Assembly: GCA_934155645.1 (NCBI GenBank)
Contig: CAKPHC010000005.1
Span: 75,819 to 139,818 of the forward strand
Source: an uncultured Bacilli bacterium
Lineage (GTDB): Bacteria > Bacillota_I > Bacilli_A > RF39 > UBA660
Direction: 5' to 3'
DNA length: 64,000 nucleotides
In this document: one piece after another, positions 1-64,000 of the stretch
How positions within the stretch are numbered: the first letter of the stretch is position 1
Layout of the letters: every line of letters begins with the position of its first letter
Translations under genes and position numbers: made by a program
The notes under the pieces: model-generated
The model's database searches: none
Told to the model about the DNA's origin: nothing
The model's input: only the letters and a program-made list of their open reading frames with translations

Positions 1-1
1 A

Positions 2-904
2 AGTTATGAGTTTACTGATATAGCTGGTCTTGTTAAAGGGGCATCATTAGGAGAAGGTTTAGGTAATAAATTTTTATCTCATATTAGAGAAGTAGACGCA
101 ATAGTAGAAGTTGTTAGATGTTTTGACGATAATAACATAATACATGTTGAAAACACAGTTGACCCAATTAGGGATATAGAAATTATAAATTTGGAATTAA
201 TTCTATCTGACTTAGAAATTTTAACTAATAGAATTGATAAAATTAAAAAGAAAGCTGAAACTAACCGTGATAAAGAAGCGTTAGAAGAGTTGAATATTTT
301 AAAAAAAGCAAAAGATAATTTAGAAAAGAATATTCCATTACGTTTAATTGAATTTAGTGAAGAAGAAATGAATGTATTAAGTAGTTTTGCTTTCTTAACA
401 ATAAAACCTATGATTTATCTTGCTAATGTCTCTGAAGATGATGTAGCAAAAGAGGATAATGATTATGTGAAGAAAGTAAAAGAATATGCTTCTAAAGAGA
501 ATTCAAAAGTAATCAAAATGTGCGCAAAGTTAGAATCAGAATTAAGTGAATTGAACGACGATGATAAAAAAGAAATGCTAAATGCGGTAGGAATTGAAGA
601 AAGTGGACTTGATAAATTAATTAAGGAAACCTATGACCTTCTTGGTCTTGCAACATATTTCACCGTAGGTAGTGACGAAGTAAGAGCATGGACATTTAAA
701 AAGGGAATGAATGCTAAAAAATGTGCTGGAATAATCCACACTGATTTTGAAAAAGGATTTATCAAAGCTGAAGTTATGAGCTATGATGATTTGATAAAAT
801 ACGGAAGTGAACAAAAGGTAAAAGAAGCAGGACGTGCTCGACTTGAAGGAAAAGATTATATTATGCAAGATGGAGATATATGTTATTTTAGATTCAATGT
901 TTAA
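2..904 (+). CDS. ychF: ribosome-binding ATPase YchF (Obg-like GTPase family), C-terminal ~300 aa; 5' end lies outside the window
   Basis: Reading frame is open from position 2 (…EFTDIAGLVKGASLGEGLGNKFLSHIREVDAIVEVVRCF…), ahead of the first in-frame ATG at 191. Conserved YchF central region and TGS-like C-terminus (…FTVGSDEVRAWTF…GFIKAEVMSYDDL…). Confidence 0.85.
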   Translation, partial: SYEFTDIAGLVKGASLGEGLGNKFLSHIREVDAIVEVVRCFDDNNIIHVENTVDPIRDIEIINLELILSDLEILTNRIDKIKKKAETNRDKEALEELNILKKAKDNLEKNIPLRLIEFSEEEMNVLSSFAFLTIKPMIYLANVSEDDVAKEDNDYVKKVKEYASKENSKVIKMCAKLESELSELNDDDKKEMLNAVGIEESGLDKLIKETYDLLGLATYFTVGSDEVRAWTFKKGMNAKKCAGIIHTDFEKGFIKAEVMSYDDLIKYGSEQKVKEAGRARLEGKDYIMQDGDICYFRFNV

Positions 905-930
905 TATTAATTGATAAAGGAGAATTTGAT

Positions 931-1608
931 ATGAATCAGCCAAATCGAATTGAAATTAAAGAAAGAGCTAAAAAGCTTATAAAAGGGAATATTTGGAATC
1001 TATTAAAACCATGGTTAATAGCTTATGTAATAGAACTTGTGGTAGCTATCATAAATACATTTTTCTTTACTAAATCTGTAGCTTGCCCACTTGATATGCC
1101 ATTTGCAACGAGATGTACTGAAGCAACAGCTATGAGTACACTGGTTCAAATAGCATTGTCCCTTGCATCAATAGTATTTATCTTTGGTTTTATTAGATAT
1201 GTATTAAAATTTGCACGAGGCGAACAATATAGTGTTAAGGAAGATTTGTTTTATTACTTTAAAAATGATTTAGGTGTTGTATTATTAACAGGTATTTTAA
1301 CTTCAATTCTTATTACAGCGTGGTCACTACTTTTGGTTATACCTGGTATTATTGCAGCAATAAGTTACTCAATGGTATTTTACTTGAAAGTAGATACAGA
1401 TAAAACTGGTATGGATTTGATTGATGAAAGTAAAAAGATGATGCAAGGTCATAAGGCAGATTATTTTGTCTTTGTGCTAAGTTTCTTTGGATGGGCAATT
1501 TTAGGTGGACTTACCTTTGGATTAGCATATATTTATGTAATTCCATATATTAGTGTTTCACAAGCTTTATATTATGAAGAAATAAAAAAGATTAATAGTA
1601 ATAATTAA
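931..1608 (+). CDS. integral membrane protein, DUF975-like (multi-pass, unknown function)
   Basis: 225-aa ORF with RBS and several hydrophobic helices. Overall composition resembles the DUF975 membrane family. Confidence 0.45.
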   Translation: MNQPNRIEIKERAKKLIKGNIWNLLKPWLIAYVIELVVAIINTFFFTKSVACPLDMPFATRCTEATAMSTLVQIALSLASIVFIFGFIRYVLKFARGEQYSVKEDLFYYFKNDLGVVLLTGILTSILITAWSLLLVIPGIIAAISYSMVFYLKVDTDKTGMDLIDESKKMMQGHKADYFVFVLSFFGWAILGGLTFGLAYIYVIPYISVSQALYYEEIKKINSNN

Positions 1609-1634
1609 GGAACCAATTTGGTTCTTTTTTTTAT
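1609..1634 (+). terminator. rho-independent terminator (GGAACCAAATTGGTTCC + T8)
   Basis: Perfect hairpin AGGAACCAA/TTGGTTCT followed by a T-run directly after the stop codon. Confidence 0.7.
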
Positions 1635-1883
1635 AAAACTTTTGCATCCTATGAGTATGATAAGATGAGTAATCATTTATCCACTCTAAAGATAACAACA
1701 ATATATAATCTAATAAAATACATTTACCATGTTGAGATTTGGGACGAGGTGCATATTGGAAATAGAAATTGGTTGTCCGTTAAAGGTATCTTCATACTCA
1801 AACTTTAATATCATTTTCAGTGGTGATTCAAATTTTATCTTCGTTTTAAAAAGAAAAAAATCTCTTCTTTTTAGTTTCTCATA

Positions 1884-1918
1884 TTGACAAAAATGTCGGA
1901 AAAAGATATTATTAATTT
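1884..1918 (+). promoter_or_regulatory. sigma-A-type promoter for the surface-protein operon (TTGACA-17-TATTAT)
   Basis: ttgacaaaaatgtcggaaaaagatattat has a -35 TTGACA and a -10 TATTAT with 17-nt spacing, about 30 nt upstream of the RBS AGGAGGA of the 1942 ORF. Confidence 0.45.
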
Positions 1919-1941
1919 ATAAGATAATAGGAGGATAAGAA

Positions 1942-2784
1942 GTGAAAAAGAGTTTATTAAAGTTTTTAGTAGGAATTTTTGTATTTGCTATTGGAATAAC
2001 AGTTAATGCTGAAGGAACTACTAGTATACCAAATCTTGAAAATGGTGAAGGAAGTACAAATGGAACAGTATCTGTTGGTAGTGTAGAAACGCCTATATAC
2101 AATGTTAACATTTATTGGTCTGATTTATCATTTGACTGGACTTATGATAGTGATAGTGCTGATTATAGTTGGACACCTACTAAAATCTGTAGTCCTTATG
2201 AAGCTTCTAATGTTTCAGCTACTGGTAAAACTATTTATAGTGATAAAAATTGTACTGAAATAGCTAATAACGTCGGTGAAGAAAGTGGCACTCCAAAATA
2301 TTATTTAGATTCACGTGATTCTGTATTTTTTAATATTGAAGACTCTTCAGAACATGGTCAAATAGTTCCATCTGTTAAATGGAATGCTGCTAGTAATTAT
2401 AGTTATGTAGATGCGAAGTTTACAGTTTACGAAGATTTTTGTGTAGCTGTACCAAATGAAAACGTTTATGATGTAGCTGTTAATTATGGCATTTATTCAG
2501 ATTCCACTTGTGCTACAGAAACAACCCCTTCTGGATATGTAGAAAATAAGTATTATACTTTTGCACGTAAACCAGTCGTACTTACAACAGAAGAATTACC
2601 TGATTCCGTAAGAGTATCTGCTACTGGTGATAGTACAGAGATAGACGGATTAACTTTTGTTAAGCGTGATTATAGAAATAACTATAGAGTTGATTTTGTA
2701 CTTGTAAATAAATCTACACCAACTGCTACACCAACTGCTGGTGATCAAATTGGTACAATCACCGTTTCTGTTAGAGCTAAATAG
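1942..2784 (+). CDS. secreted protein (signal peptide, no anchor), unknown fold; paralogous N-terminal motif shared with 3428..3895
   Basis: GTG start with AGGAGGA RBS. Signal peptide MKKSLLKFLVGIFVFAIGITVNA. Motif VSVGSVETPIYNVNIYWSDLSFDWTYD is shared with the ORF at 3428. Thr/Pro-rich C-terminal segment. Confidence 0.6.
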   Translation: MKKSLLKFLVGIFVFAIGITVNAEGTTSIPNLENGEGSTNGTVSVGSVETPIYNVNIYWSDLSFDWTYDSDSADYSWTPTKICSPYEASNVSATGKTIYSDKNCTEIANNVGEESGTPKYYLDSRDSVFFNIEDSSEHGQIVPSVKWNAASNYSYVDAKFTVYEDFCVAVPNENVYDVAVNYGIYSDSTCATETTPSGYVENKYYTFARKPVVLTTEELPDSVRVSATGDSTEIDGLTFVKRDYRNNYRVDFVLVNKSTPTATPTAGDQIGTITVSVRAK

Positions 2785-2829
2785 TGTTTGAATTAAATTT
2801 GCTCATAAAGACAATTTATATTTGATAGT

Positions 2830-2860
2830 ATAAGGTGGATTTATGTCCACCTTATTTTTA
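2830..2860 (+). terminator. intra-operon stem-loop/attenuator (TAAGGTGGA-TTTATG-TCCACCTTA + T-run)
   Basis: Perfect 9-bp stem followed by TTTTTAT, between the first and second genes of the cluster. Confidence 0.55.
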
Positions 2861-2872
2861 TAGGAGGGTTGT

Positions 2873-3418
2873 ATGAAAAAAGAAAATAATGACAAAAAAC
2901 GAAAAGAAGGGAAAAAAGCTAAAGTAATATATATTTTTTTGATTTTATTGATTATTTTATGTAGTGTCTTAATAGTTTGCCTTCTTCGAAAAGAAGAAAA
3001 GACTTTAATACCTGATTATGCTCCTGGTACAATTGATGTTAATGCTATTAAAGAACAAGATAATGGTAAGAAGATGGATGTGTCTAATGGTGGAGGAGCC
3101 GTAAGTATCTCTTATTCTAATATCGTTGAAGTTAATAACAAAAATAAGAAAATAAAGATGTATTTTAAGAATCCCAGTTCTTCTAGAGAATCAATTATTT
3201 TAGAATTATTAATTATTAATGGAGAAAAAGAATATTTAATTGGAAAGACAGACTTATTACCACCGGGGTATGCTTTATATAATATGAATCTAGATACCGA
3301 TGTTAAGTTACCAAAAGGAGGATATAAAGGTATATTTAGAACAACTTATTACAGTGAGGAAACTGGGGAAAAAGAAATTGTTAATTCAGAAATAGAAATA
3401 TCAATCGAGGTTAAATAG
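2873..3418 (+). CDS. type-II membrane-anchored protein (Lys-rich N-tail, one TM, ~140-aa extracytoplasmic domain); paralog of 3905..4384
   Basis: MKKENNDKKRKEGKKAK, then the hydrophobic helix VIYIFLILLIILCSVLIVCLL, then a beta-rich domain. The motif pattern (…IG.T.L…G…VKL..G.Y.G…) is shared with the 3905 ORF. Confidence 0.55.
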   Translation: MKKENNDKKRKEGKKAKVIYIFLILLIILCSVLIVCLLRKEEKTLIPDYAPGTIDVNAIKEQDNGKKMDVSNGGGAVSISYSNIVEVNNKNKKIKMYFKNPSSSRESIILELLIINGEKEYLIGKTDLLPPGYALYNMNLDTDVKLPKGGYKGIFRTTYYSEETGEKEIVNSEIEISIEVK

Positions 3419-3427
3419 GAGTTTTGT

Positions 3428-3895
3428 ATGAAAAGAAAAATTTTTGTTATTTCTTTAATAATATTTAGCTGTTTATTTGTAGATGTTTATGCCTTAAAGG
3501 AAGATGAATCAACATCCGCAAGTGTTAAAGTTGGTAATGTTGATGCTCCTATTTATAGCGTCGATGTAACATGGGGAAAAATGGAATTTACATATACAGA
3601 ACAAATTAATTATGTATGGGATGATATTAATCATACATATGATTTGGGAGAATCAACATATAGGTGGGCTGCTAAAGACAATTATGTTGATGTTAATAAT
3701 CATTCGTATGATGCCATTAGTGTTGAACTAGAATATGTTAGTTTAGAAGAAAGTGTGGACGGAGTTTTTAATATATCTAAGACAACAATAGATAGTAGAT
3801 CTAATAATCGTTTTACTTTAACTTTAGAAGGAAGATTAAAAGATTCTGGTTTAGAATATATTAAAGTTTGTTCTATTAATTTAAAATTATCGTAG
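3428..3895 (+). CDS. small secreted protein, paralog of the N-terminal domain of 1942..2784
   Basis: Signal peptide MKRKIFVISLIIFSCLFVDVYA. VKVGNVDAPIYSVDVTWGKMEFTYTE aligns with the 1942 ORF. Only 9-nt spacing from the upstream gene. Confidence 0.55.
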   Translation: MKRKIFVISLIIFSCLFVDVYALKEDESTSASVKVGNVDAPIYSVDVTWGKMEFTYTEQINYVWDDINHTYDLGESTYRWAAKDNYVDVNNHSYDAISVELEYVSLEESVDGVFNISKTTIDSRSNNRFTLTLEGRLKDSGLEYIKVCSINLKLS

Positions 3896-3904
3896 GGGGA
3901 ATTT

Positions 3905-4384
3905 ATGAAAAATAATAAGTTATTGATAATACTTTGTACTATATTAGTTTTTTTTATAGGAATTATATGTTTTTTAATAATTGATATAAAAAATAAAGAA
4001 ACTTTTAAAAAGATTGATTTTGATAAAAATACTTTAGTTGAAATTCCCGATAATATTGTATATGAAAATTCAGTTTTGAATATTGTAGAAGGGTATTCGA
4101 TATATATTAGTCCTTCTCCTAAAATTGTTAAAGATAACTATTTAAAAATAGATTTTATATCTCTTGATACTAATGATATATGGATAAAAGTCAGAATATT
4201 AGATGAAAAAGATAGTATTATAGGCGAAACTGGTTTAGTAAAAGCAGGTGAATACTTAGAAAAAGTTAAAGTAACAAGAAATGTTAAAGTTGGTGATAAG
4301 ATTACATATAAAATAATGGGATATGAAATCGATAGTTATTTAAGTGCGGGTTCAGTTAGTTTGAATACAAGGATTGGTGAGTAA
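3905..4384 (+). CDS. type-II membrane-anchored protein, paralog of 2873..3418
   Basis: N-terminal TM LLIILCTILVFFIGIICFLII, then an extracytoplasmic beta-rich domain. Stop overlaps the next start (TAATG). Confidence 0.55.
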   Translation: MKNNKLLIILCTILVFFIGIICFLIIDIKNKETFKKIDFDKNTLVEIPDNIVYENSVLNIVEGYSIYISPSPKIVKDNYLKIDFISLDTNDIWIKVRILDEKDSIIGETGLVKAGEYLEKVKVTRNVKVGDKITYKIMGYEIDSYLSAGSVSLNTRIGE

Positions 4385-5229
4385 TGGAAAAGAAGTTGTT
4401 TTTAATAGCAATTTTATGTTTGTGTTTAATTAACTGTAAAGTTAATGCACAAAGTAAAGATATCGAGGCTAAATATGAAACTAGTTATAATGTAGAGTTG
4501 GTTTCTGTTCATCTGAATAATAATTCCAAATATTTCGTGATAGACAATTATGAGTTTGAAGTATCAACAACTACCAATAACATAGAAATAGTTATTATTA
4601 GAGCTAGTGGAGATGCTAGCAATTATGCTAAGAAATTTTCTGGTAGTAATGATAATTATTATTTAATAATCTATCAAAACGGTGAAAAAATTAATACAAG
4701 TAATGTTAGTATAAAGATTAATTCTACATCTAAAGTACTTAATGTATATAAAAATAATGGTAAACTCTTAGAAAAATCAAACGAAAAAATTAGTTTAACT
4801 GCTAATGATTATTTTTTTGTAATCACTGATACTATTGATATTGGTGAAAATAATTATGTAGTTACTGATAATGGCAATAGAGTTGATAATGTTGATGATA
4901 TTGAAATTAGTGATGACAGTGTTATAGAAATATATAATTCTAAAGATATTAAAGTAGATAATACAAGTGTTTTAGGCACTAACTATAAAGTAATTATTAC
5001 AACGGGAACAGAAGTCAAAAAATATGTAATTATCGTTAAAGGTGATACTACTGGTGATGGTAAAATAAACTTAAATGATATAACTAGACTTTACCATTAT
5101 TATAAGGGAATAGAACTAATGGATGAATGTTATGTTTTAGCAGGTGATGTTGCAAGAAATCAAATTATTAACTTAAACGATGTTACAAAATTATATCATT
5201 ATTATAAAAATATAATTACTAGTTTATAG
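4384..5229 (+). CDS. secreted dockerin-domain protein (signal peptide, beta-rich domain, C-terminal type-I dockerin)
   Basis: Signal peptide MEKKLFLIAILCLCLINCKVNA. The C-terminus has two F-hand-like repeats, DTTGDGKINLNDITRLYHYY and DVARNQIINLNDVTKLYHYY. Ca-ligand positions 1, 5, 9 and 12 are conserved. Confidence 0.65.
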   Translation: MEKKLFLIAILCLCLINCKVNAQSKDIEAKYETSYNVELVSVHLNNNSKYFVIDNYEFEVSTTTNNIEIVIIRASGDASNYAKKFSGSNDNYYLIIYQNGEKINTSNVSIKINSTSKVLNVYKNNGKLLEKSNEKISLTANDYFFVITDTIDIGENNYVVTDNGNRVDNVDDIEISDDSVIEIYNSKDIKVDNTSVLGTNYKVIITTGTEVKKYVIIVKGDTTGDGKINLNDITRLYHYYKGIELMDECYVLAGDVARNQIINLNDVTKLYHYYKNIITSL

Positions 5230-5237
5230 GTGATGGT

Positions 5238-7400
5238 ATGAAGAAATTTTTATTGTTGGTAATTGGTATTATTTTAATGCCTTCATGTGTATTCGCTTCT
5301 GATAATAGTGTTTATATTGGTTGTGAAGGAATTAAATATAAAACTAATGACGAAATAAAGTGCAATATTTATGTTGACGTTGATTTTATAGTAACCAGTG
5401 TATCGGGTAAAATATTATTAGATGATAATTTAGAATTAGTAAGTTCTTCATATGATAATGATAATTGGCTAATGTTAGATGAAAATTTTAGTGTAGAAAG
5501 TATAAACTTAATCAGTGAAAATAAAAAAGAAAGAGATAATTTTATTATTGCATCTTTTGTTATTAAAGCAATTAATAAAGAAGACATTAGTGCCTCTAAA
5601 ATATCTTTTGATGATGTTGTACTTGGTGATGAAAACTACGAAGAACATGAAATAGTTGCAGATAGTTTTGATTTGAATTTAGAGTATAAAAGCAATAATA
5701 ATATATTCGTAGTTTTATTATTTGCCTTTTTAGTTATGGTAGTAATTTATTTAGTAAATAAAGAAGATAATAAAAATAAGAAAAATAAAGTAGGAATTAT
5801 TATATTAGTATTATTTTTATTTTTGATACCAGACTGTGTCTTAGCAAGTAATGATATTAATATTAGTTGTGATAAAACAAAACTTAATAGTAATGAAGAA
5901 ACAAGTTGTAGTTTATCAGTTAGTAATTTAGATTTTGTACCGACTGATATAGCAGGAACGGCTAAAGTTGGTAATTATTTATCAATAGTTAGTTCATCAT
6001 ATGATAAAAGTAATTGGACATCTTTTGATTCTAATTTTAGTGTTAGTGATATTAACTTGATACGTCAAAGCAAAGACAAAGTTAGTAGTTTTACAATAGC
6101 TACTTTTAGGGTTAAAGCTAGTAGTGGTGCTGTTGGTAGCAGTACAATTAGTTTTAATAATATAGTTATGGGTGATGATAATTATAATAGTGTTTCTTTA
6201 GGAAATAAATCTATTAATGTTAGTTTTAATTCCAGCAATAATTATTTGAACTCTTTAATTGTAAGTGAAGGAAATGTTGATTTTTCAAAAGATAAGACGA
6301 ACTATTCCTTGACAGTGGATAGTGATAGTATTGTTGTTAGTGCTACAGCAGCAGATAGCAAAGCTAAGATTAGTGGTACTGGTAAAATAAATTTATTATA
6401 TGGAGAAAATATAATTAATGTAGTTGTAACAGCAGAAGATGGTAGTAAAAAAACATATACATTAAGAATTACTAGAAAAGATAATCGTAGTACCAATAAT
6501 TATTTAAAGAGTTTATCATTGTCTTGTGGTAATTTAAATTTTAATAAGAATATTAATAACTATAATATAGAAGTTGATGGTGATATTAGCAAAGTTATTA
6601 TTACAGCTAGTCTAGAAGATTCTAAAGCTAAGTTTGTTAATAGTTTTGGACCTAGAAGTGTTAATTTAAATTATGGAACAAATAAGATTTTAATTAAAGT
6701 ATTAAGTGAAAACGAAATAGAAAAAGTTTATACCTTAAATATAACAAGAAAAGATAATCGTAGTAGTGATACATCTTTAAAAAGCATTACTATTAGTTCT
6801 GGTAAGATAAATTTTAATAAAGATAAGTTATCATATAATGTTAATGTAAATAATAATATTAAAAAGATTAAAATTACAGCAGAAGCAAATAATTCAAAAA
6901 GTTTAGTCGAAATAGAAGGAAGCCAACAATTAGAAGTTGGAGAAAATATTTTTATAATTAAAGTAATCGCAGAAAACGGAAACATACAAGAATACAAAAT
7001 AGTTGTTAATCGCGAAAAGAAAATCACTATTACTGACAATAATAAATTAACTAATATAGAAATCAAAAATCATGAAATAAATTTTTCTAGTAATTTATAT
7101 GAATATACTGTGAAAACAAAAAATTCTAAGCTAGATATCATAGTAACACTTGCTTCAGAAGAATCAACATATGTGATAAACGGCAATGATAATTTAGAAG
7201 ACGGAAGTATTATTTCAATAGTTGTTACTGATAAAGATGATAATCATAATATTTATAAGATTTATATAGAAAAAATTCATGAAATAAATATATATTTAAT
7301 ATTATTTATAATTTCACTAGTATTAAATATTTTATTAATTTTAGTAATAATTTATTTATTGATTAAGAGAAACAAAAAAAATAAGATTGGGAAAGAATAG
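5238..7400 (+). CDS. membrane-anchored scaffoldin-like surface protein: signal peptide, cohesin-like domain 1, TM-loop-TM hairpin, cohesin-like domain 2, 4 cadherin-like beta-sandwich repeats, C-terminal TM anchor
   Basis: Domain signatures:
- Both N-terminal domains fit the cohesin pattern (…DFIVTSVSGKILLDDNLELVSSSYD…FIIASFVIKA…ISFDDVVLGDENY and …DFVPTDIAGTAKVGNYLSIVSSSYD…FTIATFRVKAS…ISFNNIVMGDDNY).
- Four ~85-aa repeats match the Cadherin-like beta-sandwich (PF12733) pattern (NYL.SL.vS.G.l.F…Y.v.V…v.vtA….a…G…L..GeN.i.i.V.aEdG…Y.l.itR).
- C-terminal TM plus a KRNKKNK tail. Confidence 0.65.
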   Translation: MKKFLLLVIGIILMPSCVFASDNSVYIGCEGIKYKTNDEIKCNIYVDVDFIVTSVSGKILLDDNLELVSSSYDNDNWLMLDENFSVESINLISENKKERDNFIIASFVIKAINKEDISASKISFDDVVLGDENYEEHEIVADSFDLNLEYKSNNNIFVVLLFAFLVMVVIYLVNKEDNKNKKNKVGIIILVLFLFLIPDCVLASNDINISCDKTKLNSNEETSCSLSVSNLDFVPTDIAGTAKVGNYLSIVSSSYDKSNWTSFDSNFSVSDINLIRQSKDKVSSFTIATFRVKASSGAVGSSTISFNNIVMGDDNYNSVSLGNKSINVSFNSSNNYLNSLIVSEGNVDFSKDKTNYSLTVDSDSIVVSATAADSKAKISGTGKINLLYGENIINVVVTAEDGSKKTYTLRITRKDNRSTNNYLKSLSLSCGNLNFNKNINNYNIEVDGDISKVIITASLEDSKAKFVNSFGPRSVNLNYGTNKILIKVLSENEIEKVYTLNITRKDNRSSDTSLKSITISSGKINFNKDKLSYNVNVNNNIKKIKITAEANNSKSLVEIEGSQQLEVGENIFIIKVIAENGNIQEYKIVVNREKKITITDNNKLTNIEIKNHEINFSSNLYEYTVKTKNSKLDIIVTLASEESTYVINGNDNLEDGSIISIVVTDKDDNHNIYKIYIEKIHEINIYLILFIISLVLNILLILVIIYLLIKRNKKNKIGKE
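6231..7275 (+). repeat. four tandem ~255-270-bp coding repeats (cadherin-like domain units) inside the scaffoldin gene
   Basis: Repeat boundaries are marked by the recurring DNA strings agaaaagataatcgtagta (6471, 6741) and the protein motif ITRKDNRS. Confidence 0.6.
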
Positions 7401-7423
7401 ACAAATCTATTTTTTTTTATATA

Positions 7424-7460
7424 AAAATACCCCTAACTTTAATGTTAAAGGTATTAATAA
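7424..7460. terminator. bidirectional terminator between convergent genes
   Basis: AATACCCCTAAC…GTTAAAGGTATT imperfect hairpin in an AT-rich context, flanked by T-runs on both strands. Confidence 0.4.
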
Positions 7461-7465
7461 ATTAA

Positions 7466-8134
7466 TTATTTAAACTGAGCAGCGTTGTTATTTAAGACAG
7501 TTTCTTGAGAATGCATTTGATAATTTTGAATATCATTTAATTGATGAACACTATTTACAACTGCTTGTTGCTCATCGAGTGTTGTTTTTGCAACTGTTCT
7601 CAATGAGTGGTTTAAAAATAAATCCACTTCTTCAGATAATGAAGAATAGGTAGCACCGTTTTTATATCTAAATTGTTTTTCCTCTGCTACACCATACTTA
7701 TCATAAATTTTATTACCCAACTCATTAATTGTTCTTTTAGTAAAATCTCCAAAATAACTAGATTTTTTACCATCTTTTAATTCTTCTATTAGATTATCTA
7801 CCATTTGATATTTATTTCTTGCCACATCACCAATATCAGGGCGAAGATTTCCTTCACTACTGACAAGTTCATCTAAAACAACTTCGGTAGCTTTATCAAA
7901 AACATCGGCATATCGAATAGCACCATATTCGTAATTTTTCTTTAAAATTGGAATAATTTCTTTAGGTGATAGTTCATAACCCTCTCTTTTAGTTATTTTG
8001 CATATTGTAAAACTCAAATCTTCCAATTCGTTCATACGACGCATATTATCAGGGTTAATTTCCCTTTTCATAGATTCATCTAAAGCTCTATATGAATCAG
8101 TATAACTTCTTAATACTTGTAATTCTTCATCCAT
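7466..8134 (-). CDS. hypothetical cytoplasmic protein (no recognisable family)
   Basis: ORF with a good RBS (GGAGG, 9 nt) at Met14 of the six-frame ORF (MDEELQVL…). No TM segments or motifs recognised. Confidence 0.45.
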   Translation of the reverse strand: MDEELQVLRSYTDSYRALDESMKREINPDNMRRMNELEDLSFTICKITKREGYELSPKEIIPILKKNYEYGAIRYADVFDKATEVVLDELVSSEGNLRPDIGDVARNKYQMVDNLIEELKDGKKSSYFGDFTKRTINELGNKIYDKYGVAEEKQFRYKNGATYSSLSEEVDLFLNHSLRTVAKTTLDEQQAVVNSVHQLNDIQNYQMHSQETVLNNNAAQFK

Positions 8135-8289
8135 AATAATGCGCCTCCTATTGCCATTATAAATTTTAATCAATTAAAAATCAATGTAATAACTAAAAAA
8201 AGGTAAGACATTTACATTAATCAATTTAAATTTTACTCTTATTTTTAAGAGAAACAGTAAGATAAATATTAAAAAAACTTATAGACAAA

Positions 8290-8383
8290 ATAAAATATAT
8301 TTGTTATACTACTTGCGAGTATTTAGGTACTCCTTGCTTCATTCTCGTAATGAGGCCATAAGTCCAAGAGGAGGTGTAGAAAA
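8290..8383 (+). promoter_or_regulatory. rpsF promoter (extended -10 TGtTATACT) plus a structured ~75-nt leader (possible S6:S18-binding autoregulatory leader)
   Basis: tttgTTATACT motif. The leader contains hairpins (TCATT-CTCGT-AATGA) before the RBS GAGGAGG. Confidence 0.35.
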
Positions 8384-8671
8384 ATGAATAAATATGAAAT
8401 TATGTTCATTGTAAAACCAGATCTAGAAGAATCTAATATTAAAGCTGTAGTTGATTCAATGAAAAAAGTTGTTGAAGCTGAAGGGGCTAAAATATTAGAA
8501 ATAAAAGAAATGGGTCAAAGAGAACTTGCTTACGAAATCAATAAATACAAAATGGGATATTATTTCTTATTCGTAATTGAGTCAGATCATAGCACAGTTA
8601 AAGAATTTGATCGTGTTGCATTAATCAATGAAAATATCATTCGTCATTTAATCGTTAAAGTTGATGAATAA
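8384..8671 (+). CDS. rpsF: 30S ribosomal protein S6
   Basis: 95 aa, MNKYEIMFIVKPDLEE…, in the canonical rpsF-ssb-rpsR context. Confidence 0.9.
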   Translation: MNKYEIMFIVKPDLEESNIKAVVDSMKKVVEAEGAKILEIKEMGQRELAYEINKYKMGYYFLFVIESDHSTVKEFDRVALINENIIRHLIVKVDE

Positions 8672-8690
8672 TAAAGAATAGGAGATTGTT

Positions 8691-9152
8691 ATGAATAAAG
8701 TATTTTTAATAGGAAGATTAACAAGAGATCCTGAATTAAGATATACAAGTTCTAATTTACCTGTTGCAACATTCAGTTTAGCAGTAAATAGAAACTTTAC
8801 AAGTCAATCAGGAGAAAGAGAAACAGACTTTATTAATATTGTAGTTTGGAGAAAGCAAGCTGAAAATATTAAAAATTACTTAACTCAAGGAAGCCAAGTT
8901 GCTGTTGATGGACGTATTCAAACAAGAACATACGATGGTGAAGATGGCAAAAAGAGATATATTACTGAAGTAATAGCAGATAACGTTCAATTCTTAGATA
9001 CTAAGAGTTCAAGAGAAAATGCTAGTGCTTCTACAAGTGATGTAACTCCAAGTGATTTTTCAGACAGCATGCCAACTACAAGTGTTAAGAACGATCCTTT
9101 CTCAGATTTCGGTTCAAGTATTGAAATCAATGATGACGAATTACCATTCTAA
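8691..9152 (+). CDS. ssb: single-stranded DNA-binding protein
   Basis: OB-fold N-terminus MNKVFLIGRLTRDPELRYT…, acidic C-terminal tail ending DDELPF. Confidence 0.9.
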   Translation: MNKVFLIGRLTRDPELRYTSSNLPVATFSLAVNRNFTSQSGERETDFINIVVWRKQAENIKNYLTQGSQVAVDGRIQTRTYDGEDGKKRYITEVIADNVQFLDTKSSRENASASTSDVTPSDFSDSMPTTSVKNDPFSDFGSSIEINDDELPF

Positions 9153-9167
9153 GAAGGAGGATTTACA

Positions 9168-9383
9168 ATGGCAGAATTTTTTAGAAAAAAGAAAAAAGTT
9201 TGCTACATGTGTACAGGAAAAAATATAGATTATAAAGATGTTGAAACTTTAAAAAGATATATTAACGAAAGAGGTAAAATTTTACCTAGACGTGTTACTG
9301 GAGCATGTGCAAAACATCAAAGACATATAGCAGAACAAATTAAAAGAGCAAGAGCTATTGCTTTATTACCATATACAAAGTAA
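9168..9383 (+). CDS. rpsR: 30S ribosomal protein S18
   Basis: 71 aa; …[13 protein letters not shown]…LLPYT motif. Confidence 0.9.
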
Positions 9384-9513
9384 GAGGGTACAAATGTATC
9401 TTCTTTTTTTAATCTTTACGTAAATTTTATTATTTTTAATAATTATTTCTTTTGTAATATTGAAGGTTTAATAATAATGGTGTTATACTTAAAATGGTAA
9501 GGTAGGTGATAAT

Positions 9514-9834
9514 ATGACAAGTAATAAGAAAATCAGAAAAAAAGCTAAAAAACAAACATTTAGACTTCTAATTTTTGGTGTTGCATGTTTATTTGTTATA
9601 GGTACTATTTTAACTACCCTTACTAAAGTTTGGCTTGATATTTATTCAAAGTACAAAGAAAAAGCTGAATTAGAAAAAAAGATACTTGCCTTGAAAACAG
9701 AAGAAGAAGAATTAACTGTTGATGTAGAACGCTTACAGGACCCTGAATATATTGCTAGATATTTAAGAGAAAAGTATTTTTATTCTAAAAATGGTGAATA
9801 TATAATAAGAATTCCAGAAGAGAGTAAAAAATAA
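9514..9834 (+). CDS. septum formation initiator family protein (DivIC/FtsB-like: TM + coiled coil)
   Basis: Basic N-terminus, a single TM (LLIFGVACLFVIGTILTTL) and a heptad-rich region (EKAELEKKILALKTEEEELTVDVERLQDPEYI). Confidence 0.55.
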   Translation: MTSNKKIRKKAKKQTFRLLIFGVACLFVIGTILTTLTKVWLDIYSKYKEKAELEKKILALKTEEEELTVDVERLQDPEYIARYLREKYFYSKNGEYIIRIPEESKK

Positions 9835-9888
9835 TGCTCTTTTCTTTATTTTGTGTTATTATAGCATAATGACAAATATTATTAGGAG

Positions 9889-11223
9889 ATGATTATATTG
9901 AATAAAGTCTATGATTATTTAATCAACGAAATAAAACTTGGCAATAATGATACAATTGTAGTTGGTTGTTCTGGCGGACCTGATTCTATGGCTCTTATGT
10001 ATATATTAATGGATATAAGGAAAAAAATTGATATAAAAATCATTTGTGCACATGTAAATCACAATGTTCGAATAGAAAGTAAAGAGGAAGAAAAATTTTT
10101 ACAAGAGTACTGTGATGCGAACGATATTGCCTTTGAAGCGATGACGATTGAAAAATATGGTGATGATAATTTTCATAATCAAGCAAGAAAAATTAGATAT
10201 CAATTTTTTGATGAAATTATTGAAAAATACAACGCAAAGTACTTAATGACTGCTCATCACGGCGATGACTTAATGGAAACAATACTAATGAGAATAGTAC
10301 GTGGTTCAACATTGAAAGGCTATGCAGGTTTTGAAAAAAAAGTTGAAAAAGATAATTATACATTAGTAAGGCCACTTATATTTGTAACCAAACAAGAACT
10401 AGAAGATTTCGATAAAGAAAAGAACATTCCTTATGTTATAGATAAATCAAATTTTAAGGGAAAATATACTAGAAATAGATACCGTAAAACAGTATTACCA
10501 TTTTTAAAAGAAGAAGACCCTAATGTTCACAATAAATTTTTAAAATTTAGCGATACATTAATTGAATATAATAATTATATTGACAAAGTATTAAAACGTG
10601 AAATAAATCGAGTATATAAAGATAATGTCATTGATATAGACTTGTTTTTAGAAAACGACTTATTAATTCAAAAGAAAATTATTTTCTATATATTTGAACA
10701 CTTGTATCAAGATGATTTGTACCAAATAAATATGACTCATGTTATGGAAGTAATTAACTTAATGAATTCAAAGCACTCCAATTCTAGTATTAATCTTCCA
10801 GGTAATTATAAGGCTATAAAGGCATATAACGAATTAAAGATTTCTGAAGAAATAGATTTTATTAATAATTATGAAGTTGAAATTAATGAATATGTTGAAT
10901 TACCAAACAATCATACAATAAAACGTGTAGATGAGGAAGAAAAAAATGACAATAATGTTTGCAGATTGTTAACTAACGAAATAACATTACCTCTATATGT
11001 AAGAACTCGTACATTAGGTGATAAAATGCTATTAAAAAAACTAAATGGGAAAAAAAAATTAAAAGATATTTTTATAGACGCAAAAGTACCAATAAATGAA
11101 CGAGACTCATGGCCTGTAGTAGTTGATAGTAAAAATCAAATACTATGGATTCCAGGTATTAAAAAGTCTAAATTTTCTAAACAAAAGAATGAAAACTATG
11201 ATATAATATTGAAATATAACTAA
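9889..11223 (+). CDS. tilS: tRNA(Ile)-lysidine synthetase
   Basis: PP-loop motif GCSGGPDSMAL. The upstream GGAG abuts the annotated ATG, so the real start may be the in-frame TTG at 9898. Confidence 0.8.
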   Translation: MIILNKVYDYLINEIKLGNNDTIVVGCSGGPDSMALMYILMDIRKKIDIKIICAHVNHNVRIESKEEEKFLQEYCDANDIAFEAMTIEKYGDDNFHNQARKIRYQFFDEIIEKYNAKYLMTAHHGDDLMETILMRIVRGSTLKGYAGFEKKVEKDNYTLVRPLIFVTKQELEDFDKEKNIPYVIDKSNFKGKYTRNRYRKTVLPFLKEEDPNVHNKFLKFSDTLIEYNNYIDKVLKREINRVYKDNVIDIDLFLENDLLIQKKIIFYIFEHLYQDDLYQINMTHVMEVINLMNSKHSNSSINLPGNYKAIKAYNELKISEEIDFINNYEVEINEYVELPNNHTIKRVDEEEKNDNNVCRLLTNEITLPLYVRTRTLGDKMLLKKLNGKKKLKDIFIDAKVPINERDSWPVVVDSKNQILWIPGIKKSKFSKQKNENYDIILKYN

Positions 11224-11236
11224 CAAGGAGGATTTT

Positions 11237-13195
11237 ATGAATAAAAAGAACATAAAAAGAGGATTGATTCCATATGTATTTTTAGTTTTATTAATACTTG
11301 GCATCTATTATGTATACAACGTTGTTAATGAAAAAATAAACCCATTTACATATGATCAATTTATTAATGAGTTAAATAAAAATAATATTACAGAAATAAC
11401 TATAGTACCAAAAGAACGTGCTAGTGTATATGAAATATCTGGTAAATTAAAAGGATATTCTGATAAAGAAATATTCTATGTAAAAGCACCTTTATCAGAC
11501 TCTGTTATTAAAAATATAATTACAAACGAAGATGAGTTAGGATTTAAAATAACAACAGAAGCAGACCCTGATTCAAGTTCGTTACTATACATTGTAATTA
11601 ATGTGTTACCAATGGTAATATTGATTGGCGGAGCTTTCTTCATTTTTTCAAAACAAATGGGAAGTGCTGGAAAATCAATGGATTTTGGTAAGAGTAAAGC
11701 AAGACTTAATGACGAAAAAAATAAAGTTACATTTAAAGATGTTGCAGGATTAAAAGAAGAAAAAGAAGAAGTAAAAGAATTAATCGATTTCTTAAAGAAT
11801 CCTAAAAGATTCCAAAAATTAGGGGCCAGAATTCCTAAAGGAGTTTTATTAGTAGGACCTCCTGGAACAGGTAAGACATTATTAGCAAAGGCTGTAGCAG
11901 GAGAAGCAAATGTTCCTTTCTATTACATAAGTGGTTCTGATTTCGTAGAACTATTCGTAGGTGTAGGTGCATCTCGTGTAAGAGACATGTTTAAACAAGC
12001 TAAACATAATGCTCCATGTTTGATATTTATTGACGAAATAGATGCAGTTGGACGTCAAAGAGGTACTGGTTTGGGTGGAGGACATGATGAAAGAGAACAA
12101 ACACTAAACCAATTATTAACTGAAATGGATGGATTTGGTGCTAACGAAGGAATAATTATTATTGCTGCTACAAATAGAGCGGATGTATTAGACCCAGCAT
12201 TATTAAGACCAGGAAGATTTGATAGACAAGTAACAGTTAACTTACCTGATATAAAAGGAAGAGAAGAAATACTTGCTGTTCATGCAAAAAACAAAATATT
12301 AGCTCCTTCTGTTAAATTAAGTAATTTAGCAAAAAGGACACCAGGTTTCAGTGGAGCTGATCTTGAAAACTTATTAAATGAAGCAGCATTACTTGCAGTA
12401 AGACGTAACAAAGATGCAATTACAATGAGTGAAATAGATGAAGCAACTGACCGTGTATTAATGGGACCTGCAAAAGTAAGTAAAAAATATACTGAACAAG
12501 AAAAGAAAATGGTTGCATATCATGAAGCTGGACACGTCGTTTTAGGATTAAAATTAGATGATGCTAACGATGTACAAAAAGTTACAATAATTCCAAGAAG
12601 CTACGCTGGTGGATATGCAATGATGATTCCAAAAGAAGAAAAGTATACTTCTACAAAGAAAGAATTATTAGAAAGAATAACTGGACTACTAGGTGGTCGT
12701 GTTTCAGAAGAATTAAACTTTGGCGAAATAACTACTGGAGCTCATAACGATTTTGAAAAGGCAACAAAAATAGCAAGAAGTATGGTAACTGAATATGGTA
12801 TGAGTGATTTAGGGCCTGTTCAATTAGAACAACAAGAAGGCGGAGTGTTCTTAGGGCGTGATTACAATAAAACAAGAAATTTCTCTAACGAAGTAGCACA
12901 TGAAATAGACTTAGAAATGAGAAAAATTATTGATGAATGTTATAAAAAAGCAAAAGAAATATTGAGTCAAAACGAAGATTTAGTAAAATTAATTGCGGAT
13001 GCATTATTAGAACATGAAACATTAACAAAAGAACAAATCGAATACTTGGCAGAACATAAAGAAATGCCAAAAGAAGAACCTAGTTTCGAAAATTACAGTA
13101 TGACAGAATTAAGAATGATGGCTAAAGAAAAAGGTATCAAAGGTTATACTAAAATGACTAAAGAAGAAATCATTGAAGAACTTAAGAAAGATTAA
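11237..13195 (+). CDS. ftsH: ATP-dependent zinc metalloprotease FtsH
   Basis: Two N-terminal TMs; Walker A GPPGTGKT, Walker [13 protein letters not shown], and zinc motif HEAGH. C-terminal Rho-N-like tail. Confidence 0.95.
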
Positions 13196-13247
13196 GTTCT
13201 TTTCTTTTGTTGTGTAAAACAAAAAATAGTGTTATAATCAGTGCCAG

Positions 13248-14234
13248 GTGATTTTTATGTGGAAAATCGGTAACGTAGAGATTAAAAATCAAATAGTTTT
13301 AGCCCCTATGGCAGGTATATGTAATTCAAGTTTCAGAAGAATTGCTAAAGAAATGGGAGCGGGATTAATCTATGCTGAAATGGTAAGTGATAAGGCAATA
13401 TTTTATAATAATAAAAAGACTATTGATATGTTACAAATGACGGAAGAAGAGCGACCCATTTCACAACAAATATTTGGTAGTGATAAAGAATCGTTTGTAG
13501 AAGCTGCAAAGTATATTTACGAGAATATGCATCCAGATATTATTGATATAAACATGGGGTGTCCTGTTCCTAAAGTAGCCGTAAGAGCTCAAGCAGGAGC
13601 AGCATTATTAAAAAATCCAGAAAAGATTAGTGAAATAGTTAAAGCTGTAGTAGAATCTGTCCCAGTTCCTGTTACGGTAAAAATAAGAAGCGGCTGGGAT
13701 AGTAATAATATTAATGCTGTAGAAGTAGCTCAAATATGTGAAAGTGCTGGTGCTAGTGCTATATGTGTTCATGGAAGAACAAGGAGTCAAGGATATAGTG
13801 GACATGCAGATTGGAATATAATAAAAAAAGTAAAAGAATCCGTTTCTATACCAGTAATAGGAAATGGTGATATAACTGACGTGTATTCAGCCAAAAAAAT
13901 GTTGGATGAAACAAAATGTGATGCAATAATGATTGGTAGAGCTCTTTTAGGAAATCCATGGCTAATAAAAGAAACTTTGGAATACTTAGAGACTGGTAAG
14001 AAACCATCTCCAGTTTCTCCTATAGATAAAATAGATATGTGTCTAAAACATTTAAAATATTTATTAGAAGTGAAAGACGAAAAATTAGCTGTATTAGAAA
14101 TAAGAAATCATGTTGCCTGGTATTTAAAGGGCCTTCCTAAATCAAGTGAAATTAAAAATAAAATATATCAAACTAAGAACATTAATGATATAATTAATAT
14201 ATTAAATGAATATAAGAAAGATTTTGAGGATTAA
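13248..14234 (+). CDS. dusB: tRNA-dihydrouridine synthase (DusB-like)
   Basis: …LAPMAGICNSSFR…NMGCPVPKV…KIRSGWD… are Dus signatures. The start is ambiguous (GTG at 13248 or ATG at 13257). Confidence 0.8.
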   Translation: MIFMWKIGNVEIKNQIVLAPMAGICNSSFRRIAKEMGAGLIYAEMVSDKAIFYNNKKTIDMLQMTEEERPISQQIFGSDKESFVEAAKYIYENMHPDIIDINMGCPVPKVAVRAQAGAALLKNPEKISEIVKAVVESVPVPVTVKIRSGWDSNNINAVEVAQICESAGASAICVHGRTRSQGYSGHADWNIIKKVKESVSIPVIGNGDITDVYSAKKMLDETKCDAIMIGRALLGNPWLIKETLEYLETGKKPSPVSPIDKIDMCLKHLKYLLEVKDEKLAVLEIRNHVAWYLKGLPKSSEIKNKIYQTKNINDIINILNEYKKDFED

Positions 14235-14237
14235 TTT

Positions 14238-14819
14238 ATGAAAAAAACATTTTTCAAAAGAATACTAGCATATCTTATTGACTGTATAATATTATTCTTT
14301 GCTTTATTAATAATTGGATTATTTATTCCAACATTTGGAAATACTAACGAACTTAATACTAGGTTAACAGACCTTTATGAGAAATATTCATCACAAGAAA
14401 TTACAATCAATGAATTTACTAAAGAAAGCCAAGATATTAATTATGACATAACAAAAGCAACTTATTTATCATCAATTGCAGGAATTGTAGTATATATACT
14501 TTACTTTGCAATATATCCGGTTTATAATAATGGACAAACTTTAGGTAAAAAACTCTTAAAAATTAAAGTGTTAAAAAATGATGATAAACCAGTTAATATT
14601 AATTCGTTATTTATCAGAAGCTTAATTCCATATGGAATTTTGATGAATTTAGTATTAGTAATCTTAATATTGTTTGTTAACAAAAGTGCATACATGAGCA
14701 TTAGCGGAGTTTTAAGTAGCATTCACATGTTTGTTTTAATTGCAACAATTATAGCGATGGCTGCTACCGGAAGAGGAATTCATGACTATTTAGCAAATAC
14801 TAAAGTAGAAGAAATATAG
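14238..14819 (+). CDS. RDD family membrane protein
   Basis: KRILAYLIDCIILFF… matches the RDD-domain N-terminus; three TM helices. Confidence 0.55.
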   Translation: MKKTFFKRILAYLIDCIILFFALLIIGLFIPTFGNTNELNTRLTDLYEKYSSQEITINEFTKESQDINYDITKATYLSSIAGIVVYILYFAIYPVYNNGQTLGKKLLKIKVLKNDDKPVNINSLFIRSLIPYGILMNLVLVILILFVNKSAYMSISGVLSSIHMFVLIATIIAMAATGRGIHDYLANTKVEEI

Positions 14820-14834
14820 AATGGAGTGAAATAA

Positions 14835-16307
14835 ATGAGAGAATTTTCAGAACAAGAATTAGTTAGAAGAGAAAAAATAAATGATATCAAAAAAGTATGT
14901 AATCCATATCCTGAAAGATATGAAGTTACACACAGTTTAAAAGAAGCAAGTATGTTACCAGATGAAACAACAGGAGTAAGAGTTGCTGGGCGTATAGTAT
15001 TCATGAGAAAAATGGGTAAAATGAGTTTCATCAAATTAAGAGATATAGAAAGTGATTTACAAGTTTCAATAAAGATAGATTTAGTTGGCGAAGATAAGTA
15101 TTCTTTCTTTAAAGACAATATAGACGTAGGCGATTTTATTGGTGCTGAAGGTGAAATATTCACAACTCATACCGGTGAAAAAACTCTACGTGCTTCATCA
15201 TTTGAATTCTTAGGAAAAGCTTTAAAACCACTTCCTGAAAAATTTCATGGATTAACTGATTTGGAAGCCTGCTATAGAAATCGTTATGTAGATTTAATTA
15301 TGAATGAAGATACTAGATTACGTTTCATGACTAGAATTAGATTTATTAGAGAATTACGTAATTATCTTGATAATTTAGGATATATGGAAATAGAAACTCC
15401 AATCTTAAACAATAAAGCAAGTGGTGCTACAGCAAGACCTTTTAAAGCACATCATAATGCATTGGATTTAGATGTATATTTAAGAATAGCACCTGAAACA
15501 TATTTAAAAAGAGCAGTTGTTGGAGGAATACCAAAGGTATATGAAATAGCAAGATGCTTCAGAAATGAAGGAATGGATGCATCTCATTTACAAGATTTCA
15601 CAATGATTGAAGGATACCAAGCTTACTTTAATTATGAAGACAACATGAAGTTTATTCAAAAAATGTTACAAACAATAATCATGAATATTTTTGGGACACT
15701 AACAATTAAATTTGGTGATAAAGAAATAGATATGAGTGGTGATTGGGGTCGTGTATCTTTCCGTGAGTTATTAATTAAATATGCAAATATTGACATAGAA
15801 GTAGAAAATACAAAAGAAAAATTATTAGCTAAAATTCTAGAAAACAAAATAGAAGTAGAAAGTGAAACTCCAATTGAAAACTTGGGATTTGGTAACTTAG
15901 TAGATGTATTATATAAGAAAGTAGCTAGACCTCATATGTTAGGACCTGTATATTTAACTGAACATCCTACAAGCCTATCTCCTCTTGCAAGAAGTAATGA
16001 TGAACGTCCAGAAATCAGCGACCGTTTCCAATTAGTTATTAATGGTGCTGAAATAGTTAATGGATATTCAGAATTAGTTGACCCTCAAGAACAAGAAAAG
16101 AGATTATTAGAACAAGCTGTTTTAAAAGCTGGCGGTGACGAAGAAGCTATGGAAATGGATTATGACTACATAGGTGCTATGGAATATGGAATGCCACCTA
16201 TCTCAGGTTGGGGCATGGGAATTGATCGATTAATTCAATTATTAACAAACAGCGAAAATATAAAAGACGTTGTTATGTTCCCTCTAATGAGACCATTAGA
16301 TAAATAA
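14835..16307 (+). CDS. lysS: lysine--tRNA ligase (class II)
   Basis: OB-fold anticodon-binding N-terminus. Class-II motifs 2 and 3 (…FRNEGMD…, …GMGIDRL…). Confidence 0.95.
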   Translation: MREFSEQELVRREKINDIKKVCNPYPERYEVTHSLKEASMLPDETTGVRVAGRIVFMRKMGKMSFIKLRDIESDLQVSIKIDLVGEDKYSFFKDNIDVGDFIGAEGEIFTTHTGEKTLRASSFEFLGKALKPLPEKFHGLTDLEACYRNRYVDLIMNEDTRLRFMTRIRFIRELRNYLDNLGYMEIETPILNNKASGATARPFKAHHNALDLDVYLRIAPETYLKRAVVGGIPKVYEIARCFRNEGMDASHLQDFTMIEGYQAYFNYEDNMKFIQKMLQTIIMNIFGTLTIKFGDKEIDMSGDWGRVSFRELLIKYANIDIEVENTKEKLLAKILENKIEVESETPIENLGFGNLVDVLYKKVARPHMLGPVYLTEHPTSLSPLARSNDERPEISDRFQLVINGAEIVNGYSELVDPQEQEKRLLEQAVLKAGGDEEAMEMDYDYIGAMEYGMPPISGWGMGIDRLIQLLTNSENIKDVVMFPLMRPLDK

Positions 16308-16317
16308 TATAATACAA

Positions 16318-16346
16318 AGAGTTGTTGATATAACAACTCTTTTTTC
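16318..16346 (+). terminator. rho-independent terminator
   Basis: AAAGAGTTGTT-GATAT-AACAACTCTTTTTTCTT. Confidence 0.75.
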
Positions 16347-16446
16347 TTGATTTATCCATCGAAATATAAAGAAAATAAGGTGAAATTTGGTATAAAAACT
16401 TGTTTTTGTACTAAAATATTGTATAATTAAAAATGGGAGGGTTAAA

Positions 16447-17841
16447 ATGAAGAAACACAATTTATTTAAAGTGATTGGTATTACAATCATAGTAGCAGTT
16501 TTATTAACGTGGATTTTTCCTATAACTTATTTTGGTTATAGTCTAACAGAAGAAGCACGTAGCCAAGTTGGATTATTTGAATTATTCTCATATGGTCCAG
16601 TACTTTTCTATTATTTTGGTAGCATAGTTTTCTATGTACTAGCTATTGGTGGATTCTATGGTGTTTTACATGGAATTGATGGTTATAGAAACCTATTAGA
16701 TAGAATAGTAGAAAAATTTAAAGGAAAAGAAAAATGGTTCTTAATTTCTGTTATGGTGTTATTATCATTGATTACATCAATGGCAGGATTAACAACAGCT
16801 CTATTATTTATATTCCCATTGATTATTTCAATAATTTTATTAATGGGATATAACAAACAAACAGCAGCATTAGCAACTATTGGTTCTGTTGCAGTTGGAT
16901 TAATTGGTACAACAGTATCAGCAACTAACATTAATGCTGTTGTTGGATTATTATCATTAGATTTTAGTTCTGAATTATTAACTAAAACAATTATTTTAAT
17001 TGTAGGATTAGTATTATTAATATTTAATGTATTAACTTATGCTAAGAAAAATAAAACTACTAATAAAGAAGAATTAGTTAATGTTCCAGTTTCTAATGAT
17101 TCTAAGAAAAAAGTATGGCCTATTATAGTAATTGTTGATTTAATCATATTAGTTATGATTTTATCTGCTGCATCTTGGGAAACTGTATTTGGTGTAAAAT
17201 TATTTAATACAGTTCATGATGCTGTAATGCAATTTAAGATTGGTGATTTTGCTATATTTGGTAAAATCTTAGGAGAAAGCAACACTTTAGCTTTCGGAAA
17301 ATGGTCTTTAACTGAGTTCACACTTTTAATTACTTTAGGAGCAGGATTAATAAGTCTATTCTATAAAAAGAGTTTCAACGATTTTATTAAATCTTTCTTT
17401 GAGGGTATGAAAAAAGCGTTTACTCCAGCAGTATTAATATTCTTTGCTTATATAGTATTAGTTATTACTGCTACACATCCAGTATTATTAACAATCTTTA
17501 AACCATTATTAACTGCTACAAAAGGATTTAATGTATTTACAATGAGTATTGTTGCATTCTTCAGTAGTGTATTCAATATTGAAGCATACTATACAGCTTC
17601 TGCTTTCATTCCTTACGTTGCTTCAATCATTACTGATACAACAACTTATCCATTAATTGCTGTTGTATGGCAAGCAATGTACGGATTATCAATGCTTATT
17701 GCACCTACAAGTTTAGTGTTAATTGCAACTTTATCTTACCTAAACATTTCATTTGGAAAATGGGTAAAAGCATCATGGAAATTAATCCTTGAAATTTTAG
17801 TTGCATTATTGTTAATATTTACAATACTAGTATTGATTTAA
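16447..17841 (+). CDS. polytopic membrane transporter, YfcC/DcuC-like family (putative)
   Basis: 464 aa with about 12 TM helices. Its architecture and glycine-rich helices resemble YfcC-family carriers. Assignment is by resemblance only. Confidence 0.4.
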   Translation: MKKHNLFKVIGITIIVAVLLTWIFPITYFGYSLTEEARSQVGLFELFSYGPVLFYYFGSIVFYVLAIGGFYGVLHGIDGYRNLLDRIVEKFKGKEKWFLISVMVLLSLITSMAGLTTALLFIFPLIISIILLMGYNKQTAALATIGSVAVGLIGTTVSATNINAVVGLLSLDFSSELLTKTIILIVGLVLLIFNVLTYAKKNKTTNKEELVNVPVSNDSKKKVWPIIVIVDLIILVMILSAASWETVFGVKLFNTVHDAVMQFKIGDFAIFGKILGESNTLAFGKWSLTEFTLLITLGAGLISLFYKKSFNDFIKSFFEGMKKAFTPAVLIFFAYIVLVITATHPVLLTIFKPLLTATKGFNVFTMSIVAFFSSVFNIEAYYTASAFIPYVASIITDTTTYPLIAVVWQAMYGLSMLIAPTSLVLIATLSYLNISFGKWVKASWKLILEILVALLLIFTILVLI

Positions 17842-17842
17842 A

Positions 17843-17862
17843 AGAACTTCGGTTCTTTTTTG
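17843..17862 (+). terminator. rho-independent terminator
   Basis: AAGAAC-TTCG-GTTCTTTTTT. Confidence 0.65.
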
Positions 17863-17919
17863 TTTATCTTTTTAAATAAAAGAACATAATAAACATAGAA
17901 TAGTATGAAAGGAGATTCT

Positions 17920-20226
17920 ATGTTTTCAAAATTTACAGAAGAAGCAAGAAAAGTATTAATAGGTGCTAAAAAAGAGATGAGTGAATTAAGACACCCTTAT
18001 GTTGGAAGTGAACATTTATTGTTATCAATCTTGAAAAATAAAAATAGCAATATAGCTAAAAAATTAAAAAAATATAATCTAGACTATGAGGGATTCAAAA
18101 AAGAAATCATTTCAATTATTGGCAAAGGAACAGAAGAAATAGAATGGTACTTATACACACCACTACTAAAAAAGGTTATCGAAGATGCAATGATTGAAGC
18201 TAGAAATCAAAATATAGATGTATCCCCAGAACTATTGCTTTCTTCATTAATTCAAGAAGGAGAAGGTATAGCAATTAGAATTATGCTTTCGATGAATATA
18301 GATTTGGATAGTATATTAACAGATTTCTGTGCAAAAAACATTTCAAAAAAATCAAAAGTAAAAAAGAAACTAATGATTGATGAATATGGGTATGATATGA
18401 CTAAGAAAGCTTTACAGGAAGAATTAGACCCAGTTGTAGGTCGCGATAAAGAAATACAAAGGTTAATTGAAATCTTATGTAGACGAACTAAAAATAATCC
18501 TCTTTTGATAGGTGATGCTGGAGTAGGAAAAACAGCAATAGTAGAAGAATTATCAAGAAGAATAACGACTAATAATGTACCAATTCAATTAAGAAATAAG
18601 AGAATAGTATCGATTTCAATGTCCAGTTTAGTTGCAGGTACTAAATATAGAGGAGAATTTGAAGAGAGAATAACTAAAATGCTAAAAGAATTAGAGCAAG
18701 ATAATAATGTAATTATTTTTATTGATGAAATGCATACCTTAGTTGGTGCTGGCGGAGCGGAAGGTGCTATTGATGCATCAAATATATTAAAACCCATTTT
18801 AGCTCGTGGAAAATTAAAAATAATTGGTGCAACTACTACTGAAGAGTATAAAAAGTTCATTGAAGAAGATAGAGCGTTAGATAGACGATTTCAAACTATA
18901 ATAATAGATGAACCAACCATTTCCAAAACAAAAGAAATATTGTATCAATTAAAACCTATATATGAAAGCTTTCATAATGTATCCATTTCTAATGAGATTA
19001 TAGATATGATTGTAGAACTTTCTAATAAATATATTTATAATCGAAAACAACCAGATAAATCGATTGATATTTTAGATGAAGTTTGTTCCAAAGTATCAAT
19101 TTCCAAAGATAAAAAAGATATTAATTTACAAACTTTAAATAAAGAGTTGCTAGAATTAATTGAAAAGAAAAATATAGCAATCGTTAATCAAAATTTTATC
19201 GAAGCATCCAAAATTAGAAGAAAAGAAAAAGAGATAGAAGATAAAATCAATAGAATTGAAAATAAATTAATGGGAAAAACTAATCCTAAATTGATTTTAA
19301 AAGAGGATATTTATGAAGTGGTTAATATAAAAGCTAAAATACCAGTATATGAATTATCTAATCAAAACGAAAAAGAAGTAATTAAATTAAAAGAAAAATT
19401 ATCAAAAAAAGTTATTGGACAAGGAAAAGCGGTAACTGAACTATATCAAATTTCTAAACGAATTAAATTAGGTTTCAAGGATTCTAATAAACCAATATCC
19501 CTTCTTTTTGTTGGACCAACCGGTGTAGGTAAAACACTATTGGTAAAAGAATTTGCCAAGGAATTTATTGGTGACAACAACTTAATAACATTGGATATGA
19601 GTGAATACCGTGAGGAACATACTATAAGTAAAATAATAGGATCTCCGCCAGGTTATGTAGGGTATTCAAATAAAAATACGGTAATAGAAGAAATAAGAAA
19701 CAAACCATATTCGGTTATTTTGGTCGATGAAATAGAGAAAGCTCATCCATCTGTAATTAATTTGTTCCTTCAAATTTTAGATGAAGGCAAGTTAAAAGAT
19801 TCAACTGGCAATGTGACTCGCTTTGACCATAATATAATAATTATGACTTCTAATATTGGGTTCAACAAAACTACAATTGGATTTAGCAATAACGAAGAAG
19901 ATGTCGTAAATGAAAAACTAAAAGATTACTTAAGTCCAGAGATTATTAATAGAATAGATGAAGTAGTAGTTTTCAACAGATTAACAAAAATAGACTTAGA
20001 AACAATATTAAAAATGAAGATTAAAGAGATAAAATCAAAATTCAAAGAAAAGGGAATAAGTATTAATGTTGGACCAAAAGTAATAGAAGAAATAATAGAA
20101 GAAAGTAAATACGAGCAGTATGGCGCTAGAAAAGTGGATAAGATAATAAAAAGAAAAATAGATGACTTGATTATTGACAGTCTATTACAAGGAAAAACTA
20201 AGTTAAATATTCAGACGATACATTGA
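17920..20226 (+). CDS. clpC: ATP-dependent Clp protease ATP-binding subunit ClpC-like (two AAA+ domains)
   Basis: Clp_N repeats. Walker A motifs GDAGVGKT and GPTGVGKT, with a coiled-coil middle region. The start is placed at the ATG 6 nt after AAAGGAG, not the upstream ATG at 17905. Confidence 0.85.
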   Translation: MFSKFTEEARKVLIGAKKEMSELRHPYVGSEHLLLSILKNKNSNIAKKLKKYNLDYEGFKKEIISIIGKGTEEIEWYLYTPLLKKVIEDAMIEARNQNIDVSPELLLSSLIQEGEGIAIRIMLSMNIDLDSILTDFCAKNISKKSKVKKKLMIDEYGYDMTKKALQEELDPVVGRDKEIQRLIEILCRRTKNNPLLIGDAGVGKTAIVEELSRRITTNNVPIQLRNKRIVSISMSSLVAGTKYRGEFEERITKMLKELEQDNNVIIFIDEMHTLVGAGGAEGAIDASNILKPILARGKLKIIGATTTEEYKKFIEEDRALDRRFQTIIIDEPTISKTKEILYQLKPIYESFHNVSISNEIIDMIVELSNKYIYNRKQPDKSIDILDEVCSKVSISKDKKDINLQTLNKELLELIEKKNIAIVNQNFIEASKIRRKEKEIEDKINRIENKLMGKTNPKLILKEDIYEVVNIKAKIPVYELSNQNEKEVIKLKEKLSKKVIGQGKAVTELYQISKRIKLGFKDSNKPISLLFVGPTGVGKTLLVKEFAKEFIGDNNLITLDMSEYREEHTISKIIGSPPGYVGYSNKNTVIEEIRNKPYSVILVDEIEKAHPSVINLFLQILDEGKLKDSTGNVTRFDHNIIIMTSNIGFNKTTIGFSNNEEDVVNEKLKDYLSPEIINRIDEVVVFNRLTKIDLETILKMKIKEIKSKFKEKGISINVGPKVIEEIIEESKYEQYGARKVDKIIKRKIDDLIIDSLLQGKTKLNIQTIH

Positions 20227-20280
20227 TTGTATCGCTTTTTTTTGTTATAATCATTCTAGAATAAAGACAAGGAGCAAATT

Positions 20281-21370
20281 ATGGATTTTAACGAACTAAA
20301 AAAATGTTTAGAAATAAATCAAAAAAAGATTGAAGACTTGTGGAGGTCACTTTGACATTGAATCAATCAATATAAAAATTAAAAGTTTAGAACATGAAAT
20401 AACCAAAGATGGATTTTGGAATGATAAAAACAATGCTGAAAAAGTAATAGATGAGCTTAATTCTTTAAAGCAAATTTCGAATTCAATTACTGATGTCAAA
20501 AAACGCATTTTAGACAATATTGATATTCTTTCATCCATTAATGACGATAAAGAAATGCTATTAATGTTGGAGGAGGAAGTAATAAGTATAAATAAAGAGG
20601 TTGCAAAGCTTGAAATAAATTTGTTGTTGAATGAACCTTATGATAAGAATAACTGTATTTTAGAAATACACTCGGGTGCTGGAGGTACAGAAGCTTGTGA
20701 TTGGGCTAATATGCTTTACAGGATGTACCTAAGATGGTGTGAAAAAAAGAGATACTCTGTCGAAGTCTTGGATTTGCAAGAGGGCGAAGAAGTAGGTATC
20801 AAAAGTGTATATTTACTAGTAAAGGGTAAAAATAGTTATGGATATTTAAAAAATGAAAAAGGAATTCATAGATTAGTAAGATTATCACCATTTGATGCGA
20901 ATAATAAAAGACATACCTCATTCGCTTCTGTTGATGTGGTGCCAGAGTTTGATAATACTGTAGATATTGAAATAGATGAAAAAGATTTAAAAATAGACGT
21001 ATATCGTTCGAGTGGTGCTGGCGGACAACATGTAAACACCACTGATAGTGCAGTAAGAATTACTCATCTTCCAACTAAAACGGTGGTAACTTGTCAAAGT
21101 CAAAGAAGTCAAATCCAAAATAGAGAAAAAGCGATGCAGATGTTAAAAAGTAAACTTAAGATTATGGAAATAGAGAAGAAAAATGATGAGTTAGCGACTC
21201 TTCGTGGTGAACAAAAAAATATAGAATTTGGTTCACAAATAAGAAGTTATGTAATGCATCCATATTCAATGGTTAAAGACCACAGAACTAATTGTGAAAC
21301 AAGTAATGTTGAAAAGGTTCTAGATGGAGACATTGATATGTTTATAGAAGCAAATTTAAAAAGGAGATAA
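20281..21370 (+). CDS. prfB: peptide chain release factor 2, with programmed +1 ribosomal frameshift (join 20281..20352, 20354..21370)
   Basis: Frame-0 ORF MDFNELKKCLEINQKKIEDLWRSL ends at CTT TGA C, preceded by the internal SD GGAGG. This is the canonical RF2 shift site. The +1 frame continues …DIESINIK… and carries the SPF and GGQ motifs. Confidence 0.85.
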
Positions 21371-21374
21371 TATA

Positions 21375-22238
21375 ATGGATAAGGAAGTAATTAGTAAAAA
21401 AGTTAACTTTAAGTTGCAAACCAAAAGATATTTGCAATTAATATTAGGGGTATTTATTTTAGCACTTTCATTTAATATATTCATATTACCAAATAATTTT
21501 GTGTATGGAAGTATAAGTGGTTTATCAATTGTAACTCAAAAACTATTTGGAATAGAACCTTCTTCTTTTATTATGATTGTATCCATTTTATTATTAGTAG
21601 TAAGTTACTTTGTACTAGGAAAAGAAAAAACTGCTGCTTCAATATTGGGTTCTATATTATATCCTATTGCAGTTAAGTTACTAAGTAATGTTAGATTATA
21701 TATAGATTTTGATTCTTCACAATTATTGCTATCAGCAATATTTGGTGGAATAGCATCAGGATTAGGAGCTGGATTAGTATACAAAGCAGGTTTTACCACA
21801 GGTGGAACTGATATTATTGAACAAATCATGTCTAAATACTTAAAGATGAGTATGGGTAAAGCAATAATACTATGCGATGGAATAATCTTGTTATGTGGTA
21901 CTATTTTCTTTGGAATAAATAACTTTATGTATGCACTAATTGTTCTTTATCTTATTAGTACATTAGCAGACAGAGTTCTACTTGGAATATCTGATTCAAA
22001 GGCATTTTATATTGTGACTGAAGAAGATAAACAAGTAAAGGATTTTGTGTTAAATGGATTGAGTCACGGAGTAACTATTTTTGAAGCAAGAGGTGGATAT
22101 GAAAATAAGAAACAAAAAGTACTATTCTGCGTTGTACCAACTAAAGAGTATTTTAAGCTAAAAGAAGGCATCAAAAACATAGATTCAAAAGCATTCTTTG
22201 TGGTTACCGATGCCTATGAGGTTTATGGCGGTGAGTAG
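21375..22238 (+). CDS. YitT family membrane protein (DUF161 + DUF2179)
   Basis: …LQLILGVFILALSFNIFILPNNFVYGSISGLS… is a typical YitT N-terminus. C-terminal DUF2179-like soluble domain. Confidence 0.65.
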   Translation: MDKEVISKKVNFKLQTKRYLQLILGVFILALSFNIFILPNNFVYGSISGLSIVTQKLFGIEPSSFIMIVSILLLVVSYFVLGKEKTAASILGSILYPIAVKLLSNVRLYIDFDSSQLLLSAIFGGIASGLGAGLVYKAGFTTGGTDIIEQIMSKYLKMSMGKAIILCDGIILLCGTIFFGINNFMYALIVLYLISTLADRVLLGISDSKAFYIVTEEDKQVKDFVLNGLSHGVTIFEARGGYENKKQKVLFCVVPTKEYFKLKEGIKNIDSKAFFVVTDAYEVYGGE

Positions 22239-22239
22239 C

Positions 22240-23100
22240 ATGTTTGAAAAATTAATAGATTACTGTCAAAGAAAAAATGTGCTTAAAAGATATTCATACT
22301 TATTTCTTGCTCTTTTTGTTTCTTCAATTTGCTATAATCTTTTAGTATATCCGTCTAAAATAGTAGCGGGTGGTACAAGTGGATTATCTATATTAATTGA
22401 ACATGCTTTTAATATTACACCATCATATTTTATATTGTTATTTTCTGTTGCAATTTTGATTATTGCAATGTTTGTTTTAGGATTTGAAAAAACAGCGGGC
22501 TCAATAATAGCATCACTAGCTTATCCATTTTTTATTGATATAACTTCTGGTATAACAACCATCGTTGCCATCAACAATACTGATATGCTTTTGATTAGCT
22601 TATATATAGGAGTAATATCAGGATGGAGCAGTGGAATGATTTATAAAATGGGCTTTAGTAACGGAGGTATGTCATTAATTGTACAAATGCTACACGAAAA
22701 ATGCCACATAGCAGCCGGTAAATGCAGTTTTTTAATAAACATGATAATAGTTGTTCTAGGTGGTCTTATATTTGGAATAAATAATTTAATGTACGCGATA
22801 ATAGTGCTATTTGTAAGTGGAATTATTACAGATAAGGTTATGCTCGGAATATCTAATAATAAAATGTTTTATATAATTACTTCAAAAAATGATGAAGTTA
22901 AAAATTATTTATTAAATGAAATGGGTAAAGGTGTAACTGAATTTAAAGTTACAAGCGGATATAAAGGAGACAATCGTGAAGCTTTAATGACAGTGGTACC
23001 AACTAAAGAGTATTTTCGAATTACCGAAGGAATAAAAAAAATAGATACTAATGTCTTTTTTGTTGTTGCAGATTCATATCAAACATCTGTCAATGCCTAA
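22240..23100 (+). CDS. YitT family membrane protein (second tandem paralog)
   Basis: Same architecture as the upstream gene. The start is placed at MFEKL (ATG 22240) directly after the upstream stop. Confidence 0.65.
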   Translation: MFEKLIDYCQRKNVLKRYSYLFLALFVSSICYNLLVYPSKIVAGGTSGLSILIEHAFNITPSYFILLFSVAILIIAMFVLGFEKTAGSIIASLAYPFFIDITSGITTIVAINNTDMLLISLYIGVISGWSSGMIYKMGFSNGGMSLIVQMLHEKCHIAAGKCSFLINMIIVVLGGLIFGINNLMYAIIVLFVSGIITDKVMLGISNNKMFYIITSKNDEVKNYLLNEMGKGVTEFKVTSGYKGDNREALMTVVPTKEYFRITEGIKKIDTNVFFVVADSYQTSVNA

Positions 23101-23168
23101 AATTTCCAATGAAAATTGTCGAATTTATGGTATAATATAATCGTATCAACAATAAGAAGGAGGTAAAG

Positions 23169-23867
23169 ATGGAGTTAATTAATATTAAACATGTTAATAA
23201 AGTCTATAAAAACGGTGTTACTGCGATATATGATTTATCGTTAAAAATAAAAAAAGGCGACTTTGTATTCGTTATAGGCGGTTCTGGAAGTGGTAAGTCT
23301 ACATTAATTAAAATGTTATACAGAGAAGAAAGACCAACTTCCGGAGAAATAATGCTAGGGGGATTAAATGTTGCTAAATTAAGAAATAGTAAAGTTTATA
23401 AATTAAGAAGAAAATTAGGAATAGTATTCCAAGACTATAGATTGTTACCTAAACTAACAGTTTATGAAAATGTTGCTTTTGCACTAGAAGTAATTGGTGC
23501 TAAAAAAGAGGAAATTAAAAGAAAGACTTTAAAAGCTATTGATTTGGTGGGGTTAAAGTCAAAAATAAGAACTTATCCTACAGAATTGTCAGGCGGAGAA
23601 CAACAACGTGTAGCAATAGCAAGAGCAATTGTTAACAATCCAAAACTTTTAATTTGTGATGAACCTACAGGTAATCTTGACCCAGATATGAGTAGAGAAA
23701 TAGTTAAAGTTCTAGATACAATTAATAAAGAAATGGGTACTACAATAATTATGGCCACGCATGATAGAGAAATTGTTAATGAAATGAAAAAACACGTTAT
23801 TGCTTTAAAGGATGGTAGGTTAGTAAAAGACTTTGAGAAAGGAACGTACGATAATGAAATTGTTTAG
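23169..23867 (+). CDS. ftsE: cell division ATP-binding protein FtsE
   Basis: ABC ATPase motifs: Walker A GGSGSGKST, LSGGEQQR and Walker B LLICDEPT. Confidence 0.9.
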   Translation: MELINIKHVNKVYKNGVTAIYDLSLKIKKGDFVFVIGGSGSGKSTLIKMLYREERPTSGEIMLGGLNVAKLRNSKVYKLRRKLGIVFQDYRLLPKLTVYENVAFALEVIGAKKEEIKRKTLKAIDLVGLKSKIRTYPTELSGGEQQRVAIARAIVNNPKLLICDEPTGNLDPDMSREIVKVLDTINKEMGTTIIMATHDREIVNEMKKHVIALKDGRLVKDFEKGTYDNEIV

Positions 23868-24753
23868 AATGTTTGGAAGAAATATACGTGATGCTTTCAA
23901 AAGCGTAGCAAGAAATTTTTCTTTATCTATCGCTTCCATTTCTTGTATAAGCATTACATTAATAGTTGTTGGTCTAGCGCTAATATTATCGTTCAATGTT
24001 GATAATTTTGCTAGAACAATTAAAAATGACGTCACAGTTGTAGTATTTATGAGTCAAGATACAACTAAAGAAGAATTAGAAAGCACTAAGAAAACTATTG
24101 AAGGTTTTGACAACATAGAATCGATTAATATAAAAACCAAAGAAGAATCTAAAAACGAGATGATGAATCAATCTGAATTCTTTAAAGCTACAATGAATAC
24201 ATGGCCTGCTGAAGATAATCCATTAAGAGACAGCTACTTAATAAAAGTCAAAGAAATTGAAAATATTAAAACGACAGTAAATCAAATAAAGGAACTTAGT
24301 AAAGTAGAAGTAGTTGATTATGGAGAAGGTATTGTTGAACAACTAATAGATGCCTTTAAATTAGTTGAAAAAATAACAATTATTATAGTAGCAATCTTAA
24401 TTGTAGTTACAGTATTCCTAATTGTTAATACTATAAAGCTAACAATATTCTCACGTAAAAGAGAAATATCTATCATGAGATTAGTAGGAGCAAGTAATTT
24501 AAATATTAAAGTTCCATTTGTAATTGAAGGAATGCTAATAGGAACATTAGGTTCTATAATTCCAATAATTGTAATAATGTATGGATATGTAGCGTTCTAT
24601 GATAAATTCAATGGAGAATTATTCTCACCATTAATTAAACTAATTACACCAGAACCATTTATATATTTAATTTCTGGAGTAGTAATATTAATTGGTATAT
24701 TTGTTGGTATGCTTGGAAGTAGTAAAGCGGTAAGGAAATATTTAAAAGTATGA
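23854..24753 (+). CDS. ftsX: cell division permease-like protein FtsX
   Basis: Four TMs with a large extracellular loop, downstream of ftsE. The ATG at 23854 is preferred over the upstream TTG at 23833. Confidence 0.8.
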   Translation: MKLFRMFGRNIRDAFKSVARNFSLSIASISCISITLIVVGLALILSFNVDNFARTIKNDVTVVVFMSQDTTKEELESTKKTIEGFDNIESINIKTKEESKNEMMNQSEFFKATMNTWPAEDNPLRDSYLIKVKEIENIKTTVNQIKELSKVEVVDYGEGIVEQLIDAFKLVEKITIIIVAILIVVTVFLIVNTIKLTIFSRKREISIMRLVGASNLNIKVPFVIEGMLIGTLGSIIPIIVIMYGYVAFYDKFNGELFSPLIKLITPEPFIYLISGVVILIGIFVGMLGSSKAVRKYLKV

Positions 24754-25946
24754 GAAAACTAGTACAGATAGTGTTAATTATAGCAATATGTCTTGCTTTT
24801 ATTCCTTACAATACTAAGGCAATTACATTAGGTGAATATGAAGCGGTGTTGCAAAAATATATAGATCAAGCAAATGCCAACCAAGCTGCTATAAATAAAA
24901 CGGAAGCACAGATTAAAGAAACAAACAATGAAATAGCAAATATTAAAACTGAAATGACTAATTTAGCAGCAGAGATAGAAAAGTTGAATCAAGAAATCGT
25001 TGAATACAACGAAAAAATCAAAGAAAAAAGTTTACAAACCAAAGAAATATTCCAATATTTTCAAATGTCTAAAGGAGAAAATGCTAATTTAGAATATATC
25101 TTTGGTGCTGAAAGTGTAACTGATATGATTTATCGTATGGCTATCGTTGAACAAATGACTGAATATAACAATAAAGTTACTAAAGAACTTGAAGATATGA
25201 TTGAACAAAATAAGAAACGTGAAGTAGAAATCGATAATCGAAAGAACGAATTAACGACTAAGCAAAAAGAAATGGAACAAAAACTTGTATCACTAGGAAA
25301 TAGTAAACAGTCATTAACTGCTGGTGGTGCAACAATTCAAGAAGAAGTAAAAAACTATAGAGCTATCGTTAAAGCGTATAAAGATTTAGGATGTCAAAGC
25401 CACCATGTTATAGGTGTAGACTGTGCTACTTCGGGTTCGGCTGGAGTATTTAGAAGACCTATTAGTACAGGATATATAACAAGTGAATTTGGGGCACGTT
25501 GGGGTTCATTTCATAGAGGACTAGATATGAGCAACAGAGATCCTTACAATACAAAAATATACCCAGTCGCAAATGGTACTGTAAGTGCTAAATATTATGA
25601 CCTTTATGGAGCTCTTTGCGTAGCGATAATTCATTATGATGCAGCAAGTAATACATACTATACATCATTATATGTTCATTTAAATTCATGGGCACCAGAT
25701 TTATATGTAGGTAAATATGTTACATCAGATACATATATAGGTTATATGGGAAGTACTGGTTACAGTACGGGACCGCATCTACATATGGAAATAGCACCTT
25801 GTAGACTATACATTGATGGACAATGTGGTACATGGGATTCATATGTATTGTTTGTTAAAAATCAAAACAAGTACAATGGTTTTCAAGGCCCACGTCAATT
25901 AATTAATTTCCCAAGCGGTTTATATAACACTTGGCATACAAGATAG
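24750..25946 (+). CDS. coiled-coil peptidoglycan hydrolase, M23 peptidase family (EnvC/PcsB-like FtsEX partner)
   Basis: Signal peptide, then about 200 aa of heptad-rich coiled coil. C-terminal M23 motifs FHRGLD (HxxxD) and GPHLHMEI (HxH) are intact. Start-stop overlap (ATGA) with ftsX. Confidence 0.75.
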   Translation: MRKLVQIVLIIAICLAFIPYNTKAITLGEYEAVLQKYIDQANANQAAINKTEAQIKETNNEIANIKTEMTNLAAEIEKLNQEIVEYNEKIKEKSLQTKEIFQYFQMSKGENANLEYIFGAESVTDMIYRMAIVEQMTEYNNKVTKELEDMIEQNKKREVEIDNRKNELTTKQKEMEQKLVSLGNSKQSLTAGGATIQEEVKNYRAIVKAYKDLGCQSHHVIGVDCATSGSAGVFRRPISTGYITSEFGARWGSFHRGLDMSNRDPYNTKIYPVANGTVSAKYYDLYGALCVAIIHYDAASNTYYTSLYVHLNSWAPDLYVGKYVTSDTYIGYMGSTGYSTGPHLHMEIAPCRLYIDGQCGTWDSYVLFVKNQNKYNGFQGPRQLINFPSGLYNTWHTR

Positions 25947-25966
25947 GATACTTCCTATCTTTTTAT
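25941..25966 (+). terminator. rho-independent terminator
   Basis: AGATAGGA-TACT-TCCTATCTTTTT. Confidence 0.65.
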
Positions 25967-25989
25967 ATAAAATAAAATCAGTTTGAGGA

Positions 25990-26019
25990 TTGACAAACGT
26001 TTGTTTGTAGGATTATAAT
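25990..26019 (+). promoter_or_regulatory. uvrB promoter (TTGACA-18-TATAAT) with a 10-bp palindrome CAAACGTTTG in the spacer (candidate SOS/LexA-type operator)
   Basis: Read directly from the sequence. The palindrome resembles the Firmicutes Cheo box GAAC-N4-GTTC with two mismatches. Confidence 0.45.
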
Positions 26020-26038
26020 ACAATCACAGGAGGAGTTT

Positions 26039-27988
26039 ATGTTTAATTTAGTATCAAAATATAATCCAAGTGGAGATCAACCTAAAGCCATAGAAGAATT
26101 AGTGACAGGTCTAAAGAATAACAAAAAACATCAAGTTTTACTAGGGGCTACCGGTACGGGTAAGACTTTTACTATTGCTAATGTAATTAAAGAAGTTAAT
26201 AAACCAACTTTAGTTTTAGCACACAATAAAACTTTAGCAGGACAACTATATAGTGAATTAAAAGAATTATTTCCAGATAATCGAGTTGAATATTTTGTAT
26301 CTTATTATGATTACTATCAGCCAGAAGCATATGTTCCTTCAACAGATACATATATAGAAAAAGATTCATCAATAAATGATGAGATAGATGAATTGCGTCA
26401 TTCTGCAACTAGTGCTTTATTATCAAGAAAAGATGTAATAGTAGTAGCCAGTGTTTCTTGTATATATGGTATAGGTGAAGTAGAAGAATATTTAAATAAA
26501 ATGTTAACTTTAAATGTTGGAGATAGAATTGATAGAGACCAGGTATTAATGAAACTTGTTGATATGCTTTATGAAAGAAATGACATAGATTTTAAACGTG
26601 GCACTTTTAGAGTTAAAGGAGACGTTCTTGAAGTTATTCCATCTAGTGATAGAACTAACGGGATAAGAGTGGAATTTTTTGGTGATGAAATAGACCGTAT
26701 TAGTGAAATAGATCCATTAACTGGTGCGATAAAAAATAATAAGAAAACCATTTCTATTTTCCCAGCTAGTCACTTTGTAACGAGTGACGAAAAACTAAAA
26801 GCTGCAATCAAAACGATTAAAGAAGAATTAAAAGATAGATTAGAGTATTTTAAAGAAAATAATAAATTGTTGGAATACCAAAGACTTGAACAAAGAACTA
26901 ATTATGATTTAGAAATGTTAGAAGAGACAGGATTTTGTACCGGTGTAGAAAACTATTCACGACATTTAGCTGGTCGTAAAGAAGGAGAAACACCAACTAC
27001 ATTAATGGATTTCTTTCCTGATGATTATTTACTTGTAATAGATGAATCTCACGTTACTATTCCTCAAGTAAGAGGTATGTATAATGGTGATAGAGCTCGT
27101 AAAATGAATTTAGTTGAGTATGGCTTTAGATTACCAAGTGCTCTTGACAACAGACCATTAAAATTCGATGAATTCGAGAAAAAGATTAATCAAGTAATAT
27201 ATGTTTCTGCTACACCTGGAGATTATGAATTATCACTAGTTAATAACAAGTATGTGGAACAAATAATAAGACCTACTGGATTATTAGACCCGATTATTGA
27301 AGTAAGAAAAAGTGAAGGTCAAATTGATAATTTGGTTGGAGAAATAAAAGAACGTATGAAGAATAATGAAAGAGTATTGATTACTACTTTAACTATTCGT
27401 ATGGCAGAAGAATTAACCAATTATTTAAAAGATTTAGATATTAAAGTAGCTTATCTTCACACAGAAGTAAAAACTTTAGAAAGAATGCAAATAATTCGTG
27501 ATTTGCGTTTAGGAAAATATGATTGTATAGTTGGTATAAACCTATTAAGAGAAGGTATAGATATACCAGAAGTAAGTTTAATTGCAATATTAGATGCTGA
27601 TAAAGAAGGATTCTTACGTAGCAGCAGAAGTTTAATTCAAACAATAGGTAGATGTGCTAGAAATGCTCATGGCAAATGTATAATGTATGCCGACCACATG
27701 ACTGATTCAATGGATTATGCAATTAAAGAAACGGCAAGACGCAGAAGAATTCAAGAACAATATAATATTGAACATAACATTGTACCTAAAACAATCATTA
27801 AAGATATAAGAGATGTTATAAGTAATGTAGATGAAACAAAAGATAAGAAAGTTAAATTAACAAAGAAAGAAATGACTAAGACAATAGATAAGATTGAACA
27901 AGAAATGAAAGAAGCAGCGCGTAATCTTGACTTTGAAAGAGCGATGGAGTTACGTGATATATTGTTTGAAATGAAGAGTGAAGTATAA
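26039..27988 (+). CDS. uvrB: excinuclease ABC subunit B
   Basis: Helicase motifs GATGTGKTF and DESH; C-terminal UVR domain (…[11 protein letters not shown]…). Confidence 0.95.
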
Positions 27989-28827
27989 TGAGATTTAAAA
28001 AAATATATATAGAGATAACTAATTCATGTAATTTAAACTGTTCTTTTTGTCACAACAATAATCGTAGTAAACAATTTATAAGTGTGGAAAAGTTTAAGGA
28101 AGTAATTTCTAAGATAAAAGATTATACAGAATATATATATTTACACGTGAAAGGGGAACCTTTATTACATCCCAATTTAGAAGAGATACTTGCTATATGT
28201 GAACAAAACAATATCAAGGTAAATATAACTACAAATGGCACTTTACTAAAGACTAGATATGATACCTTAAAAAAGTTTTCATGTGTAAGGCAACTAAATA
28301 TTTCGCTACACTCCGAAAACAACTTATTAACATATTACGATGATGTTTTTGAAACCTGTAAAGAATTATCACAGAATATGTTCATAAGCTATAGATTATG
28401 GACATTAAAAGACTATAAATTGGATAAAAAATCCACAGATGTTGTTGATAAAATAATTAAAAGTTATAATTTATCAACAAATATAGTGGAAAAATTATAT
28501 TGCGACCGTTCAGTCAAAATATTTTTGAACACTTTTGTGAATAAAGATAATTTGTTTTCTTGGCCAACGCTAGATGCTGAAAACGAAAGTGATGGTTTTT
28601 GCTATGGATTAAATACACATATTGGAATATTGGTTGATGGAACTGTAGTACCTTGTTGTTTAGATGGTGAAGGCATTATAAATTTGGGAAACATTTTCGA
28701 GGAAACGATAGAAGAGATATTACAAAAAGGTAGAACTAAGCAAATTATAGAAAATTTTAATCAAAATAAATGTAGCGAAGAATTATGCAAAAAATGTGAA
28801 TATAAAAATAGATTTATAAAAAAATAA
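27988..28827 (+). CDS. radical SAM enzyme with C-terminal SPASM/twitch-like Cys cluster
   Basis: N-terminal CNLNCSFC (Cx3Cx2C). C-terminal Cys pattern …C…PCC…C-x4-C-x2-C. Start overlaps the uvrB stop (TAATG). Confidence 0.7.
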   Translation: MRFKKIYIEITNSCNLNCSFCHNNNRSKQFISVEKFKEVISKIKDYTEYIYLHVKGEPLLHPNLEEILAICEQNNIKVNITTNGTLLKTRYDTLKKFSCVRQLNISLHSENNLLTYYDDVFETCKELSQNMFISYRLWTLKDYKLDKKSTDVVDKIIKSYNLSTNIVEKLYCDRSVKIFLNTFVNKDNLFSWPTLDAENESDGFCYGLNTHIGILVDGTVVPCCLDGEGIINLGNIFEETIEEILQKGRTKQIIENFNQNKCSEELCKKCEYKNRFIKK

Positions 28828-28862
28828 TGTATGGTATAATACAAGTGATTTAGGAGGCATTC

Positions 28863-29450
28863 ATGGCTAACAAAAATATTGAAATGTTAAAAGTTTTCTT
28901 TGGAGTAATAAATAATAATGAAAAGTATATAAACCTAGTATTACCTAACTGCTATGTTAAAAGTGTTTATGATATAGATTACGAAACATTATATAAGAAA
29001 GGCTATCACAGTATTATATTTGATATTGATAATACATTATTACCGGTTAACGATATTAAAGTACCAGAAGATTTGAAATGCTTAATGGAACAATTAAAAG
29101 GATATGGCTTTAATGTATGTATTGTATCTAATAATTCAATAGAAAGAGTATTACCGCCAGCTGAAAACTTAGGAGTTACTTATCTTGCTAATGCTCATAA
29201 ACCAAATCCAATCGCTTTTTCAACAGCATTAAAAGAGTTAAATTCAACCGTTGAAGAAACAGTTATGGTGGGTGACCAAATGCTTAGTGACATTAAAGGT
29301 GCTAATGAGTATGGATTATACAGTATTTTAGTTGACCCGGTTGATAATAAATATGATATTAAAACTGGTACTAGTCGTGTATTACAAAATATAATGATAA
29401 AAAAATTAAGTAAGAGAGATTTATTTAAAAAAGGTTCTTATTATAAATAG
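28863..29450 (+). CDS. HAD superfamily phosphatase, YqeG-like (HAD-IIIA)
   Basis: Motif I IIFDIDNTLL (DxDxT). Size and motif order match the YqeG family. Confidence 0.6.
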   Translation: MANKNIEMLKVFFGVINNNEKYINLVLPNCYVKSVYDIDYETLYKKGYHSIIFDIDNTLLPVNDIKVPEDLKCLMEQLKGYGFNVCIVSNNSIERVLPPAENLGVTYLANAHKPNPIAFSTALKELNSTVEETVMVGDQMLSDIKGANEYGLYSILVDPVDNKYDIKTGTSRVLQNIMIKKLSKRDLFKKGSYYK

Positions 29451-29462
29451 GAGGATAAAGAT

Positions 29463-32270
29463 ATGAATGAAATAATAATTAAAGGTGCTAGAGAAAACAA
29501 TTTAAAAAATATAGATATAACACTACCAAAAAACAAGTTAATTGTTATGACAGGAGTATCAGGTAGTGGTAAAAGTAGTTTAGCTTTTGACACAATATAT
29601 GCCGAAGGTCAAAGAAGATACGTTGAAAGTTTAAGTGCATATGCTAGACAATTTTTAGGTGGAACCGAAAAACCAGATGTAGATTCCATTGAAGGTTTAT
29701 CTCCATCTATTAGTATTGACCAGAAGACAACTAACAAAAATCCTCGTTCTACAGTAGGAACTGTTACTGAAATATATGATTATTTAAGATTGCTATATGC
29801 AAGAATAGGTACCCCATACTGTCCAAATCATCATATACCAATAAAAGCCCAAAGTATTGAGGAAATGGTAAATAAATTATTAGAATATGAAATTGGTACT
29901 AAATTTGTAATTATGGCACCGGTAGTTCACGGTGAAAAAGGAACACACAAAGATTTATTTGACAAATTACGCAGTGACGGATTTGTAAGAGTAAGAGTAA
30001 ATGGCGAAATGCGTGATTTATCTGAAGAGATAGTTTTAGATAAAAATATAAAGGATGACATAGATGTAATAGTTGATAGATTAATCTTAAAAGATGATAT
30101 AAGGTCACGATTACATGAATCAATTGAGACAGCAACGAAACTTGCAGAAGGAAAAGTTCTAATAGAGATACCAGGTGTTAAAGAAATTCTTTTTTCAGAG
30201 AATTTTGCATGTCCTTATTGCGAATTTTCATTGCCCGAGTTAGAACCAAGATTATTTAGTTTTAATTCACCGTATGGTGCATGTCCTGACTGTAAAGGTT
30301 TAGGAATAAAACTAAATATTGACCCAGATTTAGTAATACCTAATCAAGAATTATCAATTAATGATGGATGTATTGCGACACTAAGTGATGACCAAGATGG
30401 AATATATTATAAGAGACTAGAATCAGTATGTAATTATTATGATATAGATATGAATAAACCATTTAAGAATTTGACCAAGAAGGAAAAAGAGATAGTATTA
30501 TACGGTTCTCCTGATAAAGTTGATTTCAAGTATACAACAAGAGGAGGCACATCATACAATCAAAAAGATTATTACGAAGGAATTATTACCAATTTACAAC
30601 GTAGATATATGGAAACAAGCAGTACATGGATTCGTGAATGGCTAGAAAATTATATGATTGAAACAGAATGTGAGACTTGCCATGGGGCTAGATTAGATGA
30701 CAGTGTTCTATCAGTTTTAGTTGGTAAAAAGAACATATATGAAATGACATGTATGAGTATCAAAAACTTAGTAACATTTTTTGATGATTTAAAATTAACA
30801 GAAGAACAAGAAAAAATCTCTGGATTGTTAATAAAAGAAATAAAGAATAGGTTGTCTTTCCTAAAAAATGTTGGATTGGAATATTTAACATTAAATAGAA
30901 TGGCTGGTACTTTATCTGGAGGAGAGGCACAAAGAATTAGATTGGCCACTCAGATAGGCTCAAGACTTACAGGTGTTTTATATGTTTTAGATGAGCCAAG
31001 TATCGGATTACATCAAAGAGATAATGAAAAATTAATTAATGCTTTAAAAGAAATGCGTGATTTAGGTAATACGTTAATTGTTGTAGAACATGATACAGAT
31101 ACTATGCTAGCGGCAGATTATCTAGTAGATATTGGACCAGGAGCTGGAGACAATGGTGGACAAGTTATGGCCGCAGGAACTCCAGAAGAAGTAATGAAGA
31201 ACGAAAATAGTATTACTGGACGATATTTAAGTGGCAAAGAATGCATTGAAATTCCAAAAAAGAGAAGAAAAGGTAATGGATTGTTTATCGAAGTCAAAGG
31301 TGCCAAGGAAAATAACTTGAAAGATATTAACGTTAAGTTTCCACTTGGAACTTTTACATGTGTAACTGGAGTATCAGGTAGTGGTAAAAGTAGTTTAGTT
31401 ATGGAAATTCTATGTAAAGGAGCTTTGAATTATTTATATCACACAAAAGACAAGCCAGGTAAACATAAAAAGATAATCGGACTAGAGAACATAGATAAAG
31501 TTGTTGATATTACACAGAATCCAATTGGAAGAACACCAAGAAGTAATCCAGCCACTTATACAGGTGTATTTGATGATATAAGAACACTATTCACAACAAC
31601 CAAAGAAGCTAAAATGTATGGCTTTGGTAAAGATAGATTTTCATTTAATGTTAAAGGAGGCCGCTGTGAGGCTTGCCGTGGTGATGGCGTTAAAAAAATA
31701 GAAATGCATTTTTTACCAGATGTTTATATTCCATGTGAAGTATGCCATGGTACAAGATACAATAGTGAAACAAGATTAATTAAATATAAAGGCAAGAATA
31801 TTGCTGAAGTATTAGATATGCGAGTATCTGAAGCGTTAGAATTCTTTGAAAACGTACCTAAAATTAAAAATAAATTACAAGTACTTAATGATGTTGGTTT
31901 AGGGTATATAAAACTTGGTCAAAGTGCTCCAACTTTATCAGGTGGAGAAGCTGGTAGAGTTAAACTTGCTAAAGAGCTTCAAAGAAAAGCAACCGGGAAA
32001 ACACTATTTATAATGGATGAACCAACAACCGGATTGCATTCAGCAGACATTAAAAGGTTACTTGCAATTATTCAAAAAATAGTAGATAATAATGATACAG
32101 TGATAGTTATAGAACATAACTTGGATATGATAAAAGTTGCTGATTACATCATAGATATTGGTCCTAACGGTGGAGATGATGGTGGTAGAATAGTTGCAAC
32201 AGGGACTCCAGAACAAATAGCTAAAAATAAAGATTCATATACAGGAATGTTCCTAAGTAAAATGTTATAG
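29463..32270 (+). CDS. uvrA: excinuclease ABC subunit A
   Basis: Two ABC modules (GVSGSGKSSL twice); zinc-finger Cys clusters CPYCEFS…CPDC and CEAC…CEVCHG. Confidence 0.95.
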   Translation: MNEIIIKGARENNLKNIDITLPKNKLIVMTGVSGSGKSSLAFDTIYAEGQRRYVESLSAYARQFLGGTEKPDVDSIEGLSPSISIDQKTTNKNPRSTVGTVTEIYDYLRLLYARIGTPYCPNHHIPIKAQSIEEMVNKLLEYEIGTKFVIMAPVVHGEKGTHKDLFDKLRSDGFVRVRVNGEMRDLSEEIVLDKNIKDDIDVIVDRLILKDDIRSRLHESIETATKLAEGKVLIEIPGVKEILFSENFACPYCEFSLPELEPRLFSFNSPYGACPDCKGLGIKLNIDPDLVIPNQELSINDGCIATLSDDQDGIYYKRLESVCNYYDIDMNKPFKNLTKKEKEIVLYGSPDKVDFKYTTRGGTSYNQKDYYEGIITNLQRRYMETSSTWIREWLENYMIETECETCHGARLDDSVLSVLVGKKNIYEMTCMSIKNLVTFFDDLKLTEEQEKISGLLIKEIKNRLSFLKNVGLEYLTLNRMAGTLSGGEAQRIRLATQIGSRLTGVLYVLDEPSIGLHQRDNEKLINALKEMRDLGNTLIVVEHDTDTMLAADYLVDIGPGAGDNGGQVMAAGTPEEVMKNENSITGRYLSGKECIEIPKKRRKGNGLFIEVKGAKENNLKDINVKFPLGTFTCVTGVSGSGKSSLVMEILCKGALNYLYHTKDKPGKHKKIIGLENIDKVVDITQNPIGRTPRSNPATYTGVFDDIRTLFTTTKEAKMYGFGKDRFSFNVKGGRCEACRGDGVKKIEMHFLPDVYIPCEVCHGTRYNSETRLIKYKGKNIAEVLDMRVSEALEFFENVPKIKNKLQVLNDVGLGYIKLGQSAPTLSGGEAGRVKLAKELQRKATGKTLFIMDEPTTGLHSADIKRLLAIIQKIVDNNDTVIVIEHNLDMIKVADYIIDIGPNGGDDGGRIVATGTPEQIAKNKDSYTGMFLSKML

Positions 32271-32278
32271 GAGGTTCT

Positions 32279-32707
32279 ATGAAAATTGTAACTATTGATA
32301 CTAATAATAAGGCTAGATTAAATAAGATACTTGAATGGTTTATTTATATGGTTGGGTACACAATATCGTTTATTTTAATTTCATTAATGTTTGGTACTTT
32401 TAAAATAAATGGTGACCATTTTATACTTTATTCATTTTTAGCAGTAGTATTAATTTATATACTTAACAAAACTATTAAACCAATTTTATTTAAACTAACA
32501 CTTCCAATTACAGGAATAACAATGGGATTGTTTTACTTTGTTATTAATGCTGCGATTCTAAAGTTAGTTGATATTATAATGGGTGATAAATTAGATTTTA
32601 CAAGTGTATGGAAATTATTTTTTATTGCAATACTTTTGGCGGTGACTAATGCCATTATAGAAGAATTAATTATTAAACCAATTATAAGGAGGTTTAAAAA
32701 GAAATGA
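32279..32707 (+). CDS. small 4-TM membrane protein, YvlD/DUF360 (phage holin 4_2 family)-like
   Basis: 142 aa with four hydrophobic helices and a basic C-terminus. Family assignment is by size and topology. Confidence 0.4.
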   Translation: MKIVTIDTNNKARLNKILEWFIYMVGYTISFILISLMFGTFKINGDHFILYSFLAVVLIYILNKTIKPILFKLTLPITGITMGLFYFVINAAILKLVDIIMGDKLDFTSVWKLFFIAILLAVTNAIIEELIIKPIIRRFKKK

Positions 32708-33519
32708 ACAGAATAGCATTAGACCTTGGATTCATACAAATATATTGGTATTCCATAATGATTTTAATAGGATTACTAGTAGGTTTATCTTTTATTTATA
32801 GCGAAGTTAAAAAGCAAAAAATTAATACTGATTTTTTTACTAATTTAGTATTTTATGCAATTATTATAGGAATAATCTGTGCTAGAGCATATTATGTTTT
32901 GTTTAATTTGGATTACTATAGTAATAACGTATTAGAAATATTCGAAATTTGGAACGGTGGACTAGCAATCCATGGAGGCCTTATAGGTGGAGGATTATTT
33001 GCTATTTTCTATTGTAAAAAGTATAAAGTAAATGTTTACAAAATATTAGATATATGTGTTGTTGGATTAATAATTGCACAAGCTATAGGTAGATGGGGAA
33101 ACTTCTTCAATCAAGAAGCTTATGGAATGTTAACAACTAAAGAAGCTTTGATAGCACAACATATACCAGACTTTATTATCGATGGTATGTATATAAATGG
33201 TGCATATTATCAACCTACATTTTTATATGAATCAATTTGGAATATAATGGGCTTTTTAATTCTAATAATAGTAAGAAAAGCATTTAAATATTTAAAAACT
33301 GGTCAATTAACAGGAATATATTTTGTTTGGTATTCAGTAGGAAGAATATTTATAGAGGGACTACGAAGTGATAGTTTAATGTTAGGAAACGTCAAAGTTG
33401 CCCAATTAGTCTCGTCGATTTTAATAATCGCTGGTATTATATTGATTGTTAAAAGAAGTAAAGGTTCCCGTTTTGATAATCTATATCGTAGGAGTGAAAA
33501 AGATGAAACAGGATTTTGA
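32704..33519 (+). CDS. lgt: prolipoprotein diacylglyceryl transferase
   Basis: Lgt signature …YFVWYSVGRIFIEGLRSD…, multi-TM. Confidence 0.9.
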   Translation: MNRIALDLGFIQIYWYSIMILIGLLVGLSFIYSEVKKQKINTDFFTNLVFYAIIIGIICARAYYVLFNLDYYSNNVLEIFEIWNGGLAIHGGLIGGGLFAIFYCKKYKVNVYKILDICVVGLIIAQAIGRWGNFFNQEAYGMLTTKEALIAQHIPDFIIDGMYINGAYYQPTFLYESIWNIMGFLILIIVRKAFKYLKTGQLTGIYFVWYSVGRIFIEGLRSDSLMLGNVKVAQLVSSILIIAGIILIVKRSKGSRFDNLYRRSEKDETGF

Positions 33520-34417
33520 TGTAGCAATAATTGGCTCAGGTGTAGCAGGTATGACTGCTGCAATTTACCTTAAAAGAAGTGGTATTAATTGCTGTATATT
33601 AGAAAGAGAAGTACCGGGTGGACAAATTAATAAAGCTTCATCTGTTAGAAATTATCCCGGATTTATCGAAATAACAGGACCAGATTTGTCTAAAAATATT
33701 TTTGAGCAAGTAAATGATTTAGGAATTGTTTATAAATATGGTAATGTTTTAAAAATCAGTATTGAAGATGATTGCAAGATAATAAAAACAGATATAGAAG
33801 AGATTACTGTTAAAAACATCATTATTGCTACCGGCAGAACGGCAAGAAAACTTGGAATTCCTGGTGAAGACAAGTTGGTTGGCAAAGGTGTTAGTTATTG
33901 CGCTTTATGTGATGCCAACTTCTTTAAGAATCAAGATGTATTAGTAGTAGGTGGTGCCAATAGTGCGTTAGAAGAAGCTATATACTTATCTAACATCTGT
34001 AAAAAAGTAACCATAGTACATAGACGTGAATTAACTGCTGACCAAATCTTTATTGATCAATTAAAAAATATCTCAAACATCGAATTAAAACTTTATTGTA
34101 CTGTTAAGCAACTAAATGAAAAAGAAGGAATATTAGAATCTGCTACTATAGTTAATAAAGATAAAACTGAAGAGAATATCGATGTAAAAGGGTGCTTCAT
34201 ATATATAGGACAAATTCCAGCAAACGAATCATTTAAAGATGTTATAGAATTTGATGAGAAGGGATATGTTAAAGTTAACGAACATAACGAGACGAATGTT
34301 AAAGGAATATATGCAGCAGGTGACATCGTAAAAAAAGATGCATATCAATTGCTTACTGCTATGAGTGATGGCGTTATAGCAGCAGTGAACTGCATAAAGG
34401 ATATAAAAAATCAATAA
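33503..34417 (+). CDS. trxB: thioredoxin-disulfide reductase
   Basis: FAD motif AIIGSGVAGMTAA, redox-active CALCD and NADPH motif GGANSALEEA. The start is placed at MKQDFDV (RBS GGAGTG), not the upstream in-frame ATG at 33446. Confidence 0.9.
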   Translation: MKQDFDVAIIGSGVAGMTAAIYLKRSGINCCILEREVPGGQINKASSVRNYPGFIEITGPDLSKNIFEQVNDLGIVYKYGNVLKISIEDDCKIIKTDIEEITVKNIIIATGRTARKLGIPGEDKLVGKGVSYCALCDANFFKNQDVLVVGGANSALEEAIYLSNICKKVTIVHRRELTADQIFIDQLKNISNIELKLYCTVKQLNEKEGILESATIVNKDKTEENIDVKGCFIYIGQIPANESFKDVIEFDEKGYVKVNEHNETNVKGIYAAGDIVKKDAYQLLTAMSDGVIAAVNCIKDIKNQ

Positions 34418-34423
34418 ATACTT

Positions 34424-34482
34424 GACTCTAAAACACTTATATGTTATTTTATAACTGACACAGATAAGTGTTTTTATTTTGG
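34424..34482 (+). terminator. long-loop hairpin/terminator (AAACACTTAT…ATAAGTGTTT + T-run) overlapping a possible secE promoter
   Basis: Inverted repeat seen directly. TTGACT-17-TATTTT lies within the same region. Confidence 0.4.
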
Positions 34483-34504
34483 TTAAATAAGGTAGGGGAT
34501 AAAA

Positions 34505-34804
34505 ATGGTAAAAGAATCAAAAAACACTAAAGCAAAAAAAGATGTAGAAAGCAAAAAGAACAACAAGAAGGTAGCAACAAAGAAAGTACAAAAAAAAGAA
34601 GTAAAGAAAGTAAAAAAAGAAGGATTATTCAAAAAAATTGGAAACTGGTTTAAATCAGTAATCAAAGAAGTTTCAAAAGTAAAATGGACTTCAAAAAAAG
34701 ATATGCTTAAATATTCAATTGCAACAATCGTATTTATAATTTTCTTTTCTTTATTCTTCTATGCTATTGAATTATTAATGGCATTTGTAAAGTCTTTGGT
34801 ATAG
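34505..34804 (+). CDS. secE: preprotein translocase subunit SecE with ~45-aa Lys-rich N-terminal extension
   Basis: C-terminal …KVKWTSKKDMLKYSIATIVFIIFFSLFFYAIE matches the SecE TM core. It lies immediately upstream of nusG. Confidence 0.8.
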   Translation: MVKESKNTKAKKDVESKKNNKKVATKKVQKKEVKKVKKEGLFKKIGNWFKSVIKEVSKVKWTSKKDMLKYSIATIVFIIFFSLFFYAIELLMAFVKSLV

Positions 34805-34816
34805 GTTGGTGATATT

Positions 34817-35350
34817 ATGGAAAAACAATGGTATGTAGTTAATACTTATTCTGGACATGAAAGTAAAGTTAAGGAAAAACTAGAAATGAAAGCAAATTCT
34901 ATGGATATGAAAGATTATATCTTTAGAGTTATAATTCCTGAACAAAAAGAAATTGAAGTAAAAGATGGTGTTCAAAAAGAAAAAGTTAAAAAGATGTTTC
35001 CAGGTTACATTTTAGTTGAAATGGTTATGAGTGATGAAGCATGGTATGTTGTTCGTAATACTCCAGGTGTAACAGGATTTATAGGTTCAAGTGGTAAAGG
35101 TGCAAAACCAACTCCTTTACAACCATATGAAGTTGATAATATCTTAAGAAATATGGGTATTAGCAGATTTGATACAGATAAAGAATTAGAAGTAGGAACA
35201 AAGGTAAAAATTATTGCTGGTCCATTTAACGGAATGTATGGAACTATTTCTACAATCGATATGGAAAATCAAAAATTAGAATTAAACGTAGATTTATTTG
35301 GACAAGAAACTACTGTTGAAGTTGAATTATCTCAAATAGAGGTGGCATAA
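34817..35350 (+). CDS. nusG: transcription termination/antitermination factor NusG
   Basis: NGN domain (WYVVNTYSGHE) and KOW motif (GTKVKIIAGPFNGMYGTI). Confidence 0.95.
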   Translation: MEKQWYVVNTYSGHESKVKEKLEMKANSMDMKDYIFRVIIPEQKEIEVKDGVQKEKVKKMFPGYILVEMVMSDEAWYVVRNTPGVTGFIGSSGKGAKPTPLQPYEVDNILRNMGISRFDTDKELEVGTKVKIIAGPFNGMYGTISTIDMENQKLELNVDLFGQETTVEVELSQIEVA

Positions 35351-35352
35351 CA

Positions 35353-36204
35353 GTGAGTATAAAAATGGGTGACACTAGTCTTTCAGAAGAAAGATATATT
35401 GAATTAAAAAAACTAGCGTATGATTACTATGATAAATATAATGAATTGGATAGAGTATCAAGGAAAGATTTTTTAGATAGTATCCCTAGTCTTAACACAC
35501 ATTTTGAAGACTTAATCGTAAGAACAACTTTATTATTTCCTGATACTGAAGATTTATTAAAAATATCAAAAGGTTCTCTTCATAACGTTCTTAAAGAAAT
35601 AGCTAACAATGAAGACGGTATTACAAATGAAGATGTTTTGGCTAAAAGCGTTGAATATTCAACTCAAAGAGTAAAAGAACTCATCAATGAAGGCAAATTA
35701 AAAGTTATGGAAAGAATTAAATATCCAGAAACAAGTATAAGTGAGAAAGAATATGTTGCATTAAAAAAAGAAGCATTAAAATATAGAAAAGCTTTTTTAG
35801 GTTTAAGCATAGTGAAGAAATCAGAAATGATTGAAGAGTGCGCTAAGGATGCTTCATATCAAGAATGTATACAATTGGCAACTTTACTAATTCCAAATGA
35901 TTCAAAAGTGATTTCAATGATGAAAAATCATTCAAACCTTGAAATTGCAGATAAATATAATGTTCCAGTTAGCGTAATTGAATTTAAGCGACATGAATAT
36001 AATTATCAAGGAACAGAAAAACTAATAGAAAAAGGATTGTTTGAAAAATCACAAGATGACGCCCTATGGAATTCATCTGATTTAGATGACAGCTTTATAG
36101 ATGCCATTTGGGATCAAAGTTTTTATAAAGGTATTGAAGAAGAACAGCAACAACAAGTAACTAAAAATTTAGTTAAGATATATTCCAAAGCAATAAAGAA
36201 CTAA
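35353..36204 (+). CDS. hypothetical protein inserted between nusG and rplK (no recognisable family)
   Basis: GTG start 7 nt after GAGGTGG, 2 nt after the nusG stop. 283 aa, acidic, no TM. Confidence 0.5.
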   Translation: MSIKMGDTSLSEERYIELKKLAYDYYDKYNELDRVSRKDFLDSIPSLNTHFEDLIVRTTLLFPDTEDLLKISKGSLHNVLKEIANNEDGITNEDVLAKSVEYSTQRVKELINEGKLKVMERIKYPETSISEKEYVALKKEALKYRKAFLGLSIVKKSEMIEECAKDASYQECIQLATLLIPNDSKVISMMKNHSNLEIADKYNVPVSVIEFKRHEYNYQGTEKLIEKGLFEKSQDDALWNSSDLDDSFIDAIWDQSFYKGIEEEQQQQVTKNLVKIYSKAIKN

Positions 36205-36366
36205 CATTATTTATTAAATAATTATTGATTTTTATTAAGAATAATGTTATTATTGAAACGCTATATTTAATTTATATAGATTTAAGTGGGAGGCAAAAAG
36301 CTAATTAAATGCGGACTAGCTATTAGAACCACTCGCGAAAACTAAAATTTATAGGAGGTGTTTTTC

Positions 36367-36792
36367 GTGGCAAAAGAAGTAGTAAGAAAAATCAAGTTGC
36401 AAATTCAAGCAGGAAAAGCTACACCAGCTCCACCAGTAGGAACTGTATTAGGACCTGCAGGAATCAATTTACAAGAATTCTGTACAAAGTACAATGATGC
36501 AACACGTGATAGAATGGGTGATGTATTACCAGTTGAAATTTCTATATATGATGATAGAAGTTTTGATTTCGTAATTAAAACTCCACCTACACCATTCTTA
36601 TTAAAGAAAGCAGCAAAAATAGAAAAAGGTTCTGTTAAAGGTAAGAATGAAACAGTAGGAACAATAACAAAAGAACAATTAAAAGAAATTGCAGAAACTA
36701 AATTACCAGATTTAAATGCTTATACTGTTGAAGAAGCTATGAAAATTGTTGAGGGTACTGCTCTTAACATGGGTATTAAAGTTTCAGAGTAA
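36367..36792 (+). CDS. rplK: 50S ribosomal protein L11
   Basis: [30 protein letters not shown]… The GTG start at 36367 is preferred over the six-frame ORF start at 36358, which sits inside the RBS AGGAGGTG. Confidence 0.9.
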
Positions 36793-36796
36793 TAAA

Positions 36797-36850
36797 TGGT
36801 AACCTATGTGGGAGGACGTCCGCTTACGCTTCCATATTTACCACATAAGG
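36797..36850 (+). promoter_or_regulatory. structured element upstream of rplA (possible L1-binding autoregulatory site)
   Basis: Stem CCTATGTGG…CCACATAAGG encloses GGGAGGACGTCCGCTTACGCTTCC and abuts the rplA RBS. Confidence 0.35.
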
Positions 36851-36860
36851 AGGAATTAAA

Positions 36861-37559
36861 GTGAAAAAAAGAAGTAAGAAATATCTTGAAGCTTTATCAA
36901 AAATAGAAAAAGGTAAAGCATATACTAAAGAAGAAGCTATTAAATTAGTAAAAGAAACTTCTGTTAGTAAATTTAATGCTTCTGTTGAATTAGCAGTTAG
37001 ATTAAATCTTGATACTAAAAAAGCTGATCAACAATTAAGAGGAGCAATAGTATTACCTCATGGAACAGGTAAAACTAAAAAGGTATTAGTAATTGCTAGA
37101 GGAGAAAATGCTAAAAAAGCTAAAGAAGCTGGAGCAGACTTCGTTGGTGATACTGATATGCTAGAAAAAATTGAAAAAGAAAACTGGTTCGGATTTGACG
37201 TAATGATTGCAACACCAGATATGATGCCATTACTTGGCAAATTAGGTAGAGTATTAGGACCAAAAGGTTTAATGCCAAACCCTAAAACTGGTACTGTAAC
37301 TACAGATGTTGCTAAAGCAGTATCTGATGTAAAAGCAGGACGTGTTGAATATAGAACAGATACATTTGGTAATATTCAAGGTATCATTGGTAATGTAACA
37401 TTTACAGAAGAACAATTACTTGAAAATTTAAATGCATTTATGGCAACAATTATGAAAGTAAAACCTTCTACTGTTAAAGGTGATTACGTTAAAAATATAG
37501 CAGTTTCAACTACTATGGGTCCAGGAATTAAAATTATTACAAATTCTTTTGACAAATAG
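36861..37559 (+). CDS. rplA: 50S ribosomal protein L1
   Basis: GTG start; [22 protein letters not shown]… is a typical L1 N-terminus. Confidence 0.95.
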
Positions 37560-37719
37560 TAATTAGTGATATATAATACAAATTGATTTGCAAGTGCCAT
37601 AGACAGTAGGTGTTAAAATAAATCCTACCGAGGACTTAACTTTAGTTATAAAAGCCCTTTGTCTATGTATAAAGAGCTTTTATTTATGGCATTTTTAAAT
37701 ATTATGAGGAGGTGCTATA
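37560..37719 (+). promoter_or_regulatory. rplJ promoter and L10(L12)4-binding leader (L10 leader-like)
   Basis: TATAAT at ~37571, then a ~140-nt structured leader before RBS GAGGAGG. Position matches the Firmicutes L10 leader. Confidence 0.45.
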
Positions 37720-38214
37720 GTGGCAAACGAAAAAATTCTAGCTAAAAAGCAAGAAGTAATTGATGAGATTAAAGAACATGTACAAAATAGTGCAACTATC
37801 GTTTTATTCGATTATCGTGGAATCACTGATAATGAAGCAAAAGAATTAAGACGTGCTTTAAGATCAAATGATGCTGACTATAAAGTATACAAAAATACTT
37901 TAATGGCAAGAGCGCTATCTGATTTAAACATTAATCTTGATGACAGTTTAATGGGTCCAAGTGCATTAGCATTTGGTACTGATCAAATTGCACCAATTAA
38001 AGTATTATCAGATTTTGCTAAAAAGAATCCTGCTCTAATATTGAAAGTGGGTATTGTAGATGGAGAAGTATCTGATAAAGCTAAGTTAGAAGCATTATCA
38101 TCTATCCCATCAAGAGAAGGACTACTAACAATGTTAGCTGGCGGAATGATTGGAATTGCAAAAGATTTATCTATATGCTTAGATCTATATGCAAAACAAA
38201 AAGAAGAGAATTAA
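37720..38214 (+). CDS. rplJ: 50S ribosomal protein L10
   Basis: GTG start; 164 aa with L10 motifs. Confidence 0.9.
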   Translation: MANEKILAKKQEVIDEIKEHVQNSATIVLFDYRGITDNEAKELRRALRSNDADYKVYKNTLMARALSDLNINLDDSLMGPSALAFGTDQIAPIKVLSDFAKKNPALILKVGIVDGEVSDKAKLEALSSIPSREGLLTMLAGGMIGIAKDLSICLDLYAKQKEEN

Positions 38215-38237
38215 TTTAAATTAAGGAGGAAAATAAA

Positions 38238-38606
38238 ATGGCTAAATTAACAAGAGATGAATTTATTAGTGCTTTAAAAGAAATGAACCTTTTAGAAATT
38301 AAAGAATTAGTAGACGCTATGAAAGAGGAATTTGGAGTAGATCCAAGTAGTGTAGCAGTAGCTGCTGCACCAGCTGGAGCTGCTGAAGAAACTGGACCAA
38401 GTGTTGTTACAGTTACTTTAGTAAATGCTGGGGCTGCTAAAATCAACGTTATCAAAGTAATTAAAGAAATTACAGGATTAGGATTAAAAGAATCTAAAGA
38501 TATCGCTGATAACGGTGGAGCTGTTAAAGAAGGTATTTCTGTAGACGAAGCAAACGAAATCAAAGCTAAACTTGAAGAAGCTGGAGCAGAAGTAGAAGTT
38601 AAATAA
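38238..38606 (+). CDS. rplL: 50S ribosomal protein L7/L12
   Basis: Ala/Gly-rich hinge ([10 protein letters not shown]); C-terminal …[16 protein letters not shown]…. Confidence 0.95.
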
Positions 38607-38623
38607 TTAAATTCATACTACTA

Positions 38624-38651
38624 AAAGTACGATATATGTCGTACTTTTTTT
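38624..38651 (+). terminator. rho-independent terminator
   Basis: AAAAGTACGA-TATAT-GTCGTACTTTTTTT. Confidence 0.75.
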
Positions 38652-38699
38652 CTTGAAAAAAAAGTCAAAATAAGATATTATCTATAATAGGTGAAGGCT

Positions 38700-39470
38700 A
38701 TGAAAAAGACTACTAAAAAGATAGGTATAATTATAATTGCGGTATTAATTGCTATTCTTATATTAATAGGAATATTTTCATATATTAAATACAGCAAAAA
38801 TAATGTTCATGAAGATAATAAATATGAAACGATTGATGTAAACGATAAAGAAGTAACAGAATTATTTGAGCTTACCCGTAGTGATAACACAACTTTATTT
38901 AACGGTACTGAATATGAAAATTTATATTATGTAAATGATAAGGTCATTATAAAAGAACAAGATGAATCTTTTAAATTAATGTTATCCTATGTGAATTTGA
39001 CTACTGATAATTATAAATTTCAAGATGATGGAACTGTAGAAATATCTGGAAAAGCCATAAAAAGTAATTACGAAAAATTATTTGGTAAAGGAGATTATAA
39101 ACCTTCTAGTATAAATTACTCATGTCCATCGGTTGTTCAATATGATAAGAGTAAGGATATATATTACTATAGCGAAGCTTGTGGTATGGAAACATTAAAT
39201 GGATATATCAATAAGTTAATCGAAGCAAGAAAATATAAAGATAAAATAGAAATATATGAAAAAGTAGCATTTTACTTTGTCGATTCAGAAAATAATCAAA
39301 TAATTTATACAAAGAATAGTAATTATAGTGATTATTTAACTTCAACTAGTTATGATGGTGAGTTTGATATAAATAATTACTTAGATAATTTGAAAACATA
39401 TAAGTATACTTTCGTTTACAAAGATGGGAACTATTATTTTGATTCAGTTCAATTAATGAACAAAAATTAA
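38700..39470 (+). CDS. membrane-anchored hypothetical protein (N-terminal signal anchor, ~230-aa extracytoplasmic domain)
   Basis: MKKTTKKIGIIIIAVLIAILILIGIF… The ATG at 38700 (GGTGA 6 nt upstream) is preferred over the GTG at 38691. Confidence 0.5.
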   Translation: MKKTTKKIGIIIIAVLIAILILIGIFSYIKYSKNNVHEDNKYETIDVNDKEVTELFELTRSDNTTLFNGTEYENLYYVNDKVIIKEQDESFKLMLSYVNLTTDNYKFQDDGTVEISGKAIKSNYEKLFGKGDYKPSSINYSCPSVVQYDKSKDIYYYSEACGMETLNGYINKLIEARKYKDKIEIYEKVAFYFVDSENNQIIYTKNSNYSDYLTSTSYDGEFDINNYLDNLKTYKYTFVYKDGNYYFDSVQLMNKN

Positions 39471-39585
39471 ATATATTTATTGATTTTCTTTTAAAAATAT
39501 AGTATTATTATTAGTACGAAAGGAGTTAACTATAAATTAAAGTTTGTAGTTAACTCTTTTACTTTTCTTTTAAGGGATTGGTTAA

Positions 39586-40173
39586 ATGGGACAATATTTT
39601 AGTAACGATGAATTAAAAAGTGATTTAAAAATATTTAAAACCAGTATTTTAGGTAAAGATTATTCTTTTTATACTGATAATGGAGTTTTTTCAAAAGAAA
39701 AATTAGACTTTGGAACAAGAACTTTAATTGAAAGTTTGCCTATAGAAAGGTTAACTGGGGATATATTAGATGTTGGTTGTGGATACGGAGTAATTGATAT
39801 TATTTTAGGAAAAATAACGCAAGCTTCGTTTGAAGGTATAGATGTAAATAAAAGAGCATTACATTTAGCAGAAATGAATAAGAAATTAAATAATATTAAT
39901 AATGCTAGTTTTTATTACAGTAATACTTATGAGAATGTGGATAAGAAATACGATTTTATTATTACAAACCCACCAATAAGAGCTGGCAAAGAAGTAGTTT
40001 ACGGGATTGTTATGAACGCTAGAAATTATTTAAAAGATAATGGCGTTTTATATATAGTAATAAGAAAAGAACAAGGAGCAAAGTCAATGCTTAGAGATTT
40101 GGAAGAATACTATAACACAGAGGTAATAAACAAAAATAAAGGTTTTTTTGTAATTAAATGTGTTTTGCGTTGA
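39586..40173 (+). CDS. class I SAM-dependent methyltransferase, RsmC/YbxB-like small rRNA methyltransferase
   Basis: SAM motif ILDVGCGYGVI and substrate motif ITNPPIRAG. The rplL-ybxB-rpoB position is conserved in Bacillus. Confidence 0.7.
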   Translation: MGQYFSNDELKSDLKIFKTSILGKDYSFYTDNGVFSKEKLDFGTRTLIESLPIERLTGDILDVGCGYGVIDIILGKITQASFEGIDVNKRALHLAEMNKKLNNINNASFYYSNTYENVDKKYDFIITNPPIRAGKEVVYGIVMNARNYLKDNGVLYIVIRKEQGAKSMLRDLEEYYNTEVINKNKGFFVIKCVLR

Positions 40174-40268
40174 CATCTTGCTTGAAATATGCTAATAATA
40201 TAAATTGGCAACGTATTAGATTGAGTGAATATGTTCTTTGATTAAATTATAGTATAGGGGTGAAATAA

Positions 40269-43200
40269 GTGGCATATAAGATAATTAATTGTGGTAACCA
40301 CCGCCAGAGAAGAAGTTTCTCTAGAATCAAAAATACTTACGAACTAAAGGATTTGCTAGAAATCCAAAAAAAATCATATCAATGGTTTGTTGAAACAGGA
40401 ATAAAGGAAGTTTTCGATGACCTATTCCCCGTAGAAAATTTTTCAGGTACTTTGTCATTAGAATTTGGAGATTATCATTTTGATGAACCAAGATATTCTA
40501 TTAAGCAAAGCAAAGACCGTGAAACAACATATGCGGCACCTTTAAAGGTAGAAGTCCGTCTTTTTAATCATGAAACAGGTGAGGTAAAAGAACAAGAAAT
40601 ATTCTTAGGGGACATGCCTTTAATGACTGATAGCGGAACTTTCGTTATTAATGGTGCAGAACGTGTAATTGTTTCTCAATTAGTAAGATCTCCAAGCGTA
40701 TATTTCAATAAGGAAATAGATAAAAGTGGAAGACCTTCTATTACTTCACAAATAATTCCAACACGTGGAACTTGGCTAGAATTTGAAACAGATGCCAGGG
40801 ATGTTTTGTATGTAAGAATTGATAGAACAAGAAAAGTTCCATTAACTACATTACTACGTGCTTTCGGATTATCAAGTGATGAGGATATTCTAAAGTTATT
40901 TGGTAAAGATGAATATCTTGAGAATACTTTAGCAAAAGATTCAACTAGAAATACAGATGAAGCATTAATTGAAATTTATGAAAAATTAAGACCAGGTGAA
41001 CCTGCAACTCTTGATTCTTCTAAAAACCAAATTATTACTAGATTCTTTGATGAGTTTAGATATGACTTAGCAAGAGTAGGACGTTATAAATTTAATCGTA
41101 AATTAAATGTTTTAGATAGGGTTTTAAATCAAACTATTGCTGAAGACATTAAAGTTAATGGTGAAGTAGTAGTTGCTAAAGACACTTTAGTAACTAAAGA
41201 AGTACTAGATACATTAAAACCTATATTTGCTGATGGTTATAATGTAACCAGTGCTAAAATAAATGAAGATTTAGATAATTTAGATAAAATTCAAACTGTT
41301 AAAATCTACAATCCTTCTAACAAAAAAGAAGTTATTACTTTAATAGGTAATGACCAAACATTAGAAGTTAAGAGATTAACTATTTCTGATTTATATGCAT
41401 CAGTATCATATTATTTAAATTTATTAAAAGGAATTGGACAATTTGATGAAATAGACCATTTAGGAAATCGTCGTATTCGTCAAGTTGGTGAATTATTACA
41501 AAATCAATTTAGAATAGGTGTTTCTCGTATGGAACGTGTTATTCGTGAAAGAATGACAACTCAAGAAATGGAAGAAGTAACACCAAAAACTCTAATTAAT
41601 ATTAGACCTATTACGGCAGCTATGAAAGAATTTTTTGGTAGCAGCCAATTATCTCAATTCATGGACCAAACCAACCCAATCGCAGAGTTAACAAACAAAA
41701 GACGTTTATCTGCATTAGGTCCAGGTGGTTTATCTCGTGATAGAGCAGGTATGGAAGTGCGTGACGTTAACGCATCACACTATGGTAGAATCTGTCCAAT
41801 TGAGTCACCAGAAGGACAAAATATCGGACTTATTACATCACTTGCAAGCTATGCTAAAGTAGATGATTATGGATTCATCATGACTCCATATAGAAAAGTA
41901 AAAGATAAAGTATTAACTGATGAAGTTGATTACTTAACTGCAGATGAAGAACAAGATGTTATTATCTCTTTAGCAACAGTTACTATTGATGATAATAATA
42001 TGATGATAGATGAACAAGTTCCTGCTAGATTCCGTGGTGAAAATATTTTGGTTAAACCAGAACAAGTTGACTATGTTGACGTATCACCACAACAAGTAGT
42101 AGCAATTACAACAAGTTGTATTCCGTTCTTGGAACACGATGATGCTACTCGTGCACTAATGGGAGCAAACATGCAACGTCAATCAGTACCATTATTAAGA
42201 TCAGAAGCACCACTTGTAGGTACAGGTGTTGAATACGTAGCAGCAAAAGATTCTGGAGCTGTAGTAGTAGCAAAAGCTGATGGTATAGTTGATTATGTTG
42301 ATGCTAGAAAGATTGTTGTAAAGAATAAAGGTGGAAAAGATGAGTATCATTTGGCAAACTTTGAACTATCAAATGCTGGTACTTGTCAACATCATAGACC
42401 TATAGTTAAAGTAGGAGACACAATTAAAGCTGGTGAAGTTATAGCAGATGGTCCAAGTACAGACCAAGGAGAACTTGCACTAGGTAAAAACGTATTAGTT
42501 GCATTCATGACATTTAATGGATATAACTATGAGGATGCTGTAATCTTAAATGAAAGACTAGTAAAAGATGATGTTTATACAGGTCTTCACTTAGAAGATT
42601 ACGAAATGCAATGTCGTGAAACTAAATTAGGACCTGAAGAAATTACAAGAGATATTCCTAATGTTAGTGAAGAAGCAAGAAAAAATCTTGATGAAAATGG
42701 TATTGTAATAGTTGGCACTGAAGTTAAAGAAGGAGATATCTTAGTAGGTAAAGTAACACCAAAAGGTATGGCTGAACTTACTTCAGAAGAAAAATTATTA
42801 CACGCTATATTTGGAGAAAAGACTCGTGAAGTTAGAGATACTTCATTACGTGTTCCACATGGTGGAGATGGTATCGTTCACGATGTTAAGATTTTCTCAA
42901 GAAAAGATAATGATGAATTACCTGCAGGAGTATCTAAAGTAATTCGTGTATATATAGTTCAAAAAAGAAAAATACAAGTAGGAGATAAAATGGCTGGACG
43001 TCATGGTAACAAAGGTGTTATTTCCTTAATCCTACCTGAAGAAGATATGCCATACTTACCAGATGGTAGAACTATTGATATCATGTTAAACCCACAAGGT
43101 GTTCCTTCTCGTATGAACTTAGGACAAATCCTAGAACTTCATTTAGGTATGGCTGCAAAAGAATTAAATGTCCATGTAGCTACACCAGTATTCGATGGTG

Positions 43201-43886
43201 CTAAGACAAGTGATATTGCTGAAATGATGGAAGAAGCTAAACTTGCACCAGATGGAAAAACAGTTTTATATGATGGTAGAACAGGTACACCATTTGATAA
43301 CAGAATATCTGTTGGTGTTATGTACATGATAAAACTACATCACATGGTTGATGATAAATTACATGCACGTAGTACTGGTCCATATTCATTAGTAACTCAA
43401 CAACCTCTTGGTGGTAAGGCACAATTTGGTGGACAGAGATTTGGTGAAATGGAAGTTTGGGCATTATATGCATATGGTGCTGCACATACTCTACAAGAAA
43501 TTCTAACTGTTAAATCAGACGATGTTATCGGACGTGTTAAAGTATATGAAGCAATCGTTAAAGGACAAGAAATTAATCAAGCAGGAGTTCCAGAAAGCTT
43601 TAGAGTATTGATGAAAGAATTCCAAGCTTTAGGATTAGATATCAGTATCATCAATGATAAACATGAAGAATTACAATTAAAAGAAATCGAAGAAGAAGAA
43701 TATAAAGAAGATTTCGTTGGAAATGTTGAAGATATAGAATTACCTATTCCAACACATGAAGATGAATCAAAGGATTATGATGAAGAGTCTTTAGATGACG
43801 AAGATGAGGACTTTGACGAAGAATTCGACGATAGTGAATTTGATGATACCTTTGAAGATGATTTTATGGAAGGAGATGAAGAGTAA
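40269..43886 (+). CDS. rpoB: DNA-directed RNA polymerase subunit beta
   Basis: GTG start; conserved …[11 protein letters not shown]…SYQWF… Full length with an acidic Phe-rich C-terminal tail. Confidence 0.97.
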
Positions 43887-46800
43887 TGATAGAAGTAAAT
43901 AAATTTGAAGCCTTAAAGATAGGTATTGCATCTCCAGATAAAATACGTGAATGGTCATATGGTGAAGTAAAAAAGCCAGAAACTATTAACTATAGAACAC
44001 TACGTCCAGAACGTGATGGATTGTTCTGCGAAAAAATCTTTGGACCAACTAAAGATTTTGAGTGTGCTTGTGGAAAGTACAAAAGAGTAAGATATAAAAA
44101 TATTGTTTGTGATAGATGTGGAGTAGAAGTAACTCGTAGTAAAGTAAGACGTGAAAGAATGGGACATATTGAGTTAGCTTCTCCAGTGTCACATATTTGG
44201 TTCTTTAAAGGTGTTCCATCTCGTATGGGATTAGTACTAGATATGTCACCAAGAGATCTTGAAGAAGTATTATACTTTGTTAGTTATGTAGTAATTGATA
44301 AAGGTATTGCTCCTTTAGAAAATAAACAAACATTATCTGAAAAAGAATATCGTCAATACTATGAAAAATATGGTAATGGTTTCCGTGTAGGCATGGGTGC
44401 TGAAGCAATTAAGGAATTATTACAAAAAGTAGATATTGAAAAAGAATTAGAAGAAATTACAAAAGAATTAGAGGGAGCTCAAGGACAAAAGAGAACGAGA
44501 TTGTTAAAACGTATTGATGTTCTTGATGCATTCCATAAATCTGGTAACCGTCCAGAATGGATGATTCTAGATTGTATTCCAGTTATACCTCCAGAATTAA
44601 GACCAATGATTCAATTGGATGGTGGTAGATTTGCAACAAGTGATTTAAATGATTTATATCGTCGTGTTATTAACCGTAATAATCGTTTAAAGAAATTAAT
44701 AGATTTAAAAGCTCCAGGTATCATTATTCAAAACGAAAAACGTATGTTACAAGAGGCAGTTGACGCTCTATTTGACAACGGAAGACGTGGAAGAAGTGTT
44801 ACTGGTGCAGGAAATCGTCCTTTGAAATCACTTTCTAGTATGTTAAAAGGTAAACAAGGTCGTTTCCGTCAAAACTTATTAGGAAAACGTGTCGACTATT
44901 CAGGACGTTCAGTTATCGTTGTTGGTCCATCATTAAAGATGTATCAATGTGGTATTCCTAAAGAAATGGCTATTGAGTTATTTAAACCACATGTAATTCA
45001 TGGTTTAGTTTCGCGTGATATAGCTCATAATATTAAAGCTGCAAAACGTTTAATTGAAAATAGAGACCCACAAATTTGGGATGTAGTTGAAGATGTTATA
45101 AAAGAACATCCAGTTATGTTAAACCGTGCACCTACACTACATAGATTAGGTATTCAAGCATTCGAACCAGTATTAATTGGTGGTAAAGCTATCCGTCTTC
45201 ACCCATTAGTATGTCCAGCATTCAACGCTGACTTCGATGGTGACCAGATGGCTGTTCACGTACCATTATCAGAAGAAGCTCAAGCTGAAGCAAGACTTCT
45301 TATGTTAGGTGCTAACAATATCTTATCTCCAAAAAGTGGTGACCCAATCGTTACTCCATCTCAAGACATGGTATTAGGTAACTATTATCTAACTATGGAA
45401 AAAGCTGGAGAAGATGGCGAAGGTCGTGTATTTAAAGATTCTAACGAAGCATTAATGGCATATGAAAGACGTGAATTAACACTTCATACAAGAATTGCTT
45501 TACCAGTAGATTCATTTAAACACAAATTATTTACTGAAGGTCAAAAAGGTAAATATTTAGTAACTACTGTAGGTAAGTTAAAATTTAATGAAATATTACC
45601 AGATTCATTTGCATATTTAAATGAACCAACATTAGATAATATTCAAGGTATTACTCCAAATAAATACTTTATTGAAAAAGGACAAAATATTCCTGAAGTA
45701 ATTAAAGGAATGGAATTAGTAAAACCTTTCCCTAAAGGAACACTAGAAAATATTATTGCTCAAGTATTCAAACGTTATAAAACTACTGAAACTTCTATAA
45801 TGTTGGATAAATTAAAAGATTTAGGATTTAAATATTCAACAATTGCAGGTATTACTATTTCAATTAGTGACGTTGTTACTAGTGATAAGAAAAATGAAAT
45901 TATAGCAGAAGCTAAAAAAGTAGTTGATAAAATAAATAAACAATACCAACGTGGTTTAATTACTGACGATGAAAGATTCCAAAAAGTAATTGCTACATGG
46001 GATGACGCTAAAGGACAAGTTCAAAAAGAGCTATCTGAAAAAGCAAATAAATATGTTGATAACCCAATCTTCATGATGATGCACTCAAAAGCGCGTGGTT
46101 CAATTTCTAACTTTACACAAATCGCTGGTATGCGTGGTATCATGTCAAAACCAGATGGTACTCCAGTTGAAATTCCTATTACATCTAACTTTAGAGAAGG
46201 TTTATCGGTTGCTGAATTCTTCTTATCAACACATGGTGCACGTAAAGGTAGTGCCGATACAGCTCTTAAAACTGCTGACTCTGGATACTTAACTAGACGT
46301 TTAGTTGATGTATCTCAAGATATTATCGTAAGAGAAGCAGATTGTGGAACTGAAAATGGTGTAGTTGTACGTGAATTTGTTAACGATAAGACAGGCGAAG
46401 TAATTGAAAAACTATATGACCGTATTGTTGGTAGATATACAAACAAGAAAGTTATTAATCCAGAAACTAAAGAAGTTATTGCTGATAAATTAGAATACAT
46501 TACTGAAGCAATTGCTGATAAGATAATTAAAGCTGGAATTAAAGAAGTAGAAATAAGAACAACATTGACTTGTGATACAGTTAATGGTGTATGTCAAAAA
46601 TGTTATGGACGTAACCTTGCTACAGGTAATATTGTAGAGGTCGGTGAAGCTGTTGGTATCATGGCTGCTCAATCAATCGGTGAACCAGGTACACAGTTAA
46701 CAATGAGAACATTCCATACTGGTGGTGTTGCTGGTGGAGAAGATATTACTCAAGGTTTACCACGTATTCAAGAATTATTTGAAGCAAGAATTCCAAAAGG

Positions 46801-47518
46801 AAAATCTACAATTGCTGAAATTAATGGTCAAGTATCAAAAATTGAAGAGGACCATGGTAAATTTAGAATTAGCGTTACAAACAAACTTGAAACTAAGGAG
46901 CATGTATCAAATTATGGAGCTAAACTTCGTGTAGCATTAAATGATACAGTTGTTGCTGGGGATAAATTAACAGAAGGTGCTATTAGTCCAAAAGAATTAT
47001 TAGCAGTAACTGACCCACTTACAACTCAAGAATATATCTTGAAAGAAGTTCAAGGTGTATATCGTAGCCAAGGTGTTGATATATCTGATAAACACGTAGA
47101 AATTATTGCTAAACGTATGATTTCTAAGATAAGAATCGTAGAGTCAGGTGACACTAAATTCTTACCAGGAGCTCTTGTAAATTATAGACAATTTACGGAT
47201 GGTAACAAAGAAGTAATCATTAATGGTAAACGTCCTGCTACAGGTAAACCAATCTTACTTGGTATTACTAAAGCATCACTAGAAACTGATTCATTCTTAT
47301 CTGCTGCATCATTCCAAGAAACAACAAGAATTCTTACAGATGCTGCAATAAGAGGAAAAGTTGATACATTACAAGGATTAAAAGAAAACGTTATCATTGG
47401 TAAATTAATTCCTGCTGGTACAGGTGCTAGACAATATAAAAACGTTGAATATGAATTAGCATCTCAATTTATTGATGAAGAACCAATAGATAAACTAGAA
47501 GATGAATTAATGGAATAA
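43886..47518 (+). CDS. rpoC: DNA-directed RNA polymerase subunit beta'
   Basis: Zn-binding CX2C motifs, NADFDGD catalytic motif, trigger loop. Confidence 0.97.
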
Positions 47519-47520
47519 TA

Positions 47521-47546
47521 AAAGGACCTTGCCGGTCCTTTTTTCG
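47521..47546 (+). terminator. rho-independent terminator
   Basis: AAAGGACC-TTGCC-GGTCCTTTTTT. Confidence 0.75.
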
Positions 47547-47593
47547 TTGTAAAAAAGTAATAAATGTAATAAAATATTATTGGTGAATATAAT

Positions 47594-47725
47594 ATGTTTA
47601 AATTAAATAATAAAGGCTGGGGATTAGGAGAAATGATTGGATTTTTAATAATATTATTTCTTGCATTACTAGTTGTATCATTTCTAGCTCATAAATATGG
47701 CAACATTTTAACGATTATTATATAA
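47594..47725 (+). CDS. possible small hydrophobic peptide (43 aa, one TM)
   Basis: MFKLNNKGWGLGEMIGFLIILFLALLVVSFLAHKYGNILTIII with GGTGA 9 nt upstream. Not in the supplied ORF track because it is shorter than 60 aa. Confidence 0.25.
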   Translation: MFKLNNKGWGLGEMIGFLIILFLALLVVSFLAHKYGNILTIII

Positions 47726-47727
47726 AT

Positions 47728-47758
47728 AAAAGAGTTCTACTTTGAACTCTTTTTTTGG
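47728..47758. terminator. bidirectional terminator overlapping the 3' end of mscL
   Basis: AAAGAGTTC-TACTT-TGAACTCTTT with T-runs on both strands. Confidence 0.6.
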
Positions 47759-48180
47759 TCTTTCTTTAATAAATCTCTTATTTCTTCCAGTAATATAACT
47801 TCGTCACTTTTTTTAGGAGGTTCGCTCTTTTTTTCTTCATGTTTTTTAACAAATAGTTTATTTATAAATTTGATGAAGACAAATATACAAAAAGCAATAA
47901 TTAGAAAGTCAATTACATTTTGAATGAAGGCACCATATGCTACATTAGCATCACCTATTTTAATAGATAAATTTGATAAATCTTTACCACCTATTATAAT
48001 TCCAATAAGTGGTGTAATTATATCGTTTACTAGTGATGAAACTATTTTACTAAACGCACCACCAACTACAACACCAACAGCTAGGTCTAAAACATTACCT
48101 CTTGCAATAAATGTTTTGAATTCATTGAAAAACTTATTAACCTCTTTTTTCTTGTCATTGATTTTAACTTTTTCCATCAT
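47737..48180 (-). CDS. mscL: large-conductance mechanosensitive channel
   Basis: …[23 protein letters not shown]…, two TMs, with a longer than usual N-terminus. Confidence 0.9.
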
Positions 48181-48227
48181 ATAAACACCTCATAATCATT
48201 ATAACATCATTAATAATTTATAGAAAT

Positions 48228-49493
48228 TTATTTTTTTGCATTTGTATATATTGTTTTAGTAACAACACTACTATTTTTACGTTTGAATTCTTTGTTTAAA
48301 TAATTGTAATAAGCACCAGGAGTAATGATACCATTAATCTTTAATAAATCACTACCAGTAGCACCTAATACATTATCTACTAGCTTAACGCAGTTAGTTG
48401 AAAACAAGAAATATGTTTTCCATTTGCCTTTGCTAAATTTATAAAATTTTGCATTAGTATGTCTATATAGCACACTAGCGTAATCTATAAATTTCTGTGA
48501 ACTATCCAATTCTTGCTGACATTTCCATCGATAAGCATATTCTTGAACTTTTTCAAGTTCTTTTTTTATTCGTTCCTTTTGATAAGGAGTTAGTGATATA
48601 CCAAAAGAAAAAATAGTTTTTTTGGAATGGACAGTACAAAATTTTAAATATTTACTTTTTCCTTTGATTGTAAAAAACGTACCATCGCCTAAAGCATCAA
48701 ATAATCTTTTAGAAGATTCATCGTAGCAGCCATAAGAATAAACTGTATTATCAAAGCATAAATCAGCATGACCTATTTTACCAACAGCAGTATTTTTTAC
48801 ATGTATAAATATTTCCAAGTCTACTTTACCACTTGTATTTTTATTATTGATGTGAACTGGGGTAACATATTTTTCTAATAAATTATTAATTCTAGTATAA
48901 ACTCCATAAGGAATAAGTGCAGAAACAAAGATAGGTAACGTAATTCTGAATCTTCTTTTCTTTTTAGAAAAGAAATTAGGAAATAAATCTTTAATCAAAT
49001 CATAAAGATAGGTAAAACCAAATAATATTAAATATATACCTAAGATAATAGTTAATGTTTTTATATTACTACTAGGATTTAATATCATTATAAGACTAAA
49101 TATAAAATCCACTATACCTGCTAATAGTGTTGGATGGTATCCTTTTACTTTTTCCTCTTTATAAATAATATAAGATAGTAATTTAATAATTCCGTTGATT
49201 AACATATAAAATCCAAAGATAACTGGGAACATTCCTAGAAATGTATTAGGTTTAACGAAAAAGAATATTCCTATTAACAATGTGGTTAACGATATAAATA
49301 TGTTATTTTTTTTCTTTGTTTTAATTATGTTAAAAACAAGTGATACTAATCCTAAGATACTTATTAAAAGTGATACAACAAGATGAAAAATATCTGCCGA
49401 TTCAGTTGGTAAAGCAATTATTGTTATTCCAACGCCTATAAATAAAAATGTATTGATTAACAGGGAAATCCTAGACATGTATTTCTCTTTCAT
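48228..49493 (-). CDS. membrane protein: N-terminal HdeD/DUF308-like 6-TM region, C-terminal soluble domain resembling permuted papain-fold (YiiX/NlpC-P60-like) hydrolases
   Basis: Three repeated helix pairs with a G-rich pattern. The C-terminal domain has a His (KIGHADL) before a Cys (FSTNCVKLV). Confidence 0.4.
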   Translation of the reverse strand: MKEKYMSRISLLINTFLFIGVGITIIALPTESADIFHLVVSLLISILGLVSLVFNIIKTKKKNNIFISLTTLLIGIFFFVKPNTFLGMFPVIFGFYMLINGIIKLLSYIIYKEEKVKGYHPTLLAGIVDFIFSLIMILNPSSNIKTLTIILGIYLILFGFTYLYDLIKDLFPNFFSKKKRRFRITLPIFVSALIPYGVYTRINNLLEKYVTPVHINNKNTSGKVDLEIFIHVKNTAVGKIGHADLCFDNTVYSYGCYDESSKRLFDALGDGTFFTIKGKSKYLKFCTVHSKKTIFSFGISLTPYQKERIKKELEKVQEYAYRWKCQQELDSSQKFIDYASVLYRHTNAKFYKFSKGKWKTYFLFSTNCVKLVDNVLGATGSDLLKINGIITPGAYYNYLNKEFKRKNSSVVTKTIYTNAKK

Positions 49494-49572
49494 CTTTATG
49501 CACCTCTATGTTATTTTAACATAATATTATAAAATTTCATAAAAATGATAGAAAAAATGCATATAATGTTCT

Positions 49573-49602
49573 TTGCCAAAAATATTTGTTATATGATATA
49601 AT
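49573..49602 (+). promoter_or_regulatory. promoter of the giant glucan-synthase gene (TTGCCA-18-TATAAT)
   Basis: Read directly from the sequence, about 50 nt upstream of the start. Confidence 0.45.
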
Positions 49603-49653
49603 CAAATTAGAATAATCAGGGGAAGAATTTAATAATAAAAGTAGGGAATAGAT

Positions 49654-52600
49654 ATGAATAAATATAAATTATTTTTAGAAAATTGCAATGTCATAGAAAG
49701 ATATTACAATTATTTGATTTCACTTACAAACAATCATAATTTTGTAGGTTCAACTAATGAGTGGATTATTGATAATTACTATATGGTTGCTGAAATAAAG
49801 GTTAATCTTAAAAAAAATCTAAAAGAAAATAAAAGATTAAAAGAAGTAATAAATCGTTCTGAGAACCAAGTTTATGATTTATTAAACAAAGCATGTTACA
49901 GTAAAAACTTTAATATTAGTTATGAAGATGTACTTAATGAAATTAAAGAATATCAAAACGTTGAGGAAAACTATCTTACTTACAATGAATTAGAAAGTAT
50001 TCCGGTTGCTTTATCTTTTATAATCATTGATAGGCTAGCAACACTTTGTAAGACAAAAAAGGAAAGTCAAACTGAAAAACAAAAGATAAGAGAATTGGTT
50101 AAATCATTGGGTGATAAAATTCATAATGGTGAAGTAATTAACTTAAGTGATTACATAACCTTTGATAAAGAAATAGGTGAGCATCCAGAAATTATAGAAC
50201 AACTGAATGATAGTTTAACTGAACTAGGAACCTCTTCAAATGAACTTTTTATTCAATTGGATAAGATGCTAGAAGAATACGATTTAAATTTGAAGGATTT
50301 AATAAATAAAGAACATATCGACAGTATTAAAAATAATATATTGATTGCAAACCTTTTTAATACACTTAGAACAATTTTAAAAATAGATGTTATTGATATA
50401 TTTGATAAATTAAGTAAAACTGAAAAAGTCCTTAAACAAGATTCATACTATAAAAGCATGACTAGCGAAACTAAAGGATTATATCGTAATTTAATTACTA
50501 AGAATTCTAAACATACAACTGAATACAAATATGCATGTTCTTTATTAGAAAAAAGCAGTATTAATGATACACATATTGGTTTTTACTTAATGAAACGATG
50601 TAATTATTCACTAAGAAGTAAACTATATATCATTTTCATTATAATATTTACATTGATAATCAGTGGATTACTATCACTAATCACACTAGATTACTGGTGG
50701 TTGTCGTTTATTTTATTATTAGTTCCAATAAGTGAAGTGGTAATACAATTATTAAACAAAATATTATTAAAAGTGTATCCCTGTCAACCATTACCAAAGA
50801 TTGATTTTTCAAAAGGTATAGATAAGAATAATGCGACGATGGTTGTTATTCCTACAATCGTAAAAGATAAAGCCAAAATAGATAATATGTTTCAATTATT
50901 AGAAAAATATTATCTAGCTAATAAATCAAATAATTTATATTTTACTTTATTAGGAGATTGTTCTGAATCTACAACTGAGAAAACAGCATTTGATGAAGAA
51001 ATATCAAATTATGGAATTAAAAAATCAGAAGAATTAAATGACAAGTATAACGCTAAACTTTTCTCTTTTGTTTACAGACGTCGAGTATTTAATCCTGGTG
51101 AAAATAAATTTTTAGGATATGAACGAAAAAGAGGAGCATTAATCCATTTCAACAAACTATTATTAGGTGAACTATCACTTAGTGAATATGAAAAATACAT
51201 ATATAAAGAGAATGTATGTGATATTAAAAGTGATATAAAATATGTTATAACAATAGATACCGATACCGAATTAGTCTTAAATACAGCTTTATCACTAGTT
51301 GGTACTATGGCACATCCTTTAAACAAACCAGTTTTAAATGAAAAAGGTACTAAGGTTATTGCCGGTTACGGAATAATTCAACCAAGAGTAAACGTTGATA
51401 TTGAGTCGACAAATAAATCAATATATTCACAATTAATGGCAGGAATAGGAGGATTTGATGTATATTCAACTATTGTTCCTAACTTTTATCAAGATGTATT
51501 TGGTGAAGGAAGTTTTGTTGGTAAAGGAATATATGATTTAAAAATATTTGATACAATACTATCTAATGCCTTTCCAGAAAATTTAATTTTAAGTCATGAC
51601 TTGTTAGAAGGCAATTATTTAAGATGTGGTTATGCATCAGATATTGAAGTAATAGATGATTTCCCATCCGAATTCTTAGTTGAAGCATCACGTCAACATC
51701 GTTGGACCAGGGGAGACGTGCAAATATCTGGTTGGTTAAAAAGAAAAGTAAAAGATAAAAAGGGTAGCAAAGTAAGCAACCCACTAAATTTAATAGAGAA
51801 ATTCAAAATATTTGATAATATTCGTAGAATTATGATAAATCCATGTATGCTTTTATTATTAATATTATCATTTATATGTGGAAGCTCATTTTGGACATTT
51901 ATCACAGTAATGATGATTATATCTTGGCCTATGCTTTTCTATCTTAAAGAATTGTTACATCGCCAAAATAGAAAACTATTTACTTTCAAATACTACAACA
52001 AATTAATGTTTGGTTTCTTTAGTATTTTGTATCGTATTTTAATAACATTTATTACTATTCCGTATTATAGTTATTTATACTTAGATGCATTTATAAGAGC
52101 CAATTATCGTATGCATATAAGTCATAAGAGACTATTGAATTGGTTAACAGCAGAAGATGCTGCTAAGACATTAAAGAAAGATTTGATAAGTTATATTAAA
52201 CAATTTTGGATGAACTATGTTACATCAGCCATTTTAATCATAACTTCCCTTATAGTTAGTCCTAAAACATCGTTTATAGCTCTAATAATATCAATTGGAT
52301 TTGTATCTGCACCTTTTATATTATGGAGCTTTAGCAAGAGAAAAGATATAGTTTTAATAGGTTTAAATGAACGTCAAAATAAAAGAATAAAGGATATGGC
52401 ATATCGTACATGGCTTTACTTTGAAGCATTTTTAAAAGAAGAAAACAATTATTTAATACCAGATAATTATCAATTAAATAGAGAAAATAAAGAAGATACT
52501 AAAACATCACCTACTGACATAGGTATGTCGATTACTTCTGTAATATCAGCAAGTGAACTAAACTTCATTGATGTTAAACATGCCCTATTTCTATTAAACA

Positions 52601-55600
52601 AAATTATCACTACTTTAGAAAAGTTAGAAAAATGGAATGGTCATTTATACAATTGGTACAATATTAAAACTTTGAATAAAATCGTTCCATATGTTGTATC
52701 TTCAGTTGATAGTGGTAATTTAGCCGCTTCATTAGTGGTAGCAAAAGAATATGCTTTAAAACATAACGATATTGATTTACATAATCGTATAAGTAATATG
52801 TTTGATGCTATGAACTTTAGCAAATTATATACTAAACAAGGTGTATTTAGTATTGCTTATAATACTACCGATGAAGAGTTATCAGTTTACAACTATAATA
52901 AATTCGCAAGTGAAAGTAGAATACTAAGCTTTGTAGCCATTATGAAGGGTGATGCACCAAGTAAGCATTGGCTTTGTTTAGATAAAACTCTTACAAAATA
53001 TAAAAAACATAAAGGTGTAGTATCATGGTCAGGAACATCATTTGAATACTTTATGCCATTAATATTTATGAAAACTTATCCTAATACATTGTTAGATGAA
53101 AGTTACTTCTTTGCCAAATTCTGCCAAAAAGAATATATGTCAGAAATAGATATGAGGATGCCATGGGGAATTTCAGAGTCAGCTTATGATGAATTAGATG
53201 ATGGATTAAATTATAAATATAAGGCTTTTGCAACTCCATACTTAAAAGTAATAGACGAAAAAGAAAATCGTCTAGTAATATCACCTTATGCATCTATTCT
53301 AGCAATCACTACCGACCCAATTGATGTGTATTTCAACTTGAAAAAGTTTAAAAAACTAAATATGTATGGTGAATATGGTTTCTACGAATCATACGACTAC
53401 ACAACAAGTAATCGTGTACTAGCATACTATGCACATCATCAAGGAATGATTTTAGCATCAATGACTAATTATTTAAAAAATAATGTAATTCAAGAGTATT
53501 TTCATTCCGATTTACGTACTCAAGCATTTGAAATCCTTTTAAAAGAAAAGGTTCAACTAAATCCAGTTATCGACATGAAAGTTGTTGGATACAAAAAATA
53601 TGATTACGAAAGAGAAAAAATTGCTAATGATATAAGAGAGTATAATTACATATCTGATATACCTCAATTATCTGTTTTATCTAATTCAAATTATACTTTA
53701 TTACTTAATGATCGAGGTAATGGATTCAGTAGATATAATACAACTCAATTAAATAGATACAGAAAAATAACAAAACAAAGTTATGGCACATATTTATATA
53801 TAAAAGATTTAAATAACAGTAAAATATGGTCAAATACTTTTGCACCAACTAATGTAAAACCGGATAAATACAATGTTGTATTTGCAACTGATAGAATCAA
53901 ATTTTTAAGAGTAGATGGTGGTATAGTAACTCAAAGTGAAATAATAGTTACTAAGGAACAACCAGCCGAAATAAGAAAAATAACGTTTAAAAATAATTCA
54001 TCAGAAACTAAGAAGTTAGAATTGACCACTTATACTGAAGTAATACTAGAAGAAAATATTGATGATATTACTCATCGTACCTTCAGAAATTTGTTTGTAA
54101 GTAGTAAATATGATTCTGAAAATGACGCGCTTATTTTATGTAGAAGAAACAATACTAAAAACCGTTCAAACTATATAGTTGGTAAATTATTAGTTCCAGG
54201 TATGAAAACTTCAATATCGTACGAAACCGAAAGAGATAAATTTATAGGTAGAGGACATAATGTATATGACCCGATTGCCCTTAACAGCAAATTGAGTAAT
54301 GAAACAGGAACTAATCTAGATTCTATATTATCTCTTAGAACAACAATAGAGTTATCACCTAAAGAAGAAAAAATCGTTTATTACGTGCAAGGATTTAGTA
54401 AGTCACTCGAAGGAATCAATGAAATACTAAAAGAATACTCTACGCCATCAAAAATAGAAAATAGTTTTGAATATACTACTTTGGCTAATAACATGAAGAT
54501 AAAACTTTTAGGATTAGATGGAAATAATATAAGAATTTACAATATTATGCTAAATTATCTATATCAAACTAGTAGGCACTTTGTTAATGATGAAAGAAAA
54601 ATACTACTTGCTCAAAACTCTTTAAATCAAAGTGGTTTATGGAAATTTGGTATTAGTGGTGATAGACCAATAATTTTAGTAGATATTCATAGTGGTAAAG
54701 CATTCAGATTAGCTAAAGATGCTATCAGAGCGTTCGAATATTTTAAAAGTATGGGGATATACATTGATTTAGTAATTATTAATAGTGAAACAGAAGAATA
54801 TAAACGAATCATAAAAAAAGAAGTTGAGCAAGAAATCTATCGAATGAATAAATTATTTGACTTTGGATATACTCCTGGTTCTGTTCATTTACTTGATGCA
54901 TCTGATTTAGAAAATAGCGAATTAGTTTTATTAAACATGGTAGCAAGATTAGTTTTTAACTCTTCAAATAATTCTTCATTAGAGGAAATGGTAAACAAAA
55001 TGCATCTCGAAAACAAAATGGTAGCGTTTTCAGATATTATTCGTGAAGATGTTACTGATTTTGAAGTAGATACAACTAAAATAGCAAGTTTTAATGGATA
55101 TGGAGGTTTCATAAAAGGTGGTAAGGAGTACATAATAACTAATCAAGATACTCCTACTCCGTGGTCTAATGTTATTGCAAACAAAAACTTTGGAACGATT
55201 TTAACCAATAATAGTTGTGGATTTACTTATTCATACAACAGTCAGATGTTTAAATTAACATCATGGACTAATGATATAGTAGTTAATGATAAGTCAGAAG
55301 GTATTTTAGTCAATGAAAAAGAGGTTCAAGTATCAATATGTAGACACGGTTTTGGATACTCAACATTTGAACAAGATGGTAAAGATTATAATTTAACAAC
55401 AACTCAGTTTGTAGCAAAGGAGGATTCAGCTAAGTTTTATCAAAACAAAATAACTAATATAAGTAATACTAAACAAAAATACAAATTAACTTTCTGGATT
55501 AATCCAACTCTAGGACCAAACGAAGAAAAGTCTAGCCGTTATTTACTATCCGAATATCATAAAGAATTCAATGCAATTGTAATTAGAAATGTTTATAATA

Positions 55601-57348
55601 TGAACTTTTCTGGTGTTTCCGTATTTATGAGTTCAACATTACCAATAGTAGATTATTCAATAGACAGAATTATAACTAAGTCTATAACCGTAGAAGTAGA
55701 GTTGGACCCTATGGAATCAAAAGAATTCTCATTTATACTAGGTACTGGTATAGGAATGAATTCAGTAAAAGAATTAATAGACAAATATAACAATAAAAAT
55801 ATTCTTACGGAATACAAAGAAGTCGTTGATTATTGGGATAACACTTTAAACATTATAAAAGTAAAGACTCCTGATAACAGTTTCAATTATATGATAAATG
55901 GTTGGTATTTATATCAAACTATAGCATCACGTATGTTTGCTAAAGCAGGGTTCTATCAAGTAGGTGGAGCATATGGTTTTAGAGATCAATTACAAGATGC
56001 GATGAATATTTGTGAAGTTAATAAAGATTTGGCAAAAGAACAGATTCTAAATAATGCTAGTCACCAATTTAGTGAAGGAGATGTACTACATTGGTGGCAC
56101 GAAATAAATAAATTTGGATTACGAAGCCGTTATATGGATGATTTCTTATGGCTAGTATATGCAACTAACAGATATATAAAAATAACTGGTGATATAAAAA
56201 TACTAGATGAAGAAGTACCTTTTGTAGAAGGTGAATTACTATTATCCAATGAAGAAGAAAAAGGAATAACATTTAATTATAGTAGTGAAAAGTATCCTTT
56301 AATTAATCATCTTGCTTTATCAATTAACCGTACTATTAAAAATACTGGTTCTAATGGATTGCCACTTATGGGTGGGGGTGATTGGAACGACGGAATGAAT
56401 AAAGTGGGTATTAATGGTAAAGGTACAAGCGTATGGTTAGGTTTCTTTGCATATATGGTAATACGTGATTATATAGAAATCTGTGATGAATATAAGATTA
56501 AAATCAATAAGAGTCTATATATTAATTATTTAGTAAAATTAAAAGAATCATTGAACAAATACGCATGGGATGGAGAATATTATTTAAGAGCATTTTTCGA
56601 TAACGGTAATAAACTTGGTTCTAAAGAGAACGAAGAATGTAGCATCGACTTAATATCTCAAAGTTTTGCAATCTTATCGGATGTTGTTCCTTTTGATAAA
56701 GTAGGTACAGTTATAAAATCTGTAGAAGATAATTTAGTTGACCATAGTCTTAAAATAATTAAATTATTAACTCCGCCATTTAAGAAGAGTAAAGATATCC
56801 CGGGATATATTATGGATTATCCAAAAGGAATAAGAGAAAACGGTGGACAGTATACGCATTCAACAGCATGGTATATTATGGCGTTGATAAAAACTGGTCA
56901 CATAGATAGAGCATACCAATACTATCAAATGATTAATCCAGTTAATAGAACTCTAAATAGTGACGCAGTTAACCAATATAAAATTGAACCATATGTAATA
57001 GCGGCTGATATATATAGTAATTATAGATATCCTGCGAGAGGCGGTTGGAGTTGGTATACAGGAAGTGCTGGTTGGTACTATCATGTCGGTCTAAAAGATA
57101 TAGTAGGTTTTATCAAAGAAGATAATTATCTAAGAATAGAACCTAATGTCCCAAGTAGTTGGAAATCATATGAAATAGAATATAAACATATTGATACGCT
57201 TTATAAAATAAAAGTTAATTTAAAAGAAAATAAAAATAGCATCATGGTAGATGGTGAGAAGATTAATTCAAATTCTATAAAATTGAAAAACGATAAACGT
57301 ATACACGCAGTAGTAATTAATTTGAAAGGTGGTAATGGAAATGATTAA
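49654..57348 (+). CDS. cyclic beta-1,2-glucan synthase-like giant membrane glycosyltransferase (GT2/GT84-like domain + central domain + C-terminal GH94-like domain)
   Basis: 2564 aa.
- TM helices at ~aa 320-370 and ~725-900.
- GT motifs YVITIDTDTEL (DxD) and QHRWTRGD (QxxRW).
- C-terminal (alpha/alpha)6 glucoamylase-like/GH94 motifs GGGDWNDGMN, GFRDQLQD, EGDVLHWWH.
- Architecture matches Cgs/NdvB/ChvB. Confidence 0.7.
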   Translation: MNKYKLFLENCNVIERYYNYLISLTNNHNFVGSTNEWIIDNYYMVAEIKVNLKKNLKENKRLKEVINRSENQVYDLLNKACYSKNFNISYEDVLNEIKEYQNVEENYLTYNELESIPVALSFIIIDRLATLCKTKKESQTEKQKIRELVKSLGDKIHNGEVINLSDYITFDKEIGEHPEIIEQLNDSLTELGTSSNELFIQLDKMLEEYDLNLKDLINKEHIDSIKNNILIANLFNTLRTILKIDVIDIFDKLSKTEKVLKQDSYYKSMTSETKGLYRNLITKNSKHTTEYKYACSLLEKSSINDTHIGFYLMKRCNYSLRSKLYIIFIIIFTLIISGLLSLITLDYWWLSFILLLVPISEVVIQLLNKILLKVYPCQPLPKIDFSKGIDKNNATMVVIPTIVKDKAKIDNMFQLLEKYYLANKSNNLYFTLLGDCSESTTEKTAFDEEISNYGIKKSEELNDKYNAKLFSFVYRRRVFNPGENKFLGYERKRGALIHFNKLLLGELSLSEYEKYIYKENVCDIKSDIKYVITIDTDTELVLNTALSLVGTMAHPLNKPVLNEKGTKVIAGYGIIQPRVNVDIESTNKSIYSQLMAGIGGFDVYSTIVPNFYQDVFGEGSFVGKGIYDLKIFDTILSNAFPENLILSHDLLEGNYLRCGYASDIEVIDDFPSEFLVEASRQHRWTRGDVQISGWLKRKVKDKKGSKVSNPLNLIEKFKIFDNIRRIMINPCMLLLLILSFICGSSFWTFITVMMIISWPMLFYLKELLHRQNRKLFTFKYYNKLMFGFFSILYRILITFITIPYYSYLYLDAFIRANYRMHISHKRLLNWLTAEDAAKTLKKDLISYIKQFWMNYVTSAILIITSLIVSPKTSFIALIISIGFVSAPFILWSFSKRKDIVLIGLNERQNKRIKDMAYRTWLYFEAFLKEENNYLIPDNYQLNRENKEDTKTSPTDIGMSITSVISASELNFIDVKHALFLLNKIITTLEKLEKWNGHLYNWYNIKTLNKIVPYVVSSVDSGNLAASLVVAKEYALKHNDIDLHNRISNMFDAMNFSKLYTKQGVFSIAYNTTDEELSVYNYNKFASESRILSFVAIMKGDAPSKHWLCLDKTLTKYKKHKGVVSWSGTSFEYFMPLIFMKTYPNTLLDESYFFAKFCQKEYMSEIDMRMPWGISESAYDELDDGLNYKYKAFATPYLKVIDEKENRLVISPYASILAITTDPIDVYFNLKKFKKLNMYGEYGFYESYDYTTSNRVLAYYAHHQGMILASMTNYLKNNVIQEYFHSDLRTQAFEILLKEKVQLNPVIDMKVVGYKKYDYEREKIANDIREYNYISDIPQLSVLSNSNYTLLLNDRGNGFSRYNTTQLNRYRKITKQSYGTYLYIKDLNNSKIWSNTFAPTNVKPDKYNVVFATDRIKFLRVDGGIVTQSEIIVTKEQPAEIRKITFKNNSSETKKLELTTYTEVILEENIDDITHRTFRNLFVSSKYDSENDALILCRRNNTKNRSNYIVGKLLVPGMKTSISYETERDKFIGRGHNVYDPIALNSKLSNETGTNLDSILSLRTTIELSPKEEKIVYYVQGFSKSLEGINEILKEYSTPSKIENSFEYTTLANNMKIKLLGLDGNNIRIYNIMLNYLYQTSRHFVNDERKILLAQNSLNQSGLWKFGISGDRPIILVDIHSGKAFRLAKDAIRAFEYFKSMGIYIDLVIINSETEEYKRIIKKEVEQEIYRMNKLFDFGYTPGSVHLLDASDLENSELVLLNMVARLVFNSSNNSSLEEMVNKMHLENKMVAFSDIIREDVTDFEVDTTKIASFNGYGGFIKGGKEYIITNQDTPTPWSNVIANKNFGTILTNNSCGFTYSYNSQMFKLTSWTNDIVVNDKSEGILVNEKEVQVSICRHGFGYSTFEQDGKDYNLTTTQFVAKEDSAKFYQNKITNISNTKQKYKLTFWINPTLGPNEEKSSRYLLSEYHKEFNAIVIRNVYNMNFSGVSVFMSSTLPIVDYSIDRIITKSITVEVELDPMESKEFSFILGTGIGMNSVKELIDKYNNKNILTEYKEVVDYWDNTLNIIKVKTPDNSFNYMINGWYLYQTIASRMFAKAGFYQVGGAYGFRDQLQDAMNICEVNKDLAKEQILNNASHQFSEGDVLHWWHEINKFGLRSRYMDDFLWLVYATNRYIKITGDIKILDEEVPFVEGELLLSNEEEKGITFNYSSEKYPLINHLALSINRTIKNTGSNGLPLMGGGDWNDGMNKVGINGKGTSVWLGFFAYMVIRDYIEICDEYKIKINKSLYINYLVKLKESLNKYAWDGEYYLRAFFDNGNKLGSKENEECSIDLISQSFAILSDVVPFDKVGTVIKSVEDNLVDHSLKIIKLLTPPFKKSKDIPGYIMDYPKGIRENGGQYTHSTAWYIMALIKTGHIDRAYQYYQMINPVNRTLNSDAVNQYKIEPYVIAADIYSNYRYPARGGWSWYTGSAGWYYHVGLKDIVGFIKEDNYLRIEPNVPSSWKSYEIEYKHIDTLYKIKVNLKENKNSIMVDGEKINSNSIKLKNDKRIHAVVINLKGGNGND

Positions 57349-58561
57349 GCAAGATTTTAATAAGTATACTGCTAAGTTTGTAAATGGGTCTGATATTAGT
57401 AAGTTTAATAAACAATCAAAAAAAATATTGAATACTTTTACAAATGGAGAATTATCTTATTGGAATGACATTAATAGCTATGTTAATAGAGATGAATTAA
57501 ATAGTATTTTAAATACAGCTAATTATATAAGAGAGAATTGTGATGTATTTGTTGTTATAGGAATCGGTGGTTCGTATATGGGTAGTAAGGCACTAATCGA
57601 AGCTTTACTACCTACCTTCAACCGAAAAAAACCAGAAATAATATATCTTGGGACTGATTTATCGTCAGATTATTACAAAGAGGTTATTGAGTATATTAAG
57701 GATAAAGAGGTAATAGTAAATGTTATTTCTAAATCGGGTAATACACTAGAACCAAATATTGCTTTTGAAATAATATCTTATATATTAGAAGGAAAATATA
57801 ATGATGATGAATTGAGTAGCAGAATTATCATTACTACTGACAAAAAGAAGGGGTCTTTAAGGAAGTTGGCAAATGAAAAGGGATATGTAACTTTCGAAGT
57901 ACCAGAAAAAATTGGGGGAAGATTCTCTGTGTTCACTCCAGTAGGGCTATTACCTCTAGCGGTTGCAGGTATTGATATATTACGTTTATTAGAAGGTTTT
58001 ATAGATGGAGAAAAATATATAGATACAGCATTAGAATATGCTATTATGCGTGAAGCACTTTTCAAAAAAAATAAGTATGTAGAAGCCTTTACTGTTTATA
58101 ATCCTAAATTATATTATTTTACTGAGTGGTTAAAACAATTATTTGCAGAAACCCAAGGGAAAAACGGTAAGGGTATATTACCAATATCAATTGTTAATAC
58201 AAGAGATTTGCACTCTATGGGACAATTTTTACAAGAAGGTCATGATATAGTTTTTGAAACAGTAATAGGAATTAAAAATGCTACTACTATTCAAATCATG
58301 AAATATGGCAAGTCATTAAATGAAATAAACAAAATAGCAGAAGAAAAAGTATGTGTTGCTCATTATAAAGACAAAACACCAAGCAATGTATTAGAAATCG
58401 AAGAATTAGATGAATACAATATGGGTGAATTAGTAAGATTCTTTATAACTGCAGCGATTTCAGGAGCTTTATTAATCGAAGTTAATCCATTTGACCAACC
58501 AGGTGTAGAAAAATACAAAGTTTTAGTTAATGAAGCACTAAAAAATGTATATATATTTTAA
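57341..58561 (+). CDS. pgi: glucose-6-phosphate isomerase (short bacterial/archaeal-type PGI)
   Basis: SIS motifs VVIGIGGSYMGSKA and ISKSGNTLE. The start ATG overlaps the cgs stop (ATGATTAA), with RBS AAAGGTGG. Confidence 0.85.
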   Translation: MIKQDFNKYTAKFVNGSDISKFNKQSKKILNTFTNGELSYWNDINSYVNRDELNSILNTANYIRENCDVFVVIGIGGSYMGSKALIEALLPTFNRKKPEIIYLGTDLSSDYYKEVIEYIKDKEVIVNVISKSGNTLEPNIAFEIISYILEGKYNDDELSSRIIITTDKKKGSLRKLANEKGYVTFEVPEKIGGRFSVFTPVGLLPLAVAGIDILRLLEGFIDGEKYIDTALEYAIMREALFKKNKYVEAFTVYNPKLYYFTEWLKQLFAETQGKNGKGILPISIVNTRDLHSMGQFLQEGHDIVFETVIGIKNATTIQIMKYGKSLNEINKIAEEKVCVAHYKDKTPSNVLEIEELDEYNMGELVRFFITAAISGALLIEVNPFDQPGVEKYKVLVNEALKNVYIF

Positions 58562-58565
58562 TTAG

Positions 58566-58598
58566 GACAGATTGATAATTATCTGTCTTTTTTTCTTG
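58566..58598 (+). terminator. rho-independent terminator
   Basis: GGACAGAT-TGATAATT-ATCTGTCTTTTTTT. Confidence 0.75.
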
Positions 58599-58630
58599 AA
58601 AAATGCTATAATTTTAATAGGAGGTATAAT

Positions 58631-59404
58631 ATGTGGATAGTTATAATAATAATTGCTATTTTGATTTCAATATCATCAGTTAAACAAATCAATGAATATG
58701 AAAGAGGAATAAAGTTTTCACGAGGAAAATTTAAAGAAATAATGCAACCGGGATGGAGAATGGTATTACCAATATTTGAATCATATAAAAAAGTTGATAT
58801 AAGAACTAAGGCTGTTGATGTTCCAGAACAAGATGCAATAACTAAGGATAATGTATCAATCAAGATTAATGCCGTAATTTATTACAAAATATTTGATGCA
58901 TCAAAAGCAATACTAGCGGTTGAAAACTATTATTATGCTGTAGGACAATTAGCTCAAACAACTATGCGTAATATAGTTGGTTCAGTATCATTAGATGAAC
59001 TTTTAAGTGAAAGAGAAAAGATATCAACTGAAATATGTAAGGTTATTGATGAAGCTACAGACCCATGGGGTGTTAAAGTTGAAAATGTGGAATTAAAGGA
59101 TGTATCATTACCTGAGGAAATGAAACGTGTAATAGCAAAAGTAGCAGAAGCAGAACGTGAAAAAATGGCTGTAATTACTAAAGCAGCAGGTGAAGTTGAA
59201 GCATCAGAAAACTTAGCAAAAGCAGCAAGAACAATGAGTGAGTCTGCTGGAGCTCTACACTTAAGAACATTAGCGACAATAAATGATATAAGTTCAGACC
59301 AATCAAATACAGTTATCTTTGCTGTACCAATCGAAGTATTAAGAGCATTCGAAGGTAATCCAGGATTAGCAAGAACAGTAGTAGACAAAGTAACTAAAAA
59401 GTAG
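58631..59404 (+). CDS. SPFH/band-7 (stomatin-like) membrane protein
   Basis: N-terminal TM, then the SPFH core (…YERGIKFSRGKF…VDIRTKAVDVPEQDAITKDNVSIKINAVIYYKI…) and a coiled-coil/Ala-rich C-terminus. Confidence 0.85.
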   Translation: MWIVIIIIAILISISSVKQINEYERGIKFSRGKFKEIMQPGWRMVLPIFESYKKVDIRTKAVDVPEQDAITKDNVSIKINAVIYYKIFDASKAILAVENYYYAVGQLAQTTMRNIVGSVSLDELLSEREKISTEICKVIDEATDPWGVKVENVELKDVSLPEEMKRVIAKVAEAEREKMAVITKAAGEVEASENLAKAARTMSESAGALHLRTLATINDISSDQSNTVIFAVPIEVLRAFEGNPGLARTVVDKVTKK

Positions 59405-59407
59405 ATT

Positions 59408-59440
59408 AACAATCCACAAGAGCTGTGGATTGTTTTTATT
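59408..59440 (+). terminator. rho-independent terminator
   Basis: AACAATCCACA-AGAGC-TGTGGATTGTTTTTATTT. Confidence 0.75.
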
Positions 59441-59480
59441 TGCAAAATAATGTATAATATATCCAGAAAGAGGAATTTGT

Positions 59481-60020
59481 ATGAAAAATAATAGAATAGG
59501 AGAAAGATACATAATCCACAGCTATAAGCATGATGGTAGTATTCACCGTGCGTGGGATGAAGCTGTATTGCTGGATGAATGTGATGATTACCTTGTGTTT
59601 GGTAATGACCGAACTAAAGTAATTGAATCTGATGGCCGTAGTTGGAAAACTAAAGAGCCAGCGATAATGTATTTTTTTAAAAATAACTGGTATAATGTAA
59701 TAGGCCAATATAAGAAAGATGGAATATATTATTATTGTAATATTGCTTCACCATTTGTAATTGATCAAAATACTATAAAGTACATTGATTATGATTTGGA
59801 TTTGCGCGTATTTCCGGACGGAGCCTTTAAAGTACTTGATAGAGGTGAATATAACTATCATAAGAATAAAATGAATTATCCTGAAAAGATTGATGTTATT
59901 TTAAAAGAGGAATTATCAAATTTAATTGAATTAGCAAGAGCTAAGAAAGGACCATTTGCAAAAGGGATGGTTGAATCATATTACAATATATATAAAAAAT
60001 GTAAAAGTGAGATTAAATAA
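59481..60020 (+). CDS. DUF402 (YgaC/FomD-like) nucleoside di/triphosphatase family protein
   Basis: …YYYCNIASPFVIDQNTIKYIDYDLDLRVFPDGAFKVLDRGEY… matches the DUF402 core. Confidence 0.65.
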   Translation: MKNNRIGERYIIHSYKHDGSIHRAWDEAVLLDECDDYLVFGNDRTKVIESDGRSWKTKEPAIMYFFKNNWYNVIGQYKKDGIYYYCNIASPFVIDQNTIKYIDYDLDLRVFPDGAFKVLDRGEYNYHKNKMNYPEKIDVILKEELSNLIELARAKKGPFAKGMVESYYNIYKKCKSEIK

Positions 60021-60094
60021 TAGGAAACTATTATTTTTTTTTACATATATTATAGTTAGAGAGCCAATAAAATAGTAGAAAAAGTACGAATTAT

Positions 60095-60365
60095 AAAAAA
60101 GTTAAAAAAAATTAAAATAATTGTTGACTTCTATAACTAACTCTGTTATTCTAATACATGTCGCTTGAGAAAACGTTGAAAGTGTCAAATATAACAAATA
60201 AAAAAAGTTAAAAAAGTTTAAAAAAGCTATTGACTTTACTGAGTATATTTGATAATCTTATATACGTTGACACAAAAAGTCGACAAAAGAAATGTGTCAA
60301 ACAAAAAAGTAAAAAAAATGTAAAAAAACTATTGACTTTACGAAGTATGTTTGATATATTAGTAA
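60095..60365 (+). promoter_or_regulatory. rRNA operon control region: three tandem TTGACT-17-(TATTCT/TAATCT/TATATT) promoters, each preceded by phased A-tract UP-like elements
   Basis: TTGACT at ~60124, 60230 and 60332. Upstream repeats aaaaaagttaaaaaagtttaaaaaag. An inverted repeat TTGACAC…GTCGAC…GTGTCAA lies between P2 and P3. Confidence 0.55.
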
Positions 60366-60465
60366 CGCAACTCAGAAATTGCAGTTATGATCTTTGAAAA
60401 CTGAGCAAAACGTCAATTTGAGTAGCTAGGAATTAATTAAATTAATCAAACTTAAAAAATAAATT

Positions 60466-62039
<1,574 letters not shown>

Positions 62040-62250
62040 AAGGAGTATAATTCCTTACCTAGCTAAATGACAGTTTTGCTTAGTTTTGAGAGATCGTATC
62101 TCTCAATGAAATAGTTCTTTGAAAACTAGATAATGTGAGTTCAATCTTTTTCATAACGAGCGAAAAAGATTGATGTATAATTATTTCTTTAATTTTTAAT
62201 AATTATTAAGATCTCATCAAATTAGGATATAACAATATCAAACAAATGGT

Positions 62251-64000
<1,750 letters not shown>

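Follow-up and report, generated by a model that had tools for sequence, protein, structure and literature searches.

In C. perfringens, the cohesin and dockerin modules of the glycoside-hydrolase toxins (PDB 2w1n, 2jh2, 2vo8, 2o4e) are appended to large secreted GH84/GH33 enzymes, and these modules are the top structural matches of a module of p6, the membrane-anchored scaffold of the gene cassette described here. The toxins and the cassette have in common a low-GC Firmicute host and the use of cohesin-dockerin modules outside cellulose degradation. However, the carriers in the cassette are small and non-enzymatic, and its putative cohesins are TM-anchored, contain an invariant C-x12-C motif and are missed by the Pfam Cohesin model (PF00963). 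The anchoring and adaptor scaffoldins of C. thermocellum, A. cellulolyticus and R. flavefaciens (PDB 5nrk, 3l8q, 5n5p, 4fl4) likewise combine cell-surface cohesins with dockerin-bearing partners. Cellulosomal scaffoldins possess an SLH anchor, whereas the cassette employs a TM helix or, in homologues, an NPxT[GS]-type signal. Also unlike cellulosomes, the cassette is devoid of GH or CBM cargo and has a Cadherin-like stalk and four extra uncharacterised co-inherited proteins.

Two reduced or specialised systems are also comparable. ClcC/ClcD of Cellulosilyticum lentocellum is a minimal adjacent cohesin/dockerin pair that enhances cellulase activity (PMC13487519). It resembles the cassette as a highly reduced system in which a single dockerin gene adjoins the cohesin gene, but the cassette is tethered to the membrane and lacks any catalytic domain. 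The Ruminococcus bromii amylosome organises GH13 amylases (PMC4611034), and its Amy16 dockerin (PDB 9qf9) is the second-best profile match of the p5 dockerin. Like the cassette, it represents the use of cohesin-dockerin modules by a gut Firmicute for a non-cellulose purpose, although the cassette encodes no enzymes. The Csc/WxL clusters of lactobacilli and enterococci are compact Bacilli operons that encode extracytoplasmic proteins only, which are believed to assemble into a surface complex. They are not known to contain a cohesin or dockerin. The cassette is similarly compact and all-extracytoplasmic, but p1 to p6 have no WxL, DUF916 or LPXTG match.

We propose, with a probability of about 65%, that this cassette of uncultured gut Bacilli builds a non-enzymatic cohesin-dockerin complex on the external side of the cytoplasmic membrane. 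An earlier note, made from the sequence alone, had read the locus as a non-cellulosomal, membrane-tethered cohesin-dockerin scaffold, and the dockerin match, the predicted fold and comparative genomics lend support to that reading. The six same-strand genes, which the note had taken to encode exported proteins throughout, each encode an N-terminal hydrophobic segment for export or anchoring. Their features within the window (the whole 64-kb stretch of DNA analysed) are as follows.

1884..1912, plus strand: sigma-70-like promoter sequence TTGACA-17-TATTAT, with p1 starting 30 nt downstream; a consensus match alone
1942..2784, plus strand: p1, 280 aa, secreted, four conserved Cys
2830..2862, plus strand: p1-p2 hairpin, AAGGTGGA-loop-TCCACCTT plus T-run; conserved, cassette-specific
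2873..3418, plus strand: p2, 181 aa, signal-anchored, with N-terminal basic stretch, TM and ectodomain of about 120 aa
3428..3895, plus strand: p3, 155 aa, secreted; minimal-core paralogue of p1
3905..4384, plus strand: p4, 159 aa, signal-anchored, beta-rich ectodomain
4384..5229, plus strand: p5, 281 aa, secreted, dockerin-bearing
4855..5031, plus strand: p5 small beta-module with LGTxYK motif, strands at aa 158-218; travels with the dockerin in other architectures
5032..5226, plus strand: p5 dockerin, two 22-residue F-hand repeats at aa 221-242 and 255-276
5238..7400, plus strand: p6, 720 aa, membrane-anchored scaffold
5298..5702, plus strand: cohesin-like module 1, p6a part, membrane-proximal, C-x12-C
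5703..5846, plus strand: TM hairpin, consisting of ex-p6a anchor (aa 156-172), basic loop KEDNKNKKNK and ex-p6b signal peptide (aa 187-203)
5847..6236, plus strand: cohesin-like module 2, p6b part, distal, C-x12-C; the module modelled
6237..7274, plus strand: stalk of four Cadherin-like (PF12733) repeats, Pfam E 1.2e-32 over 4 stretches
7299..7397, plus strand: C-terminal TM anchor (hydrophobic segment aa 688-704) and basic cytoplasmic tail KRNKKNKIGKE
7426..7455, no strand assigned: terminator-like hairpin between p6 and a convergent gene

The convergent gene lies on the minus strand and encodes 235 aa. The promoter match, which agrees with 11 of 12 consensus positions, is the top-scoring site in 1500-8500, and upstream of it a terminator-like hairpin at 1607-1627 closes a DUF975 gene. 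The p1-p2 spacing is 88 nt, and the intergenic distances downstream of that junction are +9, +9, -1 and +8 nt. The stem of the p1-p2 hairpin recurs at the p1-p2 junction in L084/85, L086, L088, L089 (as a variant), L090 and L091; the window contains no other copy, with 0 expected by chance, it was not found in 85 other loci, and the hairpin does not match an Rfam family. It is probably a partial intrinsic terminator or attenuator, and because this conserved hairpin is positioned 3' of p1, p1 is probably made in excess. The GC3 of the cassette genes (0.117-0.187) is inside the range of the neighbouring genes (0.097-0.189), and the composition is therefore native-like, as previously described. 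The cassette itself, however, is accessory: it sits in a variable ychF-rpsF hotspot, and its chromosomal location differs among relatives. Neither the cassette nor its immediate surroundings encode a glycoside hydrolase, an SLH domain, a sortase or a sorting signal, in agreement with the earlier observation.

The comparison with related genomes that had been proposed reveals that the cassette is kept together as one unit. It is found at eight loci with invariant gene order and with flanks that differ at seven or more of them, the relatives being uncultured gut Bacilli. The gene for the p5 dockerin is immediately upstream of the cohesin-like gene or genes at all eight. What had been described as a six-gene operon does contain six ORFs here, but the ancestral cassette has seven genes and the six-gene form is a derived state, because the last two genes (p6a and p6b) have fused. 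In other cassettes p6a and p6b are separate genes, p6 being encoded as two genes at five of the eight loci. The two N-terminal modules of p6 are 39% identical to each other (E 1e-33), and since the internal duplication takes in the signal peptide, p6 derives from two fused genes. Four hydrophobic segments are present (aa 4-20, 156-172, 187-203 and 688-704). The C-terminal TM and basic tail had been correctly recognised as an anchor, but the internal TM hairpin and the fusion had been overlooked. The ex-p6b signal peptide keeps a V-x-A cleavage-type motif, and p6 may be cleaved there.

The four Cadherin-like repeats of p6 start at about aa 334, 420, 511 and 601 and are just as had been claimed; the identity of the two preceding modules as cohesins is a more qualified matter. 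An AF2 model of module 2, built on a two-sequence alignment (pLDDT 78, pTM 0.72), supports a cohesin fold: of the 25 Foldseek matches at E<=1e-3, 23 are cohesins, headed by 2w1n and 2jh2 (E 1e-5, TM 0.70), and lower-ranked matches include other beta-sandwiches such as the CLIPPER domain, BslA and RbmA. In contrast, p6 does not match Pfam Cohesin at E<=1, and the Pfam cut-off is reached by 0 of 56 full-length and 0 of 53 domain sequences of the p6-module family, although PF00963 is the commonest weak Pfam match across that family. Searched against PDB, the family profile retrieves three R. flavefaciens cohesins at the top, aligned in register, the PDB cohesin matches having E values of 0.1-1; by hhalign the same profile has no significant match to a bona fide cohesin encoded at locus L058. 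The HMM check that had been suggested thus succeeded for PF12733 on p6 and for the isolated dockerin of p5 but failed for Cohesin, and with no significant match to the Cohesin HMM, half of the HMM outcome that the earlier note had named as speaking against its own reading did occur. The C-x12-C motif is in both modules, as had been noticed, and the invariance of its two Cys in 53 family members is what suggests a disulfide.

The secreted p5 protein consists of a signal peptide, a beta-sandwich domain (aa ~39-149), the small beta-module (aa ~158-218) and the dockerin. Residues 219-272 match Pfam Dockerin_1 (PF00404) over the full model length (E 6e-4), and all 26 p5 orthologues match Dockerin_1, with the L002 orthologue giving no match when the whole protein is scanned. 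Scanned in isolation, the C-terminal 70 aa of p5 reach 23.3 bits and pass the Pfam cut-off (22.9 bits), which the whole protein, at 20.4 bits, does not. The repeats are identical at 13 of 22 residues, and in loop 2 an Ala occupies ligand position 3, which lacks a side-chain ligand. PDB dockerins are retrieved by a p5 profile search; there is also a weak match to EF-hand_7. The dockerin fold is predicted with moderate confidence (pLDDT 52-79), and Foldseek with the whole p5 model returned no match. The p5 C-terminus is a genuine but divergent, type-I-like dockerin, not the textbook example first described, although the two 22-residue repeats were correctly identified. The beta-module that travels with it is reminiscent of the X-Doc dyads of cellulosomes.

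The remaining four proteins have no relatives detectable in Pfam, NCBIfam or PDB sequences, and they lack a dockerin, which counts against the cohesin-dockerin reading. The orthologues of p1, the fastest-evolving component, are 29-52% identical across cassettes, and L084, L086 and L090 each carry p1 in duplicate; p2 is the most conserved component (58-76%). Two pairs of paralogues had been proposed. That of p1 and p3 is supported by hhalign with signal peptides removed (96.1%, E 2.9e-9) and by a joint alignment, the two having a conserved N-terminal beta-motif and core in common, whereas p2 and p4 have one weakly similar motif only (56%, E 1e-4, 38 columns), and their paralogy is weak.

The analysis establishes which domains are present, the topology signals, the fusion that gave p6, the conservation of the cassette and the joint occurrence of the two domain families; what we infer is cohesin-dockerin binding, its stoichiometry and its biological role. 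p6 would offer two divergent cohesin modules, ex-p6a beside the membrane and ex-p6b topping a stalk that consists of four Cadherin-like domains and is held by the C-terminal TM helix. Secreted p5 would dock its C-terminal beta-module and dockerin into one or both p6 cohesins in a Ca2+-dependent manner, and so display its N-terminal beta-sandwich domain. Both dockerin repeats have the same residues at their predicted contacts, positions 10/11 (L-N) and 17/18 (Y-H), and a dual binding mode is therefore expected. That the cassette has one dockerin for two cohesin types counts against a cohesin-dockerin reading. The Cys-rich, fast-evolving and sometimes duplicated p1 would be a probably over-produced component, and p3, p2 and p4, as obligatory co-inherited partners, may assemble with or onto the p6/p5 scaffold.

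The same domain families also occur outside the cassette. P0051, P0054 and P0057 each combine a cohesin-like module and a p5-type dockerin in a single polypeptide, and the beta-module plus dockerin unit of p5 is 32-38% identical in these three and in the L094 protease. Three adjacent proteins at L094, which parallel the cellulosomal enzyme/adaptor/anchor hierarchy, are a 1760-aa Peptidase_C1 enzyme with a C-terminal p5-type dockerin, a Coh-Cadherin-Doc adaptor and a Coh-Cadherin-TM anchor. Together with the fixed position of the p5 gene at the eight loci, these proteins support a functional link between the two families. P0054 links NlpC/P60-like and repeat regions to the cohesin-like/dockerin modules. 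L094 and P0054 also favour a different, rather unlikely reading, that the p6 cohesins are an open recruitment platform for several dockerin proteins (enzymes, for example proteases or glycosidases) encoded elsewhere, with p5 as one client or adaptor. Against this, the window holds one dockerin and one cohesin protein, with no second of either, and the strict-order co-inheritance with five non-enzymatic partners at eight loci is better accommodated by a closed, self-contained complex.

It is unlikely that the locus instead encodes a surface fibre in which p1 (major) and p3 (minor or base) polymerise through the N-terminal motif they have in common, with p2 and p4 assisting assembly at the membrane and p5 and p6 doing no more than attaching the polymer to the cell. 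The motif and core common to p1 and p3 would suit such a fibre, as would the hairpin after p1 with the excess synthesis it suggests, the variability and duplication of p1, often seen in exposed major subunits, and the membrane anchoring of p2 and p4, which are the most conserved components. However, the cassette proteins have no similarity to pilin, TasA, Ena or sortase systems, no sortase or sorting signal was found in the window, and polymerisation of p1 and p3 is purely conjectural. Coincidental resemblance, with p6 modules that are generic Ig-/jelly-roll adhesin domains, a p5 tail that is an EF-hand-like Ca2+ module, for example a stabilising one, and genes for independent surface proteins that form no complex, is quite unlikely: the Pfam Cohesin and hhalign failures, the EF-hand_7 match and the non-cohesin sandwiches would fit, but cohesins dominate the fold matches, strict synteny and fusions involve exactly these two domain families, and the relative L058 encodes a canonical cohesin (Pfam E 9.5e-11, SP-Coh-Cadherin-like-TM architecture) at the equivalent ychF-rpsF site.

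The likely role of a closed cohesin-dockerin complex of this kind would be adhesion or the capture of a ligand, possibly a glycan, at the cell surface. If the p6 cohesins are open to dockerin proteins encoded elsewhere, the cassette would represent not an adhesin but a small 'non-cellulosomal cellulosome' that serves to acquire nutrients.

We favor, with a probability of about 0.65, a reading in which the six adjacent genes p1-p6 encode a self-contained, enzyme-free surface complex. The cohesin-like scaffold p6 would present one membrane-proximal cohesin and one on a stalk, p5 would attach to p6 via a symmetric dockerin, p1-p4 would co-assemble by joining the p5-p6 complex, and the whole would serve adhesion or ligand capture. 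An earlier note had placed six same-strand genes for exported proteins at 1942-7400, tightly packed after the first, and all of this holds. The six ORFs are on the + strand at exactly these coordinates, the p1-p2 gap of 88 nt is followed by junctions of, in order, +9, +9, -1 and +8 nt, and an N-terminal hydrophobic segment is found in six of six products. The features of the cassette are:

1884-1912, + strand, promoter-like site TTGACA-17-TATTAT, the best promoter-like match of the region, just 5' of p1
1942-2784, + strand, p1, ORF of 280 aa
2830-2862, hairpin AAGGTGGA-loop-TCCACCTT plus T-run at the p1-p2 junction
2873-3418, + strand, p2, ORF of 181 aa
3428-3895, + strand, p3, ORF of 155 aa
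3905-4384, + strand, p4, ORF of 159 aa
4384-5229, + strand, p5, ORF of 281 aa
5238-7400, + strand, p6, ORF of 720 aa
7426-7455, closing hairpin between p6 and a convergent 235-aa gene

The promoter-like site is placed 3' of the terminator that ends the upstream DUF975 gene. Cleavable-looking signal peptides are present in p1 (VNA/E), p3 (VYA/L), p5 (VNA/Q) and p6 (VFA/S), and the N-termini of p2 and p4 resemble signal anchors. The convergent 235-aa gene (7466-8173, - strand) has neither a hydrophobic segment nor a family match and is exclusive to the window's version of the locus, the other cassettes having no such member.

The cassette is conserved as a unit. It is found entire at eight loci with invariant gene order, the comparison proposed in the earlier note, and at least seven of the eight have different flanks, which at the other loci include mutL/miaA, gyrA/rpsU and TspO/LemA. 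Across cassettes, identity with the window's proteins is 58-76% for p2, 51-66% for p4, 47-64% for p5, 40-59% for p3 and 29-52% for p1, which is duplicated in three loci. Relatives of YchF (70-92% identity) were used for taxonomy and synteny; they belong to MAGs of uncultured gut bacteria labeled "Bacilli", "Tenericutes" or "Mollicutes" and sampled from humans, mice, rabbits, zoo animals and ruminants, the named ones including Clostridium sp. CAG:762, Ca. Faecimonas and Ca. Coprovivens, the last two classed by NCBI in Bacilli incertae sedis. The ychF-rpsF distance is 7483 bp in the window (904-8384) versus 121 bp in the nearest relative (92% YchF). Among the other relatives (loci L004-L083) its length varies between 114 bp and 7.3 kb; several, like the nearest, have just 114-121 bp, and others have unrelated cargo, comprising metabolic genes, membrane proteins and, in L058, a canonical cohesin protein. 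Because the length and cargo of this interval vary among relatives, the cassette occupies a variable hotspot. The native, nonforeign composition proposed earlier agrees with a GC3 similar to that of the neighboring genes, yet the cassette sits in this hotspot. No integrase or repeat signature of a phage or mobile-element origin lies beside the cassette in the window, and a recombinase is encoded within 8 kb of it in one of the eight loci. The parAB-type genes encoded upstream in one related locus (L001) suggest that the window may be near the replication origin. Elsewhere, the window carries an L10 leader (37579-37693) and an rRNA operon (60466-64000; 16S at 60466-62037, 23S from 62251 past the window end).

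The p5 protein had been described as bearing a textbook type I dockerin; the dockerin identity stands, and "textbook" has to be dropped. Residues 219-272 of p5 align with the entire Dockerin_1 model (Pfam PF00404). With the whole protein as query the score is 20.4 bits (E 6e-4), below the gathering cut-off of 22.9 bits, and the C-terminal 70 aa scanned alone score 23.3 bits, above it. Dockerin_1 is the first match for 26 of 26 orthologous p5 tails (best E 6e-6), and membership of PF00404 is borderline but consistent. When p5 was compared with the PDB by phmmer, dockerins alone ranked above parvalbumins, the best match being C. thermocellum Xyn10B (2ccl_B, E 1e-3); dockerins also make up 14 of the 16 PDB matches of the family profile. 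The family consists of ~80 clusters, all of about 277-284 aa. The type I dockerin is defined by two tandem F-hand segments of ~22 residues, each a Ca2+ loop (ligands 1, 3, 5, 9, 12) followed by a helix, and both are recognizable in p5 from sequence and predicted helices. The repeats at aa 221-242 and 255-276 have 13 of 22 residues in common, with positions 10/11 (L-N) and 17/18 (Y-H) the same in both, and the AF2 model (50-sequence alignment, mean pLDDT 77.8) contains helices at 230-240 and 264-274, each preceded by a low-confidence loop. Loop 1 is D-T-D-N-D and loop 2 is D-A-N-N-D, in which the Ala at ligand position 3 is non-liganding. The p5 dockerin is genuine but divergent. Likeness of the p5 N-terminal domain is limited to accessory sandwiches of glycoside hydrolases (GHs).

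No GH or CBM family is present in p1-p6, and the cassette contains neither the dockerin-borne GH nor the CBM-bearing scaffoldin of a cellulosome or amylosome. The absence of nearby glycoside hydrolases was correctly stated before: the sole GH in the window is a dockerin-less, unrelated 2564-aa protein 42 kb from the cassette (49654-57348, + strand). It has GH94 catalytic, supersandwich and glucoamylase-like domains (Pfam E 4e-103, 4.5e-87 and 9.5e-20), in which it is similar to enzymes of the cyclic beta-1,2-glucan synthase type. It is possible, if unlikely, that p6 serves as an open platform for dockerin-bearing enzymes whose genes lie elsewhere. Three adjacent genes at L094 2709-10778 (GCA_045652225.1) form an enzyme, adaptor and anchor hierarchy: a 1760-aa Peptidase_C1/Big_2 protein with a p5-type dockerin at its C-terminus (2.6e-14), an SP-cohesin-Cadherin-dockerin protein and an SP-cohesin-Cadherin-TM protein. 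This trio follows the classical enzyme/adaptor/anchoring-scaffoldin logic; it is built from the p6-type cohesin-like and p5-type dockerin families and lacks p1-p4.

In the enzyme-free complex that we prefer, the partners would be p1-p4, which had been described as two pairs of paralogs. This is true of p1 and p3 (hhalign without signal peptides 96.1%, E 2.9e-9), which have in common the N-terminal motif V-x-V-G-x-V-x-x-P-x-Y-x-V-x-x-x-W-x-x-x-x-F and also agree at a central W and in the final strand of the joint alignment, p1 having two Cys-containing insertions relative to p3. The p2/p4 pairing is weak, consisting of a single weakly similar 38-column stretch (56%, E 1e-4). No relatives of p1-p4 were detected in Pfam, NCBIfam or PDB sequences: PDB-sequence profile searches with each of the four gave no matches, a Pfam scan of 19 p1/p3 family members at E<=10 gave no recurring family, and WxL (PF13731) and DUF916/DUF3324 are absent from p1-p4, and from the 19 members even at E<=10. 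Weak Pfam/NCBIfam matches of p2/p4 to DUF6568, DUF4252 and LMxysn_1693 are absent in the orthologs of locus L002 and were discarded as noise. Comparison of p1/p3, p2, p4 and the p5 N-domain with the cohesin-like modules and with each other was negative beyond signal peptides.

The p1-p2 hairpin is nearly invariant and is found in seven of the eight cassettes, though p1 itself is so poorly conserved. The L086 copy has one G-U pair and that of L089 a changed stem; other copies are at L084 8456-8480, L088 6475-6497, L090 6490-6512 and L091 3130-3151. It has no Rfam match and occurs neither in the rest of the window nor in 85 other related loci. The p1-p2 gap is 53-124 nt in all cassettes and the remaining junctions are 0-15 nt. 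In our reading, the hairpin would act as an attenuator or partial terminator and so give a high ratio of p1 to p2-p6. Its 5' arm looks like a Shine-Dalgarno sequence. A new surface fiber made of p1 and p3 is a more doubtful alternative than the open platform. It would be a sortase-independent Gram-positive gut appendage, in itself just as improbable, in which p1 (major) and p3 (minor), of new fold, would polymerize via the N-terminal motif, p2 and p4 would be membrane assembly factors, the cohesin-dockerin joint of p5 on p6 would fasten the fiber to the cell and the attenuator hairpin would set the stoichiometry.

From its N-terminus, p6 consists of a signal peptide, module 1 (aa 21-155), a TM helix (156-172), a basic loop, a signal-peptide-like TM helix (187-203), module 2 (204-333), four Cadherin-like repeats, a TM helix (688-704) and a basic tail. 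The two modules, signal peptides included, are 39% identical (E 1e-33), and the four PF12733 repeats previously proposed were recovered as four stretches (E 1.2e-32, 112.6 bits versus a cut-off of 24.2). The cohesin pattern ascribed to the two modules is upheld by the predicted fold and not by the Pfam Cohesin model (PF00963), with which the proposed HMM search gave zero matches to p6 at E<=1, the modules remaining below the gathering score. None of 56 full-length homologs matched PF00963 at E<=0.01; Cadherin-like repeats are present in 29 of the 56. Cohesin is nevertheless the commonest weak Pfam match at E<=10 (4 of 53 family domains, best E 0.019). The family, 65 representatives, came from an exhaustive profile search, which was required, a word-indexed search with module 2 alone having found no relatives; a scan of 185,579 species genomes with the p6 alignment also found none. 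Its three best PDB profile matches are R. flavefaciens cohesins, in register at the domain start with E-values of only 0.1-1, and hhalign against one bona fide cohesin, that of L058, the sole canonical one among the fetched loci, was not significant.

Predicted structure supports the cohesin reading of the modules more clearly than the weak evidence of sequence does. The modeling proposed for the putative cohesins yielded an all-beta AF2 model of module 2 (two-sequence alignment, pLDDT 78, pTM 0.72), predicted as a nine-strand flattened beta-sandwich (jelly roll). Cohesins of types I, II and III and noncellulosomal cohesins account for 23 of its 25 Foldseek matches at E<=1e-3 (TM 0.54-0.71), headed by the noncellulosomal C. 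perfringens structures 2w1n and 2jh2 (E 1e-5, TM 0.70). The C-x12-C pair is invariant in 53 of 53 family members, and a disulfide between its cysteines is plausible. Three distant members of the family, P0051, P0054 and P0057, terminate in a p5-type beta-module-plus-dockerin unit (local hmmsearch 6e-20, 2e-18 and 4.5e-16) with 32-38% identity to p5 aa 158-281. Because of these fusions, the L094 trio and the strict adjacency of the two genes in all cassettes, the p6 modules are putative functional dockerin receptors, the three together being the strongest argument available. A coincidental resemblance to the cohesin fold, to which the unsuccessful PF00963 searches would point and the Foldseek matches and dockerin fusions would not, is the least probable alternative.

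At five of the eight cassette loci p6 is represented by two separate genes, p6a (~190-204 aa, SP-cohesin-anchor, frequently with NPxT[GS] ahead of the TM helix) and p6b (~450-545 aa, SP-cohesin-Cadherin-like-TM). The L058 protein from the ychF-rpsF site joins a Pfam cohesin (E 9.5e-11) to three Cadherin-like repeats and a TM anchor, as the p6b half is built. The fused form is kept in the window, L002, P0007 and L091. At 5703-5846 the old stop/start junction is today an in-frame TM hairpin. Its second helix is the old signal peptide, and because this retains a V-x-A cleavage-type motif (3 of 3 fused orthologs), fused p6 may still be cut into two proteins after export. In stand-alone p6a-type proteins the C-terminus is often an NPxT[GS] motif with a hydrophobic stretch and basic residues after it (NPxT[GS]-TM-KK), as in P0008, P0010, P0013, P0015, P0021, P0040, P0062, P0063 and P0071 and the genes at L084 10853-11467 and L086 3974-4546, and this tail resembles a sortase-B-type sorting signal. 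The motif has been lost from the window's fused p6. Among the window's real ORFs a regex search found neither a sortase motif (TLxTC) nor a sorting signal, and Pfam found no SLH module in p1-p6, in line with the absence of sortase, LPXTG and SLH noted earlier.

Noncellulosomal modules are described as widespread in the review of Peer et al. 2009, as cited in PMC6487960. The closest known systems include the C. perfringens noncellulosomal cohesin-dockerin modules, cellulosomal anchoring and adaptor scaffoldins, the minimal pair ClcC/ClcD of C. lentocellum (PMC13487519) and the R. bromii amylosome (PMC4611034). In contrast to all of these, the window's cohesin family is Pfam-invisible and has an invariant Cys pair, it is anchored through a Cadherin-like stalk with a TM helix, its cassette has no enzyme cargo, a cassette-specific RNA hairpin is present and four unknown partner families are strictly co-inherited.

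Cohesin-dockerin pairs outside cellulosomes are known mostly as orphan modules of unknown purpose. Here the pair belongs to a cassette that is self-contained, free of enzymes and strictly conserved, which provides a defined, testable partner set, including, in p1-p4, four co-inherited families without detectable database relatives. Since the cohesin family, in which the invariant C-x12-C usually precedes Cadherin-like repeats, is missed by the Pfam model, HMM-based surveys undercount cohesins in gut Bacillota. The small membrane-anchored cohesin and symmetric dockerin could double as an orthogonal display pair. The host lineage is one of uncultured gut Bacilli known from MAGs only (humans, rodents, rabbits, ruminants), in which a conserved yet relocating surface complex is a plausible determinant of attachment to the host, to food particles or to other microbes.

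Follow-up and report, generated by a model that had tools for sequence, protein, structure and literature searches.

The window analysed here, a 64,000-nt stretch of DNA from an uncultured Bacilli bacterium, carries uvrB, a radical SAM gene (rSAM), a HAD phosphatase gene and then uvrA (Table 1). The two genes flanking this interval encode complete UvrB and UvrA Pfam domain sets. The HAD ORF scored 111.2 bits against TIGR01668 (cut-off 89.1), which assigns it to the YqeG-family HAD-IIIA phosphatases. Together with the gene order, this bears out the original prediction, made from the sequence, that a YqeG-like phosphatase and a radical SAM protein separate uvrB from uvrA. The predicted 279-aa radical SAM ORF and its described Cys pattern were confirmed by translation and Pfam. 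One base is common to the uvrB stop codon TAA (27986-27988) and the rSAM start codon ATG (27988-27990), and no terminator is predicted between the two genes, in agreement with the proposal that rSAM is read from the uvrB promoter; nor are terminator-like sites predicted anywhere from uvrB to lgt. The intergenic gaps measure 35 nt (rSAM-HAD) and 12 nt (HAD-uvrA), and, as had been noted, no precursor-peptide ORF lies nearby. Because the stop and start codons overlap and no strong Shine-Dalgarno sequence precedes the rSAM ATG in the window, the arrangement suggests that rSAM translation is coupled to that of uvrB. From its sequence context, rSAM is the predicted second cistron of the uvrB operon. 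Its GC content of 26.2% lies inside the local range.

Table 1 Features of the uvrB-rSAM-uvrA region, in window coordinates.
Feature	Position	Strand	Basis or remark
Terminator-like hairpin closing the upstream ftsEX/M23-peptidase unit	25940..25961	+	9-pair stem, then T-run
uvrB operon promoter, TTGACA-18 nt-TATAAT	25990..26019	+	Predicted from sequence; sigma-70 consensus 12/12
Palindrome CAAACGTTTGTTTG in promoter spacer, LexA/Cheo-box-like	25994-26007	+	Sequence
uvrB (649 aa), first cistron	26039..27988	+	ORF, Pfam; strong Shine-Dalgarno GGAGGAG
TAATG stop/start overlap, uvrB/rSAM	27986..27990	+	
rSAM gene (radical SAM/twitch-domain enzyme, 279 aa, uncharacterised family)	27988..28827	+	ORF, Pfam, fold
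C14-x3-C18-x2-C21 codons, radical SAM [4Fe-4S] cluster motif	28027..28050	+	Invariant in 115 sequences
Twitch-type auxiliary-cluster domain, residues 205-270	28600..28797	+	BtrN alignment, conservation
Promoter-like site before HAD gene, extended -10 TGgTATAAT	28813..28840	+	10/12 match; weak evidence
YqeG-family HAD-IIIA phosphatase gene (195 aa), lineage-specific insertion	28863..29450	+	TIGR01668, locus comparison
uvrA (935 aa)	29463..32270	+	ORF, Pfam

We inspected the promoter region for signs of SOS control. The palindrome in the spacer reads AAAC-N4-GTTT and differs from the Cheo box GAAC-N4-GTTC by two symmetric mismatches. It is kept in locus L001 only. The sole exact GAAC-N4-GTTC in the window lies at position 17844 and is unrelated. 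No LexA (Cheo) box was found 5' of the Lysinibacillus, Solibacillus, B. thuringiensis or Vescimonas homologues, nor 5' of the operons in which rSAM is linked to uvrC, recG, an SNF2 gene or mutY. The promoter-like site ahead of the HAD gene is to be read against the total of promoter-like matches in the region, which is no higher than the shuffle expectation.

The rSAM protein scored 66.4 bits against Pfam Radical_SAM (PF04055, cut-off 29.5) and 47.8 bits against Pfam SPASM (PF13186, cut-off 21.5, residues 205-271). The expected SPASM assignment stood, and the above-cut-off match supports a C-terminal auxiliary-cluster domain, but it is a twitch domain of the BtrN type and not a full SPASM domain. 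We use twitch for a truncated SPASM domain with one auxiliary cluster (PMC9012708). The C-terminal cysteines are C205, the C223-C224 pair (PCC) and C262-x4-C267-x2-C270. In the family alignment of 115 sequences C205, C223, C224, C267 and C270 are invariant and C262 is variable; further invariant residues are H53, W138, F190, W192 and D226. The full seven-Cys SPASM motif (CX9-15GX4C ... CX2CX5CX3C ... C) does not occur in the rSAM protein. Only C205-x12-G218-x4-C223(C224) and C267-x2-C270 are kept in the family, and the CX2CX5CX3C block of the second auxiliary cluster is missing. Judged by these motifs, the C-terminal domain is better called a one-cluster BtrN-type twitch than a full two-cluster SPASM domain. 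The protein contains no peptide-recognition (RRE) domain; the cluster motif already starts at residue 14, which excludes one at the N-terminus.

The AF2 model of the protein (pLDDT 95.8) has the partial TIM-barrel fold of the radical SAM superfamily, and the 50 best Foldseek PDB matches listed were all radical SAM enzymes. The top match among solved structures was BtrN (2-deoxy-scyllo-inosamine dehydrogenase; PDB 4M7T/4M7S), characterized by a Foldseek E of 5e-12, a TM of 0.62/0.70 and a profile E of 2.9e-21. Both proteins have about 250-280 residues in a two-domain layout, with CX3CX2C at the extreme N-terminus. In the profile alignment, all four BtrN auxiliary-cluster cysteines (169/187/232/235, chain numbering) fall on the invariant C205, C223, C267 and C270; the ligands were assigned by this alignment and not by model geometry. 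This comparison identifies the rSAM protein as a predicted minimal two-domain radical SAM enzyme, composed of a SAM-cluster core and a BtrN-like twitch domain, which probably holds one auxiliary [4Fe-4S] cluster fully ligated by the four cysteines. In BtrN, the auxiliary cluster is ligated by four cysteines and is the proposed electron acceptor in a two-electron oxidation (PMC9012708). Unlike BtrN, the rSAM protein has an extra invariant cysteine (C224) and invariant residues of its own, and the two are only ~18% identical. At this identity, and with no butirosin/2-deoxystreptamine cluster nearby, we rejected the rSAM protein as a BtrN orthologue (DOIA dehydrogenase); aminoglycoside genes were absent from all 178 loci of our neighbourhood survey.

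We also compared the protein with other radical SAM groups. The SPASM maturases anSME, PqqE, SuiB, AlbA and CteB share the Pfam SPASM match and the first half of the Cys motif, but are 90-180 aa longer, and the rSAM protein differs from them in that it lacks the CX2CX5CX3C block and an RRE domain and has neither a precursor nor a substrate gene close by. MoaA, viperin, AbmM (PDB 8WM2) and BlsE are nucleotide- or nucleoside-directed relatives. AbmM and MoaA-type models gave the best single-sequence PDB and NCBIfam scores with the N-terminal core, but the scores of this group cover the core only and are far below the family cut-offs. MoaA is also a twitch enzyme, but has a three-Cys cluster with an open Fe site in contrast to the four conserved cysteines of rSAM; unlike the MoaA/viperin group, the rSAM family has few conserved basic residues for triphosphate binding. 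No DNA-binding domain was found in the family, and its median pI of 7.6 is uninformative on DNA binding.

No NCBIfam model reaches its cut-off for the rSAM protein, and the matches obtained are confined to the N-terminal core. RefSeq names the homologues only as 'radical SAM/SPASM domain-containing protein', and literature searches on a radical SAM enzyme with uvrB or mutY, on 8WM2 and on WP_000713636 returned nothing relevant. The family comprises about 460 clusters at 50% identity (E <= 1e-30) and is found in many phyla. In being single-copy and syntenic, the gene resembles a housekeeping gene. Among the carriers are cultured members of Lysinibacillus, Solibacillus, Tissierella and Vescimonas, as well as one Bacillus thuringiensis record; the names of cluster members include no model organism. 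The Bacillus cereus-group gene, WP_000713636.1, lies downstream of rlmH. Phage records with the gene number 1 in 50,697 and plasmid records 4 in 72,556 (large plasmid or chromid). A defence or mobile origin was rejected on this near-absence, the local-range GC content and PADLOC matches limited to the generic pVip core.

To establish how widely the arrangement is conserved, we compared the fetched loci. In 70 of them, all from uncultured gut Bacilli, rSAM comes after uvrB. The two genes are directly adjacent in 58 of these, with gaps of -59 to +13 nt, while the surroundings vary: 37 different gene clusters lie upstream of uvrB and 28 downstream of rSAM, and uvrA directly follows rSAM in only 8. 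The pair is kept even where uvrA is not adjacent (L017, L044, L049, L101, L114 and L139). uvrB-adjacent rSAM proteins have diverged down to 35% identity; no other adjacency that we found reaches as deep or is as well populated. The pair is ancestral, and a broad clade of uncultured gut Bacilli has stably retained it; within this clade rSAM is tied to uvrB more stably than uvrA is. The HAD gene was found only in the nearest relatives (the window, L001, L002, L103, L104 and L107), and locus comparison identifies it as a recent insertion; the conserved unit is uvrB-rSAM only. More broadly, the rSAM-uvrA interval acts across the clade as a variable site of insertion, occupied by unrelated genes. 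The four-gene order of the window was therefore conserved only as regards uvrB-rSAM, with the HAD gene limited to close relatives and uvrA often moved. The arrangement is not unique to one strain, since 70 loci carry the pair, and the gene does not cluster with a defined peptide-maturase family, since no NCBIfam family fits.

Outside this clade, most rSAM contexts contain no repair gene. The tight same-strand repair partners include uvrC (6 loci), recG and an SNF2 helicase gene (2 loci each), an RNase HII-family gene (1 locus) and, in the cultured Vescimonas fastidiosa, mutY-tdk. Non-repair partners conserved within lineages are kdsA/kdsD, fmt-rsmB, TSCPD-murG, an amino-acid ABC transporter, MatE and a convergent pepF. 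We counted 138 distinct immediate-neighbour clusters, matching 192 Pfam families, and about 6 of the 138 are repair or helicase clusters. The excess of repair neighbours is at most ~2-fold over a rough genomic background and is not significant by itself. Measured on these loci, the depth of conservation of the uvrB adjacency is more telling than the enrichment of neighbour clusters.

Reading from the gene neighbourhoods only, we tentatively favor as our leading hypothesis that the substrate of the rSAM enzyme belongs to genome maintenance. By analogy to BtrN-type enzymes, the reduced cluster and SAM would generate a 5'-deoxyadenosyl radical that abstracts a hydrogen atom from the substrate, and the substrate radical would be oxidised by the auxiliary cluster, for a net two-electron oxidation or rearrangement. 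The neighbourhoods suggest that the substrate may be a damaged base, sugar or nucleotide of DNA, or else a repair intermediate. The enzyme would be produced along with the excision-repair machinery and would not be a peptide maturase. We counted for genome maintenance the Pfam and fold assignments, the BtrN-aligned cysteines, the one-base overlap, the shared promoter, the conservation and the other repair partners. Counted against it were the heterogeneous contexts, the unrelated conserved partners, the lack of a LexA box at stand-alone homologues and at the uvrC, recG and mutY operons, the lack of a DNA-binding domain, the plainly unrelated genes also hosted by the uvrB-uvrA gap, and the nearest characterised relatives, which use sugars, nucleosides or peptides and not DNA. 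The earlier idea of a DNA- or nucleotide-directed enzyme is somewhat strengthened by the independent linkages of rSAM to uvrC, recG, mutY and RNase H genes, which fall short of proof. Since the uvrB pairing is kept throughout a large group of uncultured gut bacteria, the enzyme can be proposed as a credible candidate for a so far unrecognised role in handling DNA damage.

The main rival, which we regard as possible if somewhat doubtful, is that rSAM is a locked-in operon hitch-hiker that acts on a non-DNA housekeeping substrate such as a sugar phosphate, a nucleoside or an envelope precursor. The gene would have been inserted behind uvrB in the clade ancestor with no functional link to repair. 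Since it has neither its own promoter nor a strong ribosome-binding site, a break from uvrB would silence it, and therefore the pair would persist; a Shine-Dalgarno-like 4-mer precedes only 18 of 81 family genes. The relatives BtrN, BlsE, DesII, SpeY and AbmM are carbohydrate- or nucleoside-directed, and the closest structures are small-molecule enzymes. The diversity of neighbours (192 Pfam families) fits this explanation, as do the insertion hot spot between uvrB and uvrA and the lack of LexA boxes at stand-alone homologues and other repair-linked operons. kdsA/C-kdsD operons are conserved in one Gram-negative lineage, and rSAM also adjoins murG, Polysacc_synt/LicD/Amidase_3, MGDG synthase, GT2 and MatE/MurJ genes. 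Genes of nucleoside metabolism recur nearby as well (tdk, a YfiH-like gene, IU_nuc_hydro, a xanthine permease gene and guaC). However, a passive passenger leaves unexplained why the gene, once away from uvrB, was start/stop-coupled anew within the same radiation to uvrC, recG and the RNase HII-family gene, and in Clostridia to mutY, and why its adjacency to uvrB has lasted longer than any other.

A maturase acting in trans had also been suggested. It would be either a SPASM/twitch enzyme of the RiPP type or a modifier of a housekeeping protein (such as TSCPD or a repair protein). The Pfam SPASM match, the weak N-terminal similarity to sactisynthases and PqqE, and the presence of SkfB and SuiB among the structural and profile matches are compatible with such a role, and in one lineage the start of rSAM is overlapped by the gene for an 89-aa TSCPD protein, which in a second lineage lies close by. 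We nevertheless consider it distinctly unlikely: the NCBIfam maturase models give 33-50 bits, with cut-offs at 265-850, the protein lacks an RRE domain, the gaps of 35 and 12 nt in the window leave no space for a precursor ORF, no recurrent small ORF, leader peptidase or exporter cassette was found across the 178 loci, and the gene looks like a housekeeping gene, being syntenic and present in one copy. The shared operon with uvrB might further point to a known type in disguise, a repair enzyme like spore photoproduct lyase or a viperin-like (pVip) defence enzyme, and the N-terminal core does score 48 bits against PADLOC pVip models and 41 bits against NF038283. These pVip matches cover the generic core only (residues 6-112), and 41 bits compares with a cut-off of 180; the gene is chromosomal, syntenic and near-absent from phage and plasmid records. 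Among radical SAM enzymes, spore photoproduct lyase is, to our knowledge, the only well-known one to serve in DNA repair. It lacks an auxiliary cluster, its Cys motif is placed differently, and its link is with sporulation and not with uvrB. The two proteins have the radical SAM chemistry in common, and both would serve DNA repair if the leading hypothesis holds, but no specific similarity is detectable: as had been anticipated, neither the phmmer and profile PDB matches (E <= 1e-3) nor the 50 best Foldseek matches include the lyase. The twitch domain is lacking in viperins and in the lyase. The known-type explanation is thus largely refuted, and we consider it very improbable.

Within the genome-maintenance hypothesis, a bolder and rather unlikely proposal is that the family, after spore photoproduct lyase, adds a second radical SAM enzyme type to DNA repair: a twitch-domain enzyme that directly reverses or processes an anoxic radical lesion in DNA, in an excised oligonucleotide or in the nucleotide pool. 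Such an enzyme would be produced together with UvrB here, and elsewhere together with UvrC, RecG or MutY, and its 5'-deoxyadenosyl radical and electron-accepting auxiliary cluster would act on the lesion. Speculating from general chemistry, it might re-oxidise 5,6-dihydropyrimidines or undo sugar-base cyclo-lesions. If the link to uvrB is functional, it would point to a hitherto unknown radical chemistry by which bacteria, and anaerobes in particular, deal with DNA damage; if not, the pair would be a clean case of an operon hitch-hiker whose place has outlasted the synteny around it. Homologues are present in cultivable, genetically tractable Bacillus and Lysinibacillus, and the DNA-repair idea is therefore directly testable.

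The radical SAM protein encoded directly after uvrB (rSAM) contains the N-terminal motif C14-x3-C18-x2-C21 and, in its C-terminal third, C205, C223-C224 and C262-x4-C267-x2-C270. Pfam matches to Radical_SAM (66.4 bits) and SPASM (47.8 bits) both exceeded their gathering thresholds, confirming the radical SAM assignment made in the original prediction. No curated NCBIfam model reached its cut-off for rSAM; the matches (MoaA, tungsten-cofactor maturase, NirJ, PqqE, AlbA, viperin and others) were limited to the N-terminal core. Thus, rSAM does not fall into a defined maturase family, placement in which would have counted against the original prediction. The family is large and coherent. A word-index search gave 7,999 matches, among which the top 120 show 57-98% identity and lengths of 220-289 aa, and a representative-library search gave 460 clusters (50% identity, E <= 1e-30). 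RefSeq labels the homologs merely as "radical SAM/SPASM domain-containing protein". Across 115 diverse members, C14, C18, C21, C205, C223, C224, C267 and C270 are invariant, as are H53, G56, S106, W138, F190, W192, D226 and G234, while C262 is not conserved.

An AlphaFold model calculated from the 115-member alignment was confident (pLDDT 95.8). Its top match among solved structures was the twitch radical SAM enzyme BtrN (E 5e-12, TM 0.62/0.70), followed by SuiB, BlsE, anSME, EpeE, PqqE, AbmM, MoaA, SpeY, DesII and viperins; the family profile also matched BtrN (E 2.9e-21). The BtrN auxiliary-cluster cysteines 169, 187, 232 and 235 (chain numbering) align on rSAM C205, C223, C267 and C270. rSAM has the first half of the SPASM motif (C-x12-G-x4-C) but lacks the CX2CX5CX3C block for a second cluster. 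Under the definition in PMC9012708 this makes rSAM a twitch enzyme, so the predicted SPASM label stands as a Pfam match and not as a full two-cluster domain. rSAM is a BtrN-like twitch radical SAM enzyme from an uncharacterized family, new and unnamed within the known twitch/SPASM enzymes.

By the layout of the locus, rSAM is the second cistron of the uvrB operon. The predicted reading frame and its overlap with uvrB were recovered, as were the flanking genes, with complete UvrB and UvrA domain sets in Pfam and a HAD phosphatase of the YqeG family. No terminator-like site was predicted ahead of lgt, downstream of the uvrB promoter in the window. Strong Shine-Dalgarno sequences precede uvrB, the HAD gene and uvrA alike but are lacking from rSAM, consistent with translational coupling of rSAM to uvrB. 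By a crude measure, a Shine-Dalgarno-like 4-mer at -18 to -4 occurs in only 18 of 81 family rSAM genes, regardless of the neighbor, which suggests that translation is low and coupling-dependent family-wide.

Features of the uvrB-rSAM locus (window positions)
Feature	Position	Strand	Remarks
Terminator-like hairpin	25940-25961		directly ahead of uvrB promoter
uvrB promoter	25990-26019		perfect TTGACA-18-TATAAT
uvrB	26039-27988	+	stop TAA at 27986-27988
rSAM ATG	27988-27990	+	one base shared with uvrB stop (TAATG)
rSAM ORF	27988-28827	+	279 aa
HAD ORF	28863-29450		195 aa; YqeG-family HAD-IIIA model, 111 bits against a cut-off of 89

The Firmicute LexA (Cheo) box is CGAAC-N4-GTTCG. The spacer of the window uvrB promoter holds a Cheo-like palindrome, CAAACGTTTGTTTG (25994-26007), a symmetric two-mismatch variant of this box that is shared only with the nearest relative, L001 (L-numbers denote fetched loci with rSAM relatives). 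No LexA-type box was found upstream of stand-alone homologs or the other repair-linked operons examined. Within 110 nt upstream of uvrB, seven loci (L002, L014, L015, L020, L023, L035 and L038) lack the palindrome and carry at least two copies of a ACACGAAT(T) motif, direct or inverted, a possible operator for some other regulator.

A one-genome-per-species scan returned 545 relatives, of which the best 80 were fetched. uvrB lies directly upstream of rSAM in 36 of these 80, all of them MAGs with UvrB 72-96% identical to that of the window, labeled by their submitters as uncultured Bacilli, Tenericutes, Mycoplasma, Erysipelotrichaceae or Clostridium, or named Bacillales UBA660/UBA1423 or Ca. 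Onthousia. Many further loci of this kind came from a metagenome scan, and a divergent library representative (P0131, rSAM 42% identical to that of the window) has the order uvrB-rSAM-secE. Over all fetched loci, rSAM follows uvrB in 70, showing that the arrangement is not unique to one strain, which would have counted against the original prediction. In 58 the two genes are directly adjacent, always between -59 and +13 nt apart and most often at -4, -1 or +1 to +2; one to three genes are inserted in the other 12. In the same 70 loci, 37 distinct gene clusters precede uvrB and 28 follow rSAM, and uvrA comes directly next in only 8. The pair is kept in uvrB-rSAM-holin-like-lgt loci where uvrA is not adjacent (L017, L044, L049, L101, L114, L139), and identity among rSAMs sharing the uvrB neighbor falls as low as 35%. 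None of the other adjacencies equals this one in both depth and population. In a neighbor-joining tree, the uvrB-linked state is ancestral in the radiation of uncultured gut Bacilli that holds the window, with unlinked lineages nested inside. Thus, a large clade has kept the pairing even as the genes around it were scrambled. This coupling is not described in the searchable literature, where we found no paper tying a radical SAM gene to uvrB.

The HAD gene is confined to the window and its closest relatives (L001, L002, L103, L104, L107). Elsewhere the rSAM-uvrA space holds YfiH-like (Cu-oxidase_4), bacterial PH, DUF7666, zincin (DUF3267) or GT1 genes or an IS605 OrfB HTH fragment; loci with such inserts between uvrB/rSAM and uvrA include L007, L010, L013, L014 and L019-L028, among others. 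The uvrB-uvrA interval in the clade is an insertion hot spot, and the conserved unit is therefore uvrB-rSAM, rather than the whole uvrB-rSAM-HAD-uvrA arrangement. The standing of the HAD gene and the SPASM label are the two points on which the original description needed correcting; the rest of it was right. Between the window and L001, identity is 66% for HAD, 85% for rSAM and 96% for UvrB and UvrA, indicating much faster evolution of the two inserted genes than of the repair genes.

The unlinked lineages of the radiation show tight same-strand coupling of rSAM once more, with uvrC (in L066, L080 and L096-L099, by stop/start overlap or a gap of at most 14 nt, rSAMs mutually 52-59% identical), recG (L122, L132) or an RNase HII-family gene (L037). 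Outside the radiation, an rSAM-mutY-tdk-[4Fe-4S protein] operon is annotated in the cultured Vescimonas fastidiosa (Oscillospiraceae, class Clostridia), with 3 nt between rSAM and mutY (L177, NZ_AP023416.1 4992-8352); its fourth gene encodes a "4Fe-4S cluster-binding domain protein", and a 430-nt GC-rich intergenic region precedes the operon. Also outside it, in a lineage with KDO-synthesis genes that is probably Gram-negative, an SNF2 helicase gene is inserted after rSAM (L137, L165). Many other contexts have no tie to repair. They include kdsA/C-kdsD-rSAM in five loci of the KDO lineage (L148, L155, L167, L170 and L174, ~2600-5850: a kdsA-kdsC fusion, kdsD with SIS+CBS, and rSAM last), fmt-rsmB-rSAM, amino-acid ABC transporter-rSAM, TSCPD-rSAM-murG, MatE, MurJ or Polysacc_synt neighbors, rlmH-rSAM with convergent pepF in Bacillus thuringiensis, and SpoIVB, GGDEF, RsgA, MsrA, ftsZ, SecA, hrcA and greA. 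A TSCPD-domain protein of ~89 aa, standing alone, is encoded just upstream of rSAM in L157, L172, L173 and L133 and at 2171-2410 in L087; in one lineage its gene overlaps the start of rSAM, with murG next, and in a second it lies two genes upstream. Apart from such proteins, this domain is familiar chiefly from class II ribonucleotide reductases. L151 carries a second, unrelated radical SAM gene (5394-6554, minus strand, 386 aa) convergent to and abutting the family member.

Over 138 distinct immediate-neighbor clusters we counted 192 Pfam families, the most recurrent being ABC ATPases and SF2-helicase domains (3-4 clusters each). When unique clusters are counted, repair genes stand ~2-fold above a rough background of our own estimate, which is no significant excess. 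More telling is how deep and stable the uvrB and uvrC pairs are, and that different repair partners recur in separate lineages. From this repeated association with different repair genes (uvrB, uvrC, recG, mutY, RNase H) we tentatively infer, as our leading hypothesis, a substrate in genome maintenance: damaged DNA, a damaged nucleotide or a repair intermediate. By analogy with BtrN, rSAM would cleave SAM, abstract a hydrogen atom and then transfer an electron to a fully ligated auxiliary cluster (PMC9012708). However, proteins of the family are not basic (median pI 7.6), no DNA-binding module is recognizable in them, and their nearest characterized relatives act on sugars, nucleosides or peptides. 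Neither these features nor the LexA-box and literature searches support a repair role.

In the main rival reading, which is also quite possible, rSAM is a locked-in hitch-hiker that really acts on a small molecule unrelated to repair, for example an envelope precursor, a nucleoside or a sugar phosphate. Having neither promoter nor Shine-Dalgarno sequence of its own, rSAM would be silenced if parted from uvrB. rSAM is unlikely to be a peptide or protein maturase, because the SAM-cluster motif begins at residue 14, leaving no RRE or peptide-recognition domain. Tests for a spore-photoproduct-lyase-like or viperin-like identity were negative, and both are highly improbable. The repair hypothesis is specific, and cultivable Bacillus and Lysinibacillus species carry homologs with which it could be tested.

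Other reading frames in the window were also recorded. A 283-aa ORF with a GTG start (35353-36204) lies between nusG (34817-35350) and rplK-rplA, where most bacteria have no gene. Two tandem overlapping ORFs of 287 and 300 aa (21375-23100), upstream of ftsE-ftsX-M23 peptidase, encode visibly similar membrane proteins and are probably paralogs. A very large ORF of 2,564 aa (49654-57348, plus strand) is placed between two large ORFs (1,205 and 1,210 aa, 40269-47518) and an rRNA operon (16S 60466-62037, 23S from 62251).

Follow-up and report, generated by a model that had tools for sequence, protein, structure and literature searches.

Cyclic beta-1,2-glucans are periplasmic osmoprotectants and virulence or symbiosis factors of Proteobacteria, and the structure of their synthase has been understood only recently. 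In the Rhizobiales the synthase is encoded in chvB-chvA or ndvB-ndvA systems, in which an ABC exporter (ChvA/NdvA/Cgt) delivers the glucan to the periplasm. The Agrobacterium tumefaciens synthase (AtCgs) has a Rossmann-fold-like (RFL) subdomain at residues 1847-2012, GT84 residues defined by mutagenesis and structure, and a four-helix motif that mediates back-to-back dimers, the dimer being a sub-population only (PMC10901819). Family GH189 is defined by a cyclase domain from Thermoanaerobacter italicus, itself a member of the Bacillota (PMC10834661). Synthases of the Cgs type are thus already known, and the kind of enzyme and system described below is not new; what we report is a complete example in the window, by which we mean the whole 64-kb stretch of DNA from an uncultured gut Bacilli bacterium that was analyzed.

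The cgs gene of the window (Table 1) is a single intact open reading frame of 7.7 kb, as a sequence-only reading had described it, and its translation contains every motif quoted there: ITIDTDTE (532-539), QHRWTRGD (681-688), GFRDQLQD (2108-2115), HWWH (2146-2149) and GGGDWNDGMN (2240-2249). An ORF scan with translation found no second long ORF in this interval, and at the local base composition (~28% GC) stops make up ~8% of random codons, so an open frame of 2564 codons cannot be chance (estimated at ~1e-96). The frame is also not interrupted on resequencing, since an identical protein is encoded on 22 contigs and the cgs genes of two of them, L081 and L082, which come from separate sequencing runs, have no nucleotide differences. 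Compared with its closest orthologue (L009) the gene has a dN/dS of ~0.10, with values of ~0.07-0.12 across all domains.

Identification of the protein as a Cgs/NdvB/ChvB-like synthase holds over its full length. By HMMER it matches A. tumefaciens Cgs (8rf0/8rf9) with E=0 and 1338 bits in four colinear stretches (query residues 10-287, 325-1030, 1035-1993 and 2010-2511 against 8rf0), and the domain order is NTD-TM-GT84-TM-CY-GP1-RFL-GP2-GP3. The domain annotation that had been proposed as a check returns the GH94 catalytic and supersandwich domains (PF17167 and PF06165) and a glucoamylase-like domain from Pfam, and the GT84 residues align with those of AtCgs. Functional residues were mapped through the HMMER alignment to 8rf0 in native numbering, with reference residues taken from PMC10901819 and PMC10834661, and all those mapped in GT84, CY and GH94 are invariant in an alignment of 16 clade members (51-100% identity).

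Table 1. Features of the cgs locus (coordinates in the window; residue numbers refer to Cgs)
Feature	Residues	Position	Strand	Basis or remark
mscL		47737..48180	-	Pfam MscL E=1.3e-43
Divergent neighbor, 421 aa		48228..49493	-	HdeD/DUF308-like six-helix membrane bundle and C-terminal permuted papain-like (NlpC/P60-type) cysteine-hydrolase fold
Candidate sigma-70-like promoter, TTGCCA-18-TG-TATAAT		49573..49602	+	~50 nt upstream of cgs ATG
cgs ORF, 2564 aa		49654..57348	+	ATG start; colinear with AtCgs
NTD scaffold domain	~1-320	49654..50613	+	colinear but weak (23 bits) to AtCgs 65-341
Predicted TM helices 1-2	~326-371	50629..50766	+	Kyte-Doolittle scan; aligns with AtCgs TM region
GT84 domain	~376-725	50779..51828	+	residue mapping to 8rf0
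Predicted TM helices 3-6	~726-891	51829..52326	+	hydropathy scan
CY domain, GH189 (alpha/alpha)6	~901-1305	52354..53568	+	E=3.4e-101 to 8wy1
GH94 beta-supersandwich subdomain GP1	1337-1580	53662..54393	+	PF06165 E=4.5e-87, two stretches
RFL subdomain	~1620-1790	54511..55023	+	continuous alignment to AtCgs 1778-2245
GH94 catalytic (alpha/alpha)6 domain	2060-2485	55831..57108	+	PF17167 E=3.9e-103
pgi, probable Bacillus-type glucose-6-phosphate isomerase, 406 aa		57341..58561	+	1b0z E=4.5e-90; 3ff1 and 3ifs also match
Intrinsic-terminator-like hairpin closing the cgs-pgi unit		58564..58589	+	terminator scan

The N-terminal scaffold domain is the least conserved within the clade (45% mean identity) and GT84 the best conserved (71%, with a dN/dS of 0.09). 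Hydropathy alone gives two hydrophobic segments before the GT domain and four or five after it (726-744, 784-802, 851-879 and 873-891, with a weaker one near 747-765), which is consistent with the 2 + 4 arrangement of AtCgs. In GT84, D435 corresponds to At D527, R491 to At R586, D535 and D537 to At D624 and D626, D649 to At D739, and R683 and R686 to At R773 and R776; by alignment with AtCgs, D535/D537 would form the DxD motif and D649 would be the catalytic base, with R683 and R686 lying in QHRWTRGD. The predicted priming tyrosine, Y604 in GFDVYSTIV, is the counterpart of At Y694 in GIDPYVFTV and is invariant in the 16-member alignment.

A central cyclization domain of ~750 aa had been suggested, and aligning this region with the characterized cyclase does find one (E-value in Table 1), but it occupies only ~400 aa and the remainder belongs to the N-terminal subdomains of GH94. 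Its residues S1016, D1019, E1087 (putative acid/base), E1131, E1175 (putative nucleophile) and H1261/H1262 have roles assigned by alignment; E1087, E1131, E1175 and H1261/H1262 correspond to E1356, E1400, E1442 and H1536/H1537 of T. italicus, and the set was also mapped to At S1101, D1104 and E1300. An AlphaFold2 model of CY, moderately confident (mean pLDDT 68.5), gave 8wy1 as its best Foldseek match (E=1.1e-26, TM 0.82), followed by AtCgs and then by beta-1,2-glucanases. In the GH94 module, the catalytic domain matches AtCgs 2362-2767 with 423 bits, and D2111 and the catalytic acid D2246 (in GDWNDG) correspond to At D2393 and D2528.

The four-helix insert is absent from CY, which has ~7 residues between ~1031 and ~1041 where AtCgs has 131 aa and T. 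italicus 167 aa. Compared with most homologs, Cgs also has ~60 aa fewer separating the active site of the cyclase from that of GH94, and its N-terminus is shorter by ~90 aa; with these differences its product size or oligomeric state may differ. We considered whether the insert-less cyclase is an innovation of this clade and rejected the idea, since the same short spacing is found in Anaeromyxobacteraceae, Gemmatimonadota, Burkholderiales, Flavonifractor and others, and the insert is missing from at least 10 other loci of other phyla. The protrusion is best treated as an accessory trait of GH189, not a defining one.

The first 8 nt of pgi, beginning with its ATG, are also the last 8 nt of cgs, and the ribosome-binding site of pgi, AAAGGTGG, lies within cgs; this overlap indicates one promoter-to-terminator unit; the remaining plus-strand terminator-like matches all lie deep within the cgs ORF. 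The pgi product scores 406.5 bits against NF010697, just below the cut-off of 443. That cgs has a promoter of its own, as had been claimed, is plausible: the candidate matches the consensus at 11 of 12 positions and is among the two best in 47400-60500, but it is a consensus match only, and promoter-like sites in the region as a whole are not above shuffle expectation. The claim that cgs is flanked by mscL and pgi needs amendment, in that the divergent DUF308-family gene separates mscL from cgs, and pgi, which does adjoin it, appears to be co-transcribed with it and not a mere flank. In the divergent neighbor H242 and C368 are invariant, and this gene is kept beside cgs-pgi even at loci whose outer flanks differ; pgi lies directly downstream of cgs in L003, L005, L006, L007, L009, L012, L017, L019 and L083. 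This linkage could nevertheless be housekeeping-gene synteny without functional coupling. Two unrelated loci, L031 and L074, likewise encode MscL no more than ~3 kb from cgs, a weak association that amounts to three independent lineages among 84 loci. An ABC ATPase motif detector, validated on FtsE and UvrA, found no fused exporter of the ChvA/NdvA type in the 64-kb window and an ABC exporter within 10 kb of cgs in only 1 of 82 loci; exporters are thus not usually adjacent to cgs, and the absence at this locus is uninformative.

By homology with the Agrobacterium enzyme, the cytoplasmic GT84 domain would use UDP-glucose to glucosylate Tyr604 of the protein's own IF1-like loop and would then extend a beta-1,2-linked chain on this primer. 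The GH94 module would shorten over-long chains with phosphate, giving glucose-1-phosphate, and may serve as a glucan-binding platform as well. In GH189 the nucleophile Glu1175 would attack the chain with Glu1087 as acid/base, and intramolecular transglycosylation would resolve the glycosyl-enzyme intermediate into a cyclic beta-1,2-glucan of roughly 17-25 glucoses on the cytoplasmic side. Transcription of cgs together with pgi, presumably from the cgs promoter, would couple expression of the synthase to the pool of hexose phosphates, from which UDP-glucose is drawn and into which the by-product glucose-1-phosphate returns. We regard a Cgs-type synthase that makes cyclic beta-1,2-glucan in this way as the best explanation of the locus and as likely correct. 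The identity, size and fate of the product we infer from homology to the Agrobacterium enzyme; it is most likely an osmoprotective or envelope-associated glucan, retained or released, in a walled monoderm, and the presence of mscL close by is a hint of an osmotic function.

It is unlikely, though not negligibly so, that Cgs makes something other than the classical ring: its beta-1,2-glucans might be linear, its rings far from the usual size in either direction, or the glucan might stay bound to the protein at Tyr604. The missing insert, the shortened NTD/GP linkers and the closer spacing of the active-site anchors than in most homologs would fit such a product, as would the dependence of linear versus cyclic output of the cyclase domain on substrate chain length (PMC10834661) and the use by the AtCgs dimer of the very motif that is missing here. 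Set against this, the catalytic and pKa-tuning residues of the cyclase are all invariant and the length-control Asp of GH94 is kept, the AtCgs dimer makes up only a sub-population, and insert-less cyclases occur in several phyla, including MAGs labeled Proteobacteria, a recurrence which suggests that the insert is dispensable for the core chemistry.

A mainly catabolic role, in which GH94 and GH189 degrade or remodel imported beta-1,2-glucans and the GT is vestigial, seems to us very improbable. NCBI labels relatives "glucoamylase family protein", GH94 enzymes of Gram-positive bacteria, those of Listeria for example, serve in catabolism as 1,2-beta-oligoglucan phosphorylases (PMC3960220), and the downstream pgi would suit a route from Glc1P through G6P to F6P; yet within the clade no other part of the protein is as well conserved as GT84, with its UDP-binding, base, QxRW and priming-Tyr residues intact, genes for a sugar importer, a beta-glucosidase or a beta-1,2-glucanase were not found in the 64-kb window, and the soluble domains of AtCgs are all cytoplasmic (PMC10901819). 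We give hardly any credence to the view that cgs was acquired recently from Proteobacteria as a "virulence-type" island, or that it has no function in this host and is decaying. Cyclic glucans are by tradition a proteobacterial product, and cgs does lie between unrelated housekeeping genes (rpoBC and an rRNA operon), but its GC content (27.8%) can be treated as equal to that of its flanks (29.2%), and a rough neighbor-joining tree without support values places it in a gut Bacilli clade within a Bacillota/Clostridia group, far from Proteobacteria. Moreover, orthologs of 51-76% identity are full length with all catalytic residues kept, and dN/dS is ~0.1.

Full-length homologs had been thought rare in Firmicutes, and this is not supported by the search of related genomes that had been called for, in which the gene proved to be widely present. 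At least 596 related loci occur in GTDB species representatives of more than 10 phyla, including many Bacilli, Clostridia and Paenibacillus, and the GT84 core forms 2237 clusters at 50% identity (E<=1e-30). Among the best 120 protein matches nearly all are full length (two are shorter), with 51-100% identity and mostly from gut metagenomes; MAGs of animal-gut Bacilli account for more than 100 relatives of near-full length. The companion statement, that such genes are uncharacterized in gut commensal lineages, is borne out for this gut Bacilli clade, whose members carry no NCBI name more specific than "glucoamylase family protein" or "hypothetical protein"; a literature search on cyclic glucan in RF39 and gut Bacilli found nothing specific apart from brief mentions of GT84 in CAZyme tables. 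As to GTDB placement of the host, one preprint links Ca. Faecenecus alone to family UBA660, of order RF39, and a search of PMC8035907 by way of Ca. Onthousia yielded no placement. Two 51%-identical loci labeled Muribaculaceae (L003 and L019) raised the idea of horizontal transfer between that family and Bacilli, which was rejected; gene and flanks are 25-27% GC throughout, so these are almost certainly low-GC Bacilli contigs in a mislabeled bin. Rumen Bacteroidales cgs loci (55-60% GC, 39-41% identity) look genuine.

The window gene and its >100 relatives show that a complete synthase is retained, under purifying selection, by an abundant uncultured group of Bacilli from animal guts. The gene is 7.7 kb long, and at least some members of the group have small genomes. 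The annotation of database "glucoamylase family" and "hypothetical" proteins can be corrected to Cgs; a naturally minimal Cgs without the dimerization insert should be useful for structural and synthetic-biology work; and the question of where the glucan goes, and what it does, in a bacterium without a periplasm becomes a concrete one. One answer, which we offer tentatively and hold to be rather doubtful, is that walled gut Bacilli with small genomes, related to Ca. Onthousia and Ca. Faecenecus, make cyclic beta-1,2-glucans constitutively by a conserved module of three genes, namely compact cgs, pgi and the gene for a papain-like hydrolase anchored in the membrane. Having no periplasm in which to keep the product, they would release or display it in the animal gut, where, like the glucans of Brucella and rhizobia, it would be a cyclodextrin-like molecule of host or community interaction made by a commensal, and not a periplasmic osmolyte.

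Among known systems, the closest is Cgs (ChvB) of A. tumefaciens (8rf0/8rf9; Sedzicki et al. 2024, PMC10901819), with which we group Brucella Cgs and Sinorhizobium NdvB. The window protein has the same domain order and all the mutationally defined residues of the Agrobacterium enzyme, but is ~270 aa shorter and lacks the four-helix dimerization motif of CY; its gene has no adjacent chvA-type exporter and is apparently co-transcribed with pgi, and its host, unlike Agrobacterium, is a monoderm that has a wall but lacks a periplasm. For CY the closest solved relative is TiCGSCy, the founder of GH189 (8wy1; Tanaka et al. 2024, PMC10834661), also from Bacillota, which carries an insert of ~167 aa where the window cyclase has ~7 residues and was characterized as an isolated cyclase domain only, whereas the window protein is a full-length monoderm Cgs. 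CY also has the (alpha/alpha)6 fold and acid-residue position of the GH144 and GH162 endo-beta-1,2-glucanases (CpSGL, 5gzk; TfSGL, 6imu; PMC10834661), but those are inverting hydrolases, and CY has features specific to Cgs cyclases, namely the putative retaining nucleophile E1175 and the HH pair. Finally, the C-terminal ~1200 aa have the supersandwich, (alpha/alpha)6 domain and catalytic Asp in common with the GH94 1,2-beta-oligoglucan phosphorylases (Lin1839 of Listeria innocua and LpSOGP of L. phytofermentans) and with cellobiose phosphorylases; all of those are soluble, stand-alone catabolic enzymes, whereas the GH94 module of the window protein is fused to GT84 and GH189 and includes the RFL subdomain typical of Cgs.

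The cgs gene is a single unbroken ORF with an ATG start encoding 2564 aa, as the sequence-only reading had it, and all the motifs quoted there are present in the translation. The window is ~28% GC, and since ~8% of random codons are stops at such AT-richness, an ORF of this length cannot be due to chance. Nor is it an assembly artefact, because the identical protein is recorded on 22 contigs, two of which stem from different sequencing runs and agree at every nucleotide of cgs; interruption on resequencing, named beforehand as the finding that would count against the ORF, was thus not seen.

Pfam searches locate a glucoamylase-like domain and the GH94 domains (Table), in agreement with the earlier assignment of the C-terminus, but the N-terminal glycosyltransferase region has no Pfam family above threshold. 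In a search of solved structures, Agrobacterium tumefaciens Cgs (AtCgs; cryo-EM structures 8rf0/8rf9) is colinear with residues 10-2511 (E = 0, 1338 bits), and stand-alone GH94 phosphorylases score far lower. A Rossmann-like subdomain is present, and a hydropathy scan finds 2 hydrophobic segments before and 4-5 after the GT domain, consistent with the 2 + 4 pattern of AtCgs. The best solved Foldseek match of the AF2 cyclase-domain model (pTM 0.80, moderate pLDDT) is the Thermoanaerobacter italicus cyclase domain (TiCGS; 8wy1, E = 1e-26, TM 0.82), followed by AtCgs and then the GH144/GH162 beta-1,2-glucanases.

Counterparts of the residues defined experimentally by Sedzicki et al. 2024 (PMC10901819) and Tanaka et al. 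2024 (PMC10834661) were found by HMMER alignment, where 8rf0 has native AtCgs numbering and the 8wy1 chain number + 1003 gives that of TiCGS. Part of the central region, likened earlier to the cyclisation/chain-length domain of Cgs, has the active-site residues of the At and Ti cyclases, and all tabulated GT84, cyclase and GH94 residues are invariant among 16 aligned members of the clade of gut Bacilli relatives (51-100% identity). Compared with L009, which at 75% identity is the closest orthologue, each domain has a dN/dS of 0.07-0.12. Full-length colinearity with AtCgs and the conserved functional residues show the Cgs-like identification to be correct, and we predict with high confidence, from sequence and model, that the protein is a functional Cgs.

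Positions of features of the cgs locus and its surroundings, with the counterparts of Cgs residues
Feature	Position	Strand	Counterpart	Remark
cgs	49654-57348	+
DUF308 gene	48228-49493	-		421 aa
pgi	57341-58561	+	1b0z	E=4.5e-90
Terminator-like hairpin	58564-58589	+		first downstream of cgs, 3' of pgi
mscL, window	47737-48180	-
mscL near cgs, L031	~18910-19348
mscL near cgs, L074	~20719-21145
rpoB-rpoC and terminator (mscL follows)	40269-47542
spo0A, L083/L084	19073-19843
Unmatched ORFs and repeat protein	1942-7400	+		ORFs 1942-5229
ftsH homologue	11237-13195	+		Rho_N at residues 618-651
YitT-family paralogues	21375-23100
uvrB-uvrA region	26039-32270	+
PF10091, glucoamylase-like	Cgs 1083-1285
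PF06165, GH94 supersandwich				two stretches in Cgs
PF17167, GH94 catalytic	Cgs 2060-2485
GT84	D435		At D527	UDP coordination
GT84	R491		At R586	near putative substrate-binding site
GT84	D535/D537		At D624/D626	DxD
GT84	Y604		At Y694	autoglucosylated primer site in At; predicted here
GT84	D649		At D739	catalytic base
GT84	R683/R686		At R773/R776	QxRW motif
Cyclase	S1016/D1019		At S1101/D1104	active-site pocket
Cyclase	E1087		At E1300 = Ti E1356	acid/base
Cyclase	E1131		Ti E1400	raises pKa of acid/base
Cyclase	E1175		Ti E1442	nucleophile
Cyclase	H1261/H1262		Ti H1536/H1537	support nucleophile deprotonation
GH94	D2111		At D2393	active site
GH94	D2246		At D2528	catalytic acid

The supposed rarity of full-length homologues in Firmicutes did not survive a wider survey. 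When GTDB was scanned with one genome for each species, at least 596 loci with cgs relatives emerged (596 of 600 candidate stretches), the best 80 of which lie in Bacilli, Clostridia, Paenibacillus, Bacteroidales, Acidobacteriota, Planctomycetota, Chloroflexota, Gemmatimonadota, Myxococcota, Verrucomicrobiota and several proteobacterial classes. Metagenome proteins gave 1021 matches, some clusters having hundreds of members, and the best 120 of these (51-100% identity) are nearly all ~2550-2570 aa, two being shorter; a search with the GT84 core alone (E<=1e-30) retrieves 2237 cluster representatives at 50% identity. The closest genomes among the matches listed come from rabbit, chicken and ruminant samples; they are MAGs of uncultured Bacilli and include Ca. 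Onthousia and Ca. Faecenecus, the latter placed in the reduced-genome gut family UBA660 by a preprint; one clade member is carried by a 1.46-Mb contig. In a rough NJ tree built without support values, the gut Bacilli sequences form one clade, sister to rumen Bacteroidales sequences, within a Bacillota/Clostridia group and away from Proteobacteria. This position, the wide distribution and a GC content equal to that of the flanks rule out a rare proteobacterial import, and cgs is thus native to the lineage. The Bacteroidales sisters (L004, L008 and L015, rumen/deer loci of 55-60% GC) have compact Cgs genes of 2553-2626 aa with 39-41% identity, and their place in this tree suggests that the gene passed long ago from Bacillota to Bacteroidales in gut habitats. 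Two loci labelled 'uncultured Muribaculaceae' (L003 and L019) have 25-27% GC in cgs and flanks and a Bacilli-type cgs-pgi pair, and are probably low-GC contigs of Bacilli that were binned or labelled wrongly. Clade proteins either have no annotation ('hypothetical protein') or bear a wrong name ('glucoamylase family protein'). Our literature search for cyclic glucan synthesis in such gut bacteria found no paper discussing the topic, and a review (PMC11842490) leaves the Cgs of monoderms aside altogether and calls T. italicus Gram-negative.

Upstream of cgs lie rpoB, rpoC, a terminator, mscL and the divergent DUF308 gene, and downstream pgi, genes for an SPFH protein and a DUF402/NtdP-like protein, and an rRNA operon. 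We also note that the usual rpsL-rpsG-fusA-tuf is absent after rpoC, and that the rplL-rpoB interval holds a 259-aa ORF with no Pfam match and an MTS-type methyltransferase gene. A candidate for the promoter earlier ascribed to cgs itself lies ~50 nt before the ATG, a strong site whose -10 element is extended, recognised by consensus match alone. The pgi start overlaps the cgs stop by 8 nt with a good RBS inside the cgs 3' end, and the first hairpin follows only after pgi, so cgs and pgi make up one transcription unit in which pgi is predicted to be translationally coupled to cgs. The pgi product scores 406.5 against an NCBIfam equivalog cut-off of 443 bits and is ~40 aa shorter than Bacillus PGI; by its similarity to 1b0z it is predicted to be a genuine Bacillus-type glucose-6-phosphate isomerase. 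The cgs-pgi pair is kept in every informative clade locus and the DUF308 gene in the closer half of the clade. Such conservation could be residual synteny, but in a relative's locus (L083/L084) the trio is intact although all outer neighbours differ from those in the window, which argues for a functional module. The DUF308 protein has a six-helix HdeD-like membrane bundle, and its C-terminal ~230 aa form a domain for which Pfam, sequence-profile and Foldseek searches gave no match.

Since the host encodes FtsE/FtsX, a PcsB-like M23 hydrolase, DivIC and Lgt, and the L083/L084 locus Spo0A and a faint LysM match, it is a walled member of the Bacillota and not a wall-less Mollicute. Spo0A, the sporulation master regulator, is thus retained in such small-genome gut Bacilli, near the three-gene module. 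Cyclic-glucan export in Rhizobiales depends on the ABC transporter ChvA/NdvA. No exporter of this type lies within the 64-kb window, but as just 1 of 82 cgs loci has one within 10 kb, this absence is uninformative. AtCgs itself forms no channel, and every one of its soluble domains lies in the cytoplasm (PMC10901819). The distance from mscL to cgs is no more than ~3 kb in three unrelated lineages (the window's, a Bacillota MAG and Oryzomonas), a weak hint of a shared hypo-osmotic role, or chance.

Elsewhere in the window, five successive ORFs with no Pfam match precede a protein of 720 aa in which a cadherin-like beta-sandwich repeat occurs three times; the cluster may encode a surface structure or an adhesin. 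The FtsH homologue has an unusual C-terminal Rho_N appendage, genes for a radical-SAM/SPASM protein and a HAD phosphatase lie between uvrB and uvrA, and the YitT-family paralogues are in tandem.

By its sequence, then, the window Cgs is a compact enzyme, itself uncharacterised, from a family that is well understood and very widespread. The interest left lies in what becomes of the glucan in a monoderm gut commensal and what role it has there, in the conserved three-gene module and in the naturally minimal architecture. Its N-terminal domain is ~90 aa shorter, and its cyclase-to-GH94 active-site motif spacing ~60 aa less, than in most homologues. An insert-less cyclase is not peculiar to the clade: among the loci that also have one are some labelled Anaeromyxobacteraceae, Gemmatimonadota, Burkholderiales and Flavonifractor. 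The protein is ~270 aa shorter than AtCgs, and the clearest difference is the cyclase insert, which in AtCgs is a four-helix motif mediating a back-to-back dimer (PMC10901819): ~131 aa in AtCgs and ~167 aa in TiCGS, but ~7 residues here.
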